Assembly: GCA_016186955.1 (NCBI GenBank)
Contig: JACPKP010000009.1
Span: forward strand, 225,595 to 289,594
Reading direction: 5' to 3'
Source: Candidatus Daviesbacteria bacterium
GTDB lineage: Bacteria; Patescibacteriota; Microgenomatia; Daviesbacterales; UBA10151
DNA length: 64,000 bases
Positions 1 through 64,000 of this stretch are shown here, piece after piece. Each line of letters begins with the position of its first letter. Positions within the stretch are counted from its first letter, which is position 1. The position numbers were made by a program, and so were the translations under genes. The notes below the pieces were generated by a model. It worked only from the letters and a program-made list of their open reading frames with translations, searched no databases and had not been told where the DNA came from.

Positions 1-1
1 T

Positions 2-1507
2 ATTTATGCAGATGTGCCATTTGTGGCGCTGTTTGGTTTAAATGAATTAGCCGTTAGGATGCCCTCTGTTATTGCGGGAGTGTTTTTAGTATTACTGATT
101 TATTTACTGGTTAATGGGTTATTTAATAACAAAAGTTTGGCATTGTCTGTAGCATTGATGTTGGCTGTTTCTCCTTTGGCAATCCAGTTTTCCAGGCCTG
201 CTTTTGAAAGCAACCTGGCGGTTTTTCTAAATTGTTTAGGAATATTTTGTTTTATTAGGGGACTCAAGAAATCTAATCTTTTTATACCGGCAGGTTTATT
301 TTTTGGCCTCTCTTTATTTACATACCAAGCTTCAAGAATATTTATCCCCATACTGATTTTAGGATTGTTTCTAATATATAAAAAAGACCTTTCTTTTAAA
401 AAAGATTTAAGAATTGGGTTGGGAATATTTATTTTATTTGTCCTGTTAGTGGGTACCCAAATTTTAGTGTTGAAACAATCAAGTAGGCTTGAGGCTATGA
501 ACTATTTTGCATACAGGCGTTCTGATGAGCAAATAAACCAAATAGCCAAAGAAGACGGGTATCAGGTTTCAGACTACAAGTTTCAAATTTTGCATGGTGA
601 ATGGTTTGCATATTTGAAAGGTCTTACAGAGCGTTATTTGATCTATTTTTCACCCAAAATGCTTTTTATTGATGGAGATTATAGCCCAAGACACAGAGTA
701 CCTGATTTGGGTGTTTTGTATTATATTTCAGCACTGCTTATACCTTTGGGAATAATTTATCTTTGGGGAAGAAAAGAGAGAGGCGCAAAGCTTATTTTTT
801 TTCTGTTGGCAATTTCCTCAATGCCCGCTGTTTTATCAAGGGATTTGATTAGCATGGTGAGAGCCTTAAACTTACTTTTACCACTTACTATTTTGGAAGG
901 GGCAGGATTATATTATCTTCTTCTAAACATTAAAAAATTTAATAGATTCATTTTTATATCGGTAAGTCTGATCATATTTTTTCTAATATCTGCAAATCTT
1001 GTAGTTTTTTTGGATCGTTATTTCATACATGCTTCTATAAAATACTCTCAAGGTTGGTTGTATGGTTATAAGGACTTGCTCGCACTTCAGTGTGATCAAT
1101 TATACTTCGCGCTCGCAAAACCTTGCCTTTTGCCTGAGGCAAAAGGTAAAGAAATTTTTTTCTCAAAAGAAAATTTGTCAAAATATGACAATATTTTGAT
1201 GACTGATGATTATGGACAACCATATATCTACTATCTTTTTTACAGTGTATACACCCCGGATAAATTCCAAAAACAGGCAATTTTAGAGCAACCTTCTATT
1301 GATGTTGGAACAGTAAGAAGAATAGATAACATTGCGTTCCGCCATGTTTATTGGCCAAAAGATAGGGGTTTAAAAAATAGCTTATTCATTGCCACGAAAG
1401 AAGAACTGCCGGATCAAGATATAATCCCCTATCCGCAGTATAAAATCTTAAAGGATATTAATTTTTTAGACGGGCAACATGCATTCAGAGTTGTGGAATC
1501 GGAATGA
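2..1507 (+). CDS. GT-C family glycosyltransferase, GT39/ArnT-PMT-like (5' end truncated by the window edge). The ORF track starts at a GTG at 14, but the frame is open back to position 2.
   Basis: The N-terminal region ...PFVALFGLNELAVRMPSVIAGVFLVLLIYLL is paralogous to residues 80-120 of the next ORF (FVMPFVATLGLNEIAVRLPSALFGILTVLLAYLL). It is multi-TM with a C-terminal soluble region (DDYGQPYIYYLFY) mirroring DRYDQPYILVLFY in the paralogue. Confidence 0.6.
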   Translation: MYADVPFVALFGLNELAVRMPSVIAGVFLVLLIYLLVNGLFNNKSLALSVALMLAVSPLAIQFSRPAFESNLAVFLNCLGIFCFIRGLKKSNLFIPAGLFFGLSLFTYQASRIFIPILILGLFLIYKKDLSFKKDLRIGLGIFILFVLLVGTQILVLKQSSRLEAMNYFAYRRSDEQINQIAKEDGYQVSDYKFQILHGEWFAYLKGLTERYLIYFSPKMLFIDGDYSPRHRVPDLGVLYYISALLIPLGIIYLWGRKERGAKLIFFLLAISSMPAVLSRDLISMVRALNLLLPLTILEGAGLYYLLLNIKKFNRFIFISVSLIIFFLISANLVVFLDRYFIHASIKYSQGWLYGYKDLLALQCDQLYFALAKPCLLPEAKGKEIFFSKENLSKYDNILMTDDYGQPYIYYLFYSVYTPDKFQKQAILEQPSIDVGTVRRIDNIAFRHVYWPKDRGLKNSLFIATKEELPDQDIIPYPQYKILKDINFLDGQHAFRVVESE

Positions 1508-1511
1508 ACAC

Positions 1512-3140
1512 ATGAAATTTAAAATTTTTAATTTAAAATTTTTATTTTTATTTTTGGTTTTGGTTTTAGCTGCTGTTTTAAGGTTGTGGAATTTGGGTGA
1601 GTATCCCGCAGGTTTTAATGCTGATGAGGCAGCAATAGGTTATAATGCCTATTCAATTTTACAAACAGGAAAAGATGAATATGGTACGTTTTATCCCTTG
1701 GCGTTTAAATCATTTGGAGACTATAAACCGGGGCTTTATTTTTATTTTGTGATGCCTTTTGTGGCAACACTGGGTTTAAACGAGATTGCCGTAAGGTTAC
1801 CATCGGCCCTATTTGGTATCCTCACGGTTTTGCTTGCCTACTTGTTAGCAAAAAAGATATTTGAAGATGATAGGGTGGGTTTATTATCAGCGCTGCTTTT
1901 GACGATATCTCCGTGGCACCTGCAGTTTTCAAGAGGAGGTTGGGAAAGTAATGCAGCAACATTTTTTATTACTCTTGGAGTTTTTCTTTGGCTGAAAGGT
2001 TTAGCTAAACCAATATTTATATTCTGGAGTTTATGCAGTTTTTTAATTTCTATGTATTTATACCAAAGCCCAAGGTTAATCGTCCCTTTGTTTTTACTAT
2101 CAGGTGTCATTTTGCATAAGGACTTACTCTTTAGGGAGATAAAAAAATTAGTAATTTTTATCATGATAGTTTGTATTTTGTCAATACCGCTTATTTTACA
2201 ATTTACTTCAGGAGAGGGGGGGGCCAGATTCAGAGGCCTGTCATTTTTTTCGGATAAAGGACCACTATCCAGAATAGATGAGTTAAGGGGAGAACACGGT
2301 AACTTAAATGATAAAGCAGCCAAAATATTACACAATAAAATAACAGCCTATGCCCCTAATTTTTTGGGCCATTACCTGGATCATTTCTCCACGCAATTTT
2401 TATTTATAAATGGGGAGGAGGTAATACGTAATAAGGTACCCGAAACAGGGGAGTTTTATCTTATAGAAGCATTTTTTCTAATAATAGGAATATTTTATTT
2501 AATCAGAAGTAAATTTAAACATACAAGATTATTAATTTTATGGATTTTAATCTCTCCTATTGCTTCCTCAATGACTTTCCAGACACCAAATGCATTAAGA
2601 TCCCTTTCAATGGTTGTACCGATGACTATAGTGATGGGGTATGGACTAAGTAAAATTTTCAATATCCTTAGTAAAAATTTCAGAGACTTACTTTTAACAG
2701 GTTGTTTTCTATTGCTTATTTTTGAATTTATACACTATCTTGAAAGCTACTACGTGCACTATCCCAAAAGGTATCCTTTGGCTTGGGAATATGGGTTTGA
2801 GGAGATGGTTTCTAAACTTGAAAAATACCAGGATCAATATGAAAAGGTTGTGATTACAGACCGTTATGACCAACCCTACATCTTAGTGCTTTTTTATGGA
2901 AAATATAACCCCGCGGAATACCAACCGCAGGCAGTTTTAACCTCTAGAGATCAATTTAATTTTGGTACAATCCGTTCATTTGATAAATATGAGTTCCATA
3001 AAATAGAACCGAACGAAATTAAAAATACTAAAGACACCCTTTTTATAGGGACAGACAAGGAAATGCCTAAGAATGCTGAAATCATAGACCAGGTTGATTT
3101 TCCAAACGGAAAACCTGCTTTTATATTTTTTAAAACATGA
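1512..3140 (+). CDS. GT-C family glycosyltransferase, GT39/ArnT-PMT-like (polyprenyl-phosphate-sugar dependent). Tandem paralogue of the upstream gene.
   Basis: N-terminal TM helix, then a DE motif in the first loop (GFNADEAAIGYNAY) typical of GT39/GT83 GT-C enzymes. It has about 11 predicted TM segments. The track start at 1479 overlaps the upstream gene by 29 nt. The ATG at 1512 (MKFKIFNL...) gives a clean TM start. Confidence 0.6.
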   Translation: MKFKIFNLKFLFLFLVLVLAAVLRLWNLGEYPAGFNADEAAIGYNAYSILQTGKDEYGTFYPLAFKSFGDYKPGLYFYFVMPFVATLGLNEIAVRLPSALFGILTVLLAYLLAKKIFEDDRVGLLSALLLTISPWHLQFSRGGWESNAATFFITLGVFLWLKGLAKPIFIFWSLCSFLISMYLYQSPRLIVPLFLLSGVILHKDLLFREIKKLVIFIMIVCILSIPLILQFTSGEGGARFRGLSFFSDKGPLSRIDELRGEHGNLNDKAAKILHNKITAYAPNFLGHYLDHFSTQFLFINGEEVIRNKVPETGEFYLIEAFFLIIGIFYLIRSKFKHTRLLILWILISPIASSMTFQTPNALRSLSMVVPMTIVMGYGLSKIFNILSKNFRDLLLTGCFLLLIFEFIHYLESYYVHYPKRYPLAWEYGFEEMVSKLEKYQDQYEKVVITDRYDQPYILVLFYGKYNPAEYQPQAVLTSRDQFNFGTIRSFDKYEFHKIEPNEIKNTKDTLFIGTDKEMPKNAEIIDQVDFPNGKPAFIFFKT

Positions 3141-3997
3141 TTAAATTATCATTGGCATTGGCGACTTTTAATGAAGAAGACAATATAGGAAATTGCCTTA
3201 AATCAGTAGAAGATTTAGTGGATGAAATAGTCATAGTTGATGGTGGTTCAACTGATAAAACAGTTGAAATCGCTAAAAATTATGGCGCTAGAGTATATAT
3301 AACCGATAATCCTCCTATTTTTCACATCAACAAGCAAAAAGCGCTTGATTTAACGGCAGGAAGTTGGATTTTACAGCTTGATGCTGATGAAAGAGTAAGT
3401 AGTAAACTTGCTGTAGAAATAAAAAAAGTTATCTCTATGACAGATCAAGAGATACAAAAATACCAAGATTCTTTACCCAACAAAAGGTTATTTGTTGCTC
3501 ACCAAAAACTAATTGACCTAAGAGACGGTAAGATTGGAAATGATGCAGATGAATATACAGCATTTTTTATTCCAAGATTAAATTTTTTTCTAGGTAAATT
3601 CCTGCGTTTTGGAGGGGTATACCCTGATGGGGTAATACGGCTTTTTAAAAAAAACAGAGCTTACTTACCATGCAAAGATGTTCATGAGCAATATGTCGTT
3701 GATGGACGCGTTGGTTGGTTGCAAAACGATTTGTTACATATGGCTGATCCCACCTTCTCCAGATATATAAAAAGAAATAACAGATACATAAATTTAATTG
3801 TAGGTGAACTCAAAAGGGATAAGTTACAAAAAAATATTCCCCAATTTGTTAACTATTGCTTTGTCAAACCACTGTGGTGGTTTTTTTGGACACAGGTCAG
3901 GCATAAAGGAGCTTTAGACGGTATTCAGGGTGTGATTTTTTCATTTTTCTCAGCTTTGAGATTTCCCAGAGCCTACATTAAATATTTAACAAAATGA
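3137..3997 (+). CDS. GT2 family glycosyltransferase (WaaE/KdtX-like)
   Basis: ALATFNEEDNIGNCLKSV...DEIVIVDGGSTDKTVEIA...LQLDADE is the classic GT2 N-terminal nucleotide-binding / DXD arrangement. Confidence 0.7.
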   Translation: MIKLSLALATFNEEDNIGNCLKSVEDLVDEIVIVDGGSTDKTVEIAKNYGARVYITDNPPIFHINKQKALDLTAGSWILQLDADERVSSKLAVEIKKVISMTDQEIQKYQDSLPNKRLFVAHQKLIDLRDGKIGNDADEYTAFFIPRLNFFLGKFLRFGGVYPDGVIRLFKKNRAYLPCKDVHEQYVVDGRVGWLQNDLLHMADPTFSRYIKRNNRYINLIVGELKRDKLQKNIPQFVNYCFVKPLWWFFWTQVRHKGALDGIQGVIFSFFSALRFPRAYIKYLTK

Positions 3998-5043
3998 AAA
4001 AAAATAAATTAAAAGTTGGCATTGATATTTCGGAAATGAATCCATTGAGCATGAATAGAGGGATAGGATTTTATACGGACCATTTATTCAAATCATTGAT
4101 TAAATACACAGATTTGGATGTTGTATTGGTTGAAAGGCAAAAAGATGTTAAAAATTTAGACTTAATACATTATCCTTTTTTTGATTTTTTCTCCCCAACG
4201 TTGCCTTTAATCAAAAAATTACCTGTAATAGTCACTATTCATGATGTTATCCCGCTAGTTTTTCCTAAACATTATCCATCAGGCATGAGAGGGAGGATCA
4301 TTTTAGAGAGACAAAAATTTTCCCTGAAAACAGTTCAGGCAGTGATTACAGATTCTATATCTTCCAAATTAGACATAATGAAATATTTAAATGTTGCTGA
4401 AAATAAGATTTCTACAATATATCTTTCGCCCGCTGAGAGATTCAAAAAAGAAAGGGATTTTAAAACATTATTATCTGTTAAAGAAAAATATAATTTACCG
4501 GAAAAATTCGTTCTTTATGTAGGTAACATTAACTGGAATAAAAACTTGTTGAATTTAACCAAAGCATCTATTGATGCGAATGTTGATCTTTATCTAATTG
4601 GAGATGCATTTAAAACAGAAAAAAATCTTGAACACCCTGAATTAAATGATTACAAAATATGGCTTCAGCAATATTCAACTTATCCAAAAGTACATATTAT
4701 AGACACATATCCGAAAGATGATATTGTTGGGATCTATAATTTAGCCGAAGCTTTGCTGCTGCCTTCTTTTTATGAGGGGTTTGGATTACCGATTTTGGAG
4801 GCGCAAGCTTGCGGTACCCCTGTAATTACAAGTGATATATCCTCAATGCCGGAAGTCTCAGGGGGAGGAGCAATCCTGATAGACCCAAATAAACCGGATA
4901 AAATTACTGCTGCAATTAAATCCCTAGAAATGCAGTCTGTAAAAGGTAAGCTGATTAAAGAGGGTTTAAGAAATGTAGAAAAATTTTCATGGAAAAAAGT
5001 TGCAGAAGAAACCCTGTTGGTTTACCAAAATATTGCTCCATAA
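3994..5043 (+). CDS. GT4 (GT-B, glycosyltransferase group 1) glycosyltransferase
   Basis: C-terminal EX7E-type motif region PSFYEGFGLPILEAQACGTPVITSDISSMPEVSGG. Confidence 0.75.
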   Translation: MKKNKLKVGIDISEMNPLSMNRGIGFYTDHLFKSLIKYTDLDVVLVERQKDVKNLDLIHYPFFDFFSPTLPLIKKLPVIVTIHDVIPLVFPKHYPSGMRGRIILERQKFSLKTVQAVITDSISSKLDIMKYLNVAENKISTIYLSPAERFKKERDFKTLLSVKEKYNLPEKFVLYVGNINWNKNLLNLTKASIDANVDLYLIGDAFKTEKNLEHPELNDYKIWLQQYSTYPKVHIIDTYPKDDIVGIYNLAEALLLPSFYEGFGLPILEAQACGTPVITSDISSMPEVSGGGAILIDPNKPDKITAAIKSLEMQSVKGKLIKEGLRNVEKFSWKKVAEETLLVYQNIAP

Positions 5044-5135
5044 ATATAAGGTAAAAGCTATATACTTAGAACAAGGACAGAAATTATCAATTCCTGACGC
5101 AATACAGTTAAGGGCAAGAAACTTTTTTTAATTTT

Positions 5136-6284
5136 ATGCATAAATTTTCTTTACAGAAATCAATCCTAATCTACTTTACCATTTGGAGAATTTCCCTTTT
5201 TTTTATCGCATTTATCTCTACTATTATCATTGGTGATTTTGGAGCAAGATTCCCTTATTATAAGGAATTACTTATAAATACGGGTTTGCCTGCTTGGGTT
5301 TGGGGATTTGGTAATTTTGACGGGGTTCATTATCTGACAATTGCTCAAACAGGTTATGCAGCCCAATTTACCCAAGCTTTCTTCCCATTTTATCCCCTAT
5401 TGGTAAAACTTCTAACAATTAACGGGGCCTATTTATTAACAGCACTAGTTTTATCCAATATACTTTTTTTAGCCGCTCTTTTTTTGTTGTACAAGTTATT
5501 CAGAATGGATTATGATAGTGAAATTTCTTTTAAATCACTTTGTTTGCTTCTTGCAATCCCCACGTCATTTTACTTCGGCGCTGTGCATTCGGAATCATTA
5601 TTCCTCTTTTTCAGTGTCGGCAGTATATTAGCGATTAGAAAAAAAAAGTATATTTTATCAGGTTTACTCGCAGGTTTTGCTTCCGCCACCAGAATAGTTG
5701 GTATTTTTTTAACCCCGCTGATTTTGATTGAAATAATCAGTTCATTAAAAATTGGTACATTGAAATTCAAAAATAAAGAGTTTATAAAACCATCTCTTGC
5801 CCTGTTAATAGCGCCAATGGGACTTATTATTTATATGATTTTTTTAAAAATCCAATTCAATGACCCCCTTTATTTTTTAAATGCACAGCATGCTTTTGGA
5901 ACAGGCAGAAGTGATCAAAATTTTATTCTCTTGCCCCAAGTTTTTTATAGGTACATAAAAATCTTATTAACAGTCAATATTACATCGTTACCTTTTTTTA
6001 ATGCCCTGCTGGAGCTTATTTTTACAGTTATACCTTTAACAGTATTATTTATGAAGTTTAAAAAAATTAGATTTAGTTATTTGGTTTTTACATGGGGCAG
6101 TCTTTTATTACCGACATTAACCGGAACTTTAACATCAATGCCGAGGTTTATTTTAATGGGTTTTTTACTTCTGCCAGTAGTTGTCATAAGTTTCAATAAG
6201 CATATTAAAGTAATTATGATAATAATGATCATTCTTCAGATATTACTTCTGAGTTTATTCATACGGGGTTATTGGGTTGCATGA
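5136..6284 (+). CDS. Polytopic membrane protein, GT-C-like (PIG-V / mannosyltransferase-like)
   Basis: At least 9 hydrophobic segments. The loop motif NFDGVHYLTIAQTGY resembles the PIG-V/GT-C mannosyltransferase loop-1 motif. Family assignment is by eye only. Confidence 0.4.
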   Translation: MHKFSLQKSILIYFTIWRISLFFIAFISTIIIGDFGARFPYYKELLINTGLPAWVWGFGNFDGVHYLTIAQTGYAAQFTQAFFPFYPLLVKLLTINGAYLLTALVLSNILFLAALFLLYKLFRMDYDSEISFKSLCLLLAIPTSFYFGAVHSESLFLFFSVGSILAIRKKKYILSGLLAGFASATRIVGIFLTPLILIEIISSLKIGTLKFKNKEFIKPSLALLIAPMGLIIYMIFLKIQFNDPLYFLNAQHAFGTGRSDQNFILLPQVFYRYIKILLTVNITSLPFFNALLELIFTVIPLTVLFMKFKKIRFSYLVFTWGSLLLPTLTGTLTSMPRFILMGFLLLPVVVISFNKHIKVIMIIMIILQILLLSLFIRGYWVA

Positions 6285-6324
6285 AACTTGAAAAAAATTC
6301 CTTATCCAGGTACTATTCCAATTA

Positions 6325-7002
6325 ATGAAAGGGATAGTTGTAGTACCTGCTTTTAATGAAGAAAAAAGGATACTTCGGGTAATTAAAAAAATACCGCAGG
6401 AAGTTGATCATCACAAGCTGGAAATCTTGGTTGTTAACGACGGTTCAACCGACCTTACAGAGATAATTCTTAAAAAAAATAAAGTAAAGGTTATATCCCA
6501 TCCTGTAAATAGAGGTTTAGGGGCTGCTTTAGGGACAGGTTTTGAGTATGCAAGAATCAAGAATTACGATTTTTTGATCACACTCGACGGTGACGGTCAG
6601 CACGATCCCAGGGAAATACCTAAATTATTAAAACCCATTATTAATAAGGAAGCAGATTTTATAGTTGGGACAAGGATAAACAAAGGTAGCATGCCCTTTA
6701 AAAGGCGGATGCTTACTTTCTTTGCGACGCTAGCCACTTTTGTGTTAACCGGTGTTTGGACGGCTGATTCCCAATCCGGGTTTAGAATATTTTCCAAAAA
6801 TGCTATTAAAAAAATTAATATTCAAGTGGATAAAATGGAGGTTTCCACTGATTTTTTCCGACAATGCAGGGAAAAGGGTCTTGTAATATTAGAGGTTCCC
6901 ATCAAAGCAATCTATACAAAATATTCTCTAACTAAAGGGCAAAATTTTTTTAACTCATTTAATATAGTAGGGAAGCTAATGCTACAAAATTTAAATAATT
7001 AA
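6325..7002 (+). CDS. GT2 polyprenyl-phosphate sugar synthase (GtrB/DPM1/ArnC-like), short form without its own C-terminal TM anchor
   Basis: VVVPAFNEEKRI...EILVVNDGSTDLT...ISHPVNRGLGAALGTGFEYA...ITLDGDGQHDP are the conserved blocks of Dpm1/GtrB-type GT2 enzymes. At 225 aa it stops before the usual two C-terminal TM helices. Confidence 0.7.
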   Translation: MKGIVVVPAFNEEKRILRVIKKIPQEVDHHKLEILVVNDGSTDLTEIILKKNKVKVISHPVNRGLGAALGTGFEYARIKNYDFLITLDGDGQHDPREIPKLLKPIINKEADFIVGTRINKGSMPFKRRMLTFFATLATFVLTGVWTADSQSGFRIFSKNAIKKINIQVDKMEVSTDFFRQCREKGLVILEVPIKAIYTKYSLTKGQNFFNSFNIVGKLMLQNLNN

Positions 7003-7003
7003 T

Positions 7004-7360
7004 ATGCAAATTATTACTCAGTTTATTGCAATTTTTTTTGCTATCTTCGCCCTAAGTAGGGCATACCTCCGTTTTAAAGAGCGAAAATTATCATCCTTTG
7101 CTTTCATTTTTTGGATTTTTGTATGGATAACAGGGACTGTGGCTATTTTCTTTCCTGATTTAACCACTAAAATAGCAAAATTTGTTGGAATCGGCAGAGG
7201 AGTTGATATTGTTCTTTATGCCTCGATTATTATTATTTTTTATTTACTCTTTAGAATTTACATAAAAATTGAAGATACTCAAAGGCAAATTACCCAAGTA
7301 GCCAGAAAAGTAGCCTTGCAAAAAATGATGAAAAAGAAAAAACCCCGCTTAAGGCGATGA
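7004..7360 (+). CDS. Small integral membrane protein, DUF2304-like partner of GtrB-type GT2
   Basis: 118 aa with 3 TM helices and a basic C-terminal tail. It is adjacent to, and translationally coupled with, the GtrB-like GT2. DUF2304 proteins typically sit in exactly this position. Confidence 0.5.
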   Translation: MQIITQFIAIFFAIFALSRAYLRFKERKLSSFAFIFWIFVWITGTVAIFFPDLTTKIAKFVGIGRGVDIVLYASIIIIFYLLFRIYIKIEDTQRQITQVARKVALQKMMKKKKPRLRR

Positions 7361-9561
7361 AAATTCTGTTTATAGCTGAGTTTTTTCCTTCCAATAACCA
7401 ACTAAACTTTAGTGGCGGGGTTGAAGCTTACAACTATTTTCTAGTACGGGAGTTAACAAAAAAAAATAAAATTACTGTTATTTGCCGTGGAGAAAATTTA
7501 ACTTCCAAGCGAAGGCTTAAACTTCCCTTTAAGATTATCAGAATAGGAAAAAGCTCTAAAATTGACACATCTTTTATGACTATTTTCCAAAGAGTGATAT
7601 TTAATATTTTGGCCATTAAGGCAGGCCTTGGTGAGGAGTTTGATTTAGTGCAAGGGAACAATTTTGTCACCTATATTCCGGCTTTTATAATAGGATTTGT
7701 AAAAAGAAAACCTTCGATTGCGTGGTATCCGGATGTTTTTATCGGTAAATGGATTAAACTGACAGGTTTTTTTTCTGGGATAGTAGGTGAGATTTCCGAG
7801 AGAGTTGCAATAACTTTTCCTTGGGCACATTTCATAGCGCTAAGCAATTCGACAAAGAATAAGCTTTTGAAAACGGGTATTAAAGTAGATAAAATTTCTA
7901 CAATTTATGCAGGAGCAGATCTGGATTTTTTTACACAGATAAGAGTTAAGAAACGAATAGTTTTTACTATATGTTGCATATCCAGATTGGTAAATTATAA
8001 ACGCCTTGATTTGTTGATTAAGGCAGCAGCAATTTTAAAAAAAGAAAAATTAAAGTTTCAGATAGAAATTTTTGGTGACGGACCCGAAAAGGAGAATTTA
8101 CTTTTATTAATTAATAGATTTGGTTTGGACCAATGGATAAAAATTGAGTCAAATTTAACCAGAGTTGAGTTGGGTAGACGGCTTAAGTCCGCCCACCTTT
8201 TCTGTCTTCCTTCAGAACAGGAGGGCTTTGGATTGTCAGTAATAGAGGCCGCAGCTTGTAGTTTACCATATGTTGTTTCCAACATTTCCGTATTTAGAGA
8301 AATTACCCATAGAGGACAAGGCGGGTTATTTTTTAAACAGGGAAGCCATTTTGATCTAGCAAAAAAAATTAAGAAATTTATTCAGGATAAAAAACTGGAG
8401 AAAAAATCCTCTCAGAATTCCTTTGAACTGGCGAAACGCTATTCATGGGAACAAATTGCCCAAGAGTTTGAGCAAATATATCAGAAGATAATTACCCGGA
8501 AACTTAAGATATTAGTGTTGGTAGACGCTTGGTTCCCGCATATTGGGGGAGGGCAGGTACATGCATGGGAGTTATCCAAGCAATTAGCCCAAAAAGGATG
8601 CAAAGTGACAATATTAACCAGAGATTTAGGCGGATGGGGAGAACAATATCCAGGTGTGGAAGTAATTAGAATAGGAAGAATCAAAAAATTTGCCAATATC
8701 TGGGGAAGGTTAGAATACCTATTTTATGCCCTTTTTTACAGCTTATTTGCAGATTATGATATTTTTCATGCTCATGCTTTTTCTCCGGGTCTTATTGCGC
8801 CTTTTGTAAAAATCTTCAGAAATAAGCCTACGGTTTATACTGTACACGGTAAGGGTGCAAAAATAGCCGGACTCGGATTTGGAGAGGTATTTCTTGAAGA
8901 CCTAGTTACTTATAAAATACCTTATGATTTGGAAATTACCGTTGCCAAAAATACTATAACAAAAAAAATCTCAGCCAAAAAATCTGTAGTAATTCCAAAT
9001 GGTGTAGATATAGCAAAATTTGCAGTAGCCAAAAGAAAAAGGACAAAAATTAAAAATATTTTATATGTCGGTAGATTAAGCTACGAAAAGGGCGTAGATA
9101 TATTGATTGAAGTTTTTAATGGTTTAAAAAGCAAAAAATTAAAGTTATTCATAGTAGGAGAGGGAGAGGAGTTTGGAAAACTTAAAAAAATGGTGATTGG
9201 GGAAAATATAAATTTCCTCGGCAGATTAACGAGCCGTGATTTAATAAACGCATACAAAAAAGCAGATTTATTAGTTATTCCCTCAAGGACAGAAGGACAA
9301 CCATTAATCTTATTTGAAGCTTGGGTTGTAGGCTTGCCTATTTTAGCGACAAAAGTGGGAGATAATAAAGTTTATATAAAAGAAGGAATAAGCGGGTTTT
9401 TATCTAAACCAGATATAGAATCGTTAAGAAATGGCATAAGAAAAGTTTTAAAAAATAAATCTTTAGATGAAATTATCGCAAATGGAGAAAAAAATGTTAA
9501 GAATTATTCATGGGATATCATTTCAGAGAAAACATTAAATAGTTACAGGCAAATACTATGA
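7357..9561 (+). CDS. Tandem-fused double GT4 glycosyltransferase (GT4-GT4, 734 aa)
   Basis: Residues 1-370 form a complete GT4 unit (...FCLPSEQEGFGLSVIEAAACSLPYVVSNIS...). Residues 375-734 form a second complete GT4 unit (LKILVLVDAWFPHIGGGQVHAW... and PSRTEGQPLILFEAWVVGLPILATKVGDN). Confidence 0.7.
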   Translation: MKILFIAEFFPSNNQLNFSGGVEAYNYFLVRELTKKNKITVICRGENLTSKRRLKLPFKIIRIGKSSKIDTSFMTIFQRVIFNILAIKAGLGEEFDLVQGNNFVTYIPAFIIGFVKRKPSIAWYPDVFIGKWIKLTGFFSGIVGEISERVAITFPWAHFIALSNSTKNKLLKTGIKVDKISTIYAGADLDFFTQIRVKKRIVFTICCISRLVNYKRLDLLIKAAAILKKEKLKFQIEIFGDGPEKENLLLLINRFGLDQWIKIESNLTRVELGRRLKSAHLFCLPSEQEGFGLSVIEAAACSLPYVVSNISVFREITHRGQGGLFFKQGSHFDLAKKIKKFIQDKKLEKKSSQNSFELAKRYSWEQIAQEFEQIYQKIITRKLKILVLVDAWFPHIGGGQVHAWELSKQLAQKGCKVTILTRDLGGWGEQYPGVEVIRIGRIKKFANIWGRLEYLFYALFYSLFADYDIFHAHAFSPGLIAPFVKIFRNKPTVYTVHGKGAKIAGLGFGEVFLEDLVTYKIPYDLEITVAKNTITKKISAKKSVVIPNGVDIAKFAVAKRKRTKIKNILYVGRLSYEKGVDILIEVFNGLKSKKLKLFIVGEGEEFGKLKKMVIGENINFLGRLTSRDLINAYKKADLLVIPSRTEGQPLILFEAWVVGLPILATKVGDNKVYIKEGISGFLSKPDIESLRNGIRKVLKNKSLDEIIANGEKNVKNYSWDIISEKTLNSYRQIL

Positions 9562-10265
9562 AAAAACCGAAAATTAGTGTGTTAATGCCGGTATATAACG
9601 GGCAAGCGTATTTAAAGGAAGCTTTAAAAAGTATTTTTAATCAGACCTTTAAAAATTTTGAACTTATTGTTATCGATGATGGATCTACAGATAAAACACC
9701 AGAAATATTGAAAAAAATTAAAAATAAAAAATTAAAAATAATAAGAATTAAGAAAAACTTAGGGCTATCAAAAGCGCTAAACAAAGGAATTTTTATAGCA
9801 AGAGGTGAGTACGTTGCCAGATGTGACGCAGATGATATTAATAAAAAAAATCGATTTAAGAAACAAAATAATTTTTTAGATAAAAATCAGGATTTTGTAT
9901 TGGTTGGTTCAAATGCAGTCGCAATTAATGAAAAAGGGGGAGAGATCGGGACTTTAAAAATGCCTGAAACAGATAAACAAATCAGGTGGTCGATAATAAT
10001 AAGAAATAATATTTTGCATCCGAGTGTAATGCTGAGAGCTAAAACTTTAAAAAAAATTGGAGGTTACAGGGAATTATTTAATTTAGGCGCTGAGGAGTAT
10101 GATTTATGGTTTCGCCTACTCAAAAAAGGCAAAGCGTACAATCTACAGGAGCCCTTGATAAAAAGGAGGATTGATGGCAAAGTTTATACCAGGAAGTATC
10201 ATCTAAGAGTGGAACTTTTTGCATTATTGGCCAGAATAATCAATTTTCCCCGTCTATTTTGCTAA
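9558..10265 (+). CDS. GT2 family glycosyltransferase
   Basis: ISVLMPVYNGQAYLKEALKSIFNQTFKNFELIVIDDGSTDKT...CDADD is the GT2 signature. Confidence 0.75.
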   Translation: MKKPKISVLMPVYNGQAYLKEALKSIFNQTFKNFELIVIDDGSTDKTPEILKKIKNKKLKIIRIKKNLGLSKALNKGIFIARGEYVARCDADDINKKNRFKKQNNFLDKNQDFVLVGSNAVAINEKGGEIGTLKMPETDKQIRWSIIIRNNILHPSVMLRAKTLKKIGGYRELFNLGAEEYDLWFRLLKKGKAYNLQEPLIKRRIDGKVYTRKYHLRVELFALLARIINFPRLFC

Positions 10266-11309
10266 AATTTTGGCAATATCCCGGGCTGTTGAAACACAAC
10301 TAACAATCTTTCCTGAAAAAACTGTATAGATTCTATGGTCGATCTTATTTATAATTGTGGGCCGCTCATCAGTCTTATCCTTATTCGGTAAAACGGTTCT
10401 ATAAGTAAACATGGAGCCAAAATATTTGGCATACTTTATTTTAGAAATAAATTCTTCTGTTGATGCAATAAATTTCTTAAAATTAGTAAAGGGTGGATTT
10501 TTGATTACTCCTTTATTGAGTAACTCTGAAAATTTTTTATTAATTCTGGGATGTTTTCCAATATTGCTTTTGTGAATTGCGTGCACTACATTCCCCATAA
10601 CATACATCCCAGTTCTTCCAAAAGGATCAATACACATAAATGGGCCATCCAAAATAACGATACTTTTCTTTTGAAATTCCTTGGGTAATCTAACCACAAT
10701 TTTTTCGCATAGTTCATACTGGTAATCTTGATGTTTGTTTTTATATTTTCCGATGGCCTTATTTATGTAAGCATATGTACAGACAATCACATAATCATAA
10801 TTTTTATAGATTTTTTGATCAGCATAAGTATTCAAAATAACATTTACTGAACTTTTCTTGAGTTTCTGCCAAGCCACTTTTCTTAACTGAACAGGATTAA
10901 TTAAACTTTCCCGTACCTTTATAGATAAGTCAACTTTTTCTTTATTGACTAAGTTAAGATGTTGAATTTGATAATCTAACCCATATTTATTTAAAAATTT
11001 TAAATAATCTTTTGCAGAAGTTTTAGAGTTCTTCGTAGAGATAAAATAAAAGGTATCAGTATCGTCAACTAAAGCTGATTGGTACTCTTGTCTAAAACTT
11101 GTTTCGCTCAATAAGGAAGATAAAACCGTCTCTGGGCTTCTTGGGTAATGATAACCCCGATGGAGCCTGTATTGATTAATTCCTGAAGCAGCCTGCAATA
11201 TATCAGTCCCCTTCTCATAAAGGTCTACTGAAAAATCCTTAGCTAGTTTACAGGATATGGTCACACCAAAAATACCTCCACCAATAACTGCAACCCTTCT
11301 TTTATTCAT
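10254..11309 (-). CDS. FAD/NAD(P)-binding oxidoreductase (possibly a UGM/Glf-like flavoenzyme)
   Basis: N-terminal dinucleotide-binding motif VAVIGGGIFGVTISCKL...DLYEK. It has weak resemblance to the Glf N-terminus. Function is not assignable by eye. Confidence 0.4.
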   Translation of the reverse strand: MNKRRVAVIGGGIFGVTISCKLAKDFSVDLYEKGTDILQAASGINQYRLHRGYHYPRSPETVLSSLLSETSFRQEYQSALVDDTDTFYFISTKNSKTSAKDYLKFLNKYGLDYQIQHLNLVNKEKVDLSIKVRESLINPVQLRKVAWQKLKKSSVNVILNTYADQKIYKNYDYVIVCTYAYINKAIGKYKNKHQDYQYELCEKIVVRLPKEFQKKSIVILDGPFMCIDPFGRTGMYVMGNVVHAIHKSNIGKHPRINKKFSELLNKGVIKNPPFTNFKKFIASTEEFISKIKYAKYFGSMFTYRTVLPNKDKTDERPTIINKIDHRIYTVFSGKIVSCVSTARDIAKILAK

Positions 11310-11317
11310 ATAATATT

Positions 11318-11345
11318 TTACAACTTCTGACTACTGTAATATAAT
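11318..11345 (+). promoter_or_regulatory. Candidate sigma70-like promoter for the plus-strand operon starting at 11364
   Basis: TTACAA (11318-11323), a 16-nt spacer, then TATAAT (11340-11345), 18 nt upstream of the ATG at 11364. It lies in a 54-bp divergent intergenic region. Confidence 0.3.
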
Positions 11346-11363
11346 TTAGCACGTATATCAAAT

Positions 11364-12296
11364 ATGAAAAAAAGCATACCGAATCTAGCTATAGTTGGTA
11401 TAGGTAGATGGGGGCGAAACTTAATAAAGGAGTTTAAAAATCTAGAGAAAATAGGGCTATGTAGGTTGGTGTTATGTGTAAGTAGTGGCAATCACGAAAA
11501 TCTAGATCAATTGAAAAAAAATCATCCCACAGTGGTCCATACAACTGATTTTAAGCAGGCCTTGAGTGATCCCACAATTGATGCAATTGTTATAGCAACT
11601 CCCCCAAGAACTCATTTTCAACTTGCATCACAAGCATTAAAAGCCGGAAAACATATTTTTGTTGAAAAACCACCTGCTGAAAATTTAGCAACGACCAAGC
11701 GTCTAATAAATTTGGCAAAACAAGCCAAAAGAATACTTTTTATAGATAATATTTATATTTATCATCCATTGATCAATAAAGTAAAAAAACTTATTAAAGG
11801 ACGAAATCTTACTTCAGTTGAATTTGTTTGGTTAAAGGAAGGAACTTTTGACACTGATATCATTAGTAATTTGGTCTATCATGACTTTATTATTGCAAGT
11901 TATTTAATTGGTGAGCCAAGTAGTATGAGACTCGAAGAAGCTGTAGATGGTGTAACGATCTGTGATCGCATTAAATTTACCATGAACATTGAAGGAATAG
12001 AAAAATGCTTAGTTAGCATCAACAGAATATCTCCAATAAAACACAAACAAATAACTTTTAAATCTGCTAAAAGAACTTGGGTATGGACAGATAAGACCTT
12101 ATATCAGGTAAAACCTAATGAAGGGTTACAAGAAGTAGCTAGACTTACCGCAGAACCCTTATTTTTGAGTTGTAAGGAGTTCATTAAATGCTTAACTAAA
12201 GAGACATCCAACCTCGAGTCAAATATGCTAGCACTAGTTGCTATGAGGCTATCAGAAAGTTTAAAAGCCAAGCTGAATAAAAGCATTGCCGCATAA
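11364..12296 (+). CDS. Gfo/Idh/MocA family NAD(P)-dependent oxidoreductase (sugar-nucleotide dehydrogenase, WbpB-like)
   Basis: N-terminal Rossmann motif LAIVGIGRWGRN and the conserved EKP motif (HIFVEKPPAENL). It is in a sugar cluster together with a DegT homologue. Confidence 0.65.
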   Translation: MKKSIPNLAIVGIGRWGRNLIKEFKNLEKIGLCRLVLCVSSGNHENLDQLKKNHPTVVHTTDFKQALSDPTIDAIVIATPPRTHFQLASQALKAGKHIFVEKPPAENLATTKRLINLAKQAKRILFIDNIYIYHPLINKVKKLIKGRNLTSVEFVWLKEGTFDTDIISNLVYHDFIIASYLIGEPSSMRLEEAVDGVTICDRIKFTMNIEGIEKCLVSINRISPIKHKQITFKSAKRTWVWTDKTLYQVKPNEGLQEVARLTAEPLFLSCKEFIKCLTKETSNLESNMLALVAMRLSESLKAKLNKSIAA

Positions 12297-12298
12297 TT

Positions 12299-13372
12299 AT
12301 GATTCTTGGTATTTTTTTATCATCCGGTGAAAGCTTCAAAACAATGGCTAAAGCTGGTCAGGATACCCGGTTTAAAAAACTATATCTGAATTACTTTTCT
12401 ACAAAATTTGAAGCAGTTTATGTTTTTTCATATGCAGGAGAAAGGGTTGATGGTTTACCAACTAATGTTAAAGTGATCAGCAATAAATATAATTTACATA
12501 GATTTATTTACGGATTACTTATACCTTTTTTAAATTATAAATTTATAAAAAAATGTGATGTTTTCAGGGCGTATCATATTTTGGGTACGATGCCCGCTGT
12601 TGTCAGTAAGATATTTTTTAATAAGAAATTTGTTTTTAATTATGGGTATGATTATGTAGAATTTGCAAAAATTGAAGGGAAAATGTTGCAAATATTACTC
12701 ATAAAAATAATCAGCCCATTGGCTTTTTTCACCGCCTCTAAAATTATTGCTACTACGAAATTTGCGTTTCAGTTTATCCCTAGAAGTAAAAGTGTATTTA
12801 TTCCAAATGGTGTAGACACAAAATTATTTAAACCATACCCCCAAAAACATATAAGAAAGAGGCTTAAGCTTTTAAATATTGGTCGGCTGGAACCTCAGAA
12901 AAATCAAATTAATCTGGTTAAAGCAATGAAAGGAATAAGTGCAGATCTTCTTATCTTAGGTAATGGTTCGTTAGAAAATCAGATAATTGAAGAAGCTAAG
13001 CGGTTGGGTGTTAATCTTAAAATTTTAGAGAAAATTGACAATTCTAAACTGCCTGCAATATATAATGATGCTGACATCTTTGTACTTCCTTCTTTAACAG
13101 AGGGTCCGGTAAAAGTATTGATTGAGGCTATGTCATGTGGTTTACCGGTAATAGGGTCAAGGGCAAGGGGAATAAATGAAGTAATTATTAATGGAAAAAC
13201 AGGGTATTTTTGTTTAACCTCAGCGCAATCAATTAAAAAAGCTCTAAATAGTTTAATAGAGGATAAATCATTAAGGTCTGTGTTAGGGAAAAATGCACGT
13301 AAACTAATAGTGGATAAATTTGACTTGGATAAGTTGTTAGAACAAGAGGTAGCTGTTATGCACTCTCTATGA
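12299..13372 (+). CDS. GT4 glycosyltransferase
   Basis: FVLPSLTEGPVKVLIEAMSCGLPVIGSRARGINEVIINGKTGY (EX7E region). Confidence 0.7.
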   Translation: MILGIFLSSGESFKTMAKAGQDTRFKKLYLNYFSTKFEAVYVFSYAGERVDGLPTNVKVISNKYNLHRFIYGLLIPFLNYKFIKKCDVFRAYHILGTMPAVVSKIFFNKKFVFNYGYDYVEFAKIEGKMLQILLIKIISPLAFFTASKIIATTKFAFQFIPRSKSVFIPNGVDTKLFKPYPQKHIRKRLKLLNIGRLEPQKNQINLVKAMKGISADLLILGNGSLENQIIEEAKRLGVNLKILEKIDNSKLPAIYNDADIFVLPSLTEGPVKVLIEAMSCGLPVIGSRARGINEVIINGKTGYFCLTSAQSIKKALNSLIEDKSLRSVLGKNARKLIVDKFDLDKLLEQEVAVMHSL

Positions 13373-14484
13373 AAAAAATCATAATTTGTTCGCCACAACT
13401 TGGCATATCTCCAGTATCAAATTTAGGGGGAGAAATTTATGATTATCAAACCATAAAAGGTTTTACTAGAAGGGGTGTCAGAGTCTTAATCTATTTACCA
13501 AAAAAAAGAATTTATGATAAGAGCATAAAAGATTTGTCTGTTACCTATTCCTCCATGACTCATATTTTTCCACCATGGTTTTTTAGTTTTATTTGTTTAC
13601 CGTATCTATTTAAGACATATAAAAGGGAGAAATTTGATATTTTACGGATTCATTCACCAAGATTTTTAGGAATTGCCGCAATGATATTTCATTTTTTTTA
13701 TCCCAAAGTCCCAATCCTTTCCAGTGGAGTTACAGTTGATAGTTTAGGATTACATTATCTAATTGAGAGATATATTTTTAATATCTCTTCAAGAATTATT
13801 GTTCAAAGTGAATATATGAAAAAATTATTAGTAAAAAAATATCATATAAATCAAATTAAAATAGCAGTCACATACGGTGGAGTCTTAGATAGTTCCAAAA
13901 ATTGGGTTAGTCGACCTAAAGAATCAGTATGCATTAGAAACAAAGATAAAGTATTACTTTTTATGGGAGCCCTGATCAATAGAAAAAATCCTTTATTTGC
14001 TTTGGATATTTTTATTAAAGTGCGGAGTAAGCTGAAGAATGTTTTTTTGGTAGTAATTGGAGAGGGTAATTTAAAGAAAAAAATGAAAAATAAAATAAAA
14101 GCCAAAAAAATGACTGACCGTATAATTTTTATTAACTCAGCATATAAGGAAGAAAAAGCTTATTGGTTTTCCAGGATGGATGTATTTCTTTTCCCATCTT
14201 TAAACGAGGGGTTTGGATTGGTTGCAACAGAGGCCATGTCCTTTGGAAAAGTCGTTATTACATCAGAAAAGGCAGCTTTTAAGGAAATTATTGATAATGG
14301 AAAAGATGGTTTTATGCTTCCGCTTAGTAATCAAAAACTCTGGATTGATACTACTTTAAAAATACTTAGCAGCAGTAAGATATCAGAAAGGATTGGTAGG
14401 AATGCTTTAAGTAAAGTTAAAACAAAATTTTCATGGGAAAGAACATACAATTTAAATAAAAAAGTAATTGAAGAAATGGTATGA
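13369..14484 (+). CDS. GT4 glycosyltransferase
   Basis: FLFPSLNEGFGLVATEAMSFGKVVITSEKAAFKEIIDNGKDGF. Confidence 0.7.
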   Translation: MKKIIICSPQLGISPVSNLGGEIYDYQTIKGFTRRGVRVLIYLPKKRIYDKSIKDLSVTYSSMTHIFPPWFFSFICLPYLFKTYKREKFDILRIHSPRFLGIAAMIFHFFYPKVPILSSGVTVDSLGLHYLIERYIFNISSRIIVQSEYMKKLLVKKYHINQIKIAVTYGGVLDSSKNWVSRPKESVCIRNKDKVLLFMGALINRKNPLFALDIFIKVRSKLKNVFLVVIGEGNLKKKMKNKIKAKKMTDRIIFINSAYKEEKAYWFSRMDVFLFPSLNEGFGLVATEAMSFGKVVITSEKAAFKEIIDNGKDGFMLPLSNQKLWIDTTLKILSSSKISERIGRNALSKVKTKFSWERTYNLNKKVIEEMV

Positions 14485-15248
14485 AACTGGTAATTTGGTT
14501 GATTAAAAAAACTGAAGCGCTGTCTGCATTATCCGTAAGATTGGTCTATTGGACTGGAAAGGCTAAAGTGCCAATTCATCCAAAGCATTTAATCCGTAAA
14601 GATACGGACATTTGGTATAAGAATCTGCTAAATAAGAAAATGGTGATTTTAGATGCTGGATGTGGTTCAGGACAGCATTCTAATTTAGCAGCAAAATATG
14701 TAAAAAAAATCATAGGGATAGATAACCAACAAAGTAATATAAAAATTGCCCAAACAGATGCAAAAAATAAAAAAATTAATAATGTTGAATTTATCTTGGG
14801 AAATCTCGAAAAAAAAATTTCTTTGCAGTCAGGATCTGTTAATTTAGCTATACTTTTTGATATCCTTGAGCATATTATAAACAGGCAAAAATTTCTTAAA
14901 GAAATAAAAAGATTGTTAAAAAATAAAGGGATAGTATTGGTTGTAATTCCAAATAATGAAACCTCCTGGAAGAAATTTCAAAGAAAATATGGTATCAAAT
15001 CCTTTTCAGACCCCGACCATAAAATAGAGTATACAAAAGAAAGCATTACTAAAGAGCTCGGTAAAGCTGGTTTTCAAGTAAGGAATATAACCCCAATTTC
15101 ATATGACACACCATGGGTTGGGTTTATTGATTTAATTGGCGGTATCTCCCTCGCTCTTTATAAACGATTATCCCGGTGGAAGTTAAAAATGTTAAAATTA
15201 CATCCTGAAAACTGCAGCGGTTATCAAATAATAGCTTCTAAAATATGA
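14481..15248 (+). CDS. Class I SAM-dependent methyltransferase
   Basis: Motif I VILDAGCGSGQHS and an acidic motif II (IGIDN). Methyltransf_11/12-like. Confidence 0.7.
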   Translation: MKLVIWLIKKTEALSALSVRLVYWTGKAKVPIHPKHLIRKDTDIWYKNLLNKKMVILDAGCGSGQHSNLAAKYVKKIIGIDNQQSNIKIAQTDAKNKKINNVEFILGNLEKKISLQSGSVNLAILFDILEHIINRQKFLKEIKRLLKNKGIVLVVIPNNETSWKKFQRKYGIKSFSDPDHKIEYTKESITKELGKAGFQVRNITPISYDTPWVGFIDLIGGISLALYKRLSRWKLKMLKLHPENCSGYQIIASKI

Positions 15249-16531
15249 AAATAATGCTTGTTTCTGATTATTACCCGCCATTTAACCCCGGAGGTAGCGA
15301 GTGGAGCGTACTTTATTTGTCGAAAGCGCTGCAAGATAAAGACATAAACAATATCATTGTAACACCAAATTATGGTACCCGTGCGGAGGAGATTATTGTT
15401 GGAACCAGAGTCATTAGATTTCCGAGCTTTAAGAAGGCATCAGGTTCCAGATCTGTAATAAATCCCATCTGGCAAAACAACCCATTTTTTTTTATCTGGA
15501 GCGCCGTATTTATCTATAAAATTGCAAAAAAAGAAAAAGTTGATATTTTACACATCCATGGTAAATTTTTAATTCCAGGGGGATATTGTGCTAGTAAGTT
15601 ACTCAAAGTGCCTTTTATAGTGACGATTAGGGATAAACAACTCTTGTGTAGTTATGGAAAATGTTTTTTTACTAAAGATCGGAAAAAATCTTGTAGTTGG
15701 ATAGAATATATGACCTCTGACTTGCCCTGGTTTTATAAGCATTTTGTAAAAGAGAAAAAACTTTCAAGCTTAATTTATACTTTCCTTTCAGCTTTGTGGA
15801 CAAGGATCGTAAACTCTCTCATTGTTTGGTTTGCTAAAAATTCGGATAAAATAATTGCAATAAGCAACTCACAAAAAACATACCTGGAGGCGGGTGGATT
15901 TAAAGATGTTAAGGTTATTTTTAATTCAGTTATTTTTCAAGACATTCAACCTACTAAAAAACGCAGCAACATATTGTTTGTAGGAAAACTCTCTTTAGGA
16001 AAAGGAATTTACCAATTACTAGAGGCGATACCGTTTGTTATCCAAAAAAGGAAAGAACTATTTATTTTTGCCGGGGGAGTAGAAGAAAAAAAAGATATAG
16101 ATGCAATGGTGAAAAAATTGGGTATTAGAGAATATGTTAAATTCTTAGGCGGGGTTGATCATTTTAAGCTTCAAAAACTGTATAAATCATGTAAATTAGT
16201 TGTAATGCCTTCAATTTACCCAGAAGCTTTTGGCAGGGTAGCTTTGGAAGCTTTATCAGCGGGCACTCCGGTAGTAGTTTCAAATAGAGGAGGTTTGCCA
16301 GAGATTGTGAGGCCAAAATACACGGGCTTAATATCTAAGGTAACCCCTGAAGATTTAGCCCTTGCCATCAATACCATTTTAAATAATTTAGATATGTATA
16401 TAAAAAATATTAATAAAGAGAGACTATCATTAATCAAAAAATTTGGAATAAACCCAATAAACCAGCATGCCCAGCTGTATAAGATATTAACCAGAAAACA
16501 TGATTTACATAAAATGCTCAATGTTGTATGA
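15245..16531 (+). CDS. GT4 glycosyltransferase
   Basis: VVMPSIYPEAFGRVALEALSAGTPVVVSNRGGLPEIV. The N-terminal half carries an extra Cys-rich insertion. Confidence 0.7.
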   Translation: MKIMLVSDYYPPFNPGGSEWSVLYLSKALQDKDINNIIVTPNYGTRAEEIIVGTRVIRFPSFKKASGSRSVINPIWQNNPFFFIWSAVFIYKIAKKEKVDILHIHGKFLIPGGYCASKLLKVPFIVTIRDKQLLCSYGKCFFTKDRKKSCSWIEYMTSDLPWFYKHFVKEKKLSSLIYTFLSALWTRIVNSLIVWFAKNSDKIIAISNSQKTYLEAGGFKDVKVIFNSVIFQDIQPTKKRSNILFVGKLSLGKGIYQLLEAIPFVIQKRKELFIFAGGVEEKKDIDAMVKKLGIREYVKFLGGVDHFKLQKLYKSCKLVVMPSIYPEAFGRVALEALSAGTPVVVSNRGGLPEIVRPKYTGLISKVTPEDLALAINTILNNLDMYIKNINKERLSLIKKFGINPINQHAQLYKILTRKHDLHKMLNVV

Positions 16532-16566
16532 TCCATCCAGCTGCCGACTAGTTAAAAACCTGATTT

Positions 16567-17802
16567 ATGCCTTCTAAAAAACTGCCAAAACAATTAAAAA
16601 GTAACCAGGAACAAATAATTAAAAAAGTGTTATATGCGATGGCGGTTTACGGGGATGAAGAAATACATGCAGTCTTGAAATCAATGGAAAATAGATGGTT
16701 AGCCTCTGGACCGCTGGTGAAAGAATTTGAAGAAAAGATAGCAAGCTTGTTTGGTAAAAAATTTGGTGTTGCAGTCAATTCCGGTTCTTCAGCCAATCTG
16801 GTTACACTACATCTATTAAACCTCCCAGAGGGGAGTGAAGTAATTACCCCTGCCTGCACATTTTCTACAACCGTGTCTACTATTATTCAAAATAGGTTAA
16901 TTCCTGTTTTTGTAGATAGCATAATTGGAAGATATACAATAAATGAGAATTTGGCGGAAGCAGCAATTACAAAAAATACTAAGGCAATATTGGCGCCGCA
17001 TCTTGTTGGTGGGGTTTGTAATATGGAAAAGTTAAGAAAACTTGCCGATATGTATAATTTATATTTAATAGATGATTCGTGTGATACACTAGCCCCAAGA
17101 TTAAATGGTAAACCCGTTGCTGTTTATGGTGACATGACTACCACCTCTTTTTATGGTTCGCATATTATCACCGCCTTGGGTTTTGGAGGAATGCTTATGA
17201 CAGATGATGAGAAAATATATAAAAGAGCGCTGACTTTGCGGGATTGGGGGAGGGTGGGGAATGACCGGGAGGCTTTTGAAGATAGATTCAATTTTGAAAT
17301 TGATGAGGTGCCTTATGATGCAAAATTTCTTTATACGGAAGTTGGATATAATTTAAAAATGAATGAAGCAGCTGCAGCTTTCGGATTAGAGCAAATAAAA
17401 AAACTACCACAGTTCCTTAAAATACGTCAAAGTAATTTTGACAAAATGAAAATTTTTTTCTCGCAGTATTATGATTGGTTTTATCTTCCTTATCTTACTT
17501 CAGGGGCTGAAACAAACTGGTTGGCATTTCCGTTAACAGTCAGACAAGAGGCCCCTTTTAAAAGATATGATTTTTTAAAGCATATGGAAAGTAAAGGGAT
17601 TCAAACCAGAGTACTATTCTCAGGTAATATAACCAGACATCCTTTGTATAAGAAAATAGAGCATAGGATATATGGTAAATTAGAAAAAGCTGATGAAATA
17701 ATGAGATCGGGTTTGCTGCTTGGATGCCATCATGGAATGACAGATGAAGATGTAGCTTATGTTCTAAATTCTGCTGGACAATTTTTATCTAGTTACCGCT
17801 AA
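16567..17802 (+). CDS. DegT/DnrJ/EryC1/StrS-family PLP/PMP-dependent sugar-modifying enzyme. His occupies the position of the Schiff-base Lys, so it is possibly a 3-dehydratase of ColD/E1 type rather than an aminotransferase.
   Basis: ASGPLVKEFEEKIASLFGKKFGVAVNSGSSANL is the DegT N-terminal block. The active-site block reads TSFYGSHIITALGFGG where aminotransferases have SF(H/Y)xxK. Confidence 0.6.
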   Translation: MPSKKLPKQLKSNQEQIIKKVLYAMAVYGDEEIHAVLKSMENRWLASGPLVKEFEEKIASLFGKKFGVAVNSGSSANLVTLHLLNLPEGSEVITPACTFSTTVSTIIQNRLIPVFVDSIIGRYTINENLAEAAITKNTKAILAPHLVGGVCNMEKLRKLADMYNLYLIDDSCDTLAPRLNGKPVAVYGDMTTTSFYGSHIITALGFGGMLMTDDEKIYKRALTLRDWGRVGNDREAFEDRFNFEIDEVPYDAKFLYTEVGYNLKMNEAAAAFGLEQIKKLPQFLKIRQSNFDKMKIFFSQYYDWFYLPYLTSGAETNWLAFPLTVRQEAPFKRYDFLKHMESKGIQTRVLFSGNITRHPLYKKIEHRIYGKLEKADEIMRSGLLLGCHHGMTDEDVAYVLNSAGQFLSSYR

Positions 17803-17811
17803 TATCCTAAA

Positions 17812-18870
17812 ATGACAATTTGCTTTTTTGGTTCGTATGAACGTAATTATTCAAAAAATGTTATTCTTCTGAAAGGCTTAAAAAAGAAAAAAATAAAAGT
17901 TGTCCATTGCCATCATCCAAATTATTTTACTCTTTCCCATTATCCTTCGCTTTTTTGGCAATTTCTTAATAAAGCAAGAGACGCAGACATTATTTTTGTA
18001 GCTTTTTTTGGCCACTATGATGTATGGTTTGCATGGATTTTGGGGAAAATATTTAAGAAAAAGGTTATTTTTGATCCTCTCGTATCAATTTACAATACTA
18101 GGGTAGAAGACCGTCAATATTTTAAAAAAAACAGCTTACGTGCAAAATTCTACATTCTTTTTGACCGGCTAAATGTTCACCTTGCGGAGCTAGTCTTACT
18201 GGATACCTACGAACACTTCAAGTATTTTCAGAAGATGTTTGGTTTAAGTGAAAGAAAAACCGCCATTGTACGTGTTGGGGCTGATGAAGAGATGCTTGTA
18301 CCGGTTAAAAAACATGCCAACCAACCGACGAGAGCATTATTTTACGGTTCCTACCAGCCAAGCCAGGGTGCTCTAAGAATTATTCAAAGCGCAAATTTGT
18401 TAAAAAAAGAGGATATAGCATGGATTTTTATTGGTAATGGTCAACAAAGAGCCTTGGTTGAAAACTATGCTAAAATAAAACACTTAAAAAAGACTACTTT
18501 TTTAGAGACAATGCCTTTTCAAGAACTTGTTAAATATATTATTAATGCAGATATAATATTTGGAGTGTTTGGGAATACTATTAAGTCTAAAATGGTAATT
18601 CATAACAAGATTTATCAGGGGACTGCTTTAGGCAAGGTTGTAATTACCCAGGATACAAAAGCTGTAAGAGAAATTTTTACTGACAAAAAAAATATTATTT
18701 TAACACAACCTAATAAAAAGAGTATCAGTGAAGGGATAATAAAGTTATTAAATAATAAAAAAGAGATTCAAAGGATAGGAAGAGGGGCAAGACAACTTTT
18801 TTTAAAACAACTTACCAGTAAACAGATAACAGATGAGTTAGTGGCTAAATTTAAAAAGCTAATGTTATAA
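17812..18870 (+). CDS. Putative GT-B fold glycosyltransferase-like protein (family unclear)
   Basis: The C-terminal half resembles GT-B C-domains (ALFYGSYQPSQGALRII...ADIIFGVFGN...GTALGKVVITQDTKAVREIF). There is no clean EX7E motif. Confidence 0.35.
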   Translation: MTICFFGSYERNYSKNVILLKGLKKKKIKVVHCHHPNYFTLSHYPSLFWQFLNKARDADIIFVAFFGHYDVWFAWILGKIFKKKVIFDPLVSIYNTRVEDRQYFKKNSLRAKFYILFDRLNVHLAELVLLDTYEHFKYFQKMFGLSERKTAIVRVGADEEMLVPVKKHANQPTRALFYGSYQPSQGALRIIQSANLLKKEDIAWIFIGNGQQRALVENYAKIKHLKKTTFLETMPFQELVKYIINADIIFGVFGNTIKSKMVIHNKIYQGTALGKVVITQDTKAVREIFTDKKNIILTQPNKKSISEGIIKLLNNKKEIQRIGRGARQLFLKQLTSKQITDELVAKFKKLML

Positions 18871-18877
18871 TCCGTAA

Positions 18878-19666
18878 GTGCAAGACTTTGTTAAAATTAT
18901 TAAAATTTGGCAATACAGACAACTGCTTTATTTTTTGACAATAAAAGAGATTAAAGTTCGTTATAAACAAGCTTTTTTTGGTATAGCTTGGGCAATTTTA
19001 ACTCCCTTATCACAAGCTTTAGTTTTTGCTTTCATTTTTGGAATCCTGCTGAAAACACAAATAAATAACATACCGTATCTGCTGTTAGTTTTTTCCGGAT
19101 TTACTTTCTGGAATTTTTTTGCTTTATCTATATCAAGCGCAACATCTGCTTTGACTGGAAATACTAACTTAGTCACGAAATCTACATTTCCTAAAGAGAT
19201 ATTAGTGCTGGCGTCAGTATTTGGGCGTCTCCCCGATTTATTAGCATCTTTAACAATGCTATTGATAATGCTTGCGTTTTATCAAATTAATTTTTCAATG
19301 CAACTTCTTTGGATTATCCCTATGTTTGCAATAGAGGTAATACTTGCTTTGGGGATAGGACTATTTTTTGCTGCAGCAAATGTTTATTTTAGGGATATTA
19401 CAGCCCTAGTCCCACTACTGTTGATGCTTTGGCTTTATTTAACACCTGTTGTATATTCGTTAAGCTTGATACCAAAAGCATATCAGTTTTTTATTTCATT
19501 AAATCCGATGACAGGTATTTTGGAAGGAGTGCGAGGCTCCCTATTTTTACAAAAATCTCCAGATATTAGCGCACTCATTTTACTTATGTGTATTTCACTA
19601 ACAATTTTTATAATAAATTTTATTTTATTCAAAAAACTAGAAAAAGGTTTTGCGGATATTATTTAA
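18878..19666 (+). CDS. wzm: ABC-2 type polysaccharide export permease (Wzm/TagG/KpsM-like)
   Basis: About 262 aa with 6 TM helices and the N-terminal IKEIKVRYKQAFFGIAWAILTPL block typical of ABC-2 permeases. It is immediately followed by an ATPase. Confidence 0.75.
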   Translation: MQDFVKIIKIWQYRQLLYFLTIKEIKVRYKQAFFGIAWAILTPLSQALVFAFIFGILLKTQINNIPYLLLVFSGFTFWNFFALSISSATSALTGNTNLVTKSTFPKEILVLASVFGRLPDLLASLTMLLIMLAFYQINFSMQLLWIIPMFAIEVILALGIGLFFAAANVYFRDITALVPLLLMLWLYLTPVVYSLSLIPKAYQFFISLNPMTGILEGVRGSLFLQKSPDISALILLMCISLTIFIINFILFKKLEKGFADII

Positions 19667-19669
19667 ATT

Positions 19670-20389
19670 ATGGAAGATATCATTGTTTTGAATAATGTTT
19701 GGAAAAAATATAATATAGGCAGTTCTAAAAAGTTGACAGAGACAATCTCCTCCTTTTTTTCATCAACAAAAGAAAAGAATTTTTGGGCTCTAAAAAATAT
19801 AAGCTTAGAAATTAAAAAGGGTGAGGTGATAGGTATAATCGGGCCAAACGGGTCAGGAAAATCAACACTATTGAAGATCTTATCGGGTATATCTTTTCCA
19901 TCAAAAGGATATTTATCTATTGACGGTAAGGTAGCATCTCTTTTAGAATTAGGGACAGGTTTTCATCCTGAGTTGACAGGTAGAGAAAATGTCTATCTTT
20001 ATGGTGCTATCTTGGGTATTGACCATAAACTTATAAAACATCAGTTTGACCAAATAATAAAATTCTCTGGCGTGGGAAAATTTATAAATACACCACTTAA
20101 GCATTATTCTTCAGGGATGTATATTAGACTGGCATTTTCAGTAGTAACACATTTAGACTTTGATATTTTACTAATAGATGAGGTACTGGCAATAGGTGAT
20201 GCCCAATTTCAAAAAAAATCCTTTGCTAAAATTCAAGAGATAAACAAACAAAACAAAACAATCATTGTTGTAAGCCATGATTTACAAAATATTACTAAGT
20301 TATGCGACAAAGTAATATTACTTAAAAACGGTAGAATCGAAAAAGTAGGAACAGCTCTTGATACTGTAAATTATTATCAAAAGCTATGA
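19670..20389 (+). CDS. wzt: ABC transporter ATP-binding protein (Wzt/TagH/KpsT-like, no C-terminal carbohydrate-binding domain)
   Basis: Walker A GIIGPNGSGKSTLL, signature YSSGMYIRLAF, Walker B ILLIDEVLAIGD. At 239 aa it is the nucleotide-binding domain only. Confidence 0.8.
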   Translation: MEDIIVLNNVWKKYNIGSSKKLTETISSFFSSTKEKNFWALKNISLEIKKGEVIGIIGPNGSGKSTLLKILSGISFPSKGYLSIDGKVASLLELGTGFHPELTGRENVYLYGAILGIDHKLIKHQFDQIIKFSGVGKFINTPLKHYSSGMYIRLAFSVVTHLDFDILLIDEVLAIGDAQFQKKSFAKIQEINKQNKTIIVVSHDLQNITKLCDKVILLKNGRIEKVGTALDTVNYYQKL

Positions 20390-21354
20390 AAAAATTTACC
20401 TTACCCAAAAAGCCATTGCTATCAATAGTAACTCCTTCATTTAACAGCGGTAAGTATCTTGAAGAGTGCATTAAAAGTATTCTGTCACAAGATTATCCTA
20501 GGGTGGAGCACATTATCCAGGATGGTGCTTCAACAGATGGTATCACAAAAAAAGTACTTAGAAAGTTTAAAACTTCTAAATACAAACATAGGATTCATAT
20601 ATTTTCTGAATCAGATAATGGACAGTCTGATGGATTAAACAAAGCGATCCAAAAAGCTAAAGGGGATATTCTTTTAGTTCTGAATGCTGATGATTGTTTG
20701 CTTCCACATGCTGCTTCCTGGGCAATAGAAAACTTTAGGAAATATCCAAATATAGCTGTGGTCTATGGAGATGTTTACACGATTGACGAGAGAAGTGCAA
20801 TAATAGACATTTTCAAAGCCCATGAATTTTCTTTTGAAAAACTTTTGGCTGTTGAGCTAGTTCCACCGGCACAAGCAGCATTTATCAGACGACAAGCTTT
20901 AGAAAAAGTGGGTTTTAATGCAGATGTAACTTTAGACACTTGTCCTGATTTTGAAATGTGGGTCAGAATTGCTCAAAAATTTCCCATGAAACACGTTGTT
21001 GGAATTGTTACCAAGTATCGCCACCACGACAAACCGCAACATGATAGTGGACAGAGGAGGACTACACAGAGGTTTGTAAAAGCAAAAAGAGAAGTTATGG
21101 ATAGATTATTTAATGATCCCAAAACCCCACACTATATTAAGAGATTGCGACGCAGAGCCTATGCCAGTCTCTATTTATGGGCTTCGTATACAGCTTATGA
21201 CTTAGGCCAAACTAAACAAGCAGTTCTTTATTTAGTAAAAAGTTTTATACTAATGCCCACACTGCACAAACTTTGGAAAATATTTAAAGAGTTAAGAGGG
21301 TTTTTAAGATATAGGTTAACCCTTTTAATAAAGTCAATTAAACATGCGCTTTAA
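20386..21354 (+). CDS. GT2 family glycosyltransferase
   Basis: LSIVTPSFNSGKYLEECIKSILSQDYPRVEHIIQDGASTDGI...LNADD. Confidence 0.7.
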   Translation: MKKFTLPKKPLLSIVTPSFNSGKYLEECIKSILSQDYPRVEHIIQDGASTDGITKKVLRKFKTSKYKHRIHIFSESDNGQSDGLNKAIQKAKGDILLVLNADDCLLPHAASWAIENFRKYPNIAVVYGDVYTIDERSAIIDIFKAHEFSFEKLLAVELVPPAQAAFIRRQALEKVGFNADVTLDTCPDFEMWVRIAQKFPMKHVVGIVTKYRHHDKPQHDSGQRRTTQRFVKAKREVMDRLFNDPKTPHYIKRLRRRAYASLYLWASYTAYDLGQTKQAVLYLVKSFILMPTLHKLWKIFKELRGFLRYRLTLLIKSIKHAL

Positions 21355-22177
21355 TCAAGTTTCGATTCAAAAAGTACAACAATTTTGGGACAAAAGGCCT
21401 TGTAATATTAGGCATTCTACTGCCCCTATCGGGACCAGGAAATATTTTAATGAAGTAGAGGAGCGTAAATATTTTGTGGAACCGCATATCCCCTCTTTTG
21501 CAGAATTTAAAAGATGGAAGGACAAAAAAGTCTTAGAAATAGGTTGTGGTATTGGTACAGACACTATAAATTTTGCCAGAGCTGGGGTAAAAGTAACTGC
21601 TGTAGAAATTTCCAGAAAATCATTAATTATTGCTAAAAAGCGTGCTCAAGTTTTTAAGCTAGGAAAAAAGATCAAATTTTACCTAGCTAATGCTGAGGAG
21701 TTATCAAAGACAGTGCCCACTCAATCATATGATTTAATTTATTCTTTTGGTACGATTCACCATACCCCAAATCCGACTAAAGCGATCAGTGAGATTAAAA
21801 AATATATGAACAAAAACTCTATATTAAAGTTGATGGTCTACCATCGTTATTCATGGAAAGTATTGTGGATACTTTTAAAATATGGACGAGGGAAGTTTTG
21901 GCAACTTGATCAGTTGGTTGCTGATAACTCTGAAGCGGCTACAGGCTCCCCAGTTTCCTATATCTATTCAAAATATCAGGCAAGGAAGCTATTGAGCGGG
22001 TTTAAAATTTTAGAGACAAAAGTTGACCATATTTTTCCATACAGAGTTCCAGAATATATTAAATATGAATATAAAAAGGTATGGTACTTTAGATGCTTGC
22101 CCAAATCTTTGTTTAGATGGTTAGAAGCTCATTTTGGCTGGCATTTATTAATTACAGCCAAACTATCAAAAATCTAA
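21344..22177 (+). CDS. Class I SAM-dependent methyltransferase
   Basis: VLEIGCGIGTDTINFARAGVKVTAVEIS (motif I, then an acidic residue at the end of beta-2). Confidence 0.7.
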   Translation: MRFNQVSIQKVQQFWDKRPCNIRHSTAPIGTRKYFNEVEERKYFVEPHIPSFAEFKRWKDKKVLEIGCGIGTDTINFARAGVKVTAVEISRKSLIIAKKRAQVFKLGKKIKFYLANAEELSKTVPTQSYDLIYSFGTIHHTPNPTKAISEIKKYMNKNSILKLMVYHRYSWKVLWILLKYGRGKFWQLDQLVADNSEAATGSPVSYIYSKYQARKLLSGFKILETKVDHIFPYRVPEYIKYEYKKVWYFRCLPKSLFRWLEAHFGWHLLITAKLSKI

Positions 22178-22190
22178 TACGAGAAAATCT

Positions 22191-23015
22191 TTGGTTTCAA
22201 TATTGACGATTGTAAAAAACGGTAGAATCTATATAAGGCCCTACCTGAGAGCCCTGCAAAACCAAACTTATAAAAAAATTGAGGTTGTTATCCAAGATGG
22301 TCAATCAAATGATGGGACTCAAGAATTTATACAAAAATTTAAAAAATCAACTAAAGTAAAAATCCTTCTAGAGTCTAGCCAAGATAAAAATGGAGCAGAG
22401 GCTATTTCTAAAGCTATAAAAAGATGCTCAGGGCAAATTGTATGTATGATTAATGCTGATGATATTTTAAATCAACATGCTTGCCAAATAGCTATTGATT
22501 ATTTTACGAAACAACCAAAAGCTGGCGCACTATATGGAGCCAACAAACTCATTACAAAAGAAGGCAAGTATATCAATACCTTTCGACCCATGCCTTTTGA
22601 TCTCATAAAACTATTAAGATGCGAACTGGTGCCTACTGCCAACGGATCTTTTTATAACTTAAAGGTCTGTAAAAATGATTTTAAATTCACTAGTCAGTTT
22701 AAAACTTGTGGCGATTTAGATTTATGGTTAAAGCTGAGCAAATTTCCAATCCTTTGTACCCAAAAAGTTTTAGCCTCCACTAGGGTTGACAAACAAAGCT
22801 CTACACGACAAGCAGCAAACTATGAACAATTTTGTACAGATAAAATCGGCATTTTAACTAAATTTATAAATAAATATGAAAAGAATATTATTACCGAACA
22901 GCTGCTAAAAACGTCTATTGCTGGTGTTTATGCTTGGGCAGCAGAATCGATACTGAACATAGAAGGGAAGACAAAAAGATTCCGTTATTATATAAATTTA
23001 GCTCAAAAATTATAA
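22191..23015 (+). CDS. GT2-like glycosyltransferase (TTG start, and the N-terminus may be mis-called)
   Basis: VSILTIVKNGRIY...ALQNQTYKKIEVVIQDGQSNDGT...INADD is paralogous to the GT2s at 20386 and 28297. Confidence 0.5.
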   Translation: MVSILTIVKNGRIYIRPYLRALQNQTYKKIEVVIQDGQSNDGTQEFIQKFKKSTKVKILLESSQDKNGAEAISKAIKRCSGQIVCMINADDILNQHACQIAIDYFTKQPKAGALYGANKLITKEGKYINTFRPMPFDLIKLLRCELVPTANGSFYNLKVCKNDFKFTSQFKTCGDLDLWLKLSKFPILCTQKVLASTRVDKQSSTRQAANYEQFCTDKIGILTKFINKYEKNIITEQLLKTSIAGVYAWAAESILNIEGKTKRFRYYINLAQKL

Positions 23016-23081
23016 TTCTATATACTTTGATATACTTGCAATAGGTTGATAAAAATAATTCATCTGATATATTGACACAAA

Positions 23082-25337
23082 GTGACAATTTCTGTTGTTG
23101 GTCTTGGTAAAGTTGGATCTTCAATGCTGGCTGCTTTTGCATCAAGGGGTTTTAAAGGAGTAGGATTGGATGTTAATAATGATTTAGTAAGGAAAATAAA
23201 TGATAAAGAAGCGCCTTTTAATGAACCCAATCTTGCTGAATTTTTAAAAAAGCACAAAAAAGATATTTCTGCAACCTCAAGCTACCAACAAGCCATACAG
23301 CAATCAGAAATTTCTTTTGTAATAGTGCCTACTCCAAGCGATAAAAACGGAGGTTTTTCTTCTCAATTTGTTGAACAAGCTGCACAAGAAATTGGCAAGG
23401 TATTCAATAACAAGTTTAATTACCACCTAGTTGTTATAGTTTCAACACTTTTACCAAAAATAGTTGAGACAAAAATCTTGCCTATTCTTGAAAAAGAATC
23501 AGGTAAAAAATGTGGCCAGGATTTTGGGCTGTGCTATAGCCCCCTCTTTATAGCCTTAGGTAATGTAATTGATAATATTTTAAACCCTGATTTTGTACTG
23601 GTTGGCGAATATGACAAAAAATCCGGTAATTTACTAGAAGATTTTTATAAAAAAGTTGTCGTTAATAAAGCACCAATAGTTAGAATGAATATTATTAACG
23701 CAGAACTGACTAAAATTGCTGTTAACTCCTATATCACAATGAAAATTACTTTTGCTAATATGTTAGGAGAAATTTGCGAAAATCTGCCTGGAGCAGATAT
23801 AGATAATATCACAGAAGCAATAGGGCAAGACTTAAGAATAGGCAAAAAATACCTTAAGGCTGGGTTAGGATTTGGCGGTCCTTGCTTTCCAAGAGATAAC
23901 ATAGCGCTATCATCTTTTTCAAAAACCATTCAAGTAGCACCCATCTTATTTAGTGCAACTGATTCTGTAAATAGAACTCAAACAAACCGTATTGTTAAAA
24001 GAATACTTTCCTCAGGAAATATTGCAAAAGTTGCATTACTTGGACTGGCTTATAAAACCGGTACTTCAGTCACAGAGCAGTCACAGGGTATGGAAATTGC
24101 CCAGAAGTTTTTAAAACTGAACAAAGAAGTTAAGGTTTACGATCCCTTCATTCACGATGCTGATTATTTGAAGGGACTAGTTGTTACAAAATCAGTTGAT
24201 GAATGTATCAAAGGGGTTGATTGTATTATTGTAGCCTTACCTTATCCAGAGTTTAATAAAATTTCTGAAAAATTAGGCAATAATAATCCGATAATTTATG
24301 ATTGCTGGAGGATATTAGACCAGAAACTTTTCAGAGGAGAAGCTACTTATTTCGCCACAGGTCTAGCAGATAGTATTTTACTAAACTTAAATACGCTAAA
24401 AAAACAAAAAATTGTTGTCTGCGGTGCAGGAGGATTTATTGGAGGCCATATGGTGGCTGATTTAGTGAATAAAGGTTATCAAAATATTACTGCTGTTGAT
24501 ATAAAACCCATTGATTGCTGGAATCAGTATTTTGCTAATATTGAAAACCTACAGCTAGATTTAAGAGACAAACGGGCATGCGAGGCTGCATTAAAAAAGG
24601 CTTTTATGATCTATAATTTTGCAGCTGATATGGGAGGCATGGCTTTTATAGAATCAAACAAGGCAAGATGTATGATAAATGTGTTGATAAACACACATCT
24701 TTTGCAAGCAGCAGTAAAAAATAAAGTAAAATATAACACTCAAAAACAACACCTGCCTAACCTTCCTCCGCTAAAGGAAACCGATGCATATCCTGCCTTT
24801 CCAGAGGATGGTTATGGATGGGAAAAATTATTTTCAGAAAGATTATGTAAAAATTTTTTTGATGATTTTGGCTTGGAAACAAGAGTTGCAAGATATCATA
24901 ATATTTATGGTCCTTTTGGGACGCATGATGGCCGTCGAGCTAAAGCACCGGCAGCAATTTGCCGTAAAGTTGCAGAGGCTAAAATAACAGGAAACCATAA
25001 AGTTGAAATTTGGGGAGACGGCAAGCAAACCAGAAGTTTTACATTTATTGATGATTGTATAAAAGGCACCAATAAAATAATGTTTAGTGATATTCAAGAA
25101 CCCGTAAATTTGGGTAGTAGTGAAAAAGTTACAATTAATCAACTAGTTGATATTACAGAAAAAATTGCCGGAATTAAATTAAAAAGAAATTATAATTTAG
25201 GTGCTCCAAAGGGAGTCTATGGGAGAAACAGTGATAATACCTTGATTAAAAAACATTTAGGGTGGGAACCATCTACAAAGCTTGTAGAAGGGATTGAAAA
25301 AACATATAAATGGATTTATGAGCAAATACGCACTTGA
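23082..25337 (+). CDS. Bifunctional fusion of a nucleotide-sugar 6-dehydrogenase (UDP-glucose/GDP-mannose dehydrogenase family) to a GDP-mannose 3,5-epimerase (GME)-like SDR domain
   Basis: N-terminal 430 aa: MTISVVGLGKVGSSMLAAFA (NAD Rossmann), the GFGGPCFPRD catalytic-Cys block, and a C-terminal UDP/GDP-binding domain (GLAYKTGTSV...VKVYDPF). C-terminal 320 aa: VVCGAGGFIGGHMV, then FAADMGGMAFIESNKARCMINVLINTHLLQAA, ARYHNIYGPFGTHDGRRAKAPAAICRK, WGDGKQTRSFTFIDDCIKG and GRNSDNTLIKKHLGWEP. These are near block-for-block matches to plant/bacterial GME motifs. It has a GTG start. Confidence 0.7.
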   Translation: MTISVVGLGKVGSSMLAAFASRGFKGVGLDVNNDLVRKINDKEAPFNEPNLAEFLKKHKKDISATSSYQQAIQQSEISFVIVPTPSDKNGGFSSQFVEQAAQEIGKVFNNKFNYHLVVIVSTLLPKIVETKILPILEKESGKKCGQDFGLCYSPLFIALGNVIDNILNPDFVLVGEYDKKSGNLLEDFYKKVVVNKAPIVRMNIINAELTKIAVNSYITMKITFANMLGEICENLPGADIDNITEAIGQDLRIGKKYLKAGLGFGGPCFPRDNIALSSFSKTIQVAPILFSATDSVNRTQTNRIVKRILSSGNIAKVALLGLAYKTGTSVTEQSQGMEIAQKFLKLNKEVKVYDPFIHDADYLKGLVVTKSVDECIKGVDCIIVALPYPEFNKISEKLGNNNPIIYDCWRILDQKLFRGEATYFATGLADSILLNLNTLKKQKIVVCGAGGFIGGHMVADLVNKGYQNITAVDIKPIDCWNQYFANIENLQLDLRDKRACEAALKKAFMIYNFAADMGGMAFIESNKARCMINVLINTHLLQAAVKNKVKYNTQKQHLPNLPPLKETDAYPAFPEDGYGWEKLFSERLCKNFFDDFGLETRVARYHNIYGPFGTHDGRRAKAPAAICRKVAEAKITGNHKVEIWGDGKQTRSFTFIDDCIKGTNKIMFSDIQEPVNLGSSEKVTINQLVDITEKIAGIKLKRNYNLGAPKGVYGRNSDNTLIKKHLGWEPSTKLVEGIEKTYKWIYEQIRT

Positions 25338-26278
25338 TTTTACCCTCTAGGCTTTTATATACTTTGCTACATAATATGCTTACTATATTTGCTACTCCAA
25401 AAGCTTTTCAGGGTCAGTTTTCTGTTATTCAGGAGAATGCCGTAGCAAGCTGGACTAAACTTAAACCCGGATGCCAGATTATTTTATTAGGCAATGATTA
25501 TGGAACAAAAAAAATTGCCAAAAAATATGGAATTTTACATATACCAAATATTGCCGTAAATAAGTATGGAACACCTCTCCTACCAGATCTTTTTAAAAAA
25601 GCCTACAAAAGATCTAAATTCCCAATTCTTGCCTATGTTAATTGTGACATTATCTTAACAAAAGATTTTATAGAAGGTATTAAAAAAATTAATCTGCCTA
25701 AGTTTTTTTTAACAGGAGCTCGTAAAGAGTTAAAAATTACACATAGTTTAGATTTCGAAAATAATTGGCAAAATAATCTTAAAGCTAAAGTGCTAAAAGA
25801 GGGAGAACTTGTTTTAAAAGATGGTGCTACTGATTATTTTGTGTTCAGGCCAAAAATTGATTTTAAAATGCCAAACCTAATTTTAGGCAGAACATTTTGG
25901 GATGCTTGGTTAATTTTTCAAGCAAAGTATTTAAAAATTCCAATTATTGATGCAACTAATGTTATTTGGGCAATTCATCAAACTCATAATTATTCCCATG
26001 CAGGTGGGTGGAATAATGTTTGGCTTGGGCCAGAAAGTAAAATAAACCTGAAATTAATTGGCGATAGACGAAAAATTTTTAATACTAAAGATGCTGACTT
26101 TGTCCTTACTCAAGATGGTCTTAAAAAACCCAACCTTACAATTTCCAGAATAGTTAGAAAAATAGAAACAGCCCCAATCTTCACACCAGAGATAAGCCTG
26201 TTTTTATACCCGTTTAATTTTTTTATAAAGGTTTGCAAATTTACCAAAGACCAAGCAAGAATGAGATTTAAAAGATGA
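25334..26278 (+). CDS. Hypothetical protein (possible nucleotide-diphospho-sugar transferase fold)
   Basis: A 314-aa ORF translationally coupled on both sides within the glycan operon. I recognise no confident motif. Confidence 0.3.
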   Translation: MILPSRLLYTLLHNMLTIFATPKAFQGQFSVIQENAVASWTKLKPGCQIILLGNDYGTKKIAKKYGILHIPNIAVNKYGTPLLPDLFKKAYKRSKFPILAYVNCDIILTKDFIEGIKKINLPKFFLTGARKELKITHSLDFENNWQNNLKAKVLKEGELVLKDGATDYFVFRPKIDFKMPNLILGRTFWDAWLIFQAKYLKIPIIDATNVIWAIHQTHNYSHAGGWNNVWLGPESKINLKLIGDRRKIFNTKDADFVLTQDGLKKPNLTISRIVRKIETAPIFTPEISLFLYPFNFFIKVCKFTKDQARMRFKR

Positions 26279-27297
26279 AAATCTTGGTTACAGGGTCAGC
26301 AGGGTTTATAGGCAGTTTTGTGGCAGACTATCTTTTAGATATAGGCTACCACAAGGTTTATTGTATAGACGATTTATCAGGTGGCTTTTTAAGAAATATC
26401 AATAAAAAGAGTGTCTTCACTAAACTTGATTTGCGAGATAGGAAAAAAGTTGAAAGATATGTATCTAGAGTTAAACCAGAACTAATCTATCATTTAGCTG
26501 CTGATGCTGCAGAAGGCAGAAGCCAGTTTGTGCCTCAAAGCTGTACAGATAGAAACTATGTAGCTTACTTAAATTTACTTGTTCCTGCAATAAAAAATGG
26601 CCTTAAAAAAATAGTGGTAGTTTCTTCAATGAGTGTTTATGGTGCACAGCAAACTCCTTTTTCAGAAAGCTTATACCCTAAACCTGAAGATATATACGGC
26701 ATTAATAAATTTTCAATGGAAAAATCAACAGAAATTCTAGCTAAAGTATTTGGGTTTAAATTTACTATTATAAGACCGCATAATGTTTATGGGCCTAGGC
26801 AAAACCTTTCTGACCCCTATAGAAATGTAATAGCTATTTTTATAAACTCACTTTTGGGCAAAAAAATTTTTTATATTTATGGTAGTGGAAAACAAAAGAG
26901 GGCATTTACTTATATTGCTGATTGTGCACCCTATATTGCACAAGCAGGCTTAGTTGATAAAGCCAATGGTGAGGTGATAAACATTGGGCCTAAAGAGTAC
27001 CATACAATTAATGATATATCCAAGATTATCCTGAAGGAATTTTTTGGTGATTCTATACCTCAAAAATATCAACCGCAGTATTTACCATTTAGGCCCCAAG
27101 AAGTTATAGAAGCTTATTGCACCTGCCAAAAAGCAGAAAAGATTTTAGCGTATAAAACAAAAACAAACCTTAGAGAAGGCATCAGAAAAACTATAGAATG
27201 GGCTAGAAAAATAGGATACCAAAAACCTGTTTATTTAAAGGACTTTGAACTAGTGAATAGTACTACCCCCTTAACCTGGAGAAAAAAACTGATTTAG
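26275..27297 (+). CDS. NAD-dependent nucleotide-sugar epimerase/dehydratase (extended SDR)
   Basis: MKILVTGSAGFIGSFVADYLL (TGxxGxxG) and a YxxxK region (SMEKSTEIL...). Confidence 0.7.
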   Translation: MKILVTGSAGFIGSFVADYLLDIGYHKVYCIDDLSGGFLRNINKKSVFTKLDLRDRKKVERYVSRVKPELIYHLAADAAEGRSQFVPQSCTDRNYVAYLNLLVPAIKNGLKKIVVVSSMSVYGAQQTPFSESLYPKPEDIYGINKFSMEKSTEILAKVFGFKFTIIRPHNVYGPRQNLSDPYRNVIAIFINSLLGKKIFYIYGSGKQKRAFTYIADCAPYIAQAGLVDKANGEVINIGPKEYHTINDISKIILKEFFGDSIPQKYQPQYLPFRPQEVIEAYCTCQKAEKILAYKTKTNLREGIRKTIEWARKIGYQKPVYLKDFELVNSTTPLTWRKKLI

Positions 27298-27301
27298 GTT
27301 T

Positions 27302-28276
27302 ATGCTTAAAAAAATTTTGCTGGTAATGCCAAAATATGCATCATTTTATCCAATGATGACCCAAGCTCTAGACTCAATGGGTATTCAACACAGCTTATTT
27401 GATAATAGAAAAAGTAATTTAGCCGAAAAATTTATTTTTTTGCTCTCTAAAATATCCCCACAGCTTAAAATATTCAAATTAAATTTGATGAACTCAAGGC
27501 TTTTAAAAAAAGTTATTGAATACAAACCAAATTTAGTTTTAGTGATAAAAGGGGAAAATTTAACTACACCTACAATTAAAAAAGTTAAAAATGCCGTTCC
27601 AATAGTAAACTGGTTTCCCGATTTCTTACAAGATCACAAAAACGTAGAAAAACAAATTAAATTTTATTCATTTTTTTTACATGCGGATAGATATGAAGTA
27701 AAAAAATACAGAAAAATGGGTTATAAAAATTTTTATCTTCTTGCTTGGGCAGGGATGAAAATTAAATCAATCCCTAAAAAAAGGGACTATGATGTGGTGT
27801 TTGTAGGGACATATAATAAAAAACGTGAAGAAAAATTCGCCCCGCTTAAAAATTTAAATTTTAAAATATGGGGAGATGTGCGATGGAAAAAAAGCATATT
27901 GGCCAATAATTACATGGGTAAATGGGTTAGCTCAAATGAGGTAATAGAACTTTTAAAGAAATCTAAAATAGTTATTAATTTACATCAAAATAAGTCATAT
28001 TTAAATACGATGGCAAATTTAAGGGTTTATGAGGCAACTTCTTGTAAAGCCCTTTTAATAAGTGACTGGTGGGCAGATTTACCCAAATTTTACCGGATTG
28101 GAAAGGAAATAATAGTGTATAGAAGTAAAGATGATTTGGTACAAAAGGTAAGGTTTTATTTAAAAAATGAACTTTTAAGGGCAAAAATTGCGAATGCAGG
28201 TTATCTAAAAACCTTTAAGGAACATACCTATGGGAATAGATTTAGGGAATTGGAGCATATCCTCCACTCAAAATAG
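27302..28276 (+). CDS. CgeB-family glycosyltransferase-like protein (GT-B C-domain, DUF3880/Glyco_trans_1_2-like)
   Basis: The C-terminus LRVYEATSCKALLISDWWADLPKFYRIGKEIIVYRSKDDLVQKVRFYLKNELLRAKIANAGYLKTFKEHTYGNRFRELEHIL matches the conserved CgeB-type C-terminal block. Confidence 0.5.
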   Translation: MLKKILLVMPKYASFYPMMTQALDSMGIQHSLFDNRKSNLAEKFIFLLSKISPQLKIFKLNLMNSRLLKKVIEYKPNLVLVIKGENLTTPTIKKVKNAVPIVNWFPDFLQDHKNVEKQIKFYSFFLHADRYEVKKYRKMGYKNFYLLAWAGMKIKSIPKKRDYDVVFVGTYNKKREEKFAPLKNLNFKIWGDVRWKKSILANNYMGKWVSSNEVIELLKKSKIVINLHQNKSYLNTMANLRVYEATSCKALLISDWWADLPKFYRIGKEIIVYRSKDDLVQKVRFYLKNELLRAKIANAGYLKTFKEHTYGNRFRELEHILHSK

Positions 28277-28296
28277 AAATATTACCCCTTGCCAAA

Positions 28297-29166
28297 TCAA
28301 CTAAACCCTCCATCCCAGACATATTTTTTTCTTGTTTCAGTAATCCTTTTTAATATTTTTAAAAATGTTAAAGGAAAGATAAAAAAGAATTTATACTTAG
28401 GATGTTGCCAAAGATACCGGTTGATACGGTAGCGCCAAAAAAAACTTTTTGGGGCATAATTTTTGACTAGATTAAACTTATCTTGATCCCACCCCTTTGC
28501 TTCTCTTGTACCGGTACTGTGGGGATATGTCATAGCATGGAATAGATTAATTCTGCAAAATTTAACAGTTGCTTTTGCCTGGATGCAATTAATTAAAAAT
28601 GAAGCATCCGCTAACCAGTCAAAAGCCGGGAATAATCCAATCTTTGATAATGCGTCTCTTCTGATGATATAACCCATGCCGCAGGCCCCATAATCAAAAA
28701 TGTCATAAATATTATGACCGTAATTTGAACCTGGTGGAACATAGACAATTTTTTTACTTTTGGCGCCTGCTATGGATACGGTACCACCACAAACCAGTAA
28801 ATCTATTTCAGGATTTTTTTCCATTACCAAGATAGCTTTCTCTAAAGCTTGAGGTAAAACAATATCATCATCGGCGAGGTGCTTAATATATCTCCCTTTT
28901 GCAAGAAGCAAACCTTTGTTAAATGCATGGGCAGATGTTAAATCTGGTTCCGATAGAAATATATCTATAATATCAGCATATTTTTTAACCACTTCGGGGG
29001 TATTATCTTCAGATGCCCCATCGATTATAATCAGTTCGTCTTGATTTTTGATTAGTGTTCTACACATTTTTAAAGTCTGTTCTAAAAATTCTGCCCTATT
29101 TTTTGTATTAAGGATGTAAGAAACTCTTTGAGTGGAGGATTTATCAAAGCTGGAATATTTTTTCAT
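28297..29166 (-). CDS. GT2 family glycosyltransferase
   Basis: VSYILNTKNRAEFLEQTLKMC...ELIIIDGASEDNT...LADDD. It is the last gene of the long minus-strand operon. Confidence 0.7.
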   Translation of the reverse strand: MKKYSSFDKSSTQRVSYILNTKNRAEFLEQTLKMCRTLIKNQDELIIIDGASEDNTPEVVKKYADIIDIFLSEPDLTSAHAFNKGLLLAKGRYIKHLADDDIVLPQALEKAILVMEKNPEIDLLVCGGTVSIAGAKSKKIVYVPPGSNYGHNIYDIFDYGACGMGYIIRRDALSKIGLFPAFDWLADASFLINCIQAKATVKFCRINLFHAMTYPHSTGTREAKGWDQDKFNLVKNYAPKSFFWRYRINRYLWQHPKYKFFFIFPLTFLKILKRITETRKKYVWDGGFS

Positions 29167-29873
29167 AAAATTTTTACCGCCCTAGCATATCTTTTGGGTG
29201 TACCTATGTCAATTACCTTACTTTTGACTACAAATCCGTAACAGTTTTGTCTAATAATATTTGAAAAAAAATCTTTTTCAAGTGAAAAAACATTTTTTGA
29301 TGGCATTTTCAGAAAAATATCCCTGTTCATAAAATAAGCTCCTGCATTTATGAAACCCCCTGAATCAATATGAGGTTTTTCATTGAAACTTTTTATCCTT
29401 TTAGAACGGGAAATTATAACATGACCTCCTTCGCTAAGTTTTTCTGAATGCGATAATGCGATAGAAAGTAGCGCTCTGCGAGTTAAATGAAATTCCAAAA
29501 AATTGTTCAAATCAATCCGGCAAATTGAATCCCCATTGAGTACCAAAAAGTTTTGGCTTTTCAGTAGAAACTCCGCTTTTTTTAAAGCACCGCCTGTTCC
29601 CAAAGGATAATCTTCTTCGGAGAACTCTACAGTTACGTATTTTGGTAAATTAAACGGATATTTTTTGATTTGATCTTTTAAATATCCTACTGAAAGAATG
29701 ATCCTTTGCAAACCCGCTTTGGTTAAGCCATTAATAATTAAATCCAGCATTGTACGGTTGCCGATTTCAAGCAGAGCTTTTGGTTTGTTGCCTGCAACTG
29801 ATTTTATTCTTGTACCCAAACCACCACATAAAATTACGGCATCAATAAATTTAAGCTCATTTTTGGGGTACAT
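29163..29873 (-). CDS. hddC: Sugar-1-phosphate nucleotidyltransferase, HddC-like (D-glycero-alpha-D-manno-heptose 1-phosphate guanylyltransferase)
   Basis: AVILCGGLGTRIKSVAGNKPKALLEIGNRTMLD (GxGxR NTP-transferase motif), short at 236 aa, and translationally coupled to the HddA-like kinase. Confidence 0.6.
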   Translation of the reverse strand: MYPKNELKFIDAVILCGGLGTRIKSVAGNKPKALLEIGNRTMLDLIINGLTKAGLQRIILSVGYLKDQIKKYPFNLPKYVTVEFSEEDYPLGTGGALKKAEFLLKSQNFLVLNGDSICRIDLNNFLEFHLTRRALLSIALSHSEKLSEGGHVIISRSKRIKSFNEKPHIDSGGFINAGAYFMNRDIFLKMPSKNVFSLEKDFFSNIIRQNCYGFVVKSKVIDIGTPKRYARAVKIL

Positions 29874-30862
29874 TAATCAGAAATATTATATATGATGCTT
29901 GAACCTGTTTTTTCAAATGCAAAAGGGACATGCAATAACTTATTAAATTTTCTTAAAAACTTTTTTTGCATTGAGGGTTCCACAAAGAAAACGATAAACC
30001 CACCACTGCCTGCTCCGAGTAGTTTACCCCCCAACGCACCAGCGCTGATGCCCTCACTGTAAATCTCATCAATTAACTGGTTACTTATATTAGAAGCCAG
30101 GCTTTTTTTAATTATCCAGTTTTCGTGTAGTAGTTTGCCTAAGGTTTGTGCAGAAAAATTAGTGCCGGTTAACTTTTCGTAAGCTTTGGCTGTAATTTTT
30201 GAAAGAGCATGAAGTTCATTAAATTTGTTTGGCGTATTTTTAATAAGTTGTGCTGAAATGTCCGAAGCTCTTCTCTGGAATCCGGTAAAGAACAAAAGTA
30301 TATATTTCTCAAGAGCTTGTATTCGCGACCTGGATATTGCTAAGGGTTCAACGATAATCTTTCCATTTTTTTGAAATAAAATTCTATTTAAGCCTCCGTG
30401 TGCAGCAATGGTTTGGTCCTGTGAACCTACATTTTCCTTAATTTTATTCTGTTCAATTTCTATGGCGTCTCTTGCCAGTTGTTGTTTTGAAACAGATTTT
30501 CCGAGTAAAGCGTATAAGGAATTTAAAAAACCGACTGTAAAGGATGAGCTGGATCCTAAACCTGACATTGCCGGCAAGTCACTGGTATGAACCATCTCAA
30601 TCCCGGAGTTAATATTTAAGAAGTTAAGCGTTTCTTTTACTGCTGGATGTCTGATCTGGTTTATGGACAAAGTTGTTTCCCTATGGGTATATCGGATCCT
30701 GTATTTATATGGGAAAAAAGGAGGGAGATAACGGGTAACAATATAACAATATTTATTGATTGAAGTGCTGATGACAGATCCACCAAATTTACGATACCAT
30801 ATTGGATAATCAGTTCCTCCCCCAAACAGGGAAATCCGGAATGGTGTTCTGGATATTACCAT
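29873..30862 (-). CDS. hddA: GHMP-family sugar kinase, HddA-like (D-glycero-alpha-D-manno-heptose 7-phosphate kinase)
   Basis: MVISRTPFRISLFGGGTDYPIWYRKFGGSVISTSINKYCYIV...DLPAMSGLGSSSSFTVGFLNSLYALLGK...GSQDQTIAAHGGLN lines up with HddA from Aneurinibacillus/Campylobacter (MIITKTPLRVSFVGGGTD...PSGTGLGSSSAF...GKQDQY). Confidence 0.75.
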   Translation of the reverse strand: MVISRTPFRISLFGGGTDYPIWYRKFGGSVISTSINKYCYIVTRYLPPFFPYKYRIRYTHRETTLSINQIRHPAVKETLNFLNINSGIEMVHTSDLPAMSGLGSSSSFTVGFLNSLYALLGKSVSKQQLARDAIEIEQNKIKENVGSQDQTIAAHGGLNRILFQKNGKIIVEPLAISRSRIQALEKYILLFFTGFQRRASDISAQLIKNTPNKFNELHALSKITAKAYEKLTGTNFSAQTLGKLLHENWIIKKSLASNISNQLIDEIYSEGISAGALGGKLLGAGSGGFIVFFVEPSMQKKFLRKFNKLLHVPFAFEKTGSSIIYNISD

Positions 30863-30871
30863 AAAGATTGT

Positions 30872-31855
30872 TTAAACAAATCTTTTTGCATAAAAGACAT
30901 TATATTTTTTGTTTATAACACTACGTTTTTTCAAAAACCAGTCAATCGTTTCTTTGATCCCTTCCTGTAAACTTACTTTAGGATTATAACCAATAGATTG
31001 TGCCCTTTGGATATCCATAATCCTCATCCTATCTCCGCTTTTTTTTGATTTATCCCAAATTACTTTAGGAGGTTTTTCAATACTTTCGCAAATTGTGCTC
31101 ACCAGCTCTTTTATTGTGACGCCGGTCCCGCTTCCTAAGTTTAAAGCGCTCCCATCAGCATGTTTCATTGCTAAAATCATCCCTTCAGCAACATCCCTTG
31201 AGAAAACAAAATCCCGTATTTCGGATCCGTCCCCCCAAACAGTAAGAGGATTTTCGCCGTCTAGGACCCTTCTGATTAGGGAGGGTACGACCATAGCGTT
31301 TTTAGGATCAAAATTATCATAAGGCCCGTAAGTGTTAGCCGGCCTGACTATTGTTGTTTTGTTCCAGCCAAACTCTATTTTATATGCTTCAACCTGCAAT
31401 TCCCCAACTCTTTTTGCCCATCCGCCAAACCAATCCTTATGGGAGGGGAATGTATGCCATACATCGTCCTCATGAAAAATTTTAGCAGGGCCATAGACTC
31501 CGACAGAGCTTGTGTAAAGATACCTTTTTACTCCACTGATCCGTGCTGCCTCCATCATATTAGTGTTGAACAAAACTCCTGGTACGAAGATACTTGCAAC
31601 TTTTTTTGTTGCGATTCCGGCAGATACTTTAATTCCTGCCAAATGAAAAACATAATCTATGCCGCGGCACGCTTTAATGCAATTATCATATGAAGTAAGA
31701 TTTAGTTTCTTAAACTCTACGTCTTTTGGCAAATCCTTATTCCGTTCCATTGAGACAACCCGGACTTTTGCACCCATTTTGTGAAGAATTTCTACAAGCT
31801 GCATTCCGATCATCCCAGTCCCGCCAGTAATAAGAATTTTTTTATTTTTATACAT
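30872..31855 (-). CDS. NAD-dependent epimerase/dehydratase (extended SDR; candidate GDP-heptose/hexose modifying enzyme)
   Basis: KKILITGGTGMIGMQLVEIL and a YGPAK-type YxxxK block (LYTSSVGVYGPAK). Confidence 0.65.
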   Translation of the reverse strand: MYKNKKILITGGTGMIGMQLVEILHKMGAKVRVVSMERNKDLPKDVEFKKLNLTSYDNCIKACRGIDYVFHLAGIKVSAGIATKKVASIFVPGVLFNTNMMEAARISGVKRYLYTSSVGVYGPAKIFHEDDVWHTFPSHKDWFGGWAKRVGELQVEAYKIEFGWNKTTIVRPANTYGPYDNFDPKNAMVVPSLIRRVLDGENPLTVWGDGSEIRDFVFSRDVAEGMILAMKHADGSALNLGSGTGVTIKELVSTICESIEKPPKVIWDKSKKSGDRMRIMDIQRAQSIGYNPKVSLQEGIKETIDWFLKKRSVINKKYNVFYAKRFV

Positions 31856-31863
31856 GTCTTTTC

Positions 31864-32535
31864 CTAGATTGAATTATTAAATAATTTGTCAAATACTGCA
31901 ACCCCGCGTAGTTGATTAATGCTTGTAATAATTTCATCTGCTTCTGTCAAAAACTCCTGACCCATAGTAGAAGAAACTGCAATACAGTATGCTCCAGCTT
32001 TTTTTGCAGACTTTATTCCCAAGGGTGCGTTTTCTATCACTAAACATTTTTTGATATCTACCGACAATAACTTTGCAGCTTTAAGATAAGGATCCGGGAA
32101 TGGTTTTCCTCTTTTGACTTGGTCACCGGTGATGATAACTTTAAATTTCTTTAAAAAATTTTCAGGTAGTGTTGAGTGTAACCTGTTGTAAAGACCGGCA
32201 GTAACTATGGCAAATGGAATATTTTTTGCGTGTAATAAATTTATTATACTTTTAACGCCCCGATAGAGTTGGAATTTATTGTTCTTCAAATATAGATCCT
32301 CCTTATTTTTAATAATATCTTCTACCAGCGACTTGTCTAACCCGGCCTTTTGGCAATATTTTTTTGCTAATTTTTCTAATTTCATCCCTTCGTAAGGAAA
32401 GTACTCTTGTGCGGAGATAGAAATATTGTATTTTTTCAGCGATTTCAACCAGGCTTTATAATTATCTTCCATTGTTTGGGCCAAAACACCGTCAAAATCA
32501 AACAAAACAGCCTGATATTTTTTTGATGGAATCAT
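31864..32535 (-). CDS. HAD-superfamily hydrolase, subfamily IA (beta-phosphoglucomutase/phosphatase-like)
   Basis: Motif I LFDFDGVLAQT, with later KPFPDPY-type and E-N-A motif III regions. Confidence 0.65.
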   Translation of the reverse strand: MIPSKKYQAVLFDFDGVLAQTMEDNYKAWLKSLKKYNISISAQEYFPYEGMKLEKLAKKYCQKAGLDKSLVEDIIKNKEDLYLKNNKFQLYRGVKSIINLLHAKNIPFAIVTAGLYNRLHSTLPENFLKKFKVIITGDQVKRGKPFPDPYLKAAKLLSVDIKKCLVIENAPLGIKSAKKAGAYCIAVSSTMGQEFLTEADEIITSINQLRGVAVFDKLFNNSI

Positions 32536-33045
32536 TTATTTGAAGAATTCAAGCGTATCACGCATCCACTGCGGAAGATATTTGTAATGAGGGCTTGTCA
32601 CAAGCTTACCGTCAATTACTGATGGAGCATCAATGTAATTAGCGCCCGCATTTTCTATGTCATCCCGAATACTGTAATATCCGGAGACTTTTTTCCCCTT
32701 GACAATTTTAGCCGATATTAACATTTGTGACCCGTGACAAATAGCGGCAATAACCTTTCCTGCTTTTGCAAATTTTGATATAAAATCAATCACAGTTTTT
32801 TCCTGGCGCAGATATTCCATACATTTTGCTCCTCCAGGAATGATTAGTAAATCATAGTCAGAAACCCTCAGATTGGTTGTATCTTTAGTAGGGACAACTT
32901 TAGTTCCGTTTACGCCGAGAACTATCTCTTTATTTTTAATAGCAACATCAACCTTGAACCCTGCTTCCTGAAGTCTGTAATAGGGGTATATATATTCATG
33001 GTCTTGCACATATTTGCCTGTTATAATTAAAGCCCTTTTTTTCAT
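32536..33045 (-). CDS. DJ-1/PfpI family protein (class I glutamine amidotransferase-like fold)
   Basis: A 169-aa protein with the nucleophile-elbow Cys in AAICHGSQML and the overall PfpI length and pattern. Confidence 0.6.
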   Translation of the reverse strand: MKKRALIITGKYVQDHEYIYPYYRLQEAGFKVDVAIKNKEIVLGVNGTKVVPTKDTTNLRVSDYDLLIIPGGAKCMEYLRQEKTVIDFISKFAKAGKVIAAICHGSQMLISAKIVKGKKVSGYYSIRDDIENAGANYIDAPSVIDGKLVTSPHYKYLPQWMRDTLEFFK

Positions 33046-33806
33046 ACAGCCTTTTTAATAAGCAAAGATTCATTTTCAGCAGAAGGGTTTAAGCTATGGT
33101 GTTTTTTCAAATCCCCAAATGAAATTATATCACCAGTGTCCAGGAGGCATGTTTGAGATCCATCGGTTATATTTCCTGTCAGAAGCACCAAAATATCGGG
33201 TTTTGATTGTTTAGTATGATTTATCAAGTGGTTGCTATCGGAAAACTTGACCAAGCTTAAAATACAGTCACCGAACTGTTTCTCTACCCCGTAACGTTTT
33301 TTACTATTATTAAATGATTGATATAATTTATTGTCAAGCTTTGAATAAAATTTTTCATCCTCATATCCTCTTCCTCGTCTTCCATATTTGTCGCTAAACC
33401 TGATTAAGTCCCTTTTGTTGGTCGGTGTTTCTGTTTCTATCACCAACAACCCATTGTTTGAGGTAACTGTTGTAGAATGAAATACTCCTTTGTTAATAAG
33501 CAATCCATGGCAAAGATTAAGTTTGTGGTTTCCACTGAGCGTTTCAACCCTAGCTTCGCCGGATAAAATAATAATAGAGGTTTTTTTATTAGGATGTGCG
33601 TGCATTGAAGTTTGGAAGTTGGGTTTTAAATAAAGCAGCCATACGGCGGTTTGGTTGTTGGAATAAATCAGATATTCATATCCCCATGGCTTTCTTATTA
33701 CCACATTTGAGTAGTCAAAAAAATTATCCAGGAGGTAATCAGGGTTTATTTTAATACTTGACATCTGTCTGATATCTTCGTCGGTTTGATCAATTTTTTT
33801 TACCAT
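33042..33806 (-). CDS. Metal-binding cupin domain protein (possible sugar isomerase/epimerase)
   Basis: Cupin motif 1 with HxH...E (TSMHAHPNKKTSIIILSGEARVE) and a second beta-rich C-terminal half (possible bicupin). Confidence 0.45.
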   Translation of the reverse strand: MVKKIDQTDEDIRQMSSIKINPDYLLDNFFDYSNVVIRKPWGYEYLIYSNNQTAVWLLYLKPNFQTSMHAHPNKKTSIIILSGEARVETLSGNHKLNLCHGLLINKGVFHSTTVTSNNGLLVIETETPTNKRDLIRFSDKYGRRGRGYEDEKFYSKLDNKLYQSFNNSKKRYGVEKQFGDCILSLVKFSDSNHLINHTKQSKPDILVLLTGNITDGSQTCLLDTGDIISFGDLKKHHSLNPSAENESLLIKKAV

Positions 33807-34746
33807 TGGAATTTATAATATATTCTACTGTCTTTACTATTTTACCTGTTGTAGGGGGGAGGTTGTCCAGATGGGGGGCAAATCCGGCAGACCGTTCTTC
33901 CAGTCCGAGCGTTTTGATTGGTTTAAATTTGTTGCCTGATCCGGTGAGTTTTTGGATTATGTCAAAAGCTAGACATTTCAAAGCTCCATTTTCAAAATCA
34001 CCGTCCAGTATCAGTCCTCCAAACCTGCTTTGATTGAGTGAAGCAATAATTTTTTTATTAATTACAAATGGCTTGAGCCATAGCAGATGTATAAGGTTAC
34101 AAACAATGCCATTTCCCTCTAAGGTTTTAACAGCTTCAATGGCGTTGATTCTAGTTGAAGAAATCGCAAATATAGTAACATCAGCTTTAGGTTTAATAAT
34201 ATCTTTCATGTCATAATCTATAGGGAAACTTTTTTTATGCTCACTGATGTACATCGGGTCATCGTGTTCCATAAAATAATTCCAAACCTGTTGGTATTCG
34301 TTGGGTGTCATGGGGGCACAAACAACAATTCCGGGCATCCTAATAAATATACTGTGGTGGCTACCGGATGCCACAGGCCCGATAGCTCCGTCCATGGCTA
34401 TTGAGCGCACAAAAATAGGGCAGGGAATTCCCCACATATCCTTTGATTTTGCTGCGTAATTGACAATGCTTGCAGCGTTGTACCACTGAAAACCCTGGTA
34501 TCTAACTATATAAATTGGCCTTCTGCCCGCTAAGGCCGCCCCTACAGCTATACCTCCGCCGGATACATCAGCCATTGATAATTCAACAAGGCCTTCTTTT
34601 TCACTTAAGTGAGGGATTGTACCACCGACCCAGCCAACAGCTGTTAGACATTGGCCTAATGCCAAACCGTTATTTTTTAACAGGTGATTTCTGGTTATTT
34701 GGCTTATTTTTTCTGCAACAGTCATTTTTTGAGTTGTTTCTTCCAT
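33790..34746 (-). CDS. Thiamine-diphosphate-dependent 2-oxoacid dehydrogenase E1 beta-subunit-like protein
   Basis: LSMADVSGGGIAVGAALAGRRPIYIV...NYAAKSKDMWGIPCPIFVRSIAMDGAIGPVASGSHHS...PGIVVCAPMTPNEYQQV aligns block-for-block with the PDH/BCKDH E1-beta Pyr domain. Confidence 0.65.
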   Translation of the reverse strand: MEETTQKMTVAEKISQITRNHLLKNNGLALGQCLTAVGWVGGTIPHLSEKEGLVELSMADVSGGGIAVGAALAGRRPIYIVRYQGFQWYNAASIVNYAAKSKDMWGIPCPIFVRSIAMDGAIGPVASGSHHSIFIRMPGIVVCAPMTPNEYQQVWNYFMEHDDPMYISEHKKSFPIDYDMKDIIKPKADVTIFAISSTRINAIEAVKTLEGNGIVCNLIHLLWLKPFVINKKIIASLNQSRFGGLILDGDFENGALKCLAFDIIQKLTGSGNKFKPIKTLGLEERSAGFAPHLDNLPPTTGKIVKTVEYIINSNGKKN

Positions 34747-35606
34747 AATTTATCAATAAATTCTTTCGTTTCCTGTTCGATCTTTAAAGCCTGTTTTTCT
34801 AACCCCAAATTTTTAAGATCTTCTTTGACTATTTTAAATCTGTCCCATTCTGGTTCGCTATCTTGTCCGGTGCCATTGTGCCAAAGCACCCTTGTTGTAT
34901 GGATATTTATAAAGCTAGGTAAATTTTTAGCAAGCTTTTTGACATGATGCATAATAAGCCAGGGATCATCGGTGATTTCTACCGCATCCATTCCAAATGC
35001 TTTTGCAACATTAACCATACTCCAGTTTCTTCTAACTGCGACTTTGGTTAAAATTGAAAGTCCATTATCAGTGCAAACAAACAAAACAGGAAGTTTTTTT
35101 GAAGCAGCATAGCCCATTGAACTTATCACATAGTCTTCTTCTGCCGAAGCATCCCCCATAATTGCCAAGACTTTTTGTTTTGACCCCAATGCATATCCTA
35201 CTGCGATTGGAATTTGGTCTCCCATAAGCCCGCTATGGCCAAACATGCCAATCTTCGGGGAATGAATTGATGCAGACCCACCCATGCCTTTGGCGATGCC
35301 GGAAGGCTTGTGCAGTAGTTCGTCAATTAAAGGGACAATTTCTCCCCCGAAAGCTAAATAAATATCATGGCATCTGTGTTGGGCAAAAATATGCGGTTTT
35401 TTATAAGCTATTGATATTGCTGATGAAACAGATTCTTCACCAACTGATAAATAAATCGGCATTTTAATATAACCTTTATCAAAGGCATCTTTGGTATTGA
35501 ATTCGAAATTGCGCGAGATGCACATTTTTTTAAACATCTCCAAAGACTCTTTCTTAGTAAAATGTTTTGAGATATTTTTGATTTCACCGAAGCTTTTTGA
35601 ACGCAT
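34722..35606 (-). CDS. Thiamine-diphosphate-dependent 2-oxoacid dehydrogenase E1 alpha-subunit-like protein (TPP-binding)
   Basis: KGMGGSASIHSPKIGMFGHSGLMGDQIPIAVGYALGSK...LAIMGDASAEEDYVISSMGYAASKKLPVLFVCTDNGLSI aligns with E1-alpha (KGKGGSMHMY...GGNGIVGAQVPLGAGIALA...YGDGAANQG...LPCIFICENNRYGMGT). It is overlapped and coupled with the beta subunit. Confidence 0.65.
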   Translation of the reverse strand: MRSKSFGEIKNISKHFTKKESLEMFKKMCISRNFEFNTKDAFDKGYIKMPIYLSVGEESVSSAISIAYKKPHIFAQHRCHDIYLAFGGEIVPLIDELLHKPSGIAKGMGGSASIHSPKIGMFGHSGLMGDQIPIAVGYALGSKQKVLAIMGDASAEEDYVISSMGYAASKKLPVLFVCTDNGLSILTKVAVRRNWSMVNVAKAFGMDAVEITDDPWLIMHHVKKLAKNLPSFINIHTTRVLWHNGTGQDSEPEWDRFKIVKEDLKNLGLEKQALKIEQETKEFIDKLWKKQLKK

Positions 35607-35657
35607 TTGTAATTTTCAACTAAAGATATCAAATTATCCAGGAAAAGTAAATTGATT

Positions 35658-37001
35658 TTATGTTATTCCCAGATTCTCGAAACTATTATAAAGTTTTAAG
35701 TCTTGTTCACTATCGACTTCATACCAATTACCATTAATTGGTGTAGCAAAAATTTGTAACCCTGTCTTAATAAGCCTTTGCAACAGGGAAGTCATGTCCA
35801 GCTTATCATTGGTGTTTGGATCCAGTGATGCAAGATATTTTTTTATTTTTTTCCAACCGGAAGGGGTGATTTTTAGAAGCCCCATATATTGGCCCTCAAT
35901 ATTTTCAAATTTGTCGGTTTTGTTACCAATTTCCAGCAACACGCCATTTTTTATTTTAAATGTTTCTGCGTCATCTAAAGGATTATTAAATCTTTTTTTC
36001 CATAGATTAAACCAGTTTTTATCATAGGATATTGATACATTACCTTTTGATTTAAGAAGACTTTTCACTGCTTGTTCTGAATAAACAATATCCGAGTAAC
36101 TTATAATACAAGTATAACGGCTGAGCCATTTATCTGCGCACATTAACGAGCTTACCATATTGGTTTTCTTCCAGCGTGGATTGTTAAAAGTTTTTAGATT
36201 AAAGGGTTGTAGTTTTTTTGCTTGATAGCCTGATACTAATGCTATATCTTGGATACCGCCTTTTCTGAGTGCATTAAGCTGCCACTCAATTAGGGGTTTT
36301 CCTTTAAGCATTACTAAACATTTAGGCTTTTTAGCTGTCAATCTTTTCATCCTACTTCCCCGCCCGGCTGCAAGAATGATTGCTTTAGGCGCCTCATGTT
36401 TTTGGGACTCTAAAAAGAATGATTTGAATAAATTGACATTGTCTTTTCTAAATGGCTCCATTCTTTCGGGGTGCCACATAATTGCTTTTATTTTATATTT
36501 TGTATGCTCAATAGCTTTGATGACATTATCTTCTGACCTGGCCCAAACAGTCAGATCATCTGTTGTGTTTAAACTGCCCAAGCAGTGGTAGCTGTTGACA
36601 GTACTTTGTTTCCGGTTGATTGCTATCCTCTGTTTATTTGCAATGTGGCCCTGTACTATTATAAGTTTGACACCAAAATAATCCTGGATTATCTGCATGC
36701 CCCGGCAGACGCCAAAAAGAGGAATATTGTTTTTTATAGAATAAGAAATAAGATATCTTTCAACATCATCTCTTTCTGGTGCAGTTCCACCATATTTGGA
36801 CAGATCATTTCCTCCAGTAAGTAAAAAACCGCTTATTTTCAAGTTTTTAAGATAATTTTTTATTAAATCTATATTATTTGGTAAAAGAGCAGGAATTAGA
36901 TTACATTGAATAAAAAATTTATTCCAATTTTGGGACAGCGTATCCAGTCTTTCTCCGTGTTGGTTGATTACTACATTTTGGGTGACGCCTATAAATTCCA
37001 T
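35658..37001 (-). CDS. Fusion of a class-I glutamine amidotransferase-like hydrolase (Cj1417-like gamma-glutamyl-CDP-amidate hydrolase) to a LicC/MobA-like nucleotidyltransferase (Cj1416-like CTP:phosphoglutamine cytidylyltransferase)
   Basis: N-terminal 200 aa: a peptidase-C26/GATase-1 fold with nucleophile LFGVCRGMQ and an H-E dyad (MWHPER). C-terminal 245 aa: AIILAAGRGSRMKRLTAKKPKCLV (GxGxR sugar-phosphate nucleotidyltransferase motif). Confidence 0.65.
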   Translation of the reverse strand: MEFIGVTQNVVINQHGERLDTLSQNWNKFFIQCNLIPALLPNNIDLIKNYLKNLKISGFLLTGGNDLSKYGGTAPERDDVERYLISYSIKNNIPLFGVCRGMQIIQDYFGVKLIIVQGHIANKQRIAINRKQSTVNSYHCLGSLNTTDDLTVWARSEDNVIKAIEHTKYKIKAIMWHPERMEPFRKDNVNLFKSFFLESQKHEAPKAIILAAGRGSRMKRLTAKKPKCLVMLKGKPLIEWQLNALRKGGIQDIALVSGYQAKKLQPFNLKTFNNPRWKKTNMVSSLMCADKWLSRYTCIISYSDIVYSEQAVKSLLKSKGNVSISYDKNWFNLWKKRFNNPLDDAETFKIKNGVLLEIGNKTDKFENIEGQYMGLLKITPSGWKKIKKYLASLDPNTNDKLDMTSLLQRLIKTGLQIFATPINGNWYEVDSEQDLKLYNSFENLGIT

Positions 37002-37005
37002 TGGA

Positions 37006-39336
37006 TTATGATACTATTTTTACTTGCTTGTTAATACAATCTATTTCTAAAAACCGGGAGGATGAAAGATTAGAAAATAAAGTTTCTCCTGTCCCGATAA
37101 CAGCCGGTATACCCAACTCTCCCGCCCGGATCGCCATATGAGAATTAATACCTCCATACATAGTGATAAATCCGGCGATTTCGTGAGAGAAAATCCAATC
37201 ATACCCAGGATCGGCGCTTGGAATAAGTAAAATACTTTTTTTAATTTTTTTTAAATCCTGATTGGAGAAAGCAACATGCCCCTTGGCTGTTTGGTTAGTA
37301 ATAAAATTGGGATGAGATGGAGCGATATGGAAGGACCAAATATCTTCTGCGCTTTTTATTAACGGGGGAAGAATTATGTTGCTCGTTATTGAAAAATTTC
37401 TTTTTCCTTCTTCTATCGATTGCAACATCACATTTTTTTTATCAAAGCTTGATGTGTATAACTTCTTGATACAGTTAATGTCTAAAAATGCTAAATCTGT
37501 ATCACTGATGGAATATGAGGCGCCCAGGTTTTGAAGCAGGGACAAAAGATCGCTTAGCGAATAGGTAAAAATAAATTTAGCATACTCCCTGCCGTAGATT
37601 GCTTCTTTTATAAAATCAAATATCCCCAGGATATTGTGATCAATCCCATGCTTGTTTAAATATCGGTCTATTTGTTTTAGTTGTTCCAATGATAGACTGA
37701 ATTTACTTTTTTGCTCGGGGGGCCTTTTAAATTTTTTAAAATCAAAATATTTGTTTGGTTCTTCATCATAACGCTTGGATAAAATATCATAAGTTCCAGG
37801 ACGCAGGTGCCCATATTTTTTTAAAAAGTTTTTTTTGGACAACTTATTTAAATCCTTATTCATTTGGGAACTGATCGAATCTATTGAAAGCATAAAATTA
37901 TCATAATCTGCTTGGGATAGAATTTTCTCGGTAACTAATGATTTTAAAAGCTGGACAGCTATAAAGCCTGCCCTGGCAAGTCCTGCAAAAGGTAAGGTCC
38001 CATACCTCTTGCAATCCTCTAGCAGCCAATAAATTTTTGAAACAATGTCTAATTCGCTACCCAATATAGTTTTACGTCTTCTTTCAAGTTGATTAATTTT
38101 TTCAAGGTCTGTCCGCCAAAGCCCGGTTTTATTGTTAATAATCTGATTAGTTAGTGTCCTGAGACTTTCAATTAAGGATTTACATTCTTCGTTTGAGAAT
38201 CCGTCTTTTTTTAATAAATTTATTTTTGTATCTAAATCAAAAGTGTAACAAGAATAGACTATTTCAAATTCAATTTTATCATGAAGATTGGGTTGTTTAA
38301 TCAGTTTTTTTAAATAATAGTTAACTAATTTCTCAGCCAAATTTTGGTTCACTGTGGATGGTATAAAAGAGTTGAAATCAACTCTGACATCAATGTAGGG
38401 AAGTCCATGAAAATCTACTAATAGAGGAAAACTCCTTAAATTCTTATATCCATAATTATGTCTTTGGTAAGCCCAAATACCGTCCGTTATCAGTTCTTTG
38501 TATAGAGATAGCGCTAAAGGTTTGGGTCTGATACCAATAATTTCTGCAGGATTCCAGTCTGGCATGATACCGAACACCGTTTTTGATCCGCAAAGATAAG
38601 GATGTTTTCGGCTTAGGTCCCCAATTTTGTTATCTACTTCCACTAATACACTTGAAAGTTGGTCTATGTCCACATCCATTTTTATGAAACTGTTAAGAGG
38701 ACGGGCTTGCAAAAGATAGAGATGGTTTTGATAATCCAAAGCGAATTCAATATCCAAACTGTCAGATTTTGTTATTGACTCTAACTCAAAAATTAAATTA
38801 ATAATTTTTACTAACCTTATGGGAGCTTTTTTGGAGGAGTATTTATAAAAATAGTATGTTTTTAACTTATTTGATTTTCCTGAAGTTACAGAATCTGTCG
38901 ATCCTGTTTGGTCATCGTAGTTTATTACAATGTATGGACTTCCTGTATTTGGATCTTTACTAAAAGCTACACCTGACATCATGATATTTTTAAAATTAAG
39001 ATATGGTTGTATAAAAACTTGATTTTTTGGATTTTGATCAAAAGAGGAGATAACTTTTTCTATCGCTTCGTTTATCTTCGGTATACCTACAATATTTTGT
39101 ATAGAGGTATAGCGGCCTGCCAGAGACTGGTTAACACTGTCTTCATTGACTGCGCTACTTCGGATAATTAATTTTTTTTTACCCCACCCCTTTTTTTTGA
39201 TTTTTTCTAAAATATGGTTTTTTTTATCTATCCAGTCACCAACGGAAAAACTAATTTGTGGTAAGACCCGAGCCTTTTTCAGCAGCAGAGAAAGTTTTTG
39301 AAGCGTTTCCGCCTTTGTCACAAAAAAGTCATTCAT
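37006..39336 (-). CDS. PEP-synthase/PPDK/rifampin-phosphotransferase-like ATP-dependent kinase, Cj1418-like (candidate L-glutamine kinase)
   Basis: 776 aa. The C-terminal PEP-utilising mobile domain has a catalytic His (ITMYGGINSHMAIRAGELGIPAVIGTGE) about 40 residues from the C-terminus, as in Cj1418 (His737). There is a large N-terminal ATP-grasp/PPDK_N-like region. Confidence 0.65.
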   Translation of the reverse strand: MNDFFVTKAETLQKLSLLLKKARVLPQISFSVGDWIDKKNHILEKIKKKGWGKKKLIIRSSAVNEDSVNQSLAGRYTSIQNIVGIPKINEAIEKVISSFDQNPKNQVFIQPYLNFKNIMMSGVAFSKDPNTGSPYIVINYDDQTGSTDSVTSGKSNKLKTYYFYKYSSKKAPIRLVKIINLIFELESITKSDSLDIEFALDYQNHLYLLQARPLNSFIKMDVDIDQLSSVLVEVDNKIGDLSRKHPYLCGSKTVFGIMPDWNPAEIIGIRPKPLALSLYKELITDGIWAYQRHNYGYKNLRSFPLLVDFHGLPYIDVRVDFNSFIPSTVNQNLAEKLVNYYLKKLIKQPNLHDKIEFEIVYSCYTFDLDTKINLLKKDGFSNEECKSLIESLRTLTNQIINNKTGLWRTDLEKINQLERRRKTILGSELDIVSKIYWLLEDCKRYGTLPFAGLARAGFIAVQLLKSLVTEKILSQADYDNFMLSIDSISSQMNKDLNKLSKKNFLKKYGHLRPGTYDILSKRYDEEPNKYFDFKKFKRPPEQKSKFSLSLEQLKQIDRYLNKHGIDHNILGIFDFIKEAIYGREYAKFIFTYSLSDLLSLLQNLGASYSISDTDLAFLDINCIKKLYTSSFDKKNVMLQSIEEGKRNFSITSNIILPPLIKSAEDIWSFHIAPSHPNFITNQTAKGHVAFSNQDLKKIKKSILLIPSADPGYDWIFSHEIAGFITMYGGINSHMAIRAGELGIPAVIGTGETLFSNLSSSRFLEIDCINKQVKIVS

Positions 39337-39344
39337 AATTTATC

Positions 39345-39391
39345 TCGATAAAACCCCGACCGTTAAGTCGTAGGTAGATTCATTTTATCGA
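39345..39391 (-). promoter_or_regulatory. Nested inverted repeat (possible intra-operon RNA stem-loop / processing or attenuation site)
   Basis: A perfect 9-bp IR tcgataaaa ... ttttatcga (39345-39353 / 39383-39391) encloses an inner GC hairpin cgac-cgttaa-gtcg (39357-39370). It spans the MTase stop codon and the 43-bp gap before the Gln-kinase-like gene. Confidence 0.2.
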
Positions 39392-40138
39392 TTGGACTGT
39401 CCAGGCACGTGTTTTGTAAGCTGTTCGAATAAGGTTTTTACTGGATATAATTTTGGAAATTTCTTTTAAAATTTTTTGAAAAATTAATTTTCCTGCCTGG
39501 ACTTGGATGTCGTTTACAGATCTCCAGACCCCTAAGTATCTCTCTTTGGACATCAATTCAAAATGAGGAGCCTCCATAAAAACTAAATTTTTAAATTTTT
39601 TTCCGGAAGTTAAAACCTCCCCCCAGTTTTTTGTATTAGTTTGGGACCCTGAAGAAACTCTTTTAAGATTTGGAATAAAATTTTTAATAATTAATTCCAC
39701 AGCTTTTTCTACCTCGCTTTTTTCAATATCTCTCGGGTTCCACAAAATTGTAAGAAAACCGCCTGGTTTAAGTATACGGTAAAACTCCTTTAAGGCTTTT
39801 TTAGAATCTGCCCAATGGAAAGAAGAGGCCATCATAACCCAATCTACAGATGAATTTTTGAGACCTGTATCTTCTGCAATTCCTTTAGACCACATAAAGT
39901 TTTTTACAGACTTTTCACCTATTATCCTCATGTTGTTGCTTGGTTCAACTGCAAACCCCCCAATCCCAAAACAATCTAACATTGAGGTTAATTTACCTGT
40001 TCCAGCCCCAATGTCCGCAACAACAAAGCCCTCTTTTAGGGCGCCTATATAAGAGATAAGTGTTTTAATAATTATGGGAGAATAGCCTGGCCTGTTTGAA
40101 TAGTACTTTGCAAGAATAGAAAAATCTCCGTGTTTCAT
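39380..40138 (-). CDS. Class I SAM-dependent methyltransferase (candidate phosphoramidate O-methyltransferase)
   Basis: Motif I VVADIGAGTGKLT. It sits between the CysC-like and Gln-kinase-like genes and is coupled to both. Confidence 0.65.
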   Translation of the reverse strand: MKHGDFSILAKYYSNRPGYSPIIIKTLISYIGALKEGFVVADIGAGTGKLTSMLDCFGIGGFAVEPSNNMRIIGEKSVKNFMWSKGIAEDTGLKNSSVDWVMMASSFHWADSKKALKEFYRILKPGGFLTILWNPRDIEKSEVEKAVELIIKNFIPNLKRVSSGSQTNTKNWGEVLTSGKKFKNLVFMEAPHFELMSKERYLGVWRSVNDIQVQAGKLIFQKILKEISKIISSKNLIRTAYKTRAWTVQSIK

Positions 40139-40644
40139 TTTAATTTTAAAACTTGACGTACAATTTCATCAGGTAATTTTTTACCGTCATTTTTAATGAC
40201 CATATCGGGATTTAAAGGTATTTCTGGTTTTATGTCAACCCCTACTACATCTTTAATTTTTCCTGCATGATATTTTTTATATATTTTCTTGAGGTCTCTG
40301 CCAAATAAAACTTTCTTAGGAGCTGTAAGATAAATTTCCTTATAATTTTTAATAAACCTTCTATTCCAATTATGGCAATCATGGAAAAGGGAAATCGTTG
40401 CGCAGACAACATCTAACCCTTGATCTGAAAGCATTTTGCAAATCCTTGAATAAGTTTTAGCTAGTATCCTGCGGTCATTTATAGTGTGACTATGGAGATT
40501 ACCGAAAACCTTTCTCAGCTTATCTCCATCTAAATAAACTACGTTTTTACCGGAAGCCTGCAGTTTTTTATACAGTGCAAATCCAACTGTAGTTTTTCCG
40601 GTTCCGGAGATTCCGGTAATCCACCAAACAACCCCTTTTTTCAT
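40135..40644 (-). CDS. Adenylylsulfate (APS) kinase-like P-loop kinase, Cj1415-like (candidate cytidine diphosphoramidate 3'-kinase)
   Basis: VVWWITGISGTGKTTVGFAL...VYLDGDKLRKVF...RRIL is collinear with CysC (VIWLTGLSGSGKSTLA...LDGDNIR...RR). Confidence 0.7.
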   Translation of the reverse strand: MKKGVVWWITGISGTGKTTVGFALYKKLQASGKNVVYLDGDKLRKVFGNLHSHTINDRRILAKTYSRICKMLSDQGLDVVCATISLFHDCHNWNRRFIKNYKEIYLTAPKKVLFGRDLKKIYKKYHAGKIKDVVGVDIKPEIPLNPDMVIKNDGKKLPDEIVRQVLKLK

Positions 40645-41987
40645 CAGTTTATAGGTAATAGCTTTACCATAACTTGTTTTTTATTATAAAGATCAAACCA
40701 TGCTTTATAAGCCCAAAAACGGATAGCAAAATAATCCCTAATAATTAGTATTAAAAAGACAATAACCAGTATTGGTGTAAAGATTATAATAAATATAGCC
40801 AAAAGTATTTTTATCGCTACGGGATACTTTTGATAAACAGATATAACTTGTGTTGCCAAACTACTGTCAATGCTTCTTATGATAAACATTACCTTCTTTT
40901 GCGAGAGTTTAATTTGTTTTTGTGTGAAAAAAACAAGACGTTCTTTTAAAAGAGAAAACTCTGTTTTAAAAGGTAAAGCTAATGTTAAAAAAACAAATAG
41001 CTTGAGTAATTTATTTCTATACATATTACTTATTTTATACTCCCAATGCTTATACTTAGGATATGCTAGGCACAGCAGCCGAAATTGGTCAAAGCTGTTT
41101 AAATAACTTATTTTTCTATCAATAGTCTGGATTCCGATGCCGGAAATTCTTGGTGACTCAGGTCTATTCCACCATTTCTTACCGTCAAAAGTACTCTCCA
41201 AAAGATGGTTGTCCCAGGGAAGGTTTAACCATTTGCAGATTGCTCTCAAGGTCTCTTTATTTTTTTGGTGTAAATCTTCTAAACGGACCGCTTTTGAGAA
41301 TTTAGTGTAACTACTAAAAAAGGGTCTGAAACCATAGACATAGCGCTCCTCCTTTTTTCCCCAAAGTTGCATGTAATCACAAAGCATTTGAGAAACAGTG
41401 CATTCTAGAGTATTTACCGGAAGATTATTGAACAGGATGTGTTTAATCCCGGAGTTGATAGATGGGATGGGCGCCCTAACCATGTGCAGGAATTTTGCTT
41501 TGGGAAAATCAGATAAAAGATATTGAGCATGTTTTTTGGGTAGGCTGTGAATAGGAAAGAAGATTACTTTTGGTTGATGAATTTTTCTACCTAAAGCATA
41601 GGCATAAGAGAGGTAGGTAGCAATAAAAAAATTTTTTCTGGATGGATAAATTTTGCCCAAAAGATTTTTTAATAAACCACTAAAATGTTTTTCTTTAATA
41701 CAGACAGATTGATTCATTCTGGGTCCAAGCTGGTTTAGACCATGGCTTTCGGGAGCGCCTTTTTTAGTAAACCAATATTTATGATAGTCGGTAAAAGCAT
41801 TAATTAATTCCTCTGATCTAGAATACCTTTTACCATAACTTTCCCAAAAAGCAAAAAAAGATCTGCTATATAGGGCTGGAGTCATTAAAACTTTTGGGTG
41901 ATTGTCAAACAAGCTATGTAAAAAAAGGGTGCCACTGGAGCCATAGTTTTGGACAGCTACAACTGAGATATTTTTTGGAATTCTCAT
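40644..41987 (-). CDS. Sulfotransferase-fold protein with a C-terminal membrane anchor (candidate phosphoramidate transferase, or a genuine sulfotransferase)
   Basis: The N-terminal 5'-PSB-like P-loop VQNYGSSGTLFLHSLFDNHPKV resembles PRSGTTLLHxLLxxHPxV of Sulfotransfer_3 enzymes. The C-terminus has 2 TM segments (LKLFVFLTLALPF..., AIKILLAIFIIIFTPILVIVFLILII). Confidence 0.5.
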   Translation of the reverse strand: MRIPKNISVVAVQNYGSSGTLFLHSLFDNHPKVLMTPALYSRSFFAFWESYGKRYSRSEELINAFTDYHKYWFTKKGAPESHGLNQLGPRMNQSVCIKEKHFSGLLKNLLGKIYPSRKNFFIATYLSYAYALGRKIHQPKVIFFPIHSLPKKHAQYLLSDFPKAKFLHMVRAPIPSINSGIKHILFNNLPVNTLECTVSQMLCDYMQLWGKKEERYVYGFRPFFSSYTKFSKAVRLEDLHQKNKETLRAICKWLNLPWDNHLLESTFDGKKWWNRPESPRISGIGIQTIDRKISYLNSFDQFRLLCLAYPKYKHWEYKISNMYRNKLLKLFVFLTLALPFKTEFSLLKERLVFFTQKQIKLSQKKVMFIIRSIDSSLATQVISVYQKYPVAIKILLAIFIIIFTPILVIVFLILIIRDYFAIRFWAYKAWFDLYNKKQVMVKLLPIN

Positions 41988-42898
41988 AAAATATTTTTGT
42001 TGTACCAGGTAATAGTTTTTTTGATGCCATCTTCAATCTTTGTTTTTGGAACCCAGTTAAATACTTTTTTACAGTAGGAAGTGTCCATTACTTTATAAGG
42101 TGACCCATCAGGTTTTGAAGTATCGAAAACTAACTTTCCTCTAAAACCAGCAGCAACTTGAATCATCAAGGCAAGTTTTTTTATGGAAATTCCAATTCCT
42201 GAAGAGATATTAATAGGGAAAGGATCTGTACGGGTTTTGATTGATTTGATAAATGCTTCAACAAGGTCATCTACATAGACCCAATCCCTCACCGGTTTAC
42301 CGCTTCCCCAGACGGTAACTTCTTTTAAAGAGTTTTCTTTTGCATCCATAATTTTTCTGATAAGCGCACCCAGGGCATAAGATTTTTCGGGGTCAAAATA
42401 ATCATCGGGCCCGTAAACATTTCCTACAATCAAGTTTGAGTACTGTATTCCAAACTGTCTGTTAAATGCCATGGAATTAATATATGTATGCCTGCTGGTT
42501 GAGCCTATGACTAGGACCGATTCATGCATTGGGCCATTTCCCCAGAACTGTTCTTTCAAGAGACCATTATTTACCGGTGGGTAAGCTGAATTTGATAATA
42601 TATTAATTAATTTTTCAACCCCTGATAGTCTGGCGGATTCCTGAAGATTTAAACTAACTAAAGTGTTATTTATAAATATTTCCCCCGGATGTTTGTTGAC
42701 ATAGGAAATACCTCCGGTATCTATTGCGCAATTTATTATTATTTGAGGTTTTTGTTTTTTAAAGAATATTTTAGCTTGGTTAAGGTTTTTAAAATTAATT
42801 TTACCTGAGGTTATAACATTATAACCTCTGGTTTTTAATATTTTTACAGTTCTTTTGCCAATAAATCCGCCTGCTCCGGCAACGAAGATTCTTTTCAT
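41984..42898 (-). CDS. fcl: GDP-L-fucose synthase-like (Fcl/WcaG family) NDP-4-keto-6-deoxy-sugar epimerase/reductase
   Basis: MKRIFVAGAGGFIGKRTVKIL...LNQAKIFFKKQKPQIIINCA parallels the E. coli Fcl N-terminus (KQRIFIAGHRGMVG...LLDSRAVHDFF...IDQVYLAA). It has a short Rossmann start and is about 300 aa. Confidence 0.6.
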   Translation of the reverse strand: MKRIFVAGAGGFIGKRTVKILKTRGYNVITSGKINFKNLNQAKIFFKKQKPQIIINCAIDTGGISYVNKHPGEIFINNTLVSLNLQESARLSGVEKLINILSNSAYPPVNNGLLKEQFWGNGPMHESVLVIGSTSRHTYINSMAFNRQFGIQYSNLIVGNVYGPDDYFDPEKSYALGALIRKIMDAKENSLKEVTVWGSGKPVRDWVYVDDLVEAFIKSIKTRTDPFPINISSGIGISIKKLALMIQVAAGFRGKLVFDTSKPDGSPYKVMDTSYCKKVFNWVPKTKIEDGIKKTITWYNKNIL

Positions 42899-43861
42899 TT
42901 ACAGAATATTTTCCATATACCAACGGATAGTTTTATTAATTCCTTCATCGATACCGATCTTTGGTGCCCAGTGGAATTTTTTTCTGGATTTTGAGATGTT
43001 TATGGAGAGTTTAGTGGGGATTGTAGGTTTTGAAATATCATAAAAGATATTTAATCTTTTTCCTGATATGGCAATAATCTTTTTGACTAAATTTGCAATA
43101 GAAATTGATTTCCCAAGTCCTAAGTTAAAAACATCATAATCATAATCCTGTTTTTTAAGTACTAGTTCAATAAAACTGACCAAGTCTGAAACATATAATA
43201 GATCTCTTTCTTCTTCACCCTTACCCCAAACATTTATTTTATCTCCATCCTTGGCAGTTAACACCTTGGTGATTGTAGCCCCAAATACGTGAGATTTATC
43301 CAAATCATATTTATCATAAGGCCCGTAGATATTACTGTGGCGGATTACAGTAAATTTTGACCTTTTTAACCGAGAATAAAATTCACAAAGTTTTTCTACA
43401 TAAACCTTCATCCATCCGCCGCCAAAATAACTTGTGTACATTGGTACATTAAGATCTAAGTCAGTTTCTTTCACCGGTTTGCCGGTATTTGGTTGGTACA
43501 TTACAGTGCAGCTTAAAAAAATTACCTGGGGGATTGAATGGTCGTATGCTGCCTGCAAGAGCATAGAGTTCATGATTAAATTATTGGTGATATGGATGTA
43601 AGGCCTGGTGATTATGTCTTTTGCACCAGAAGTTACTGCAGCTGCCTGAATTAATACATCAAAGCCTTTGGTAATCCCGGAGACCTGATTTTTATTGGTG
43701 AGATCTGCCTTAATTAATTTCGGATTTTTAGAAAATTTGTTAGTATGGTATGTTCCATATACATCAAGGCCTTTTTTTTTGGATAGTTCCTCGAATAAAT
43801 TCCTGCCAATGAAACCGCTAGCCCCGCAAATTAACACCCGCCTTTTTTTCAAATATGGCAT
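42899..43861 (-). CDS. NAD-dependent nucleotide-sugar epimerase/dehydratase (extended SDR)
   Basis: VLICGASGFIGRNLFEEL. The track start at 43930 overlaps the divergent plus-strand gene, so the internal Met (MPYLKKRRVLICGASG) at 43861 is preferred. This is the first gene of the 16-gene minus-strand operon. Confidence 0.65.
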   Translation of the reverse strand: MPYLKKRRVLICGASGFIGRNLFEELSKKKGLDVYGTYHTNKFSKNPKLIKADLTNKNQVSGITKGFDVLIQAAAVTSGAKDIITRPYIHITNNLIMNSMLLQAAYDHSIPQVIFLSCTVMYQPNTGKPVKETDLDLNVPMYTSYFGGGWMKVYVEKLCEFYSRLKRSKFTVIRHSNIYGPYDKYDLDKSHVFGATITKVLTAKDGDKINVWGKGEEERDLLYVSDLVSFIELVLKKQDYDYDVFNLGLGKSISIANLVKKIIAISGKRLNIFYDISKPTIPTKLSINISKSRKKFHWAPKIGIDEGINKTIRWYMENIL

Positions 43862-43924
43862 CCTTATTGCAGAGTATATAACAAAGAGCAGGCTAAGCCA
43901 AGGACTGATATAATAGTACCCAAG

Positions 43925-44500
43925 ATGCATAGTTTGATTGTTTTAGCAGGTTTACCAGGCACTGGCAAAACAACGGCAGCAAAATATTTAACCCAAGTCT
44001 TAAACTATAAATATATCGACCAAAATAGTATCAGGAGACAATTTGGTTTTAAAAAAATGCCCAAAACCCAAGATAAAATTTTAAGAACTATTGATCAACA
44101 AATCTTAAAATATTTAACTTTAAAAGAAGGTGTTGTTGTTGATTCAGTCCATAGGTTCTCGTTCAGAAGGCAACAGCTTTATGGTATAGCATCTAGTTGC
44201 GATGCGAACGTTATAATCATAGAAGTTATTTGTCCTCAAGTTTTAGCAAAAGAGAGAATTAGAAAAAGGCCAAAGTCTGACGGTTTATTGTCTGACCCCA
44301 ATCAAATTAGAGTTTATGACAAGCTAAAAAATTTATGGGAAGAGATAGATATTGATTTTAAATATCCAGGCAACAGTCATGTATCTTACATTCAATTTGA
44401 CAGCAGTTTGCCAAAAGTAAATAGAAAATTGATTACTTCAGGTATGAATAAATTAATTAATGGGATAGAAAAAACGCTTTTAAATATTAACCGATGTTAA
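43925..44500 (+). CDS. P-loop NTPase kinase (AAA_33/zeta-toxin/CPT-like small kinase)
   Basis: Walker A at residues 8-15 (LAGLPGTGKTTAAKYL). 191 aa. The substrate is unknown. Confidence 0.45.
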   Translation: MHSLIVLAGLPGTGKTTAAKYLTQVLNYKYIDQNSIRRQFGFKKMPKTQDKILRTIDQQILKYLTLKEGVVVDSVHRFSFRRQQLYGIASSCDANVIIIEVICPQVLAKERIRKRPKSDGLLSDPNQIRVYDKLKNLWEEIDIDFKYPGNSHVSYIQFDSSLPKVNRKLITSGMNKLINGIEKTLLNINRC

Positions 44501-45147
44501 ATATTTTCCGGAAAATAAAAGCAGTAGGTTTTGATTTAGATAGGACACTATATAAAGAGAATCCACAAGTTGCCAATAAGATTAAAGTCAGTTTAGTTAA
44601 TAAAGTCTTAAACAAAAAACCAGAATTGAAGTCATTTAAGGAAGCTGAAGAATTTTATGATAAGTTATATATGGCCATTGGAAGTAATACGCAAACTTTA
44701 AGAAAAATAGGTTTTGTTAATGCAGAACAGATTATGTATGAATGTTTGTCAAATGCCGATATATCAGAATTTTTATCTCATGATGACAGACTTTGTAAGT
44801 TATTCAGTAAACTACAAAAAAAATATTGGCTTTTTTTAATTTCAACTAAACCGTCAGATTTAGCAAAAAAGGCTTTAATTAAATTGGGGCTAAGTCCGGA
44901 TATTTTTAAATTCTGTATTCATGGTGACAATCCTCAAGCCAAAACCAAAACAGATGGTTTAATGTTTAAATACTTGTTAAAACTATCTAAACTGGTTCCC
45001 GGAAAACATGTCTATATAGGAGATAGTTTAAAAGCGGATATATTACCTGCTAAAAACTTGGGGATTTTAACTATCGCTGTGGGGGATATTAACGAGGCAA
45101 ACGCTAAAATTTCCAATATTTATGAAATCGAAAATCTGTTACTTTAA
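44494..45147 (+). CDS. HAD-superfamily hydrolase
   Basis: Motif I VGFDLDRTLY, a later lysine, and a GDSLKAD-type motif IV (YIGDSLKADI). Confidence 0.55.
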   Translation: MLNIFRKIKAVGFDLDRTLYKENPQVANKIKVSLVNKVLNKKPELKSFKEAEEFYDKLYMAIGSNTQTLRKIGFVNAEQIMYECLSNADISEFLSHDDRLCKLFSKLQKKYWLFLISTKPSDLAKKALIKLGLSPDIFKFCIHGDNPQAKTKTDGLMFKYLLKLSKLVPGKHVYIGDSLKADILPAKNLGILTIAVGDINEANAKISNIYEIENLLL

Positions 45148-45944
45148 AATATTGACCTGAGTGTTCCACCATCAATACCGATACAGGCGCCGGTAATGAA
45201 TTTTGCATCATCAGAGGCCAAAAATGCAACAGCATTGGCAACATCTTCTTCCTGCCCAAGTGTATTTAAAGGAACCTTTGATTTTTCTTCTTTCTCCATA
45301 ATGCCCGCAGCCTCTTTTATTGCAACTTTTAACTCAGCAGCCCGTTTTTGAACTCTCTCTCTCCAATCCTGGCCGGTAAGCGAACTGGGACAAACAGAGT
45401 TTACTAAAATTCCATCAACTGCGAAAAGATTGGATAAGTGTTTGCTTAAGTTAAGAGAGGCGGCTTTTGAGGCAGAATAATGAGGGTTAAATTTTCCCGG
45501 TTGACGGGCAGGGACAGTTGAAATGTTGATTATTCTGGGGGATTTTGATTTCTGAAGATAGGGAAGCGCTGCTTTGGTGAAATAAACCATTGACATAAAG
45601 TTTAATTCAAAGGAATCGAAGTAGTTTTTGGGTGATAAATCCAAGAAACTTCCGAACTTTTCAACCCCCCCCAAATTATTAACCAAAATATCAAGTTGCC
45701 CAACCTCTTTACCTAAAGCTTTAAAAAGTTTCTTTACTGTCGGAAGTTTTTTCCCGTCAACCTGATAAAAATAAACCTTAACGCCTCTTTTTTGGATTTC
45801 ATCTGCCGTCTTTTTCAGCCTGTTTAAGTTTCTTGCACAAAGAACCACATCTGCGCCTTTTTGTGCAAGCATCAAAGCAATAGTTTTTCCTAAACCGGTG
45901 CTACTGCCTGTTACTAATGCAACTCTTCCTTTAAGGTTATCCAT
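45144..45944 (-). CDS. Classical short-chain dehydrogenase/reductase (FabG-like SDR)
   Basis: RVALVTGSSTGLGKTIALMLAQKGADVVLCARN (TGxxxGxG), NNLG, and the S...YxxxK triad region (YSASKAA). Confidence 0.7.
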   Translation of the reverse strand: MDNLKGRVALVTGSSTGLGKTIALMLAQKGADVVLCARNLNRLKKTADEIQKRGVKVYFYQVDGKKLPTVKKLFKALGKEVGQLDILVNNLGGVEKFGSFLDLSPKNYFDSFELNFMSMVYFTKAALPYLQKSKSPRIINISTVPARQPGKFNPHYSASKAASLNLSKHLSNLFAVDGILVNSVCPSSLTGQDWRERVQKRAAELKVAIKEAAGIMEKEEKSKVPLNTLGQEEDVANAVAFLASDDAKFITGACIGIDGGTLRSIF

Positions 45945-46876
45945 TAAATGTTTGAGAATTGGTTTCTTTTAATGATTTTATATCCTTTAATAAGTTCAGC
46001 AATGCCTTCTCCTAGGGATATTTTAGCCCTGAAACCTGTTTTTTCAATCTTTTCATTGGATACAATGTAATTTCTTTTATCAGGATCTCTCCCTATTTTA
46101 GCTTCAATAAAATAAAAATCAGGCATTTGTCTTTTAACCTCCTCACAAAGCTCCAATTTGGAGATATTTGCATCAGACATGCCTAAGTTGTAAGGCTCAT
46201 TTTTCATTTTTTCAAAATTGTTTATGCAATGGATAAAACCTTTGGCAATATCCCGGATATGGATAAAATTCCTTTTAAAGTTTGCTTCAAATAAAACAAT
46301 AAATCGGTCGTTTACAGCCCTATACACAAAATCATTTACCAGCAAATCCAATCTCATCCTGGGGCTAATCCCAAAAACTGTTGCCAGGCGGAGAACTATG
46401 GCATTGCCTTTATTTAAGATTGCTTTTTCTGCCGATACCTTGGTTTTTCCGTAAATTGATATAGGTTTAAGGGGTGAGTTTTCTGTGCAATACATCTCTT
46501 TTTTACCGACACCGTAACCGCTGTTGGTATTAGGGTAAATAATTTTCTGCGCTTTTTTTCTTAATTTTAAAATTAATTTTATCGCGTCCAGGTTAATGGA
46601 TTTTGCCTCCGCTGGAAATTTATCGCAGATTGGTGCACCAACTAAAGCTGCGAGGGGAATGATAATATCTTGGTTTTTAATCATTTTATGCATCAGTTTC
46701 TCATTTCTAACATCTCCACGGATAATAGTTAGGTTGGGGTTATTACAACAGTCCAAAAGTGAAGATTGGTTGTACATAAAGTTATCAACAACTGTAACTT
46801 CATGCCCATCATTTAATAGGGTAGGGGTGAGTATTGAACCTATATATCCGGCTCCGCCGGTAACCAATATTTTCAT
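45944..46876 (-). CDS. NAD-dependent nucleotide-sugar epimerase/reductase (extended SDR)
   Basis: MKILVTGGAGYIGSILTPTLL and YGKTKVSAEK (YxxxK). Confidence 0.65.
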   Translation of the reverse strand: MKILVTGGAGYIGSILTPTLLNDGHEVTVVDNFMYNQSSLLDCCNNPNLTIIRGDVRNEKLMHKMIKNQDIIIPLAALVGAPICDKFPAEAKSINLDAIKLILKLRKKAQKIIYPNTNSGYGVGKKEMYCTENSPLKPISIYGKTKVSAEKAILNKGNAIVLRLATVFGISPRMRLDLLVNDFVYRAVNDRFIVLFEANFKRNFIHIRDIAKGFIHCINNFEKMKNEPYNLGMSDANISKLELCEEVKRQMPDFYFIEAKIGRDPDKRNYIVSNEKIEKTGFRAKISLGEGIAELIKGYKIIKRNQFSNI

Positions 46877-46932
46877 AGATTATTCGATCAACTGGATTTT
46901 AATATCAAAGGGTTGGGAAAAGCAATAACATG

Positions 46933-47718
46933 CTAAATTCCTAAAAATTGAACCAAGTTGTTATGCAAAATTGGGTTAGAAGCCAGTATTGACTCATCAC
47001 TGATTGTCCATTGTTCATTTCTTAAGTTTGTCACAATTCCCCCTGCTTCCCTGATAATTACCACCGCTGCAGCCATATCCCAAGGTTCCAGGCTGGTTGC
47101 CATATATGCATGCATCTTACCCTCTGCTGTAAGAGCAAGTGGAACAGAGGCACAACCTGAAGAGAAGTTGCAGGTGATGCCATCAGGGCTCAGCAACCTT
47201 TCTAGATATTTTATATCCCCGGTTCTATTTAATTTTCCAAAATCGATTCCCATGAGTGTCCTGTTGAGGTCTATGTTTTGTGCTACCTGTATTGGTTCAT
47301 TGTTTTTGCTTGCGCCACCTTTAGCAAAAGCCACATAAAGATCATTTCTTTTAGGTGCATAGATTACACCCAAAACTGGATTTAATCCTTCCGCAAGGGA
47401 TAAACAGACGCTGAAATGGTCGTTGATGCCGGAGGTATATAGAAGGGTACCATCCAGCGGATCTACTACCCAATTAAGCTTTGATCCCATATCCCGGTCA
47501 ATGTTTTCTTCAGAGAGGATATTATGCGAAGGAAACCGTTTGATTATCGCCTCCCTGATTAAGTTGTCACTTAAATCATCAACCTCAGTTTTAAAATTGG
47601 TACGAAGTTTCCATTCCAGTCTGTGCATTTTTTCGAAATTATCCATTAACAACTCTCCTGCCTTAAGGCTTAAGTCAACAGCAAAATCTTTATATAAAAT
47701 TAACTCAGATTCAGTCAT
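46933..47718 (-). CDS. Inositol monophosphatase / CysQ-family phosphatase (candidate 3'-phosphonucleotide phosphatase)
   Basis: The family motifs are SEEN (metal-binding EE), WVVDPLDGT and WDMAAAVVIIREAGG. Confidence 0.65.
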   Translation of the reverse strand: MTESELILYKDFAVDLSLKAGELLMDNFEKMHRLEWKLRTNFKTEVDDLSDNLIREAIIKRFPSHNILSEENIDRDMGSKLNWVVDPLDGTLLYTSGINDHFSVCLSLAEGLNPVLGVIYAPKRNDLYVAFAKGGASKNNEPIQVAQNIDLNRTLMGIDFGKLNRTGDIKYLERLLSPDGITCNFSSGCASVPLALTAEGKMHAYMATSLEPWDMAAAVVIIREAGGIVTNLRNEQWTISDESILASNPILHNNLVQFLGI

Positions 47719-48880
47719 AGGATTTATTTACAACTTGAGTTATATACAAAATGTCTTTTTTTGTTAAGGATTCATTATTCGGCAGGAAGAATCCACAAGA
47801 GTGAACCTTATCAGAAATTGGATGGTTGAATTTGCCATACCCTTCAAACCAAAAAGGATGCAGGCCTAAATTTCCCGCAGAAAAAAGTCTGGTTTCTATA
47901 TTATTTTTAACCAGTTGGGTGACAATTCTTTTTCTGTGTGCAACATTTTTGGCAATTGCGCCAAAAGAGATACTGCAGGGTTTTGATAAATTATTCCATT
48001 TTTGAAAATCAACTGTTTTTAAATTTTGCGCATATACCATATGGTTCTCCATTCTTACTGTCGAAACCTCATCCGCTTTTTTCATCATCTCCAAACCTAA
48101 AAAAGCATTGAGGTCGGTTGAGCGCAAATTAAACCCCGGAACAAAAAATGTAAAAGGCTTATGGAATTCATCTATCCCGTATTTTTGCATAAATGCGGAT
48201 TCTGTTTCACTGTCCAAATCTTTACCCCAACCATGACTTCTAAGCATTAACAACAGGTCGTAGAGCTTTTTACTATTCGTATTGACCATACCTCCTTCGA
48301 TTGTTGAAAGCTGATGCCCGAAATAAAAGGAAAATGATGACATATCAGAAAATGATCCTACCTTTTTGCCGTCATATTCAGCCCCTAATGCAGCGCAAGC
48401 GTCGTCCAAAAGCAGGAAACCGTATTTTTCCTGCAGGCTTTTGATTTGATAAATGTTACTTGGGATACCCAAAACCTGGATCATTACTACCGCAGCCGGG
48501 TCATGTTTTTTCAGTAACTCTTCCAGGTGACCAACATCCAACCCGAAATTATTTTTATCCGCACCGCACATTATCGGTTCAAAACCGAATTGGATAAATG
48601 GGCTGATGGTGGTAACCCAGCCAACGCTCGGGACAATTACTTTTTTGTTTTTCAAATCCCCGCCCAACAGCGCAGTATATGCCATAAGTAAGTTAGCTGA
48701 TGAGCCGGAATTGCAAAAAACCGCATATTTTGTACCAATCCACTGCGCCCATTGTTTTTCAAATTCAACAGTTAACTCTCCTTTAGTATACTGAACAGTT
48801 TCTTTTAGCCAGCCAATTAAATTTGTGATATCCTGGGGGTTAATAATTTTTTCCGCAAGTTTATATTGCATGCTTGACAA
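47711..48880 (-). CDS. DegT-family PLP/PMP-dependent enzyme with His replacing the catalytic Lys (ColD/E1-type NDP-4-keto-6-deoxyhexose 3-dehydratase-like)
   Basis: The DegT N-terminal block is YAVFCNSGSSANLL. The active-site block SFSFYFGHQLSTIEGG has His where aminotransferases have Lys (compare ColD SFYSHHIATMEGG). It is adjacent to a Gmd-like gene. Confidence 0.6.
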   Translation of the reverse strand: MSSMQYKLAEKIINPQDITNLIGWLKETVQYTKGELTVEFEKQWAQWIGTKYAVFCNSGSSANLLMAYTALLGGDLKNKKVIVPSVGWVTTISPFIQFGFEPIMCGADKNNFGLDVGHLEELLKKHDPAAVVMIQVLGIPSNIYQIKSLQEKYGFLLLDDACAALGAEYDGKKVGSFSDMSSFSFYFGHQLSTIEGGMVNTNSKKLYDLLLMLRSHGWGKDLDSETESAFMQKYGIDEFHKPFTFFVPGFNLRSTDLNAFLGLEMMKKADEVSTVRMENHMVYAQNLKTVDFQKWNNLSKPCSISFGAIAKNVAHRKRIVTQLVKNNIETRLFSAGNLGLHPFWFEGYGKFNHPISDKVHSCGFFLPNNESLTKKDILYITQVVNKSYD

Positions 48881-48930
48881 ACCCGTTAAACATTAATATA
48901 TTTGTTTGTGAAATTCAATAACTAAATATA

Positions 48931-49728
48931 TTGAGCATGGTGGAAAAAATTACTGTTAACAATATCGCAAGTGTGGGAATTATTTATAGAGAGTCGGACC
49001 CAAAAAGTATTTTTATAGATATAAAAGATGGCGGGTATCCAATTAAGGCGTTTAGGTGGATGCACTGCCCTATTGGCGGCAACTGGATTGGCAAAAATGC
49101 ACTTGCTGATGCTAATCCCTTAGCAACTTTCCGCCGGGAACTTCATGAGGAACTATCGTTTGAAAAAGAAAGGATTTCCACCGGAGAAATGAAGCAGCTG
49201 GGTATTGACTGCGAACAACAATCCTACACTGTACCCAAAAAAGATGCAATACCAACAGAAAAAGATCACGAAAGCTTAAATTATCTAAAACTTATTTTTA
49301 CAAATGACGCTCAGCCTTTTGGAGACTTTAGGGTAACTGTCCCAAAATCAATATTTGATAAGGGTGTGCCAGATAATAAGCTAGGGGATACTGCGTCTTT
49401 ACTCCCCTACTATCTAGTGTCTGTTAAGGAAAATGACTGGCGGACACTTGAGTATCTGCATGAAAAATTCGGCAATCTTTCAGTAGAGTCCTTAGCTGTT
49501 ATTACCTCACTTGATGAGATAATCAGCACACCAAGATATACCTGTTGCGGACATGATAGGATTATGAAAGAATTTTTTACACAAATGGGTTGTGCCGGCG
49601 CCTGCCAATACCCGCTTCTTGAAGGCATTACCTGTGAGCCTATGGGAATGCCGTTTGACTCATATGATAAATACCTTGAATATTATGAGGTTTTGCGCCA
49701 CCCTTTTAGTAGTTCTCTTCGTGCATGA
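48931..49728 (+). CDS. Hypothetical protein with a degenerate Nudix-like box
   Basis: GKNALADANPLATFRRELHEELSF approximates Gx5Ex7REUxEExGU, with E to D, G to S and a one-residue insertion. Otherwise I cannot recognise it. Confidence 0.3.
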   Translation: MSMVEKITVNNIASVGIIYRESDPKSIFIDIKDGGYPIKAFRWMHCPIGGNWIGKNALADANPLATFRRELHEELSFEKERISTGEMKQLGIDCEQQSYTVPKKDAIPTEKDHESLNYLKLIFTNDAQPFGDFRVTVPKSIFDKGVPDNKLGDTASLLPYYLVSVKENDWRTLEYLHEKFGNLSVESLAVITSLDEIISTPRYTCCGHDRIMKEFFTQMGCAGACQYPLLEGITCEPMGMPFDSYDKYLEYYEVLRHPFSSSLRA

Positions 49729-50675
49729 TCCAGCAAAAACTGGACACTACTTTCAAAACTTATTTTTGGTTTCCAGCCTGTTGCCTTTTTAAATTTTAAG
49801 ATATTTGGAATTTGCAATGTGACATCAGAGGGCCTTAGTAAAGCAGGGTCTACTTTGGAGGGAATTTTACATTTTGCATATTTTTTAAGTAGGGTTAAAA
49901 ACTCCCCAACAGTTATGACAGTATTACCACCTATATTATAAACTTCCCCAAATTGACACCTTTGGGTTGCAACCCAATAAGCCTCCATTGCATCTCTGAC
50001 GTCAATTAAAGTTCGGACTGAGTTCAAGTTACCATGAACAAGCTCTGTTTGTACCCCAGCCTCGATTATTGCTACCTGTTTGGCAAAACTTGTGGCAAAT
50101 AAGTCTTCACGCCGGGGGTTAATATATGCAAACATTCTGGTACGGATGATTTTCATCCCGTAACTTCTGAAATATGTATAACCCAGCAGATCCTGGGCGA
50201 CTTTTGAGACAGCGTAGGGGTTTGACGGGTTAATCGGGCAGTCTTCTTTAATCGGGACATTTTTAGGGTCAACCTGCCCATAAACTTCTGATGTACTGCA
50301 AATTTGCAAAACAGGATCTAACTTAAGATGTCTGATTGCCTCCAGAAGGTTGGCAGTTCCTAAAATGTTGTTTTGCAGTACTGCAAGCGGGGTGAGAAAA
50401 GAGGTCCGGACATTTGCATGGGAGGCGAGATGGAAAATTACGTCAGGTTTAATCTTTTTTAAGGTTGTCAAAATGGATGAAAAATCATTTAAATCGCACT
50501 CATAAAGTTTTACTTTTTTAAAAATATCAGCCAGATTATTTGCAGAGGTTGTACTGTGCCACCTTGATATCCCGAAGACCTTCATGTGCGGGTGGTGATT
50601 TATAATGTATTCTGCTAGATAGCTGCCTCCAGACCCTGTAATGCCGGTAATAAATACTCTCTTGAAGTTACGCAT
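49683..50675 (-). CDS. gmd: GDP-mannose 4,6-dehydratase-like (Gmd family SDR)
   Basis: VFITGITGSGGSYLAEYIINHH matches the Gmd ITGVTGQDGSYLAEFLL block. The YxxxK region is YAVSKVAQDLL. The 3' end overlaps the convergent gene by 46 nt. Confidence 0.65.
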   Translation of the reverse strand: MRNFKRVFITGITGSGGSYLAEYIINHHPHMKVFGISRWHSTTSANNLADIFKKVKLYECDLNDFSSILTTLKKIKPDVIFHLASHANVRTSFLTPLAVLQNNILGTANLLEAIRHLKLDPVLQICSTSEVYGQVDPKNVPIKEDCPINPSNPYAVSKVAQDLLGYTYFRSYGMKIIRTRMFAYINPRREDLFATSFAKQVAIIEAGVQTELVHGNLNSVRTLIDVRDAMEAYWVATQRCQFGEVYNIGGNTVITVGEFLTLLKKYAKCKIPSKVDPALLRPSDVTLQIPNILKFKKATGWKPKISFESSVQFLLDHARRELLKGWRKTS

Positions 50676-50714
50676 AAACTACTATGAGCAATCTATAAAA
50701 CCTCACAAAGATTG

Positions 50715-51938
50715 TCAAGGATGAAGTTTTTTAAACATATAGATTTGGAAAAAAATCATTATAATCTTGGAGACAATCTTTGCAAGCACTACTCCCAATA
50801 ACCCGAGTGTAGGTAGAAGTATTAAAAAAGGTAATATTGTTGCTACGAATTGAACAATGCTGCTAAGGTAAAGACTTTGGGTGGACTTTACATGGATGTT
50901 GGCGAGTCCCAATAAATTAGTAGGATAGTATAATAGCGAGAGGGAGAAAAGTTGCGAAAGGAAAACTGCGCTATTTTTGTAACTGGGGTATAAAATGTCG
51001 AAAATAGAAGGTGCGCTTAGCAAATACAAAATTACGATTGACAGGACTAAAATCTCCAGTTGAAATGCCTTTTTATATAAATTTTTTTTAAGTTGTATCT
51101 TGCTTGAGGCAGCTATTTTAGGTTGACCCAAAGTTAAAAAAATTTTAAAAAAATTATGAATTTGGCTGGGTATCAAAATTGCAAAAGCATAAACAGCATT
51201 AGCAGTAAACCCTAAGTATATAGGAATTAAAAACTTGTCTAAATATTCAGGAATGGTAGTTATTAAGTTACCAAGGCTCAAGTTCAAACCAAATTTAAGA
51301 GCTTTTTTATCAAATCTTTTATTTTTTACTTTTCCGAAAGAATAAAGGGTTAAGATTATATTTATAACTGCCGTTGACCATGCAGAAAAAAGAGCAACCA
51401 GAACCAAAGAGGAAAATTGCCATAAAGCAATGCCTGTTGCAATAATGGAAACATACTGGGCAATAAATGAGTAAAACGCCCAATTTTTAAAATCCCTTTT
51501 TCCGTTTAAAAAAGGTTGGAAAAAATTGAAACAGGCGCTTATTGGGAAAACTAAAGCGCTAACAAATATTGCCAACCCAAGCGCAGGGTTACCCCTTAAG
51601 TAAAAATACAGCGAACCGAATGTCAAAAGCGACATACCCAAAAGAGACCATTTGAATGCTATTTTGATAGCTTCTCTATAAATCCCATCATTGCCTTTTG
51701 CCACTTCCTGCACAATCATTGGCGACAATCCCGGTACAGTTGTAAAACTCATCAATGCGAGTACAGACATTAAAAAAGAAAACTGCCCGTAGACATCAGA
51801 CGGCCACAACCTGGAAAAAAGGGATGAGAGTATTATCCCACCGATTGTGGTTGCAAACAAACTTAAAGTAATCCAAAAACCACCCTTAATGAAATAATTT
51901 AAATCCAGCCCCAAAATATTTGATAATCTGTAAATCAT
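50715..51938 (-). CDS. wzx: Wzx-like oligosaccharide flippase / polysaccharide biosynthesis protein (MOP superfamily)
   Basis: 407 aa with about 12 TM helices and an N-terminus LSNILGLDLNYFIKGGFWITLSLFATTIGGIILSSLFSRLW typical of Wzx/RfbX. Confidence 0.6.
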   Translation of the reverse strand: MIYRLSNILGLDLNYFIKGGFWITLSLFATTIGGIILSSLFSRLWPSDVYGQFSFLMSVLALMSFTTVPGLSPMIVQEVAKGNDGIYREAIKIAFKWSLLGMSLLTFGSLYFYLRGNPALGLAIFVSALVFPISACFNFFQPFLNGKRDFKNWAFYSFIAQYVSIIATGIALWQFSSLVLVALFSAWSTAVINIILTLYSFGKVKNKRFDKKALKFGLNLSLGNLITTIPEYLDKFLIPIYLGFTANAVYAFAILIPSQIHNFFKIFLTLGQPKIAASSKIQLKKNLYKKAFQLEILVLSIVILYLLSAPSIFDILYPSYKNSAVFLSQLFSLSLLYYPTNLLGLANIHVKSTQSLYLSSIVQFVATILPFLILLPTLGLLGVVLAKIVSKIIMIFFQIYMFKKLHP

Positions 51939-51956
51939 GGTATAATTTTAGCCTAA

Positions 51957-52853
51957 ATGAAGCCCAAATGTTTAGTTTGTAGATCCTTAGCGTTTTTTTT
52001 ACTCAGTAAAGGGGATTATAACCTGTATAAATGCCCTAGTTGCCAATTAGTTTTTGTTTGGCCGCCAAAAAAAGAAAATTTTTTAATTAAGAAAGTTTAC
52101 AATGAGTCCGGTTATCAAGCCAGTAAACATATTAAATTTAATTCCTTACCACAAAATAATTCTTACAAGAAAGTCTTTGAGTTCTTGACAATTAAAAAAG
52201 GTCTTAAAATTCTAGATGTTGGTTGTTCAAGCGGAGAATTTCTATATATGGCAAAAAAAATAGGTTTAGAAGGCTATGGAGTTGAGGTCAATAAAATAAC
52301 TGCTATGGCAGCAAAAAAAAATGGGTTAAAAGTAAAAAATTGCACATTGGAACAGGCAAAGTTTAAAACAGGTTTTTTTGGCTACATTTTTTTAGGGGAT
52401 GTAATTGAGCATTTAGTAAATCCTGCGTCAATGATAAGAGAATGCAAAAGAATTTTAAAAAGAAATGGTAAGCTTGTCATTATTACTCCAAACCTGGATT
52501 GTTTTTGGGCAAACTTAACTTATTTTTTATATAAAACCTTTCATATTCCGTGGTCTTCAGTAACACCGCCTTACCACCTTTTTCAATTTTCAACCAGCAA
52601 CCTCCATCAATTTATGGCCAAGTTTAATTTTAAACCTGAAAAGATTTGGTATAATCCACCGCCAAAATTATCGTACGAGCTGTGGTTTACAGGACTACCT
52701 CAAGATTATAATAAAAATATCAATAATTTTTTAAGATATTATACAGTTTATATGGTTTATGGTTTTTTTTATATTTTAAATAAGTCTTTAAAATATATAT
52801 TAACTAAGGATAATTCAATTTGTGTTATATATAGTAATTGCAAACGTCTATGA
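51957..52853 (+). CDS. Class I SAM-dependent methyltransferase with an N-terminal CxxC...CxxC zinc ribbon
   Basis: CLVCRS...YKCPSCQ Zn ribbon, then motif I ILDVGCSSGEFL. Paralogous to the 56039 gene. Confidence 0.65.
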   Translation: MKPKCLVCRSLAFFLLSKGDYNLYKCPSCQLVFVWPPKKENFLIKKVYNESGYQASKHIKFNSLPQNNSYKKVFEFLTIKKGLKILDVGCSSGEFLYMAKKIGLEGYGVEVNKITAMAAKKNGLKVKNCTLEQAKFKTGFFGYIFLGDVIEHLVNPASMIRECKRILKRNGKLVIITPNLDCFWANLTYFLYKTFHIPWSSVTPPYHLFQFSTSNLHQFMAKFNFKPEKIWYNPPPKLSYELWFTGLPQDYNKNINNFLRYYTVYMVYGFFYILNKSLKYILTKDNSICVIYSNCKRL

Positions 52854-53623
52854 TCAAATCTAGTGTTTTTGTGATAGGAATAGGTGAAGTTGGCGCTGCA
52901 ATAGCGGAGATTTTCTCAAAAAATTTCCGCGTATTTAAAAAGGATATTAATTTTGATGAAATAGGCGGACAAACAATAGACTATCTGCATATTTGTATTC
53001 CTTACAACAAAAAATTTGTTACAACCGCCGTAACTCAGATAAAAAAAAATAAACCTAAGCTTACTGTTATTCATTCGACAGTTGCTGTGGGTACGACCAG
53101 AAAAATCTTTAAAAAGACAAATTTGCCAATAGTACACTCACCAGTACGTGGGACACACCCTAATTTAGAAAAGGATATTAAAAAATTCGTTAAATATGCC
53201 GGTCCTATTAATGAAAAATCTGCAAAATTGGCAGAAGACCATCTTGGGGAAGCAGGGTTGAAAGTAGAATTAATGGAAAAGCCCGAAGAAACTGAATTAG
53301 GAAAACTTTTAGATACAACATATTATGGTTGGAATATATTATTTACAAAATTAGTAGGGAAACTTTGTGAGAATTTGAATTTAGATTTTGATAATGTTTA
53401 TACAAAATTTAACAAAACATATAATGAGGGTTACCGGAAAAGTAAGCCGGAAGTACTCAGGCCAATACTAAAATACATTCATAGTGATGATAAACAAGGA
53501 GGGATTGGTGGACATTGTGTGATGGAAAATACAAAGCTTTTACATGAGCAATATCACCTTGACTTTACAAAATTTTTAATTGAGAAGAACGAAAAACTTA
53601 AAAAAACTAAAAAGGATGAGTAG
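52838..53623 (+). CDS. Truncated UDP-glucose/GDP-mannose dehydrogenase-family protein (NAD-binding and central catalytic domains only, no C-terminal NDP-sugar-binding domain)
   Basis: VFVIGIGEVGAAIAEIF Rossmann, LTVIHSTVAVGTTRKI (compare UGDH VEKSTVPVGT), and the central helix plus catalytic Cys block ETELGKLLDTTYYGWNILF...GGIGGHCVMEN (compare GFGGSCFQKD). The ORF ends at 261 aa and is overlapped by the next gene by 44 nt. Confidence 0.45.
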   Translation: MQTSMIKSSVFVIGIGEVGAAIAEIFSKNFRVFKKDINFDEIGGQTIDYLHICIPYNKKFVTTAVTQIKKNKPKLTVIHSTVAVGTTRKIFKKTNLPIVHSPVRGTHPNLEKDIKKFVKYAGPINEKSAKLAEDHLGEAGLKVELMEKPEETELGKLLDTTYYGWNILFTKLVGKLCENLNLDFDNVYTKFNKTYNEGYRKSKPEVLRPILKYIHSDDKQGGIGGHCVMENTKLLHEQYHLDFTKFLIEKNEKLKKTKKDE

Positions 53624-55187
53624 CATCCCCCCAGTAATTCTTCTGCTCCTAGCCTATTTTTTCAAAGAACTTATTTTTACAGCGCTTATACCGATGTGGC
53701 ATACACCTGATGAGCAAGCTCATTTTGCCCAAGTTGCCTATTTTGCTGAATTTGGGAAAATGCCCAGTACCGCTCCTGATTTAAATAGAGAGATTTTTGA
53801 ATCGGAAAAATTACTCGGGACTCTGCGTGATTCAAACGGAAACAATAAATTTACATATCACCCGGAATATAAAATTCAATATACAAATTCTTATATTGGG
53901 AAATATGAAAATGAAATAAATAATTTCCCGAGAGAATACAGACAAGAATTAGTTAAACAAGAAGCAGCTAACTACCCACCCCTCTATTATTGGATTTCCT
54001 CTGTACCCTACAAATTTTTTTACAACTCCGGTTTGATTACCCGCGTATTTGTACTAAGAATGATTTCTGTTTTGATGGGAGTGGGAATGGTTTATTTTGT
54101 ATTTTTAATAGGGAAAATTATATTTTCTAAAAATACTCTTTACCAATATACTTTGGTAATTTTGGTAGCATTCCAGCCGATGTTTTCTTTTGTATCCGCA
54201 GGTATTACAAGTGACAATTTAACAAATCTATTTTTTACAATTGTTATATATTGCGGGTTTTTAGTTTTAAAAAATGGCATAAAAAAAAATAGTATTTTTT
54301 TATTTATATCAATACTTTTTCTTTTATACCTGACAAAACCTCAATTTATTTTAGCTTTACCTATTTTTTTAACCGCCTTAATTATTAAGCTTTTACTAAG
54401 TAAAGCATTCTTACTGACAAAAATATTATTAACGACCCTTTTTGGGCTGGTTTTGCTGGCTTTAGCCATAAATATTAATAACCCTGCTATATATCAGCTC
54501 CTTGAAAAAGTTTATCCGCAAAGTTTTTTTCCGGGAAAAGCCCTTTTTTCAGTAAATTCTGTTGAATTTTTAAAAATCAGTTTGAACAGAATAATACATG
54601 AAACTATCCCTTGGTATTGGGGGGTTTTTGATTGGCTTGGGGTTGTAATGCCTATTGAAGTTATCAGGATTTTGAACAGATTAATGATTCTTGCGGGAAC
54701 AGGGATATTAATCAAATTATTCTTAATGTTAAGAAAAAGGAATAGAGAAGACTGGTACTTTTTATATTTGATTTTAATTTCATTAATATATTTTGGAGGA
54801 ATCCTGTTATGGGATTTTATTTATTACCAAAGCCATTATTTTTCATTTGGCCTTCAAGGGAGATATTTTTTCCCGACAATTATTGCCCATATGGCGATAT
54901 TTTTAGTGGGCCTTGTTACCTTGGTTCCTAAGAAATTGGCAGTAATTAAAGAAATCTGGACTAAACTAATCGCAGTTGGTATGATGACGCTGAATTTTCT
55001 TGCGCTTTGGATTATTTTGAAAATTTACTATGATCTGTCTAATCTGAATGCTTTTATAATAGAGTCAAGCCAATACAAGCCATGGTTTTTTAAAGGAGGA
55101 ATGTTGATTTTTTGGATAATAGCTTATTTTATTATCCTGTGTTTATTCTTCTACAGATTTTTAAGGCTTAAATTGGTAAAACCATGA
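53580..55187 (+). CDS. Polytopic membrane protein, GT-C-like (DUF2142-like)
   Basis: 535 aa, at least 11 TM segments, with an N-terminal periplasmic loop motif MWHTPDEQAHFAQVAYF (PDExxHF) recalling DUF2142/GT-C proteins. Confidence 0.35.
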   Translation: MRRTKNLKKLKRMSSIPPVILLLLAYFFKELIFTALIPMWHTPDEQAHFAQVAYFAEFGKMPSTAPDLNREIFESEKLLGTLRDSNGNNKFTYHPEYKIQYTNSYIGKYENEINNFPREYRQELVKQEAANYPPLYYWISSVPYKFFYNSGLITRVFVLRMISVLMGVGMVYFVFLIGKIIFSKNTLYQYTLVILVAFQPMFSFVSAGITSDNLTNLFFTIVIYCGFLVLKNGIKKNSIFLFISILFLLYLTKPQFILALPIFLTALIIKLLLSKAFLLTKILLTTLFGLVLLALAININNPAIYQLLEKVYPQSFFPGKALFSVNSVEFLKISLNRIIHETIPWYWGVFDWLGVVMPIEVIRILNRLMILAGTGILIKLFLMLRKRNREDWYFLYLILISLIYFGGILLWDFIYYQSHYFSFGLQGRYFFPTIIAHMAIFLVGLVTLVPKKLAVIKEIWTKLIAVGMMTLNFLALWIILKIYYDLSNLNAFIIESSQYKPWFFKGGMLIFWIIAYFIILCLFFYRFLRLKLVKP

Positions 55188-55203
55188 TAATGCTCAAAAA
55201 AAT

Positions 55204-55227
55204 GAATAAATTTGTATTCGATTTTTT
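55204..55227. terminator. Weak candidate bidirectional intrinsic terminator between convergent genes
   Basis: gaata-aatttg-tattc hairpin (5-bp stem) followed by gatttttt. The stem is AT-rich and weak. Confidence 0.2.
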
Positions 55228-55233
55228 AAATTT

Positions 55234-55959
55234 TTAGTCGATAAACCTATATTTGATAATAGCCCAAAAAATCAAAAAACCATCTGGCATAATTCTAATT
55301 TTCTTACCTTCTTTCGGTGACCGTGATCTATAAGAAATAGGCACTTCATATGGCAAGATCCCTTTTTTAGTAAACTTAGCGATCATTTCCCAATCGATAT
55401 CAAAATATTTTGATCTAAATTTAATATCCGTTAAGCATTCCTTTTTAAAAACTTTATAAGCTGTTCCCGGATCTGTTATATTAATTCCGTAAAGTAAATT
55501 TACGAGCCTGCTGTATAGGATACTACCGATATTTAAGACTTTTGCGTAAAACATTGAATCCAAAAATTGTCTTGAATGCCATTCATTTGTTAACAAATGT
55601 CTTGAACCGATGACAAAACTTGCATATCCTTTCAAAATCGGTTTTAAAAGAGCAGGGTATTCCTCAATTTTATACTCAAGATCAGCATCTTGTATTAGTA
55701 TAATATCCCCAGTTACTTTTTTGAGCCCTGCCCTAACCGCAAACCCTTTTCCCGAATTGGTTTTAAGCTTAATAAGTTTAAATTTGTATTTTTTTTCATT
55801 TTTTTTAAGGAAATTCTCTGTTCCATCAGTGGATTTGTCATCCACTACTATAATCTCCTTGCTTATTTGCTTAATTTTTAGTTTGTTAATCCTCATTAAA
55901 ACTTTTTCAATAGTTTTAATTTCATTAAAAATTGGGATAATAATAGATAATTTTGTCAT
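55234..55959 (-). CDS. GT2 family glycosyltransferase (Dpm1/GtrB-like soluble form)
   Basis: LSIIIPIFNEIKTIEKVL...EIIVVDDKSTDGT...IQDADLE. Confidence 0.7.
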   Translation of the reverse strand: MTKLSIIIPIFNEIKTIEKVLMRINKLKIKQISKEIIVVDDKSTDGTENFLKKNEKKYKFKLIKLKTNSGKGFAVRAGLKKVTGDIILIQDADLEYKIEEYPALLKPILKGYASFVIGSRHLLTNEWHSRQFLDSMFYAKVLNIGSILYSRLVNLLYGINITDPGTAYKVFKKECLTDIKFRSKYFDIDWEMIAKFTKKGILPYEVPISYRSRSPKEGKKIRIMPDGFLIFWAIIKYRFID

Positions 55960-56038
55960 AATTTAAATGAAATTAATTGTCCGATGTAAGCATAAGTATG
56001 ATCATACATAAACTTTATAAATTATATAGAATGAAAAA

Positions 56039-56908
56039 TTAATTTTTTAGAAGCATTAAATAATCACCTGTTTTTATTGGAAATGGTAATCTTTGTATGA
56101 ATTTTGGCAGTAGAAGAAAAACATTTGATACTAATCCTAAAAATGGGGTTGGATAAGTACGAAAATGGGAATAGATATACTCGAGTGTTAAAAATTTAGA
56201 TACAGATTTCTCATGAATAATTTGAAGGTTACTTTTTTGAGATAATATCTTGAGGGATTTTGGAGAAAAATAATAAATATGTTCTTCTTTAAAATTCGTC
56301 CACCTTTTGCCTAAAATTTTGGCCCAAAAACTTGCTATGTTAGGTGTAACTATTATTAAATAACCATTCGGTTTGAGAATTTTTTTAACCTTTTGGAGTA
56401 TTGATATAGGGTTTGGAAGGTGTTCTATAACATCAGCCATCGTTATAATATCAAAACCGGTCTTTTTATATGGCATCTTTTCAAAATCCCCACAGTATAT
56501 TTTACCCGGAAATTTTTTTTCTGCCTCTTTAGCCGCAAAAGTAGAAATTTCTGTACCGTAACAATCACAGCCTTTTTCCTTTGCTAATTCAAGCAAAAAT
56601 CCTGTTGCACACCCAATATCCAGTAGTTTTTTACCATTTAAAGTAGTCAAATTTTCAACGAGTTTTAAATAGGATGCAAAAGTTTTCTTTTTCATTTTTC
56701 TGACGTTATCTTTTACCTCTTTAGTAAGTGTAGGAGTAGTACCATGCCAAAAACGGAAGTAATCCTTATTATATATTTTTTTCAACTTTTCATTCGTAAT
56801 ACCACCAACAGCAAAATATAAATTGCATTGGTTGCAATGATATAAATCAAAAAAAGGCAAAGAAAAAGAAAAATTTATTTTTGGGGATTTACAAATGTGA
56901 CATTGCAT
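56039..56908 (-). CDS. Class I SAM-dependent methyltransferase with an N-terminal zinc ribbon
   Basis: CHICKS...YHCNQCN Zn ribbon, then motif I LLDIGCATGFLLE. Confidence 0.65.
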   Translation of the reverse strand: MQCHICKSPKINFSFSLPFFDLYHCNQCNLYFAVGGITNEKLKKIYNKDYFRFWHGTTPTLTKEVKDNVRKMKKKTFASYLKLVENLTTLNGKKLLDIGCATGFLLELAKEKGCDCYGTEISTFAAKEAEKKFPGKIYCGDFEKMPYKKTGFDIITMADVIEHLPNPISILQKVKKILKPNGYLIIVTPNIASFWAKILGKRWTNFKEEHIYYFSPKSLKILSQKSNLQIIHEKSVSKFLTLEYIYSHFRTYPTPFLGLVSNVFLLLPKFIQRLPFPIKTGDYLMLLKN

Positions 56909-58310
56909 ATAATTTTTTTAAAAAATATAATTCAAGCAGGGTAAATAACAAGAACACAAGGATGCCTTGTTTGGTGCGAAGAAGAAATATATCTGGTGGC
57001 GATATTCTATAATTTAAATCAAAGTTAATATATTCCTGAAAAGCTTCACGCCAATATTTCCGATCCTCATCCATATAATTTAATCTGAATATGATTTTCC
57101 ATTGGCCGTATAGAGGTGAAAGCTGCGCTATAGGATAAATATCATATATGCCTAGTTTTTTTTGGATATAAGAAATATATCGGTGGTAACTTATATAAAT
57201 TGATGAAAATTGGATAATTAAAGAAACTAAAAATACGGATATAAATATGACTCTCCAGGATCTTTCTTTATAACTTTTTAAAAAATACATGAGAAGTATG
57301 ATGAAGAAGGGAAGAGAGGTATAAAGATATCTTGTTCCCCAAGCCAAATCACCTGTTGGTGATTGGAAAAAGGAAAAGAAGGTAAAGTTAATTAAAGTCA
57401 TTATTGTGAAAAATCCGAGCATAAAAGGATTACATTTTTTTAATTTTTTTATCCCTAAAAATGCAAAAAAAATGATTGGTTGATATAAGAATAGACTTTT
57501 TCCCGGAGATAATAAGTTTATATATAATCCATAGAAAAATGGGAAGCCAAATGTTTTAATATCCCTGTAGCCTGAATCAAAAATATCACCGAACCTTAAA
57601 TAATTGTAAATAAAATAAATTATTACACAAAAAAATAATGGAATAATGAAATACAAGAAGTGCTTTAAATTAATTTTTTTTGAAATGAATACATATATTA
57701 AACAAGGAAGAAATATTAAAATTCCGAACTTTGTTAAGAAGGTAAAACCAAACAAAAATCCAGCCAAAGCAAGATTTTTAGGAGTTTGCTTCCAAAAAAT
57801 AAATACATAAGAAGCAGAATAAAAAAGTAAAGTGGTAAGTGGTTCCGAGAATAAAGTTTTAGTGTACGCTGATAAATAAGTGCCAAAACCTAGCAATAAT
57901 GCACCCATTATTGCGTATTTTTCAGAGAACTTTAATTTTATAAGATATTTATACGTAAGAACAACCAATAATGACGTTATGAAACAGTTAGTAAGAGAAG
58001 GGAAAAATCCTGCATAAAAATATGTATTATGAAAAACATCTAAAAATAATTTTTCAAGCAAATACATGGGTATAATAATTAAAGATGAAATTAATCCATA
58101 TTTGGAATAGCAAACATTCCCTGATTTTGCAGCCTCCCAGAAGCAATCTACAGCAAAACTTTGGTGATCAATGAGATTTTTAGCAGTTTGATACATTGAT
58201 TGACTATCGCTCTCCCAAAAATTACCGCCTGTGATGGAAATATAGAAGAAAAGGAAAAGTAAAAAAAGCGTTAAAGGCGGGGAATCTATAATTTTAGTTA
58301 GTCTAATCAT
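56889..58310 (-). CDS. Polytopic membrane protein, putative GT-C glycosyltransferase/polymerase
   Basis: 473 aa with at least 11 TM segments. It overlaps and is coupled with the Zn-ribbon MTase downstream. No soluble catalytic domain. Confidence 0.35.
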   Translation of the reverse strand: MIRLTKIIDSPPLTLFLLFLFFYISITGGNFWESDSQSMYQTAKNLIDHQSFAVDCFWEAAKSGNVCYSKYGLISSLIIIPMYLLEKLFLDVFHNTYFYAGFFPSLTNCFITSLLVVLTYKYLIKLKFSEKYAIMGALLLGFGTYLSAYTKTLFSEPLTTLLFYSASYVFIFWKQTPKNLALAGFLFGFTFLTKFGILIFLPCLIYVFISKKINLKHFLYFIIPLFFCVIIYFIYNYLRFGDIFDSGYRDIKTFGFPFFYGLYINLLSPGKSLFLYQPIIFFAFLGIKKLKKCNPFMLGFFTIMTLINFTFFSFFQSPTGDLAWGTRYLYTSLPFFIILLMYFLKSYKERSWRVIFISVFLVSLIIQFSSIYISYHRYISYIQKKLGIYDIYPIAQLSPLYGQWKIIFRLNYMDEDRKYWREAFQEYINFDLNYRISPPDIFLLRTKQGILVFLLFTLLELYFLKKLYAMSHL

Positions 58311-58350
58311 AATTTAAGTGAAACTAACACTATGATATTATCATAGAATT

Positions 58351-59907
58351 ATGATTAATCAATTTAACGAAACACCACTCCGGTGTACATTGGAGCGGTT
58401 TCTTTCCAAAAAGATGTTTTTTAGAGTGATTTTAGTTTTTTATCTTTTTGCTTGCTTGGTTTTTTACCCCTTTTATAAATATCAAATTAATGTTGATGCA
58501 ATAGCCTACCTCTCCATTAGCAAAAAATATTTAAACGCAGATTTTTACAATGCCGTTAATGGTTACTGGAGTCCCCTTTTATCAATAACTTATCTACCAT
58601 TTTTAGCAATCGGATTGGATCAGCTTGAGGTTACCAAATTAACTTCTATTATATTTGGAGCGGTAGTTCTATTTTTATTAAAGAAAATCTTAGGCACATT
58701 AAAAATAGAATTAAAATATACCAACCTTTTATTACTTTCTTTAGTACCGACGATTATTTATTTTGGTTATACAGTGATCAGCCCTGATTTACTTTTTTTG
58801 GCCATTTTTACTATTTATATTTTTTTAATTCTTTCAAAAAAGTATTTAAAAAGTTATAAGCATTCTGTTCTGATTGGCTTGATAGGATCACTTTTGTATC
58901 TTACAAAATCATTTGGGTTTATTTTCTTTATAGCGCATTTTACCCTTGTTAACTTAGTTTTTTTTATTTCTTTTAAGCAAAAAAGAAGATTAATAAAGTC
59001 TGTTTTATTTGCTTTTCTAACCTTTTGCGTTATCAGCGGAATTTGGATAATAATTATCTCCAATAAATACGGTTATTTAACATTTGGAACATCAGCTAAA
59101 CATAACCATGCAATTATAGGACCTAAACTATATCCCCGACCCTTTTTTGATAATAGAATTTTTATTCCTCCTAACGCCACTGCTTTGACTGCCAGCGAAG
59201 ACCCCTCATATTTGGAAATTGAGGATTGGAATTCTATCTCCTCCCTATGGAATTTAAAGTACCAATTCTTTATTTTTAGAAATAATTTATTGAGAGCATT
59301 AATTTTACTGAGCACTTTATCAATATTTATGGTTCCGATTTTTCTGCTAGCTCTATATAAAATGTATACTTTCAGGGAAAGAATTAAAAATAACCCTAAT
59401 TTACTTTTATTGACCCTCAGCGGATTTATGTACCCTTTACTTTATTCAAATATATTAGTTGAGGAGAGATATTTATGGCCGGTATCCGTTGTTGGAGCAA
59501 TTCTGTTTTTTTTATTTTTTAAAAAAATTAGATCCTTCTTTTTAACCCTATTCTTAATAAGTTTGGTTATTTATCCTACTTCAGAGCTATATAAAAATAT
59601 TAACTCCGGAAAACAGTATTATCAGCTAGCCCAAGAAGTTGGAAAGTTAAATTTAGGAAAATTTAATTTTGCGTCAAACAATTCAGTTGCTAATTCTCAA
59701 TTTATAGCCTTTTATAACAAATCAAGGTATTTCGGAAAATTAGGAGATTTTAAGGATAGACCTCTTTTGGTTCAAATGTTGAAATCTTATGGCATAAATT
59801 ATTACTTTGTTTGGGAGGAGAATAAAATGAAAAATAAACTCAAAGGGTTTTTACCAGAGATTAATCAAAATAAAATTCCAGAATTAAAAATTTATAAAGT
59901 GAATTAA
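58351..59907 (+). CDS. Polytopic membrane protein, putative GT-C glycosyltransferase
   Basis: 518 aa, at least 11 TM segments, with an early loop that has acidic/aromatic residues (YQINVDAIAYLSISKKY). Confidence 0.35.
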   Translation: MINQFNETPLRCTLERFLSKKMFFRVILVFYLFACLVFYPFYKYQINVDAIAYLSISKKYLNADFYNAVNGYWSPLLSITYLPFLAIGLDQLEVTKLTSIIFGAVVLFLLKKILGTLKIELKYTNLLLLSLVPTIIYFGYTVISPDLLFLAIFTIYIFLILSKKYLKSYKHSVLIGLIGSLLYLTKSFGFIFFIAHFTLVNLVFFISFKQKRRLIKSVLFAFLTFCVISGIWIIIISNKYGYLTFGTSAKHNHAIIGPKLYPRPFFDNRIFIPPNATALTASEDPSYLEIEDWNSISSLWNLKYQFFIFRNNLLRALILLSTLSIFMVPIFLLALYKMYTFRERIKNNPNLLLLTLSGFMYPLLYSNILVEERYLWPVSVVGAILFFLFFKKIRSFFLTLFLISLVIYPTSELYKNINSGKQYYQLAQEVGKLNLGKFNFASNNSVANSQFIAFYNKSRYFGKLGDFKDRPLLVQMLKSYGINYYFVWEENKMKNKLKGFLPEINQNKIPELKIYKVN

Positions 59908-59938
59908 TAATAGTATAATCAGACAAATTTTAAACTAG

Positions 59939-61378
59939 ATGAATATTGGCAAAAAGAAAAAGGTAGTGATTATTGGAGCTGGTCCAGCCGGGCTTGCTGC
60001 AGCATATGAATTTTTAAGACAGGATCAGTTAAGTAAGTTTAAAATAGAGATCTATGAGATGGATTCCCAAGTGGGGGGATTAGCAAAGACATTATATTAC
60101 AAGGGATACAGGTTTGATTTAGGTGGGCACAGGTTTTATACAAAATTCCCTGAAATTAATAATTTCTACAAAAATTTTTTAAAAAGGGATATGTTGGTTA
60201 GGAAAAGGCTATCCAGAATATATTATGATAAAAAATTTTATAATTATCCGCTTTTAGCCAGTAATGCCCTTAAAAATTTAGGGATTAAAAAGTCAATAAA
60301 AATTATTTTAAGTTGGATAAAACGCCAGTTTAATAAATATAAAGATGAATTTACTTTTGACCAATGGGTCGCAAATAGATTTGGTGATGAGTTGTTTAAA
60401 ATTTTCTTTAAATCATATACAGAAAAAGTTTGGGGTATAAAAACTTCAAAATTATCTGCTGATTGGGCTGCCCAAAGAATTCAAAATTTCACCTTATCGA
60501 AAGCAATTTTGAATGCATTATTCCAATTTAACACCGGCTCCAAAACTATAATAAAAAAATTTTATTATCCCAAATATGGTCCTGGAATGCTTTATGAGAG
60601 AATAAAATCCCTGCTTGAAAAAAATAATGTTAAGATTTTTTTAAACCATGAAATTACAGGTTTTAATCTTTCGGCAAATAACGTTGGTAGTATTAATATT
60701 CAGGATAATTTAAAAAAGAAAATAAAAAAAGTAAAAACAGATGTTATTGTTTCCACAATGCCTTTTGATAAACTGGTTAGTTACCTTAACCCTCCGAAAA
60801 ATGTAAAAGTACAAATAAGCAAATTGAAGTTCAGAAATTTTATAGCTGTTAATTTAATTGTTAAGTCAAACCCGTTTCCCGACCAATGGATTTACATACA
60901 TGACCCTAATGTTAAAGTTGGGAGGATACAAAATTTTAAGAACTGGAGCCCCTTCATGATAAAGGAAGGCAAAAAGAATACTGCTATTGGTATGGAATAT
61001 TTTTCTTCCGAAGGCGATGATCTTTGGCAAATGGCAGATGAAGAAATTATAAACTTGGCAAAACAGGAAATTGAAGAAATAGGCTTGATCCAAAAAAATG
61101 ATATTGAAGATGCTTTTGTCTGTCGTGCACGAAATGCGTATCCTATTTATGATTTTAATTATCAAATTCCCCTTAAAGCAGCTAAAAATTTTATTTCCAA
61201 GTTTTCTCAAATTTACCCATGTGGAAGAGGTGGGCTTTTTAGGTACAATAACCAAGACCATTCCATATTGGCAGGATTTTATACTGCAAGAAATATTATT
61301 GCAGGCAAAATTGTTAATGATGTTTGGGGACTTAATGAGAGCGATAATTATTTAGAGGAAAAAACAAAGAAAAGTTAA
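59939..61378 (+). CDS. FAD-dependent oxidoreductase, UDP-galactopyranose mutase (Glf/UGM)-like, long form
   Basis: KKVVIIGAGPAGLAAAYEFL (FAD Rossmann) and WVANRFGDELFKIFFKSYTEKVWG (compare Glf EDLYQALIKGYTEKQWG). At 479 aa it is longer than typical bacterial Glf. Confidence 0.45.
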   Translation: MNIGKKKKVVIIGAGPAGLAAAYEFLRQDQLSKFKIEIYEMDSQVGGLAKTLYYKGYRFDLGGHRFYTKFPEINNFYKNFLKRDMLVRKRLSRIYYDKKFYNYPLLASNALKNLGIKKSIKIILSWIKRQFNKYKDEFTFDQWVANRFGDELFKIFFKSYTEKVWGIKTSKLSADWAAQRIQNFTLSKAILNALFQFNTGSKTIIKKFYYPKYGPGMLYERIKSLLEKNNVKIFLNHEITGFNLSANNVGSINIQDNLKKKIKKVKTDVIVSTMPFDKLVSYLNPPKNVKVQISKLKFRNFIAVNLIVKSNPFPDQWIYIHDPNVKVGRIQNFKNWSPFMIKEGKKNTAIGMEYFSSEGDDLWQMADEEIINLAKQEIEEIGLIQKNDIEDAFVCRARNAYPIYDFNYQIPLKAAKNFISKFSQIYPCGRGGLFRYNNQDHSILAGFYTARNIIAGKIVNDVWGLNESDNYLEEKTKKS

Positions 61379-61389
61379 TTTTTGGGTAT

Positions 61390-62562
61390 TTAAATTGTCC
61401 TGGATGTAATTCGGGTAAACTTTGATTTTAATTTTAAAAACCAAATCTCGTACATATAATAAGACAATAAACCGAAAATGACTGTAAGCATAAATGCTAA
61501 AGTCACCATGAGGATTTTTTTATCATTTCCAGGCAGTAAGCTGGCTACTAAATCAATAGCAAGTATATGCCATACATACAACCCATAGCTGATTTTTCCC
61601 AAAAAAGTGAAAGGCTTAAATTTTAAGAATCCACCTATACCATCTTTTTTGATGGTGGTATAGACAAAATAGACCATGAACATACCTATAACTAAGTAGC
61701 CTAAAGTGACATTTAATATCTGGTTAGGATCAAAAAGGTAAACTTTATAAAGAATAATTGCTAAAATTACCATACAAAATATTCGAAATTTGAAGCCTAT
61801 AAATTTGTTAATGAAAATTAAAAGATTTGGTCTATAATGCAATATTGCAGCTAGGATTGCACCTGAGGTTAGGGTATCAATTCTCGCCAGCGTATTGGTA
61901 TATATTCCGGGGTGAGACACACCAGTTGCTGATAGATACAGCCTTGTAATAATTGATAACAAAATGACCAAAAACCCTGTTATGAAGGTAGTTTTAATAT
62001 TTTTAACAAATAACAATATGATTGGCCAGATGAAATAGAATTGTTCCTCTAAAGAAATAGTCCAAAGGTGTGATATGTTTGTAAAATTACTGTATCCATT
62101 TAATGAAACTACCCAATTTCCAAGAAATAATAAATAATACGGTAAAGATTTATTGATCTCTAATTGGTACGCTAGATTTGAAAAGTCTTGGCCAAATAAA
62201 TTATGTAAAATAAAGGGTATGAAGAAAAAACCTACCATGAGAGCCAAATAATAAAGAGGCCAAATTCGCAGAGCCCGTCTCATCCAGAAATTCTTCAGTG
62301 AAAAACTTCCGAATTTTTCCCGTTCTTTTAGCAATAAATTTGTAATTAAAAAACCGCTTAATACAAAAAAAAGGTCAACACCGACCCAACCGTTTTTTTG
62401 AATAATGACAAGAAAAAAATTTATAAAAAGATTATTACTGCTAATATTCAGCAGGGAATGGTGAAGAAAAACTATCAGAAATGCAAAAAACCTTAACCCA
62501 TCCAAAGATGGATAATAAAAACTTTGACCAACGGGGTTGACAGGTAGTTTAGTTTTTGACAT
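61390..62562 (-). CDS. Acyltransferase family 3 membrane O-acyltransferase (OatA/OafA-like)
   Basis: PSLDGLRFFAFLIVFLHHS is the N-terminal signature of Acyl_transf_3. It has about 10 TM helices. Confidence 0.7.
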   Translation of the reverse strand: MSKTKLPVNPVGQSFYYPSLDGLRFFAFLIVFLHHSLLNISSNNLFINFFLVIIQKNGWVGVDLFFVLSGFLITNLLLKEREKFGSFSLKNFWMRRALRIWPLYYLALMVGFFFIPFILHNLFGQDFSNLAYQLEINKSLPYYLLFLGNWVVSLNGYSNFTNISHLWTISLEEQFYFIWPIILLFVKNIKTTFITGFLVILLSIITRLYLSATGVSHPGIYTNTLARIDTLTSGAILAAILHYRPNLLIFINKFIGFKFRIFCMVILAIILYKVYLFDPNQILNVTLGYLVIGMFMVYFVYTTIKKDGIGGFLKFKPFTFLGKISYGLYVWHILAIDLVASLLPGNDKKILMVTLAFMLTVIFGLLSYYMYEIWFLKLKSKFTRITSRTI

Positions 62563-62580
62563 ATTAACTTTAATTATTCA

Positions 62581-63192
62581 ATGATCAAGTCAATTAAATC
62601 AGCAATAGACTCCATTTGGGAAGTACCCATTTTTTATAAACTCCTGCAAGCTACTTTAGCAGGCGGGGGACATTCAACTATAAAAAAATATCTTAAAAAA
62701 CAGATACCTAAAAACACTAAAAGTATTTTGGATCAAGGTTGCGGCACCGGAGAGTATTCGCTGCTTTTTAATGATGAATATACCGGATTAGATAATAGCG
62801 TAAAAGATATTAAACATGCAAAAGAGAGATACCATAGTAATTTTATAGTTGGGACTGCAGCTAAAATGCCTTTTAAAAATAACAGCTTTGATGTTATTTT
62901 TGCAGTTGGGTTGCATCATCATCTTTCTGATGGATTAGCCAAAAAAGCAATTCTGGAATCACTCAGGGTTTGTAAAAATTTAGGGAAAATTATAATAATA
63001 GATGCTATGTTGCCTAAATCCCCTTTAAATCTGATAGGACTGGTTTTAAGAAAATTGGATAGGGGAGGACATGTCAGAAAAGCAGAGGATACACTCAAGC
63101 TTTTACCCAAAGGATTAATTTTTAAACATGAAATAATTTCCAGCTTCCCTTTTGATTATTTAACTATTGTTTTTCAAAACACTAAAGCTTGA
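62581..63192 (+). CDS. Class I SAM-dependent methyltransferase
   Basis: Motif I ILDQGCGTGEYSLLF. 203 aa. Confidence 0.65.
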   Translation: MIKSIKSAIDSIWEVPIFYKLLQATLAGGGHSTIKKYLKKQIPKNTKSILDQGCGTGEYSLLFNDEYTGLDNSVKDIKHAKERYHSNFIVGTAAKMPFKNNSFDVIFAVGLHHHLSDGLAKKAILESLRVCKNLGKIIIIDAMLPKSPLNLIGLVLRKLDRGGHVRKAEDTLKLLPKGLIFKHEIISSFPFDYLTIVFQNTKA

Positions 63193-64000
63193 AAAGTTTC
63201 ATACTGCCTTGTTGGTACAAAATTTGTTTATTTTGCATATTAGGTAGCTGGTATATTTCCTCCAGTGGAGATGCACTCATAAGATGATGCTCACAATGTC
63301 CCTGCAGAACAGACCTTTCATTATAAACGTTTACTTCACCGGCATTACTGTAAAACAAAACTGCCTCTCCAGGCATATCATATATCCATAAGCAGTTTTT
63401 TCCGGGTAAACTTTTATAAAATAGTGCGACCGGTTTTGTATTCCAGTGGTAGGGAACAATTTTGGGAAACCTGAGATAAAAAGCAAATAGGCTCAGAAAA
63501 AGCCCTAAACATAAAAGCGTAATAGGTTTTTTAGAGGGGATATTCCAAATTAAAACAAAAAACCCTAAAAATGTCACGACAAAACCATAAATTAACCCGA
63601 TTGTATTAGTTGTTTCCAAAAATACCGGGATTGCAGCCAGGATAATAATCAGTGATAAGCGGGTTAATCTGTTTCGCTGTTTTAAATAATCAGCGGTAGA
63701 GAGATAAATATATACAGAAATTATTGGAACTAGGGGTAGGACATACCACCAAATCTTACTGGAAGGCAATGAAAAAGCGATTAGCCCTCCAAAAAGGTAA
63801 GAAAGCAGTGCGCCCCTGATCCAGCTAATCTTAAAATTTACAGAATCATAAATTAGTAAGGCAAGAAACAGACTCCACCCCGGGCGCAGTGATTCCCACC
63901 ACCATCTGATATACCAGAATATTGGCGCTTTTTGATGGATATCAATTATTGAGGCAGAGCTGAGGGCAAAGCCTGATGATACTAAAATGACGTTGGCAAA
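63182..64000 (-). CDS. Polytopic membrane protein (5' end beyond the window), putative GT-C/polymerase-like
   Basis: The track ORF 63182..63769 starts at a TTG, but the reading frame stays open upstream to the window edge (...FANVILVSSGFALSSASIIDIHQKAPIFWYIRWWWESLRPGW...). It is hydrophobic throughout. Confidence 0.4.
   Translation of the reverse strand, partial: FANVILVSSGFALSSASIIDIHQKAPIFWYIRWWWESLRPGWSLFLALLIYDSVNFKISWIRGALLSYLFGGLIAFSLPSSKIWWYVLPLVPIISVYIYLSTADYLKQRNRLTRLSLIIILAAIPVFLETTNTIGLIYGFVVTFLGFFVLIWNIPSKKPITLLCLGLFLSLFAFYLRFPKIVPYHWNTKPVALFYKSLPGKNCLWIYDMPGEAVLFYSNAGEVNVYNERSVLQGHCEHHLMSASPLEEIYQLPNMQNKQILYQQGSMKLFKL

Follow-up and report, generated by a model that had tools for sequence, protein, structure and literature searches.

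The open reading frame at positions 23082..25337 (+) of the window, the 64,000-nucleotide stretch of a Candidatus Daviesbacteria contig that was analysed, is a natural fusion, within one gene, of two sugar-nucleotide enzymes whose genes lie side by side in many bacteria: a nucleotide-sugar 6-dehydrogenase (DH) and a member of the GME (3,5-epimerase of GDP-mannose) family. The pair belongs to a conserved cassette, found in more than 10 phyla, of a DH, a GME or related Cys-bearing short-chain dehydrogenase/reductase (SDR), a methyltransferase, a GT2 glycosyltransferase and a GT-A glycosyltransferase. We tentatively propose that the cassette may well make a GDP-L-hexuronate, with GDP-mannose being epimerised, then oxidised at C6, transferred and methylated. 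The proposal builds on the observed domain architecture, family membership, cassette conservation and fusion network, from which we infer which substrates are used, in what order the steps run and what is made.

The fusion protein and its GME-family half

The fusion ORF encodes 751 amino acids from a GTG start to a TGA stop with no interruption, as the earlier note had described it, and its product is the same protein as GenBank entry MBI2596251.1, annotated as 'nucleotide sugar dehydrogenase' in a Candidatus Daviesbacteria bacterium MAG from an uncultured groundwater organism. Pfam identifies UDPG_MGDP_dh_N at residues 1-186 (5.8e-40), a central domain at 206-298, a C domain at 318-414 and an SDR 'Epimerase' domain at 444-669 (5e-32). 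The linker between the two halves, residues 415-443 (...ATYFATGLADSILLNLNTLKKQK; 24324..24410, +), is short and is kept in the nearest fusion homologues. An assembly chimera, which would have undone the reading in the earlier note, is ruled out because the DH-GME junction recurs in an independent Logan contig, in the GenBank protein and in over 20 further fusion proteins (36-61% identity), so that the identical junction is present in two assemblies as well as in homologues. An AF2 model of the fusion built from a shallow alignment of 10 sequences has a mean pLDDT of 69.7, with low confidence around the deletion described below (residues 550-583) but also in the DH dimerisation helices, and so lends slight support to structural damage there.

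The C-terminal half, residues 444-751 (24411..25334, +), is an extended SDR like the characterised GMEs, with which it shares the GxxGxxG motif (GAGGFIGG) and, in the case of the Arabidopsis enzyme, 46.5% identity. As judged from its sequence, this half is a true GME-family domain: it matches plant GME structures at 264 and 258 bits, whereas the next SDR scores 87 bits. GDP-hexose chemistry is therefore likely. Conserved residues include Y578, K582, N607, K621, R651 and R715, equivalent to Arabidopsis Y174, K178, Asn203, K217, the diphosphate-binding Arg243 and Arg306, respectively.

All five GME signature blocks quoted in the earlier note are present, but a further stretch is absent, a loss that the earlier note had overlooked. 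Relative to its homologues, the window copy has a codon-exact 30-bp gap between K550 and Y551 (between nt 24731 and 24732; junction 24729..24734, +). The missing bases, AGATTTTTCTTTGCATCATCAGCATGTATT, encode RFFFASSACI, corresponding to Arabidopsis R137-I146, and include both Ser143 and Cys145. As a result, only six of the eight GME fingerprint residues are found in the window copy, compared with eight of eight in the intact allele (P0001) and in the other fusions. The catalytic triad Ser143-Tyr174-Lys178 is incomplete, with Y578 and K582 present and Ser143 in the deleted block, and so is the acid/base pair Cys145/Lys217 with its Cys-acidifying Arg306, for which K621 and R715 are present and Cys145 lies in the deleted block. 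Unlike characterised GMEs, then, the window copy does not have the 10-residue strand with the catalytic Ser and Cys, and because of this loss its GME half is predicted to be catalytically dead. The window allele is predicted to need another source of GDP-L-hexose, or else to have the pathway switched off.

It is quite possible, if somewhat doubtful, that the gap is not biological, that is, that it arose in the deposited MAG through assembly or curation, or through the calling of a minor variant, and that the organism truly carries the intact gene of 761 aa. The Logan contig L001, assembled independently from SRR12113420 and 100% identical to the window over 7,297 shared bases, retains the 30 bp; every other homologue retains SS[AG]C[IV]Y; and elsewhere the GME half is free of decay, its other fingerprint residues being intact. 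However, the GenBank record, a 291-kb contig, has the same gap in its MAG protein, which also excludes artificial editing of the window. The gap keeps exactly to the reading frame and leaves the ORF open, and clean 30-bp deletions without repeats are rarely made by assemblers. No repeat or microhomology was found flanking the junction, and slippage or repeat-mediated deletion was rejected on the same grounds. An in-frame loss-of-function allele would also be plausible in a phase-variable surface-glycan locus.

No fusion to, or adjacency with, a DH has been reported for the characterised GMEs, whereas the window domain is fused to a DH and its relatives are fused or adjacent to one. The one characterised bacterial GME, MfGM35E from Methylacidiphilum, has a published neighbourhood without a DH, and we therefore rejected it as a member of the cassette.

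A distinct dehydrogenase clade

The N-terminal half, residues 1-414 (23082..24323, +), contains PF03721 (1-186), PF00984 (206-298) and PF03720 (318-414), all three above their gathering scores, and scores 328.9 bits against NCBIfam TIGR03026 (cutoff 189.8). By domain architecture and by this model it is a member of the NDP-sugar 6-dehydrogenase superfamily. The conserved residues are G7/G9/G12, T84, S121, T122, E208, K211, N215, N226, G265, G266, C268, D272, N297 and K325, and the codon of the catalytic nucleophile, Cys268 in GGPCFPRD, is at 23883..23885 (+). Of 18 family-invariant residues (Freas et al. 2016), 17 are present, and the absent one is the Pro-Glu glutamate (P154-L155). The description of this half as a complete Ugd/AlgD-family enzyme in the earlier note thus stands as regards the three domains and the catalytic Cys, but not as regards completeness or the Ugd and AlgD types.

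The substitution lies in a loop, P154-L155-F-I-A-L-G160 (23541..23561, +), that stands where the family has the motif P-E-F-L-R-E-G. The invariant Glu{258}, which in human UGDH is Glu161, the base for thioester hydrolysis, is L155 here, and Glu{262} is L159. In addition, Arg{493}, which is 99% conserved and forms a salt bridge to the NAD+ pyrophosphate, has E332 (24075..24077, +) in its place. The DH half belongs to a group of 112 sequences, which we call the FIALG clade, in which [NS]P[EL]FIALG replaces NPEFLREG, Glu is found at {493} in 105 members and every group-specific position has residues of the clade's own. Glu{258} is kept in 97 of the 112 and is Leu in 12. In the window's fusion subclade E155L, Y96F and G260A are all fixed (12/12), with no compensating acidic residue.

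Comparison with the AlgD and UDP-glucose dehydrogenase groups shows that the DH half is neither Ugd-type nor AlgD-type and that the FIALG clade is separate from both. The top solved-structure match is AlgD from P. aeruginosa (1MFZ/1MV8), with 205.6 bits over residues 1-358, that is, chiefly the N-terminal and central domains, versus 188.5 bits for an archaeal UDP-glucose dehydrogenase. AlgD and the DH half share the superfamily, the three-domain layout, Leu at {219}, and catalytic Cys268, Lys, Asn and Asp in nearly the same numbering. An AlgD-type assignment based on this match was nevertheless dropped once the residues specific to the group, and the C domain, had been checked. Among the AlgD-group residues taken from PMC4794789, namely His217{359}, Leu126{219}, Ala263{406}, Arg122{215} and Cys213{355}, only {219} is matched in the window, where the equivalents are I218, L124, G263, V120 and V214. 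The AlgD motif NPEFLRES is SPLFIALG in the DH half, Arg{493} is Glu, and the nucleotide-binding C domain gave no AlgD match, with no detectable specific similarity to the GDP-binding domain of AlgD.

The UDP-glucose dehydrogenases (archaeal AglM, Pyrobaculum 3VTF and human UGDH) resemble the DH half in superfamily, in a hydrophobic residue at {359}, in Gly at {406} and presumably in a covalent Cys mechanism, and at {359} (Ile/Val) and {406} the DH is closer to them than to AlgD. Of their residues Lys{215}, Pro{219}, Leu{359}, Glu{262} and Arg{493}, however, the DH half is similar only at {359} (Ile), the others being replaced, as is Asp{491}. The equivalog models for UDP-glucose dehydrogenases were all far below cutoff, including the best-scoring one, AglM (278.7 vs 670 bits for AglM, 189.5 vs 700 for TuaD and 87.7 vs 757 for Ugd). 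The DH half accordingly does not match the strict UDP-glucose dehydrogenases, a match that the earlier note had named as refuting its reading. The FIALG clade has no characterised enzyme, and its putative nucleotide and sugar specificity is drawn from association.

Cassette partners and the fusion network

The window cassette sits within an ABC-transporter-type surface-polysaccharide locus, and its context is that of an ABC-transporter-exported glycan: Wzm/Wzt-type genes (ABC2_membrane and ABC_tran; 18878..20389, +) lie directly upstream. They are followed by a GT2 glycosyltransferase (20386..21354, +), with orthologues in 16 of 80 reference-genome loci at up to 52% identity, and by a 277-aa SAM-dependent methyltransferase (21344..22177, +). 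Orthologues of the methyltransferase adjoin the DH/SDR pair in 41 of the 80 loci (median identity 58%) and are 60-72% identical in loci selected with the DH alone; in PDB and NCBIfam searches it gave only generic SAM-fold matches. Downstream of the fusion is GenBank HYW46_05975 (25334..26278, +; probable start M15, nt 25376), which has no Pfam or NCBIfam match and is predicted to adopt a GT-A glycosyltransferase fold (pLDDT 94). Its best structural match, a modest one (TM ~0.5, 12% identity), is a GDP-beta-L-fucose-dependent fucosyltransferase, and orthologues of this type are present in 23 of the 80 loci. Farther along the window, a HddC/ManC-like sugar-1-phosphate guanylyltransferase and a HddA/fucokinase-like GHMP sugar kinase (29163..30862, -) are a possible local source of GDP-sugar. 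GDP-heptose as the true substrate, an idea suggested by these genes, was set aside because HddA/HddC-like genes show no enrichment near the cassette in other loci.

The DH and GME genes are adjacent in approximately 55 of the 80 loci, with adjacency spanning Cyanobacteriota, Chlamydiota, Acidobacteriota, Planctomycetota, Verrucomicrobiota, Actinomycetota, Proteobacteria and Patescibacteria among more than 10 phyla. When stand-alone DHs were retrieved with the DH half alone, an epimerase-type SDR adjoined the gene in four of four cases; the class-2 SDR gave no match to a known specificity. At least four to five independent DH-GME fusions have arisen, in both orders. This recurrent adjacency and repeated independent fusion in both orders support functional coupling of the DH and the GME.

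A second set of fusions involves the DH but not the GME. The DH is fused to the 25334-type glycosyltransferase, in both orders (P0199 and P0214), to the 20386-type GT2 (P0202 and P0220) and to a WecG-type glycosyltransferase (P0196). A NadE-like ATP-dependent amidotransferase gene lies beside the DH in approximately 15 loci, and there is a DH-CN_hydrolase fusion.

Proposed pathway and alternatives

In the proposed pathway, (i) the GME would convert GDP-D-mannose to GDP-L-galactose and/or GDP-L-gulose. The equilibrium of plant GME is unfavourable. (ii) The DH would then oxidise C6 of the L-hexose with two NAD+, via a Cys268 thiohemiacetal and thioester, to GDP-L-galacturonic or GDP-L-guluronic acid, and in doing so would pull the GME equilibrium. 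(iii) The GT-A enzyme would pass the L-hexuronate to the growing glycan, and (iv) the methyltransferase would modify it, with the NadE-like amidotransferase acting instead or additionally in other lineages. The end product would probably serve the cell surface as a rare acidic L-sugar.

Because it is the DH and not the GME that is fused to glycosyltransferases, the DH is placed directly before the transfer step, and epimerisation followed by oxidation is therefore favored over the reverse order. This argument draws on a handful of architectures. The same order, which the earlier note had offered only as its alternative, is also consistent with the DH having no counterpart of the mannose-O2-binding His of AlgD and with the canonical GDP-mannose epimerase active-site residues of the GME half (Ser143 and Cys145 excepted in the window copy). 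The amidotransferase genes beside the DH and the DH-CN_hydrolase fusion argue for a carboxylate product, and a GDP-L-hexuronate as the end product is plausible. Searches of the literature for GDP-L-guluronic or GDP-L-galacturonic acid, a GDP-L-galactose 6-dehydrogenase, a DH-GME fusion or such a pathway returned nothing relevant, and in the glycan literature searched no non-amino L-galacturonic or L-guluronic residues derived from a nucleotide sugar are documented.

The order preferred in the earlier note, in which a GDP-mannose 6-dehydrogenase forms GDP-mannuronic acid and the GME half then inverts C5 (or both C3 and C5) of the still nucleotide-linked uronate to give GDP-L-guluronic or GDP-L-galacturonic acid, now appears unlikely. 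A 4-keto-uronate intermediate would be a beta-keto acid and prone to decarboxylation, as follows from general SDR chemistry. In addition, the AlgD His217 that binds the mannose 2''-OH is Ile/Val in the DH, four of five AlgD-group residues and the C domain do not match, the GME fingerprint shows no change that would fit a C6 carboxylate, and the glycosyltransferases are fused to the DH and not to the GME. Against this stand the AlgD structural match, the Leu/Met at {219} as in GDP-mannose dehydrogenases, and the tight DH-GME coupling, which fits either order equally well.

A precedent for oxidation before epimerisation is the Bordetella WbmF/WbmG/WbmH route to UDP-2,3-diacetamido-2,3-dideoxy-L-galacturonic acid, for which it was proposed in 2007 that SDRs epimerise a UDP-uronate at C3 and C5. 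The suggestion in the earlier note that uronate epimerisation at the nucleotide level is undescribed in bacteria was thus too broad, although it holds for GDP-uronates. Like our pathway, the proposed Wbm route goes from D-manno to L-galacto at the nucleotide-sugar level, supplies an L-hexuronic acid for an O-antigen and uses SDRs with a GME-like catalytic Cys. It differs in using UDP-linked diamino sugars, in oxidising before epimerising, in employing three SDRs and in having no DH fusion, and WbmF is distant from the window's GME half (34 bits).

Canonical four-electron oxidation of C6 to a free acid by the DH half is not assured, because neither Arg{493} nor Glu{262} is kept in the clade and the thioester-hydrolysis Glu is gone from the window's subclade as well. 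We therefore considered non-canonical chemistry in which no free uronic acid is released, whether by stopping at the aldehyde, by resolving the thioester with something other than water or by acting on another class of substrate, and judge it improbable. In human UGDH, the E161Q variant has a kcat of 0.0014 instead of 0.85 per second, a loss of ~600-fold, and the thioester accumulates. The near-universal Glu at {493}, the fixed substitutions of the subclade, including the loss of Tyr96, and the association of the DH with amidotransferase and methyltransferase genes are consistent with such chemistry. However, the Cys, Lys, Asn, Asp, Thr and other invariant residues are retained, Glu{258} is present in most clade members, and water or another residue invisible in sequence could aid hydrolysis. 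Its more specific form is more improbable again, namely that the subclade DH passes the C6 of a GDP-L-hexose, once oxidised, to a non-water acceptor, or stops at the aldehyde, with, for example, an ester, amide or lactone as product.

Finally, we think it quite improbable that the two activities are independent and merely co-expressed for one glycan, the DH making UDP-glucuronic acid or another ordinary uronate and the GME making GDP-L-galactose with no shared intermediate: the top equivalog is AglM, {359} and {406} are UDP-glucose dehydrogenase-like, relatives are automatically annotated as UDP-glucose 6-dehydrogenase and unrelated sugar genes are often co-located in glycan loci, but the equivalog cutoffs are missed widely, the clade departs from UDP-glucose dehydrogenases at {215}, {219}, {260-262}, {410}, {414}, {491} and {493}, the SDR partner found in all four DH-only-selected cases, and across more than 10 phyla, is a Cys-bearing epimerase type, and repeated independent fusion in both orders would be unusual for enzymes without a common metabolite.

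If the cassette works as proposed, with epimerisation preceding oxidation, it would represent a widespread, unstudied route to GDP-L-hexuronic acids, nucleotide sugars hitherto undescribed, and would bring with it a new sugar 6-dehydrogenase clade that departs from several of the family's 'invariant' rules as well as a new family of GT-A glycosyltransferases. Should the non-hydrolytic reading of the DH be true instead, the reaction outcome would be new to the UGDH family. The deletion allele is a caution in its own right, in that the loss of a catalytic block is overlooked when only the conserved blocks are read. An irreversible step that pulls the unfavourable GME equilibrium would be of practical interest for L-sugar production. 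The route would predict methylated or amidated L-galacturonate or L-guluronate at the surfaces of CPR bacteria, environmental chlamydiae, filamentous cyanobacteria, acidobacteria and others, and cultured carriers of the cassette include Leptolyngbya sp. Cla-17 and Pantanalinema rosaneae CENA516.

Architecture of the fusion and loss of its Ser/Cys block

The ORF at 23082–25337 (plus strand) is a single uninterrupted 751-codon frame. It opens at a GTG, which must be the correct start because the Rossmann motif VVGLGKVGSS comes from it, and closes with TGA. UDP-glucose/GDP-mannose dehydrogenase family domains occupy residues 1–186, 206–298 and 318–414, an NAD-dependent epimerase/dehydratase (extended SDR) domain occupies residues 444–669 (Pfam), and the protein passes the NCBIfam model TIGR03026 (nucleotide sugar dehydrogenase) with 328.9 bits against a cutoff of 189.8. 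These domains confirm an earlier note's reading of the ORF as a nucleotide-sugar 6-dehydrogenase (DH) fused to a domain like that of GDP-mannose 3,5-epimerase (hereafter GME), and all five GME signature blocks named there are found in it. The GME half shares 46.5% identity with Arabidopsis GME and scores 264 and 258 bits against plant GME; among other SDRs the next family scores only 87 bits.

An assembly chimera, the artefact considered in that note, is ruled out by three lines of evidence: (i) contig L001 of an independent Logan assembly (SRR12113420) spans 18801–26097 of the window at 100% identity with one 30-bp difference; (ii) GenBank MBI2596251.1 ("nucleotide sugar dehydrogenase", Candidatus Daviesbacteria bacterium, 291-kb contig) matches the window ORF exactly; and (iii) a search for such fusions elsewhere found more than 20 further proteins of matching two-domain layout at 36–61% identity. 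The window thus derives from a CPR/Patescibacteria MAG.

The sole difference from the Logan contig is 30 bp, AGATTTTTCTTTGCATCATCAGCATGTATT, which the window lacks at the junction of nt 24731 and 24732. Falling exactly on codon boundaries, the gap takes out RFFFASSACI, which would otherwise separate K550 from Y551 and aligns with R137–I146 of Arabidopsis GME. The lost block is the β-strand at whose end lie Ser143, a member of the S-Y-K triad, and Cys145; the latter serves as catalytic acid in the Cys145/Lys217 pair that carries out both epimerisations (PMC8787198). The remaining GME fingerprint is kept (Y578, K582, N607, K621, R651 and R715, equivalent to Arabidopsis Y174, K178, N203, K217, R243 and R306), and SS[AG]C[IV]Y is retained in all other homologues examined. 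The sequence as given should encode an inactive epimerase half. The earlier GME-like assignment holds for family and signature blocks, but the missing Ser143/Cys145 block had gone unnoticed.

No repeat or microhomology was found flanking the 24731|24732 junction. MBI2596251.1 has the identical gap, which therefore belongs to the deposited MAG and not to the window alone; it may be a real population variant or else an assembly or curation artefact. Modelled with AF2, residues 550–583 of the fusion have low confidence and no predicted strand; this counts for little, as the model was built from a shallow alignment and is as poor in other regions. The GME homologue P0262 carries one intein-like insertion exactly at Cys145 (SSAC...HNCIY), in the same block as is deleted in the window.

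A separate dehydrogenase clade

Among solved structures, the top match of the DH half is AlgD (205.6 bits over residues 1–358), with an archaeal UDP-glucose dehydrogenase a close second (188.5 bits); AlgD was undetected when the C-terminal nucleotide-binding domain was searched alone. The top NCBIfam equivalog, AglM, scores 279 bits, well short of its 670-bit cutoff. Residues were scored by the family analysis of Freas et al. 2016 (PMC4794789), whose alignment positions are given in braces. Seventeen of the 18 residues invariant among 229 family members (PMC4794789) are kept, including C268, K211, N215 and D272. P154-L155 stands in place of the invariant Pro-Glu pair, and the family motif NPEFLREG becomes SPLFIALG.

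In the 112 nearest homologues whose DH domain could be aligned, the motif is [NS]P[EL]FIALG. These proteins have a residue of their own at each group-specific position: Thr/Val at {215} (Arg in GDP-mannose DHs, Lys in UDP-glucose DHs), Leu/Met at {219} (Leu and Pro, respectively), Val/Ile at {359}, which contacts the sugar 2''-OH (His and Leu), Pro at {410}, Arg at {414} and Val at {491}. At {493}, 105 of the 112 have Glu, where elsewhere a 99%-conserved Arg bridges the NAD+ pyrophosphate. Judged by these residues and by a C-terminal domain that does not match AlgD, the DH half is neither Ugd nor AlgD, contrary to the Ugd/AlgD-family placement proposed earlier, and falls in a separate group, here named the FIALG clade. 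The clade has no characterised member, and its NCBI names are generic only.

The window's subclade (P0001–P0011, fusions throughout) has fixed E155L, Y96F and G260A and shows no acidic residue that would compensate. In human UGDH the residue equivalent to position 155, Glu161, acts as Brønsted base when the thioester is hydrolysed; in the E161Q mutant kcat drops from 0.85 to 0.0014 per second and the thioester builds up (PMC3265891). Intein-like insertions of ~370–390 aa interrupt the FIALG DHs P0185, P0256, P0275 and P0308 precisely at their catalytic Cys (GGPC...HNCFPRD) and, by inspection, probably P0239 and P0296 as well.

A conserved cassette and a fusion network

One genome per GTDB species, scanned with an alignment of the fusions, gave 80 loci, ranked on matches to both halves. 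In ~55 of these 80, a set biased towards pairs, a FIALG-type DH gene neighbours a separate gene for a true GME, in either order. The paired loci occur in Cyanobacteriota (including cultured Leptolyngbya sp. Cla-17, Pantanalinema rosaneae CENA516 and UHCC 1019), Chlamydiota (Simkania, Parachlamydiales, Rhabdochlamydiaceae), Acidobacteriota, Planctomycetota, Verrucomicrobiota, Actinomycetota, Alphaproteobacteria and Patescibacteria. Because of the bias, we also inspected the loci of four stand-alone DHs that only the DH half had retrieved; each directly adjoins an epimerase-type SDR, one a true GME and three a related "class-2" SDR. The class-2 SDR takes GME's place in the cassette (L016, L018–L020, L030, L050, L067, L082, L083 and L085), and its family is also fused to DH (P0016, P0017, P0020 and P0023). 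It retains equivalents of Cys145 and Arg306, has Lys217 replaced by Ala and Asn203 by Thr, and bears the motifs AADHGGRGY, SSGCVYPN and NRVADN; no clear characterised relative was found.

Three neighbours of the fusion recur. The SAM methyltransferase (21344–22177) has orthologues in 41 of the 80 loci (median 58% identity), reaches 60–72% identity in the DH-only-selected loci and is more conserved than the DH itself; methyltransferases are the most frequent Pfam family among 127 neighbouring proteins. ORF 25334 (25334–26278) has orthologues in 23 loci (48–62% identity in DH-only-selected loci), and the GT2 (20386–21354) in 16 (up to 52%). ORF 25334 has no sequence match in Pfam, NCBIfam or PDB. 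Its model, built from 41 homologues (pLDDT 94.3, pTM 0.91), has a GT-A glycosyltransferase (GT) fold; the best structural match is WrtF, a GDP-β-L-fucose-dependent fucosyltransferase (E = 1.5e-7, TM ~0.5), followed by other GT-A enzymes. At their C terminus, its homologues P0171, P0174 and P0177 carry, of the DH family, only the NDP-sugar-binding domain (PF03720), the catalytic domains being absent.

A ~550-aa CN_hydrolase plus NAD_synthase protein, a glutamine-dependent NAD-synthetase-like amidotransferase, adjoins the DH in ~15 loci (L008, L031, L034, L039, L058, L069, L072, L074, L075, L078–L080, L082, L083 and L085), directly upstream where checked (e.g., L008, L082, L083, L085); it is absent from the window. 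Together with a DH–CN_hydrolase fusion (P0266), this suggests that a uronamide is made from the DH product.

The fusion groups comprise DH–GME in the window's subclade, in P0012 and in rotifer-labelled proteins, GME–DH (P0013 and P0014) and DH–class-2 SDR. The DH domain of each group is nearer to unfused DHs than to the other groups, and at least four to five independent fusion events are therefore indicated. Searching 1.84 billion cluster representatives exhaustively with phmmer, with subsequent domain checks, added 25334-type GT–DH (P0199), DH–25334-type GT (P0214), 20386-type GT2–DH (P0202), DH–GT2 (P0220) and DH–WecG/TagA-type GT (P0196), besides the DH–CN_hydrolase fusion P0266. GME in this set is fused to DH and two unassigned domains, and never to 25334-type, GT2 or WecG/TagA-type GTs; thus, the DH is the hub of the network. 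In the DH–GME fusions P0015, P0019, P0021, P0022 and P0181 the GME half appears eukaryote-like. P0019, P0021 and P0022 are labelled as bdelloid or monogonont rotifer (Didymodactylos carnosus, Rotaria sp.), two on contigs of 0.5–1.26 Mb; P0015 and P0181 have no organism label. This suggests either that rotifers gained the gene horizontally or that a fusion arose independently in eukaryotes.

Glycan context and a candidate route to GDP-L-hexuronate

The minus-strand region 29163–35606 resembles a block for activating and modifying GDP-sugars, with an HddC/ManC-like guanylyltransferase, an HddA/fucokinase-like GHMP sugar kinase, a GDP-fucose-synthase-like SDR, a HAD/β-PGM-like phosphatase, a PfpI/DJ-1 protein and a pair of TPP-dependent E1 α/β-like genes; two additional GDP-fucose-synthase-like SDRs lie at 41984–43930. 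A complete O-methyl-phosphoramidate-type set, as in Campylobacter jejuni capsule loci and unexpected in a CPR bacterium, occupies 35658–40644 (minus strand): a γ-glutamyl-CDP-amidate hydrolase (129.8 bits) fused to an NTP-transferase (35658–37001), a PRK05849 protein (37006–39336, 986 bits) presumably resembling the L-glutamine kinase Cj1418, a SAM methyltransferase (39380–40138) and an APS-kinase-like protein (40135–40644). Two PMT/PMT_2-type and one PIG-V-like membrane glycosyltransferases with dolichyl-phosphate-mannose-type folds (14–3140 and 5136–6284, plus strand) hint at lipid-phosphate-sugar-dependent glycosylation on the membrane's outer face in this CPR organism.

Our tentatively favoured model, given a little less than an even chance as a whole, is that GME would act first, DH second and a GT third. 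The substrate would be a GDP-hexose, since characterised GMEs proper are all GDP-specific, the locus has a sugar-1-phosphate guanylyltransferase and a GHMP sugar kinase, and the nearest fold of the ORF 25334 GT uses a GDP-L-sugar. Several observations argue for the order: (i) DH is the partner fused to transferases; (ii) it lacks AlgD's mannose-binding His; (iii) its sugar loop is unlike those of D-gluco- and D-manno-specific enzymes; and (iv) the GME active site is canonical. The GME equilibrium strongly favours GDP-mannose, and irreversible oxidation right after GME would pull flux, which would make sense of the two genes lying side by side or fused. GDP-L-galacturonic or GDP-L-guluronic acid would result; the amidotransferase and CN_hydrolase associations support a carboxylate. 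The GT-A enzyme would place the sugar in a Wzm/Wzt-exported glycan, where the L-hexuronate may be methylated and, in other lineages, amidated.

The earlier note also arrived at a GDP-L-hexuronate from coupled DH and GME, which we retain, but preferred oxidation to GDP-mannuronate followed by nucleotide-level epimerisation. That order shares the GDP-linked substrate; with the AlgD His absent, we rank it below epimerisation first and consider it unlikely. Non-canonical DH chemistry, with Leu at position 155 and the other invariant residues kept, is rather more doubtful. That a UDP-glucose DH and GME are simply co-expressed is slightly less probable again, the evidence for DH/GME coupling being strong.

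Both domain families are textbook. Characterised GMEs (plants, Methylacidiphilum) stand alone, whereas those here are fused or adjacent to a DH; the Methylacidiphilum gene has no DH neighbour. Full-text literature searches turned up nothing published about GDP-L-guluronic or GDP-L-galacturonic acid, a GDP-L-hexose 6-dehydrogenase or a DH–GME fusion. The L-hexuronic acids known in bacterial glycans are 2-amino derivatives or L-iduronic acid, according to one review. Nucleotide-level uronate epimerisation, held in the earlier note to be undescribed in bacteria, has already been proposed for Bordetella WbmF/G/H (UDP-D-ManNAc3NAcA to UDP-L-GalNAc3NAcA; PMC2279256), the nearest conceptual precedent, although on UDP-amino sugars.

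The window's own copy is probably crippled: with this allele, the pathway would be off or would need GDP-L-hexose from another source, and salvage supply by the neighbouring kinase/guanylyltransferase pair is pure speculation. We only infer the chemistry of the pathway; what is new is an uncharacterised DH clade, its cassette and a GT family, together with a predicted new nucleotide sugar.

What the first reader, a model, noticed from the sequence alone, without database searches (positions are those of the whole stretch)
33790..35606. Stand-alone TPP-dependent E1 alpha/beta pair (no E2/E3) inside the glycan operon: possible two-carbon branched-chain sugar formation
Both subunits align block-for-block with 2-oxoacid dehydrogenase E1 alpha (TPP-binding GDG...N variant: MGDASAEEDY...VCTDNG) and E1 beta (Pyr domain). 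They are not transketolase N/C halves, which I considered. No lipoyl E2 or E3 is nearby. The genes are coupled to sugar enzymes on both sides. Stand-alone E1 alpha/beta pairs are known to transfer a TPP-bound hydroxyethyl or acetyl unit from pyruvate onto keto-sugar nucleotides, for example in aldgarose formation in aldgamycin biosynthesis. In a surface-glycan locus this would predict an unusual C-branched sugar.
Basis: partly seen in the sequence, partly recalled or inferred. Interest (0 to 1): 0.6.

Follow-up and report, generated by a model that had tools for sequence, protein, structure and literature searches.

The report
Stand-alone thiamine enzyme in glycan operon
Two adjacent genes that look like the first component of pyruvate dehydrogenase are really a free-standing thiamine-dependent carbon-carbon bond enzyme, part of a widely shared but undescribed sugar-tailoring gene cassette that probably adds a short carbon branch to a deoxy-sugar of the cell surface.

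Summary
On the minus strand, 34722-35606 encodes a 294-aa E1-alpha-like protein and 33790-34746 a 318-aa E1-beta-like protein. They sit in a 16-gene co-directional array inside a 64-kb glycan island of a Candidatus Daviesbacteria genome, with no E2 or E3.

The pair is not housekeeping PDH or acetoin dehydrogenase. Its scores are far below the equivalog cut-offs, and it is about 30% identical or less to the ordinary plasmid-borne E1 proteins compared.

It defines a compact clade found in CPR bacteria, DPANN archaea, Nitrospira, Omnitrophota, SAR11 and others, always as an alpha/beta pair in sugar loci.

New findings:
- The pair belongs to a conserved module of cupin, TPP enzyme and DJ-1/PfpI, often with HAD, GHMP kinase and NTP-transferase genes.
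- Fusions exist: cupin-E1alpha and E1alpha-E1beta.
- In half of the cupin-centred loci, an acetolactate-synthase-like (the YerE superfamily) single-chain TPP enzyme replaces the E1 pair.
- ColD-type 3-dehydratases and a 4,6-dehydratase, which make NDP-4-keto-3,6-dideoxy sugars, are frequent neighbours and occur in the window.

Best reading (about 0.5): an E1-type analogue of YerE that adds a pyruvate-derived C2 branch to such a keto-sugar. The roles of the cupin and DJ-1 are unexplained. Relatedness to AlmD/AviB could not be tested.

The parts
34722..35606 (-). E1-alpha-like TPP-binding subunit (294 aa)
   Evidence: Pfam E1_dh 63 bits, TPP_enzyme_C 35 bits. TIGR03182 108.6 bits against a cut-off of 393.85. 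Best PDB match is human PDH E1 alpha, 98 bits with a profile. Identical to a Candidatus Daviesbacteria hypothetical protein.
33790..34746 (-). E1-beta-like Pyr-domain subunit (318 aa)
   Evidence: Transket_pyr 51 bits, Transketolase_C 27 bits. PRK09212 65 bits against a cut-off of 321. Found next to E1 alpha in 85 of 85 loci. Fused to alpha in some genomes.
33042..33806 (-). Bicupin with type-II PMI-like motifs (254 aa), module partner
   Evidence: PF01050 25.9 bits. Motifs KPWGxE, HxH and DLVRxxDxYGR are invariant. AF2 model pLDDT 93.7. Fused to E1 alpha in L020 and others. Accompanied by a TPP enzyme in 24 of 24 loci.
32536..33045 (-). DJ-1/PfpI family protein (169 aa), module partner
   Evidence: PF01965 164 bits. 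Invariant Cys103, Glu17 and His153. Co-occurs with the cupin in 28 of 29 loci and 23 of 24 loci.
31864..32535 (-). HAD-IA (beta-PGM-like) phosphatase or mutase
   Evidence: HAD_2 109 bits. PGMB-YQAB subfamily 114 bits. Present in 14 of 48 full loci.
30872..31855 (-). Extended SDR, GDP-L-fucose-synthase-like (candidate ketoreductase)
   Evidence: NF047922 147 bits. Orthologues at 44-58% identity in about 24 loci, often directly after E1 beta.
29873..30862 (-). GHMP sugar kinase, HddA-like
   Evidence: NF049969 156.5 bits is the top hit. Present in 37 of 48 full loci. Fused to an NTP-transferase in DPANN loci.
29163..29873 (-). Sugar-1-phosphate nucleotidylyltransferase, HddC/ManC-like
   Evidence: NF049965 149.6 bits is the top hit.
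28297..29166 (-). GT2 glycosyltransferase, last gene of the array
   Evidence: PF00535 66.5 bits.
47711..48880 (-). ColD-type PMP-dependent NDP-4-keto-6-deoxy-sugar 3-dehydratase
   Evidence: Top PDB match is ColD 2gms, 170 bits, with the catalytic Lys replaced by His (SFYFGHQLSTIEGG). A His-type homologue lies within 10 kb of the E1 pair in 29 of 81 loci.
49683..50675 (-). NDP-hexose/heptose 4,6-dehydratase (GMD-like)
   Evidence: PF16363 229 bits. TIGR01472 146 bits. 70% identical to the equivalent gene in L021.
45944..46876 (-). Extended SDR that travels with the ColD-like gene (SDRb)
   Evidence: Epimerase 105 bits. Found in 37 of 81 loci, usually next to the ColD-like gene.

Best explanation
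The two genes encode a free-standing alpha2beta2-type thiamine-diphosphate enzyme that works as a carboligase in nucleotide-sugar tailoring. It is not the first component of an oxidative 2-oxoacid dehydrogenase complex.

Proposed pathway in this operon (all steps inferred):
1. A ketose phosphate is turned into an NDP-sugar, probably a GDP-hexose or GDP-heptose. The candidate enzymes are the PMI-like cupin, the HddA-like GHMP kinase, the HAD phosphatase and the HddC-like nucleotidyltransferase.
2. The GMD-like 4,6-dehydratase and the ColD-type 3-dehydratase encoded upstream convert it to an NDP-4-keto-3,6-dideoxy sugar.
3. The E1 pair decarboxylates an alpha-keto acid, most simply pyruvate. It adds the TPP-bound hydroxyethyl carbanion to the sugar carbonyl and so creates a C-acetyl branch on a tertiary carbinol.
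4. The fucose-synthase-like SDR reduces the branch.
5. The GT2 transfers the yersiniose-like branched sugar to the glycan.

Shown by sequence and context: E1-type fold, absence of E2/E3, membership of a distinct clade, the conserved cupin/TPP-enzyme/DJ-1 module, interchange with ALS-like (YerE-superfamily) enzymes, and association with ColD-type dehydratases.

Inferred: donor, acceptor, branch position, nucleotide identity, and what the cupin and DJ-1 do. Possible cupin roles are epimerase or keto-isomerase on the 4-keto sugar. Possible DJ-1 roles are hydrolase or dicarbonyl damage control.
For: - E1-type domains with an intact TPP/Mg motif and conserved catalytic residues.
- No E2 or E3 in the 64-kb window, and none among the recurrent neighbour clusters of 81 loci.
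- Scores far below the PDH equivalog cut-offs. Identity to plasmid-borne E1 alpha is about 30% or less.
- The alpha and beta genes are paired in 85 of 85 loci.
- In a cupin-centred metagenome sample, 24 of 24 loci with 3 kb or more of flank carry a TPP enzyme. Twelve have the E1 pair and 12 have an ALS-like single-chain enzyme in the same position; DJ-1 is present in 23 of 24.
- ColD-type (Lys to His) 3-dehydratases are in the window, in 22 of 48 complete loci, and directly flanking the module in many metagenome loci. A GMD-like dehydratase is in the window and in 16 of 48 complete loci.
- An orthologous SDR lies immediately after E1 beta, even where the cupin and kinase are absent.
- Precedents from the literature: YerE adds pyruvate to CDP-4-keto-3,6-dideoxyglucose and YerF then reduces it (PMC9306805). 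E1-type ('alphaKADH2') pairs branch keto-sugars in aldgamycin, kibdelomycin, avilamycin and paulomycin (PMC12247030, PMC4753412). A GDP-heptose 4,6-dehydratase, C3-dehydratase, epimerase and reductase chain is known in Campylobacter jejuni (PMC10440746).
Against: - No sequence comparison with any characterised branching E1 pair could be made.
- The near-obligate cupin and DJ-1 partners, and the cupin-E1alpha fusion, have no role in known branching pathways.
- Operon order (E1 first, kinase and nucleotidyltransferase last) and the dedicated anomeric kinase fit a pre-activation role equally well.
- In five loci, a second and more PDH-like E1 pair is the one interleaved with the ColD-like gene. 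The window-type pair may therefore do something else there.
- In some loci the gene just upstream of E1 alpha is a sugar-acid dehydratase, an IPMS-like synthase or a class-I aminotransferase. This hints at donors other than pyruvate.
- In the window, the ColD-like gene is 12 kb from the E1 pair.
Confidence: 0.5

Rival explanations
1. Chain building before activation. The E1 pair acts like a split transketolase or DXS, joining a C2 (or longer) unit to an aldose phosphate to make an unusual ketose phosphate. The PMI-like cupin isomerises this to the aldose phosphate. The GHMP kinase, HAD phosphatase and nucleotidyltransferase then activate it. This would parallel the heptose pathway (GmhA/HddA/GmhB/HddC) and my recollection of the lincosamide octose pathway.
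For: - Gene order in the operon is E1a-E1b-cupin-DJ1-HAD-SDR-GHMP-NTP-GT2.
- A cupin-E1alpha fusion exists.
- The cupin carries type-II PMI motifs.
- A dedicated HddA-like kinase is present in 37 of 48 loci, and NTP-CBS-GHMP fusions exist.
- The window lacks GmhA.
- A transaldolase and a SIS isomerase lie next to an ALS-type module in L088.
Against: - Five of 48 complete loci have none of cupin, DJ-1, HAD, kinase or nucleotidyltransferase.
- ALS-type modules lack the GHMP kinase (0 of 25).
- A pyruvate donor would give a 1-deoxy-ketose, which cannot be isomerised to an aldose.
- The PMI metal-ligand motif is altered: HxHxxKK replaces HxHRxEH.
- The strong ColD association fits an NDP-keto-sugar substrate better.
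Confidence: 0.2
2. Same carboligase role but with a longer, functionalised alpha-keto acid donor. Candidates are a 2-keto-3-deoxy sugar acid or 2-oxoglutarate. The product would be a long polyhydroxyalkyl branch or a higher-carbon sugar (caryophyllose or erwiniose logic). Alternatively, the pair simply decarboxylates such an acid to a 2-deoxy-aldose that the GHMP kinase then activates. The cupin, DJ-1, HAD and SDR would supply the donor.
For: - Genes immediately upstream of E1 alpha in loci without the cupin/DJ-1 pair make or interconvert 2-oxoacids. These are a gluconate/galactonate/arabinonate-dehydratase-like enolase-superfamily protein, an IPMS-like synthase and a class-I aminotransferase.
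- In the proteobacterial cassette, DJ1-SDR-cupin-dehydratase-HAD-E1a-E1b, the dehydratase sits inside the module.
- Donor-supplying aldolases adjacent to YerE-type enzymes are documented (PMC9306805).
- The cupin model resembles 2-oxoacid-binding bicupins only at fold level.
Against: - The window has no sugar-acid dehydratase, IPMS-like gene or aminotransferase of these kinds.
- Characterised E1-type branching enzymes are reported to be restricted to pyruvate (PMC12247030).
- Orthologues at 45-68% identity would be expected to share one donor, yet the upstream genes differ between lineages.
- NDP-2-deoxy-pentoses made this way are unknown.
Confidence: 0.15
3. C-C bond cleavage instead of formation. 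The TPP enzyme would split an alpha-hydroxyketone or 1,2-diketone sugar intermediate, and the cupin would isomerise the product. The models are Ao:DCPIP oxidoreductase on acetoin and, from my own knowledge of inositol catabolism, IolD on a cyclic dione followed by the cupin isomerase IolB.
For: - Both TPP superfamilies found in the module contain diketone- or acyloin-cleaving members: Ao:DCPIP oxidoreductase and cyclohexane-1,2-dione hydrolase (review PMC12247030).
- The IolD (TPP) plus IolB (cupin isomerase) pairing is a precedent recalled from established knowledge. It was not tested here.
- An inositol-monophosphatase-family gene and a GFO_IDH_MocA gene are in the window.
Against: - No inosose dehydratase or inositol-phosphate synthase was seen.
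- Cleavage products would not obviously need a GHMP kinase, a nucleotidyltransferase and a glycosyltransferase.
- The ColD and SDR associations are left unexplained.
Confidence: 0.06
4. An ordinary pyruvate or acetoin dehydrogenase E1 that happens to lie in a glycan island and works with E2 and E3 encoded elsewhere.
For: The best-scoring named families are PDH E1 alpha and beta. Source databases name some homologues acetoin:DCPIP oxidoreductase.
Against: - Scores are about a quarter (alpha) and a fifth (beta) of the equivalog cut-offs.
- Identity to ordinary plasmid-borne E1 alpha proteins is about 30% or less.
- No E2 or E3 in the window or among the recurrent neighbour clusters of 81 loci.
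- The pair is always in sugar loci, across phyla that include DPANN archaea.
- It is interchangeable with an ALS-like enzyme that cannot serve an E2.
Confidence: 0.02

Closest known systems
E1-type ('alphaKADH2') sugar-branching pairs of actinomycete antibiotics: AlmDI/DII (aldgamycin), AviB1/B2 (avilamycin), Pau11/12 (paulomycin), KbDH-alpha/beta (kibdelomycin)
   Same: A stand-alone E1 alpha/beta pair without E2 or E3, embedded among deoxysugar genes. TPP-dependent transfer of a pyruvate-derived C2 unit to an NDP-keto-sugar is the documented role (PMC12247030, PMC4753412).
   Different: - The known examples are in secondary-metabolite clusters of actinomycetes. This pair is in surface-glycan loci of CPR, DPANN, Nitrospira, SAR11 and other lineages.
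- The alpha subunit is short (294 aa).
- It has near-obligate cupin and DJ-1 partners, and cupin-alpha and alpha-beta fusions.
- Sequence relatedness to the characterised pairs could not be tested.
YerE/YerF (yersiniose A) and YerE-like enzymes ErwE and MygE of LPS branched sugars
   Same: The predicted logic matches: a 4,6-dehydratase plus a PMP-dependent 3-dehydratase make an NDP-4-keto-3,6-dideoxy sugar, a TPP enzyme adds an acyl branch, and a reductase follows (PMC9306805). An ALS-like enzyme of the YerE superfamily occupies the same module slot in half of the sister loci.
   Different: YerE is a single-chain ALS-like flavoprotein, not an E1 heterotetramer. I know of no report of cupin or DJ-1 partners for YerE. 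The nucleotide here is probably GDP and not CDP.
Pyruvate dehydrogenase and acetoin dehydrogenase E1 (PdhA/B, AcoA/B)
   Same: Same fold and same TPP-binding motif. These are the best-scoring named families.
   Different: No E2 or E3. Scores of 108.6 against 393.85 and 65 against 321 bits relative to the equivalog cut-offs. Identity about 30% or less to the plasmid-borne E1 alpha proteins compared. Exclusive glycan context.
GDP-3,6-dideoxy-heptose pathway of Campylobacter jejuni HS:5
   Same: HddA/HddC-like activation, a GMD-like 4,6-dehydratase, a ColD-like C3-dehydratase, a cupin and fucose-synthase-like reductases (PMC10440746).
   Different: The Campylobacter pathway has no TPP enzyme and no DJ-1. 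By my recollection, its epimerase is an RmlC-type cupin, not a PMI-like bicupin.

Membership tests
Heteromeric 2-oxoacid dehydrogenase E1 superfamily (alpha + beta) | Alpha subunit with an E1_dh domain and a TPP-diphosphate/Mg motif (GDG...NN) | tested here: met
   PF00676 63 bits. The GDA-x27-DN variant is present, with G151, D152, D180 and N181 invariant in 30 homologues.
Heteromeric 2-oxoacid dehydrogenase E1 superfamily (alpha + beta) | Beta subunit with a pyrimidine-binding domain plus a transketolase-C-like domain, encoded next to alpha | tested here: met
   PF02779 and PF02780. Adjacent in 85 of 85 loci. Conserved acidic residue and His in the beta alignment.
Housekeeping PDH or acetoin dehydrogenase complex E1 | Lipoyl-bearing E2 and E3 encoded with or near E1 | tested here: not met
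   None among 50 scanned window ORFs. None among the recurrent neighbour clusters of 81 loci.
Housekeeping PDH or acetoin dehydrogenase complex E1 | Reaches the curated equivalog score of PDH E1 alpha/beta models | tested here: not met
   108.6 against 393.85 bits (TIGR03182). 65 against 321 bits (PRK09212).
alphaKADH2 sugar-branching E1 pairs (AlmD/AviB/Pau11-12/KbDH) | Stand-alone E1 pair located within a deoxysugar biosynthesis cluster | tested here: met
   Operon of sugar kinase, nucleotidyltransferase, SDRs and GT2. ColD-like and GMD-like genes lie upstream.
alphaKADH2 sugar-branching E1 pairs (AlmD/AviB/Pau11-12/KbDH) | Phylogenetic clustering with characterised members | not testable with these tools
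   No characterised sequence could be retrieved. No solved structure other than PDH, BCKDH and benzoylformate decarboxylase matched. A literature search gave names only.
alphaKADH2 sugar-branching E1 pairs (AlmD/AviB/Pau11-12/KbDH) | Pyruvate-dependent carboligation onto an NDP-keto-sugar | not testable with these tools
   This needs an enzyme assay.
YerE-type (ALS-like) branching enzymes | Single chain with TPP_enzyme_N, _M and _C domains | tested here: not met
   The window enzyme is a two-subunit E1 type. ALS-like enzymes of 594-604 aa occupy the same slot in sister loci.
Transketolase / DXS | Transketolase_N or DXP_synthase_N TPP-binding domain; best match to TK or DXS models | tested here: not met
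   The alpha subunit matches E1_dh. TK and DXS models score 15-20 bits, against 65-109 bits for PDH E1 models.

The most novel reading that the evidence does not exclude
The cupin / TPP-enzyme / DJ-1(PfpI) triad is an undescribed, horizontally mobile glycan-tailoring module. Its thiamine enzyme can be either an E1 heterotetramer or an ALS-like single chain. Its chemistry would go beyond the known acetyl branching. Examples would be a coupled epimerisation or keto-isomerisation, carboligation and hydrolysis sequence, or use of non-pyruvate donors. The products would be a new class of C-branched or chain-extended deoxy-heptoses or deoxy-hexoses on the surfaces of CPR bacteria, DPANN archaea, SAR11 and Nitrospira.
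Probability: 0.3. Interest if true: 0.8.

Novelty: new variant of a known kind. Interest (0 to 1): 0.6.

Why it matters
C-branched sugars in bacterial surface glycans have so far been attributed to YerE-like single-chain enzymes. E1-type branching enzymes are known only from actinomycete antibiotic clusters.

This locus points to an E1-type clade dedicated to surface-glycan synthesis. It is spread across very distant and mostly uncultivated lineages: CPR, DPANN, SAR11, Nitrospira and Omnitrophota. It comes with two invariant partner proteins of unknown role.

If confirmed, three things follow:
- It would predict unusual branched deoxy-sugars on cells whose envelopes are almost uncharacterised.
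- It would correct annotations as 'pyruvate/acetoin dehydrogenase E1', which some databases already give to homologues, in metabolic reconstructions of small genomes.
- It would add a compact, possibly fusion-stabilised carboligase to the biocatalysis toolbox for tertiary alcohols.

Tried and rejected
- I first suspected a Campylobacter capsule locus, because of the MeOPN-like and HddA/HddC-like genes. Rejected: the alpha subunit is identical to a Candidatus Daviesbacteria protein.
- Phosphonopyruvate decarboxylase and phosphonate synthesis were considered. They seem unlikely: no PEP mutase was noticed among the neighbour clusters annotated, and the fold is E1, not Ppd.
- I tried to obtain AlmD, AviB or KbDH sequences for a phylogeny. 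Literature searches gave names only. The plasmid tblastn returned only ordinary E1 alpha proteins at about 30% identity or less.
It was redone with database homologues.
- The idea that the cupin replaces GmhA was weakened, because the two co-occur in several loci.
- My first regular expression for the ColD His motif was wrong. It was corrected.
- The MeOPN-like module next to the pair is not co-conserved with it. It was set aside as a separate feature.


Full report
**Observation**

The finding's coordinates correspond to two overlapping minus-strand ORFs: 34722-35606 (294 aa) and 33790-34746 (318 aa).
- The first matches Pfam E1_dh (E=2.3e-17) and the TPP-binding C-terminal domain.
- The second matches Transket_pyr (E=1.8e-13) and Transketolase_C.
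- Against NCBIfam, the best named models are PDH E1 alpha (108.6 bits, cut-off 393.85) and PDH E1 beta (65 bits, cut-off 321). Transketolase and DXS models score 15-20 bits.
- The closest solved structures are human PDH E1 alpha and bacterial or archaeal E1 beta.

The description 'E1 alpha/beta pair, not split transketolase' is therefore correct.

**Setting in the window**

The alpha protein is identical to a hypothetical protein of a Candidatus Daviesbacteria (CPR) genome.

The whole 64-kb window is a glycan island. It encodes PMT-type, GT4 and GT2 glycosyltransferases, a flippase, a UDP-sugar dehydrogenase, many extended SDRs, methyltransferases and an acyltransferase. Fifty of the 62 ORFs of at least 150 aa were scanned, and none is a lipoyl E2 or an E3.

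The pair sits in a 16-gene co-directional array (43930 to 28297) with gaps of 51 nt or less. Downstream of the pair, in order, lie:
- a 254-aa cupin;
- a DJ-1/PfpI protein;
- a beta-PGM-like HAD hydrolase;
- a GDP-fucose-synthase-like SDR;
- an HddA-like GHMP kinase;
- an HddC/ManC-like nucleotidyltransferase;
- a GT2.

Upstream lies a six-gene module resembling the Campylobacter phosphoramidate-cofactor pathway.

**A distinct, widespread clade**

- A word-indexed search found about 2,200 relatives, the best 120 at 56-100% identity.
- An exhaustive HMMER search of 1.84 billion cluster representatives found only 57 representatives at E<=1e-30. Below that, scores merge into general E1 alpha proteins at 30-35% identity.
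- Plasmid-borne E1 alpha proteins are about 30% identical or less.
- A scan of one genome per species returned 80 loci. They come from Saccharibacteria, Sungii-, Lipton- and Yanofskybacteria, Nano-, Woese- and Pacearchaeota, a Methanosarcinales MAG, Nitrospira, Omnitrophota, Elusimicrobia, Planctomycetes, Acidobacteriota, Bdellovibrionota, Verrucomicrobia, Magnetospirillum relatives, Colwellia and Pelagibacter.
- E1 beta accompanies E1 alpha in 85 of 85 loci.

**Conserved neighbours**

Among 48 loci with at least 8 kb on both sides, the counts are:

| Neighbour | Loci (of 48) |
|---|---|
| GHMP kinase | 37 |
| B12-binding radical SAM | 36 |
| Cupin | 29 |
| DJ-1 | 28 (cupin and DJ-1 together in 28 of 29) |
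| Nucleotidyltransferase | 21 |
| GMD-like 4,6-dehydratase | 16 |
| HAD | 14 |

- The phosphoramidate-like genes are not co-conserved (0-4 of 85 loci).
- Gene-order maps show a core of E1a-E1b-cupin-DJ1-HAD in several permutations.
- Three fusions tie partners together. A cupin-E1alpha protein of 544 aa occurs in Omnitrophota and others. An E1alpha-E1beta protein of about 630 aa also occurs. DPANN loci carry an NTP-transferase-CBS-GHMP protein of 709 aa.
- An orthologue of the window's SDR (44-58% identity) often follows E1 beta directly, even where the cupin, DJ-1 and kinase are absent.

**The keto-sugar link**

The DegT-family gene that recurs near the pair is not an aminotransferase.
- In the window copy (47711-48880), the catalytic lysine is replaced by histidine (SFYFGHQLSTIEGG).
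- Its best solved relative is ColD, the PMP-dependent GDP-4-keto-6-deoxymannose 3-dehydratase (170 bits). CDP-4-keto-6-deoxyglucose 3-dehydrase is next.
- A second His-type copy lies at 16567-17802.
- His-type copies occur within 10 kb of the pair in 29 of 81 loci, and in 22 of 48 complete loci. In many metagenome loci they directly flank the module.
- A GMD-like 4,6-dehydratase (49683-50675) is 70% identical to its counterpart in an Omnitrophota locus.

Together these enzymes would make an NDP-4-keto-3,6-dideoxy sugar. That is the acceptor class used by YerE in yersiniose synthesis (PMC9306805). The same chain of reactions is documented for GDP-heptoses in Campylobacter (PMC10440746).

**Interchange with an ALS-like enzyme**

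Starting from the cupin and not the E1 pair, a metagenome scan returned 80 loci.
- Of the 24 with at least 3 kb on both sides, all carry a TPP enzyme next to the cupin. Twelve have the E1 pair. Twelve have a 594-604-aa single-chain acetolactate-synthase-like enzyme, the superfamily of YerE.
- DJ-1 is present in 23 of the 24.

The two enzyme types are not homologous in architecture, and the ALS-like enzymes do not work with an E2. What they share is decarboxylation of a 2-oxoacid followed by carboligation or cleavage at a carbonyl. This is the strongest argument that the window pair is a carboligase-type enzyme. It also shows that the real conserved unit is a cupin/TPP-enzyme/DJ-1 triad.

**Interpretation**

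The most economical model has these steps:
1. Formation of an NDP-hexose or NDP-heptose, by the cupin, kinase, HAD and nucleotidyltransferase.
2. 4,6- and 3-dehydration.
3. TPP-dependent addition of a pyruvate-derived C2 unit to the keto group by the E1 pair.
4. Reduction by the SDR.
5. Transfer by the GT2.

E1-type branching enzymes are established in actinomycete antibiotic pathways. One, KbDH-alpha/beta, has been characterised in vitro (PMC12247030; PMC4753412). I put this model at about 0.5.

**What does not fit**

- The cupin has type-II PMI motifs, but its metal-ligand motif is altered. It models confidently as a bicupin (pLDDT 93.7) but has only generic structural neighbours.
- DJ-1 has an invariant Cys/Glu/His set.
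- Neither protein has a role in known branching pathways, yet they are near-obligate partners.
- Operon order and the dedicated anomeric kinase also fit a pre-activation, transketolase- or DXS-like chain-building role (rival, 0.2).
- In lineages lacking the cupin/DJ-1 pair, the gene just upstream of E1 alpha is a sugar-acid dehydratase, an IPMS-like synthase or a class-I aminotransferase. This suggests other 2-oxoacid donors (rival, 0.15).
- Five loci also carry a second, much more PDH-like stand-alone E1 pair (250 and 302-318 bits). It overlaps or brackets the ColD-like gene. In those loci the two pairs must have different jobs.

**Novelty**

Full-text searches found no description of E1-type TPP enzymes in surface-glycan loci, and none of a cupin/TPP/DJ-1 module. 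The 2025 review attributes LPS branched sugars to YerE-like enzymes and E1-type branching to secondary metabolites (PMC12247030).

I therefore rate this a new variant of a known kind. The fold and the likely chemistry are known. The clade, its partners, its fusions, its phylogenetic spread and its interchange with ALS-like enzymes are new. The exact reaction awaits enzymology.

Noticed in passing
window 35658-41987 (-), plus 46933-47718 (-): A six-gene module in a CPR genome resembles the Campylobacter O-methyl-phosphoramidate cofactor pathway. It comprises a gamma-glutamyl-CDP-amidate-hydrolase-like GATase fused to a nucleotidyltransferase; a 776-aa PRK05849-family protein (986 bits), which I recall as the Cj1418 L-glutamine kinase family; a SAM methyltransferase; an APS-kinase-like protein; and a 447-aa sulfotransferase-fold protein that could be the transferase using a PAPS-like donor. 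An IMPase/CysQ-like phosphatase lies nearby. The module is not co-conserved with the E1 pair.
   Followed up: partly
L021:1775-5000 and L071:3517-6688 (also L009, L057, L031): A second, much more PDH-like stand-alone E1 pair (alpha about 322 aa, 250 bits; beta about 350 aa, 302-318 bits) coexists with the window-type pair. It overlaps or brackets the ColD-like 3-dehydratase gene, so these loci encode two distinct TPP steps.
   Followed up: partly
L087:1343-4422, L088:1701-4480 and 22 further metagenome loci (L092-L164): The same cupin and DJ-1/PfpI genes flank a 594-604-aa acetolactate-synthase-like TPP enzyme in place of the E1 pair. This is non-orthologous displacement within a conserved triad. 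L088 also carries a transaldolase and a SIS isomerase nearby.
   Followed up: yes
L006-L085 (e.g. L018:14432-16327, L075:8358-9902, L065:1290-3284): B12-binding radical SAM enzymes, up to three per locus, accompany the E1 pair in 36 of 48 complete loci, often with PhyH-type dioxygenases. None is present in the window. They may C-methylate or otherwise tailor the sugar or its branch.
   Followed up: no
window 16567-17802 (+): A second DegT-family gene in the window also has histidine in place of the catalytic lysine (SFYGSHIIT). The island therefore encodes two putative 3-dehydratases.
   Followed up: partly
L052:13890-16019 (-), L045:9974-11869 (+), L020:5894-7528 (+): Three gene fusions occur within the cassette: NTP-transferase-CBS-GHMP kinase (which, by my recollection, resembles the Bacteroides Fkp architecture), E1alpha-E1beta, and cupin-E1alpha.
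   Followed up: yes
window 43925-45147 (+): A P-loop AAA_33 kinase (191 aa) and a second HAD hydrolase (217 aa) lie on the opposite strand inside the array. The kinase family recurs divergently upstream of E1 alpha in DPANN loci (L035, L038, L044, L052). Their function is unknown.
   Followed up: no

Follow-up and report, generated by a model that had tools for sequence, protein, structure and literature searches.

O-methyl phosphoramidate (MeOPN), which holds a phosphorus-nitrogen bond, is a rare sugar decoration of the Campylobacter jejuni capsule. The chemistry of the first four steps of its formation is known from published work on this species, in which the Cj1415-Cj1422 region lies in a surface-glycan locus together with HddA/HddC-like and GDP-sugar-modifying genes. 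The PAPS pathway (ATP sulfurylase, CysC, sulfotransferase and CysQ) follows the same logic, in that a nucleotide-activated group is 3'-phosphorylated by a CysC-fold kinase and then transferred by a sulfotransferase-fold enzyme. A MeOPN-like cluster was also predicted in archaeal Borg elements in a 2024 preprint. By retrieving the C. jejuni MeOPN loci and aligning them directly to the proteins of a 64,000-nucleotide stretch of DNA (the window) from Candidatus Daviesbacteria, a Patescibacteria (CPR) organism, we found that this host has clear relatives of all the enzymes that build MeOPN in Campylobacter, likewise within a surface-glycan locus with HddA/HddC-like and GDP-sugar-modifying genes.

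These relatives are encoded on the minus strand at 35658-41987, in five tightly packed ORFs that carry six functions. From high to low coordinates, they are a sulfotransferase-fold protein (447 aa, 40644-41987), a Cj1415-type kinase (169 aa, 40135-40644), a SAM-dependent methyltransferase of the Cj1420/Cj1419 type (252 aa, 39380-40138), an L-glutamine kinase homologue (776 aa, 37006-39336) and a fusion protein (447 aa, 35658-37001). Residues ~1-200 of the fusion (36402-37001) are homologous to gamma-glutamyl-CDP-amidate hydrolase and residues ~201-447 (35658-36401) to CTP:phosphoglutamine cytidylyltransferase. An earlier note on this DNA had described six consecutive genes; the motifs and ORFs it quoted were all found where it placed them, and the gene count is corrected here to five, as a single ORF holds both the amidotransferase-like and the nucleotidyltransferase domain. 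All five ORFs belong to a co-directional run of 16 genes extending from 43930 down to 28297, with intergenic gaps of at most 51 nt and several overlaps of 1-4 nt. Profile searches against Pfam and NCBIfam gave domain assignments far above chance.

For each C. jejuni protein, the best match within the window was the expected ORF, and the four biosynthetic enzymes and the Cj1419/Cj1420 methyltransferases have orthologues there with 34-47% identity and conserved catalytic residues, which supports the mapping onto the C. jejuni enzymes that the earlier note had proposed. The 776-aa protein aligned with the Cj1418-like protein over its full length (44.9% identity across 779 aa) and scored 986 bits on the NCBIfam model NF004508/PRK05849 (cutoff 501, E 1e-296), compared with 1173 bits for the C. 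jejuni protein. It consists of an N-terminal ATP-grasp domain, a family-specific middle and a C-terminal phospho-His swivel domain with GGINSHMAIRAGELGIP at residues 728-744, in which His733 aligns with His737 of C. jejuni. The 169-aa kinase was 40.1% identical to the Cj1415-like protein (E 2e-40), carries the Walker A motif GISGTGKTT (residues 11-19), the LDGD motif (LDGDKLR, 38-44) and the family-specific TISLF motif, and reached 173.9 bits on NF004041/PRK05541 (cutoff 127; C. jejuni protein, 290.6). In the fusion protein, the amidotransferase domain has a class-I amidotransferase/peptidase C26 fold (Peptidase_C26, E 1e-20), with GVCRGMQ at residues 97-103 and MWHPER at 175-180, and was 34.3% identical to the Cj1417-like protein (E 2e-29). 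Its top NCBIfam match was the gamma-glutamyl-CDP-amidate hydrolase model NF045546 (E 1.3e-37, positions 2-190 of 198), with a score of 129.8 bits that lies under the equivalog cutoff of 250, and Cys99, His177 and Glu179 are kept in all seven aligned cassette homologues. Assignment of the glutamine kinase, the small kinase and the amidotransferase is supported by curated family models shared with C. jejuni (PRK05849, PRK05541 and NF045546). The nucleotidyltransferase domain (NTP_transf_3, E 1e-16; NTP_transferase also matched) has the LAAGRGSRM signature at residues 210-218 together with Lys226; across 247 aa, it was 39.7% identical to the Cj1416-like protein (E 6e-56). The methyltransferase (Pfam Methyltransf_11) shared 47.5% identity with the Cj1420-like protein and 36.6% with the Cj1419-like one, and is predicted to O-methylate the phosphoramidate.

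The organization of the two loci differs in several respects. The hydrolase precedes the cytidylyltransferase in both, but in the window the two are fused, and a second assembly, 99.99% identical to this one, likewise has the complete 447-aa fusion ORF called. The window has one methyltransferase where C. jejuni has two, and its small kinase stands at the opposite end of the cassette, ahead of the methyltransferase and the glutamine kinase, whereas in C. jejuni it comes last, after the cytidylyltransferase. Unlike in C. jejuni, no poly-G phase-variation tracts were seen in the window. The C. jejuni transferases are ~600-aa proteins of the DUF2972/CJJ1420 family, in contrast to the 447-aa Sulfotransfer_3 protein of the window with its C-terminal membrane anchor.

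This last protein, encoded at 40644-41987, is a candidate phosphoramidate transferase that may use 3'-phospho-CDP-amidate as a PAPS-like donor, an assignment made because of its fold, gene neighbourhood and fusions. It matched Pfam Sulfotransfer_3 with 53.5 bits (cutoff 27, E 5e-14) and has a hydrophobic, transmembrane segment at about residues 388-420. Its AlphaFold2 model had a pLDDT of 94.1, and the top Foldseek matches of this model in the PDB were all PAPS sulfotransferases (E 2.5e-6, probability 1.0). R171, S179 and H183 are conserved across the sulfotransferase-like family, and a VR[DA]PIxxxxSxxxH motif is common to this family and the Campylobacter transferases. By eye, the Lys/Arg usual in the 5'-phosphosulfate loop of PAPS sulfotransferases is not kept in the sulfotransferase-like family (consensus YGxSG[ST]). 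Comparison of the protein with the Campylobacter transferases by BLASTP gave no match, hhalign of the two families gave a probability of only 20%, and the protein did not match NF058596, the NCBIfam model for O-methyl phosphoramidate transferase. The C. jejuni transferase also models as sulfotransferase-like, with a moderate overall pLDDT of 71.9 and a core mostly above 80. Relatives of the window protein directly adjoin a glutamine-kinase cassette in seven of eight loci, and sulfotransferase-like and APS-kinase-like domains are fused in P0126 and P0127. In a Rickettsiales endosymbiont (L037), the family member adjoins a methyltransferase alone, with no cassette within 8 kb.

We consider it probable, at roughly three chances in four, that the five genes and six functions make a phosphoramidate, probably O-methylated, and transfer it onto a cell-surface glycan. 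By orthology with the C. jejuni enzymes, the 776-aa kinase would make L-glutamine phosphate with ATP, the C-terminal half of the fusion protein would convert glutamine phosphate and CTP to CDP-L-glutamine, and the N-terminal half, with its Cys99/His177/Glu179 triad, would release cytidine diphosphoramidate and glutamate, so that the fusion may channel the intermediate from one step to the next. The 169-aa kinase would then add a phosphate at the 3'-OH, forming the PAPS look-alike 3'-phospho-CDP-amidate. The membrane-anchored sulfotransferase-fold protein would bind this donor by way of a conserved 3'-phosphate motif (Arg171/Ser179) and pass its phosphoramidyl group on to a hydroxyl of the sugar with release of cytidine 3',5'-bisphosphate, and the methyltransferase would O-methylate the phosphoramidate either before or after transfer. 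The case for the transfer step draws on the confident sulfotransferase fold, the motif shared with Campylobacter, and the CysQ genes and separate PAPS pair found in related cassettes (below). Flanking genes of the same operon probably supply the acceptor, in the form of a GDP-activated heptose-like or deoxy sugar. Relative to the PAPS pathway, the activated group would come from the glutamine kinase, cytidylyltransferase and hydrolase instead of ATP sulfurylase, and the kinase belongs to the Cj1415 subfamily.

The earlier note had described the pathway as characterised essentially only in Campylobacter. Such a confinement holds for the biochemistry only and not for the genes: at least 7,776 proteins across many phyla are homologous to the glutamine kinase at E <= 1e-10. 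Full-length homologues with 52-59% identity occur in Clostridium, Nitrospina, Elusimicrobiota, Omnitrophica, Myxococcota and Deltaproteobacteria, and JGI already names several homologues 'glutamine kinase'. A view of the cassette as a Campylobacter trait that reappears in a single unrelated organism is not supported. The cassette is common in environmental bacteria with the sulfotransferase-like gene in tow, and it is to these environmental cassettes that the one in the window is most closely related. Uncharacterised loci L028-L032, L035, L036 and L038 have the same content in nearly the same order, and the same or near-identical order was found in Elusimicrobiota, Deltaproteobacteria, Clostridium, Nitrospina, a Gammaproteobacterium, a 6.3-Mb genome and a TARA ocean contig. 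That order is sulfotransferase-like, APS-kinase-like, methyltransferase, glutamine kinase, amidotransferase, sometimes a CysQ-like gene, and nucleotidyltransferase, with the methyltransferase between the two kinases in L028-L032, L035 and L036. Identities to the window proteins were 44-59% for the glutamine kinase and 31-43% for the sulfotransferase-like protein (18% in Nitrospina). Unlike the window, these loci encode the amidotransferase and the nucleotidyltransferase separately; relatives of the latter mostly stand alone at ~250 aa, and the two-domain fusion is rare yet recurrent. Other fusions join the amidotransferase, nucleotidyltransferase and glutamine kinase, or the nucleotidyltransferase and methyltransferase. 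The Clostridium cassette sits in a flagellin-glycosylation island and the Nitrospina cassette stands alone. CysQ-type 3',5'-bisphosphate nucleotidase genes lie inside the cassettes of L028 and L030 (TIGR01331, ~225 bits), and an Inositol_P-family gene lies inside that of L036. The PAPS pathway also includes a CysQ-type enzyme, and its presence would fit the release of a 3',5'-bisphosphonucleotide by-product. The Inositol_P gene of the window (46933-47718) is not clearly CysQ-like.

Two more ordinary readings were weighed. The NCBI record of a protein identical to the 776-aa one bears the name 'phosphoenolpyruvate synthase', and its PPDK_N and PEP-utilizers domains correspond to the ATP-grasp and swivel domains of PEP synthase, PPDK and rifampin phosphotransferase, which would leave its neighbours as unrelated sugar genes. 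However, these were its only Pfam domains: the PEP/pyruvate-binding domain PEP-utilizers_C is missing, with a family-specific region of ~450 residues in place of the TIM-barrel, and PEP-synthase/PPDK models gave marginal scores of at most 56 bits (cutoffs 598-1063). Taken with the PRK05849 score and the 45% full-length identity to the C. jejuni homologue, this effectively refutes such an identity and leaves it next to no probability. Ordinary sulfation of the glycan, with the small kinase making PAPS as a true APS kinase, Sulfotransfer_3 using it and the glutamine-kinase, cytidylyltransferase and amidotransferase genes making some unrelated product, is very unlikely. It agrees with the Pfam matches (APS_kinase, E 9e-30, besides Sulfotransfer_3), the PDB relatives of the kinase (all APS kinases), the fold search and the NCBI label 'sulfotransferase'. 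Yet the kinase scored 110.3 on the true APS-kinase model TIGR00455, under the cutoff of 138.7 like the C. jejuni enzyme (126.9), while passing the Cj1415-subfamily cutoff, and at the position of SP[YF] in APS kinases it has TIS[LM][FW], as do the Cj1415-like proteins. Of the 70 ORFs in the window that reach 100 aa, 59 were scanned, 21344-22177 among them, and none of these encodes an ATP sulfurylase; the other 11 were terminal ORFs (62581-63192 and 63182-63769) and short ORFs overlapping longer genes. The glutamine kinase also occurs fused to the APS-kinase-like domain, and the sulfotransferase-like gene tracks the whole cassette across phyla. Moreover, in L036 a genuine ATP-sulfurylase/APS-kinase and Sulfotransfer_1 pair adjoins a cassette in which the small kinase and the sulfotransferase-like gene are nevertheless retained.

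A phosphoramidate pathway whose first half is Campylobacter-like but whose end product or final steps differ is also unlikely. Such a locus might yield an unmethylated phosphoramide, methylate elsewhere or employ another transferase, with the sulfotransferase-like protein serving in nucleotide binding or hydrolysis. A passage of PMC3907429 cites phosphoramide lacking the O-methyl group in Xanthomonas and Shewanella LPS, and even in C. jejuni the methyltransferases still await an in vitro demonstration of their role, with the transfer and decoration steps still called open in 2025 (PMC12409886). In addition, the sulfotransferase-like protein lies outside the Campylobacter transferase family, and many glycosyltransferases share the island. 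On the other hand, O-methylation and transfer by the cassette's own proteins are favoured by the methyltransferase being an invariant cassette member and the sulfotransferase-like gene the only other invariant non-biosynthetic one. The latter is at times fused to the donor-forming kinase and at times duplicated like the paired Campylobacter transferases, whose own model has the same sulfotransferase-like character.

The cassette at 35658-41987 on the minus strand was found to hold five ORFs, which encode, from the upstream end, a 447-aa sulfotransferase-like protein (40644-41987; Sulfotransfer_3), a 169-aa small kinase (40135-40644; NF004041/PRK05541), a 252-aa methyltransferase (39380-40138; Methyltransf_11), a 776-aa glutamine kinase homologue (37006-39336; NF004508/PRK05849) and a 447-aa fusion protein (35658-37001) whose N-terminal half is best matched by NF045546 and whose C-terminal half is NTP_transf_3. 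The earlier note had read the region as six genes of an O-methyl phosphoramidate (MeOPN) pathway; because the amidotransferase-like and nucleotidyltransferase domains are fused in a single protein, the six functions lie on five genes, and the full 447-aa fusion ORF was also called in a second public assembly (99.99% identical). All sequence motifs quoted in that reading were found in the window. Neighbouring cassette ORFs overlap by 1-4 nt or are spaced by at most 43 nt, and the cassette sits within a 16-gene co-directional run from 43930 down to 28297 in which every gap is ≤51 nt. An NCBI entry from a Candidatus Daviesbacteria bacterium matches the 776-aa protein at 100% identity. Daviesbacteria fall within the Patescibacteria/Microgenomates group (CPR), and almost all of the 64-kb window is a glycan-biosynthesis island with glycosyltransferases (PMT-like, GT1, GT2 and GT4), an ABC-2 exporter pair, a Wzx-like flippase, aminotransferases, methyltransferases and numerous SDR-type epimerases and dehydratases. 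Searches of the window for tRNA and Rfam features gave no match, and Pfam, at the thresholds applied, assigned no family to several island ORFs of 261-535 aa (25334-26278, 48931-49728, 52838-55187 and 56889-59907).

A sequence search of the PDB with three of these proteins (glutamine kinase, fusion protein, small kinase) returned generic superfamily members only and no Campylobacter structures. As the PDB held no Cj1415-Cj1418 chains, we retrieved C. jejuni loci for direct comparison by searching contigs with a wobble-degenerate form of the published cj1420 primer CS-1246 (PMC3907429), which identified six Campylobacter loci; an exact search of genome contigs with the published primer CS-1247 gave no match. 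One of these loci, from C. jejuni GP013, carried the full gene set from the Cj1420-like through the Cj1415-like gene and was used as the reference. The atypical strain C. jejuni subsp. jejuni 414 (L009, 838-2238) is arranged differently: there a truncated MeOPN-transferase-like ORF is immediately preceded by the gene for a Cj1415-like kinase.

The 776-aa protein scored 986.1 bits on NF004508/PRK05849 (cutoff 501) with residues 4-775 aligned, and the GP013 kinase scored 1173.1 bits on the same model. BLAST aligned the two over their full length (779 aa) at 44.9% identity, and the phospho-carrier histidine of the swivel domain was conserved, with His733 of the NSHMAI motif aligning with C. jejuni His737, which we take to be the residue reported for Cj1418. 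We considered whether this protein might instead group with PEP synthases or PPDKs, whose PPDK_N and PEP-utilizers domains were the only ones Pfam assigned to it. The PEP/pyruvate-binding domain (PEP-utilizers_C) was absent from the Pfam result, and PEP-synthase and PPDK models reached at most 56 bits, against 986 on PRK05849, which argues against such a grouping.

For the fusion protein, the NF045546 match (gamma-glutamyl-CDP-amidate hydrolase) covered residues 2-190 of the 198-residue model at E 1.3e-37. Its score of 129.8 bits missed the equivalog cutoff of 250 bits, compared with 330.7 bits for the C. jejuni protein, and this cutoff appears to be tuned to Campylobacter-like sequences. The amidotransferase domain shared 34.3% identity with the Cj1417-like protein (E 2e-29), and the Cys-His-Glu triad (Cys99/His177/Glu179) was kept in all seven cassette homologues compared, together with the hydrolase motifs GxCRGxQ and MWHxER. 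NCBIfam holds no curated Cj1416 model, and the nucleotidyltransferase domain was assessed directly against the Cj1416-like protein: 39.7% of 247 aligned residues were identical (E 6e-56), whereas the other nucleotidyltransferase of the window (29163-29873) aligned over only 63 aa, which indicated that the fusion domain is specifically homologous to Cj1416 and not to sugar-1-phosphate nucleotidyltransferases. The two-domain fusion is rare, most relatives being stand-alone proteins of ~250 aa.

The 169-aa kinase passed the NF004041/PRK05541 cutoff of 127 bits with a score of 173.9, whereas its 110.3 bits on TIGR00455, the model for genuine APS kinases, fell short of the 138.7 cutoff, and the C. 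jejuni Cj1415-like kinase followed the same pattern (290.6 bits on PRK05541; 126.9 bits, under the cutoff, on TIGR00455). The two kinases shared 40.1% identity (E 2e-40). Walker A and LDGD motifs of the CysC type, whose presence had been predicted, were conserved across the kinases of the seven cassette homologues, along with a family-specific TIS[LM][FW] motif at the place where APS kinases carry SP[YF]. The 252-aa methyltransferase was closest to the Cj1420-like protein (47.5% identity, E 7e-80), with 36.6% identity to the Cj1419-like protein (E 9e-46). Two further genes, for a P-loop kinase (AAA_33/KTI12-like, 191 aa) and a 217-aa HAD hydrolase, lie on the plus strand at 43925-45147, divergent from the operon head; this kinase (43925-44500) was rejected as a second Cj1415-like gene, its likeness being limited to P-loop similarity (26% over 109 aa).

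Every C. jejuni protein had the expected ORF as its top match in the window. With 34-47% identities, NCBIfam models in common with C. jejuni and conserved catalytic motifs, the biosynthetic part of the proposed pathway mapping stands, and its assignment by orthology is well supported at the sequence level. The mapping takes the MeOPN reaction chemistry of the C. jejuni enzymes as its basis.

The claim that such a pathway is characterised essentially only in Campylobacter proved true solely of experimental work, and the novelty as first claimed was overstated: glutamine kinase homologues numbered at least 7,776 at E ≤ 1e-10. The best 120 of these were all full-length, with 52-59% identity, and came from Clostridium, Nitrospina, Elusimicrobia, Omnitrophica, Myxococcota and Deltaproteobacteria; "glutamine kinase" is already JGI's label on several homologues. 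Identities to the window kinase were 55-59% for environmental homologues versus 45% for C. jejuni, and the window proteins were nearer to their environmental relatives. Cassettes recurred in an Elusimicrobiota genome (L028), a Deltaproteobacterium (L029), a metagenome contig (L030), Nitrospina (L032, a six-gene unit standing alone), a 6.3-Mb genome (L035), a Gammaproteobacterium (L036) and a TARA ocean contig (L038, with two sulfotransferase-like paralogues). In Clostridium sp. MB40-C1 (CP133189.1; L031, 1-22346), the complete cassette, sulfotransferase-like gene included, lies between flagellin genes inside a flagellin-glycosylation island, which suggests a phosphoramidate-modified flagellin glycan in this cultivable, tractable test organism. 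The recurring gene order was sulfotransferase-like, APS-kinase-like, methyltransferase, glutamine kinase, amidotransferase, in some cases an Inositol_P-family gene, and nucleotidyltransferase. Gene fusions connect every component of the cassette, joining the glutamine kinase to an APS-kinase-like domain (P0056 and P0090 among others), the sulfotransferase-like protein to an APS-kinase-like domain (P0126 and P0127), the nucleotidyltransferase to a methyltransferase (P0298), and the amidotransferase, nucleotidyltransferase and glutamine kinase in a single chain of ~1,260 aa (P0325, P0337, P0362 and P0397). In reviews the kinase is still presented as specific to C. jejuni or as known from Campylobacter alone, and a 2024 preprint predicted that archaeal Borg elements carry a MeOPN-like cluster.

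What we regard as noteworthy is the conserved, undescribed sulfotransferase-fold partner of these genes, accompanied in some lineages by a CysQ-type partner. The window protein matched Sulfotransfer_3 at 53.5 bits, above the Pfam gathering score of 27, and its AlphaFold2 model (pLDDT 94.1) adopted a sulfotransferase fold. Every significant Foldseek match in the PDB was a PAPS sulfotransferase, among them TPST1/2 and the sulfotransferase domain of CurM (E 2.5e-6, probability 1.0). Within the family, Arg171, Pro173 and Ser179 were conserved at the position of the 3'-phosphate-binding motif, and the 5'-phosphosulfate-binding loop, where PAPS-dependent sulfotransferases carry a catalytic Lys/Arg, has as read by eye the consensus YGxSG[ST] with x variable. 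A strongly hydrophobic segment at residues ~388-420 suggests a C-terminal membrane anchor. The subfamily is small (55 matches), and seven of the eight members examined, the window protein counted, directly adjoin a cassette; the exception, in a Rickettsiales endosymbiont (L037), has a methyltransferase alone next to it.

The sulfotransferase-like window protein had no NCBIfam match at E ≤ 0.01, NF058596 (CJJ1420_fam) included, and no DUF2972; genuine C. jejuni transferases matched both NF058596 (775 bits for P0290) and DUF2972. BLASTP of the window protein against the C. jejuni transferase returned no match, and profile-profile comparison of the two families gave probabilities of 10-20% (20% with hhalign, P 0.001, over one motif only), so that sequence homology between them is not established. 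Both families share VR[DA]PIxxxxSxxxH, in which R171/S179/H183 of the window protein correspond to C. jejuni R335/S343/H347, and the Campylobacter transferase resembles the window protein in its sulfotransferase-like core and Arg...Ser 3'-phosphate-type motif, a working resemblance rather than a published defining feature. As judged from the models, the likeness of the two families is thus established at the fold level only. For the Campylobacter MeOPN transferases (P0176-P0295), precomputed Pfam annotation also lists a new family, PF28160, N-terminal to DUF2972.

The fold would also suit an ordinary sulfotransferase supplied with PAPS by an ATP sulfurylase and a true APS kinase. Neither enzyme was found among the 59 scanned window ORFs of ≥100 aa, and the cassette kinase falls below the APS-kinase cutoff, both of which speak against this reading within the window. 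The Gammaproteobacteria MAG GCA_001801485.1 (L036, 4870-15080) bears on the same point: its phosphoramidate-type cassette retains its own small kinase and Sulfotransfer_3 gene although a Sulfotransfer_1 gene and a genuine fused ATP sulfurylase/APS kinase adjoin it, and this true PAPS synthase has the Sulfotransfer_1 protein, a different sulfotransferase, as its partner. This locus offers a natural side-by-side of two analogous systems. CysQ-type 3'(2'),5'-bisphosphate nucleotidase genes lie inside the Elusimicrobiota (L028, 15523-16296) and metagenome (L030, 7217-7969) cassettes, scoring ~225 bits on TIGR01331 against a cutoff of 228.8, and an Inositol_P-family gene lies inside the L036 cassette (9300-10094); such embedded genes would be in keeping with clearance of cytidine 3',5'-bisphosphate as a by-product. 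The Inositol_P gene of the window itself (46933-47718, minus strand), 5 kb upstream, was rejected as an unproven CysQ partner, its scores being 132 bits for HisN, 106 for inositol monophosphatase and 94 for CysQ.

Taken together, the fold, the motif, the gene neighbourhood, the nucleotidases and the L036 locus fit a donor that mimics PAPS, namely 3'-phospho-CDP-amidate, and we infer a transfer step in which a sulfotransferase-fold enzyme would use this donor in the Campylobacter and environmental forms of the pathway alike. We place at slightly better than even, roughly 0.55, the probability that this undescribed family comprises the general phosphoramidate transferases of bacteria, with 3'-phospho-CDP-amidate as a PAPS analogue, CysQ-type clearance of the by-product in certain lineages, the MeOPN transferases of Campylobacter as a divergent branch of one fold, and P-N glycans common in the environment. 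Since the sulfotransferase fold suits a PAPS-like donor and also appears in the Campylobacter transferase model, one mechanism could cover both. Annotation of these cassette genes as "phosphoenolpyruvate synthase", "adenylyl-sulfate kinase" and "sulfotransferase" is probably mistaken.

To our knowledge, Campylobacter is the only genus in which the decoration of glycans with phosphoramidate has been studied; there it bears on resistance to serum, recognition by phages and the design of vaccines. The window and its relatives, which come from no fewer than seven further lineages, indicated that the biosynthetic genes are widespread. Outside Campylobacter a compact sulfotransferase-fold protein accompanies them and offers a concrete candidate for transfer, the step still missing. 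Transfer and methylation, the last steps, were still named as future work in a 2025 paper from the Raushel laboratory (PMC12409886), and our literature search returned no paper that connects a sulfotransferase with MeOPN or glutamine kinase. If the proposed reading is true, P-N-decorated glycans, such as those of Clostridium flagellin and CPR surfaces, would be environmentally common and no Campylobacter curiosity. In the present case a genome-reduced CPR bacterium devotes at least 60 kb to an elaborate glycan island.

The sugar genes around the cassette, all on the minus strand, may bear on the acceptor. HddC-like and HddA-like enzymes (29163-30862) had GDP-heptose enzymes as their best NCBIfam matches (150 and 157 bits, under the cutoffs), and scores likewise stayed under equivalog cutoffs for three GDP-fucose synthase-like SDRs (30872-31855 and 41984-43930), a GDP-mannose 4,6-dehydratase-like protein (49683-50675), and a HAD phosphatase and cupin within the operon (region 28297-33806). 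Immediately downstream of the cassette lies a split pair of TPP-dependent, transketolase-like E1 alpha and beta genes (33790-35606), which may build a branched or two-carbon-extended sugar. E1/transketolase-type TPP genes also stand beside the cassettes of L028 (2772-4756), L029 (8276-9902) and L035 (1094-2146, where the stretch read held the beta-type subunit only), and SDR genes of similar kind flank the same three cassettes. The flanking genes resemble the GDP-heptose-modifying genes that adjoin MeOPN genes in Campylobacter capsule loci, and by this analogy a heptose-like acceptor is only a lead.

In the second assembly (GCA_964526115.1, contig CAZGIJ010000002.1; L033, 1-22331), the 6.1-kb segment corresponding to window positions 35877-41995 was present in tandem duplicate. 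The duplicate covers nearly the entire cassette and leaves the fusion gene truncated to 378 aa where the two copies join; it could reflect either true copy-number polymorphism or an artefact of assembly.
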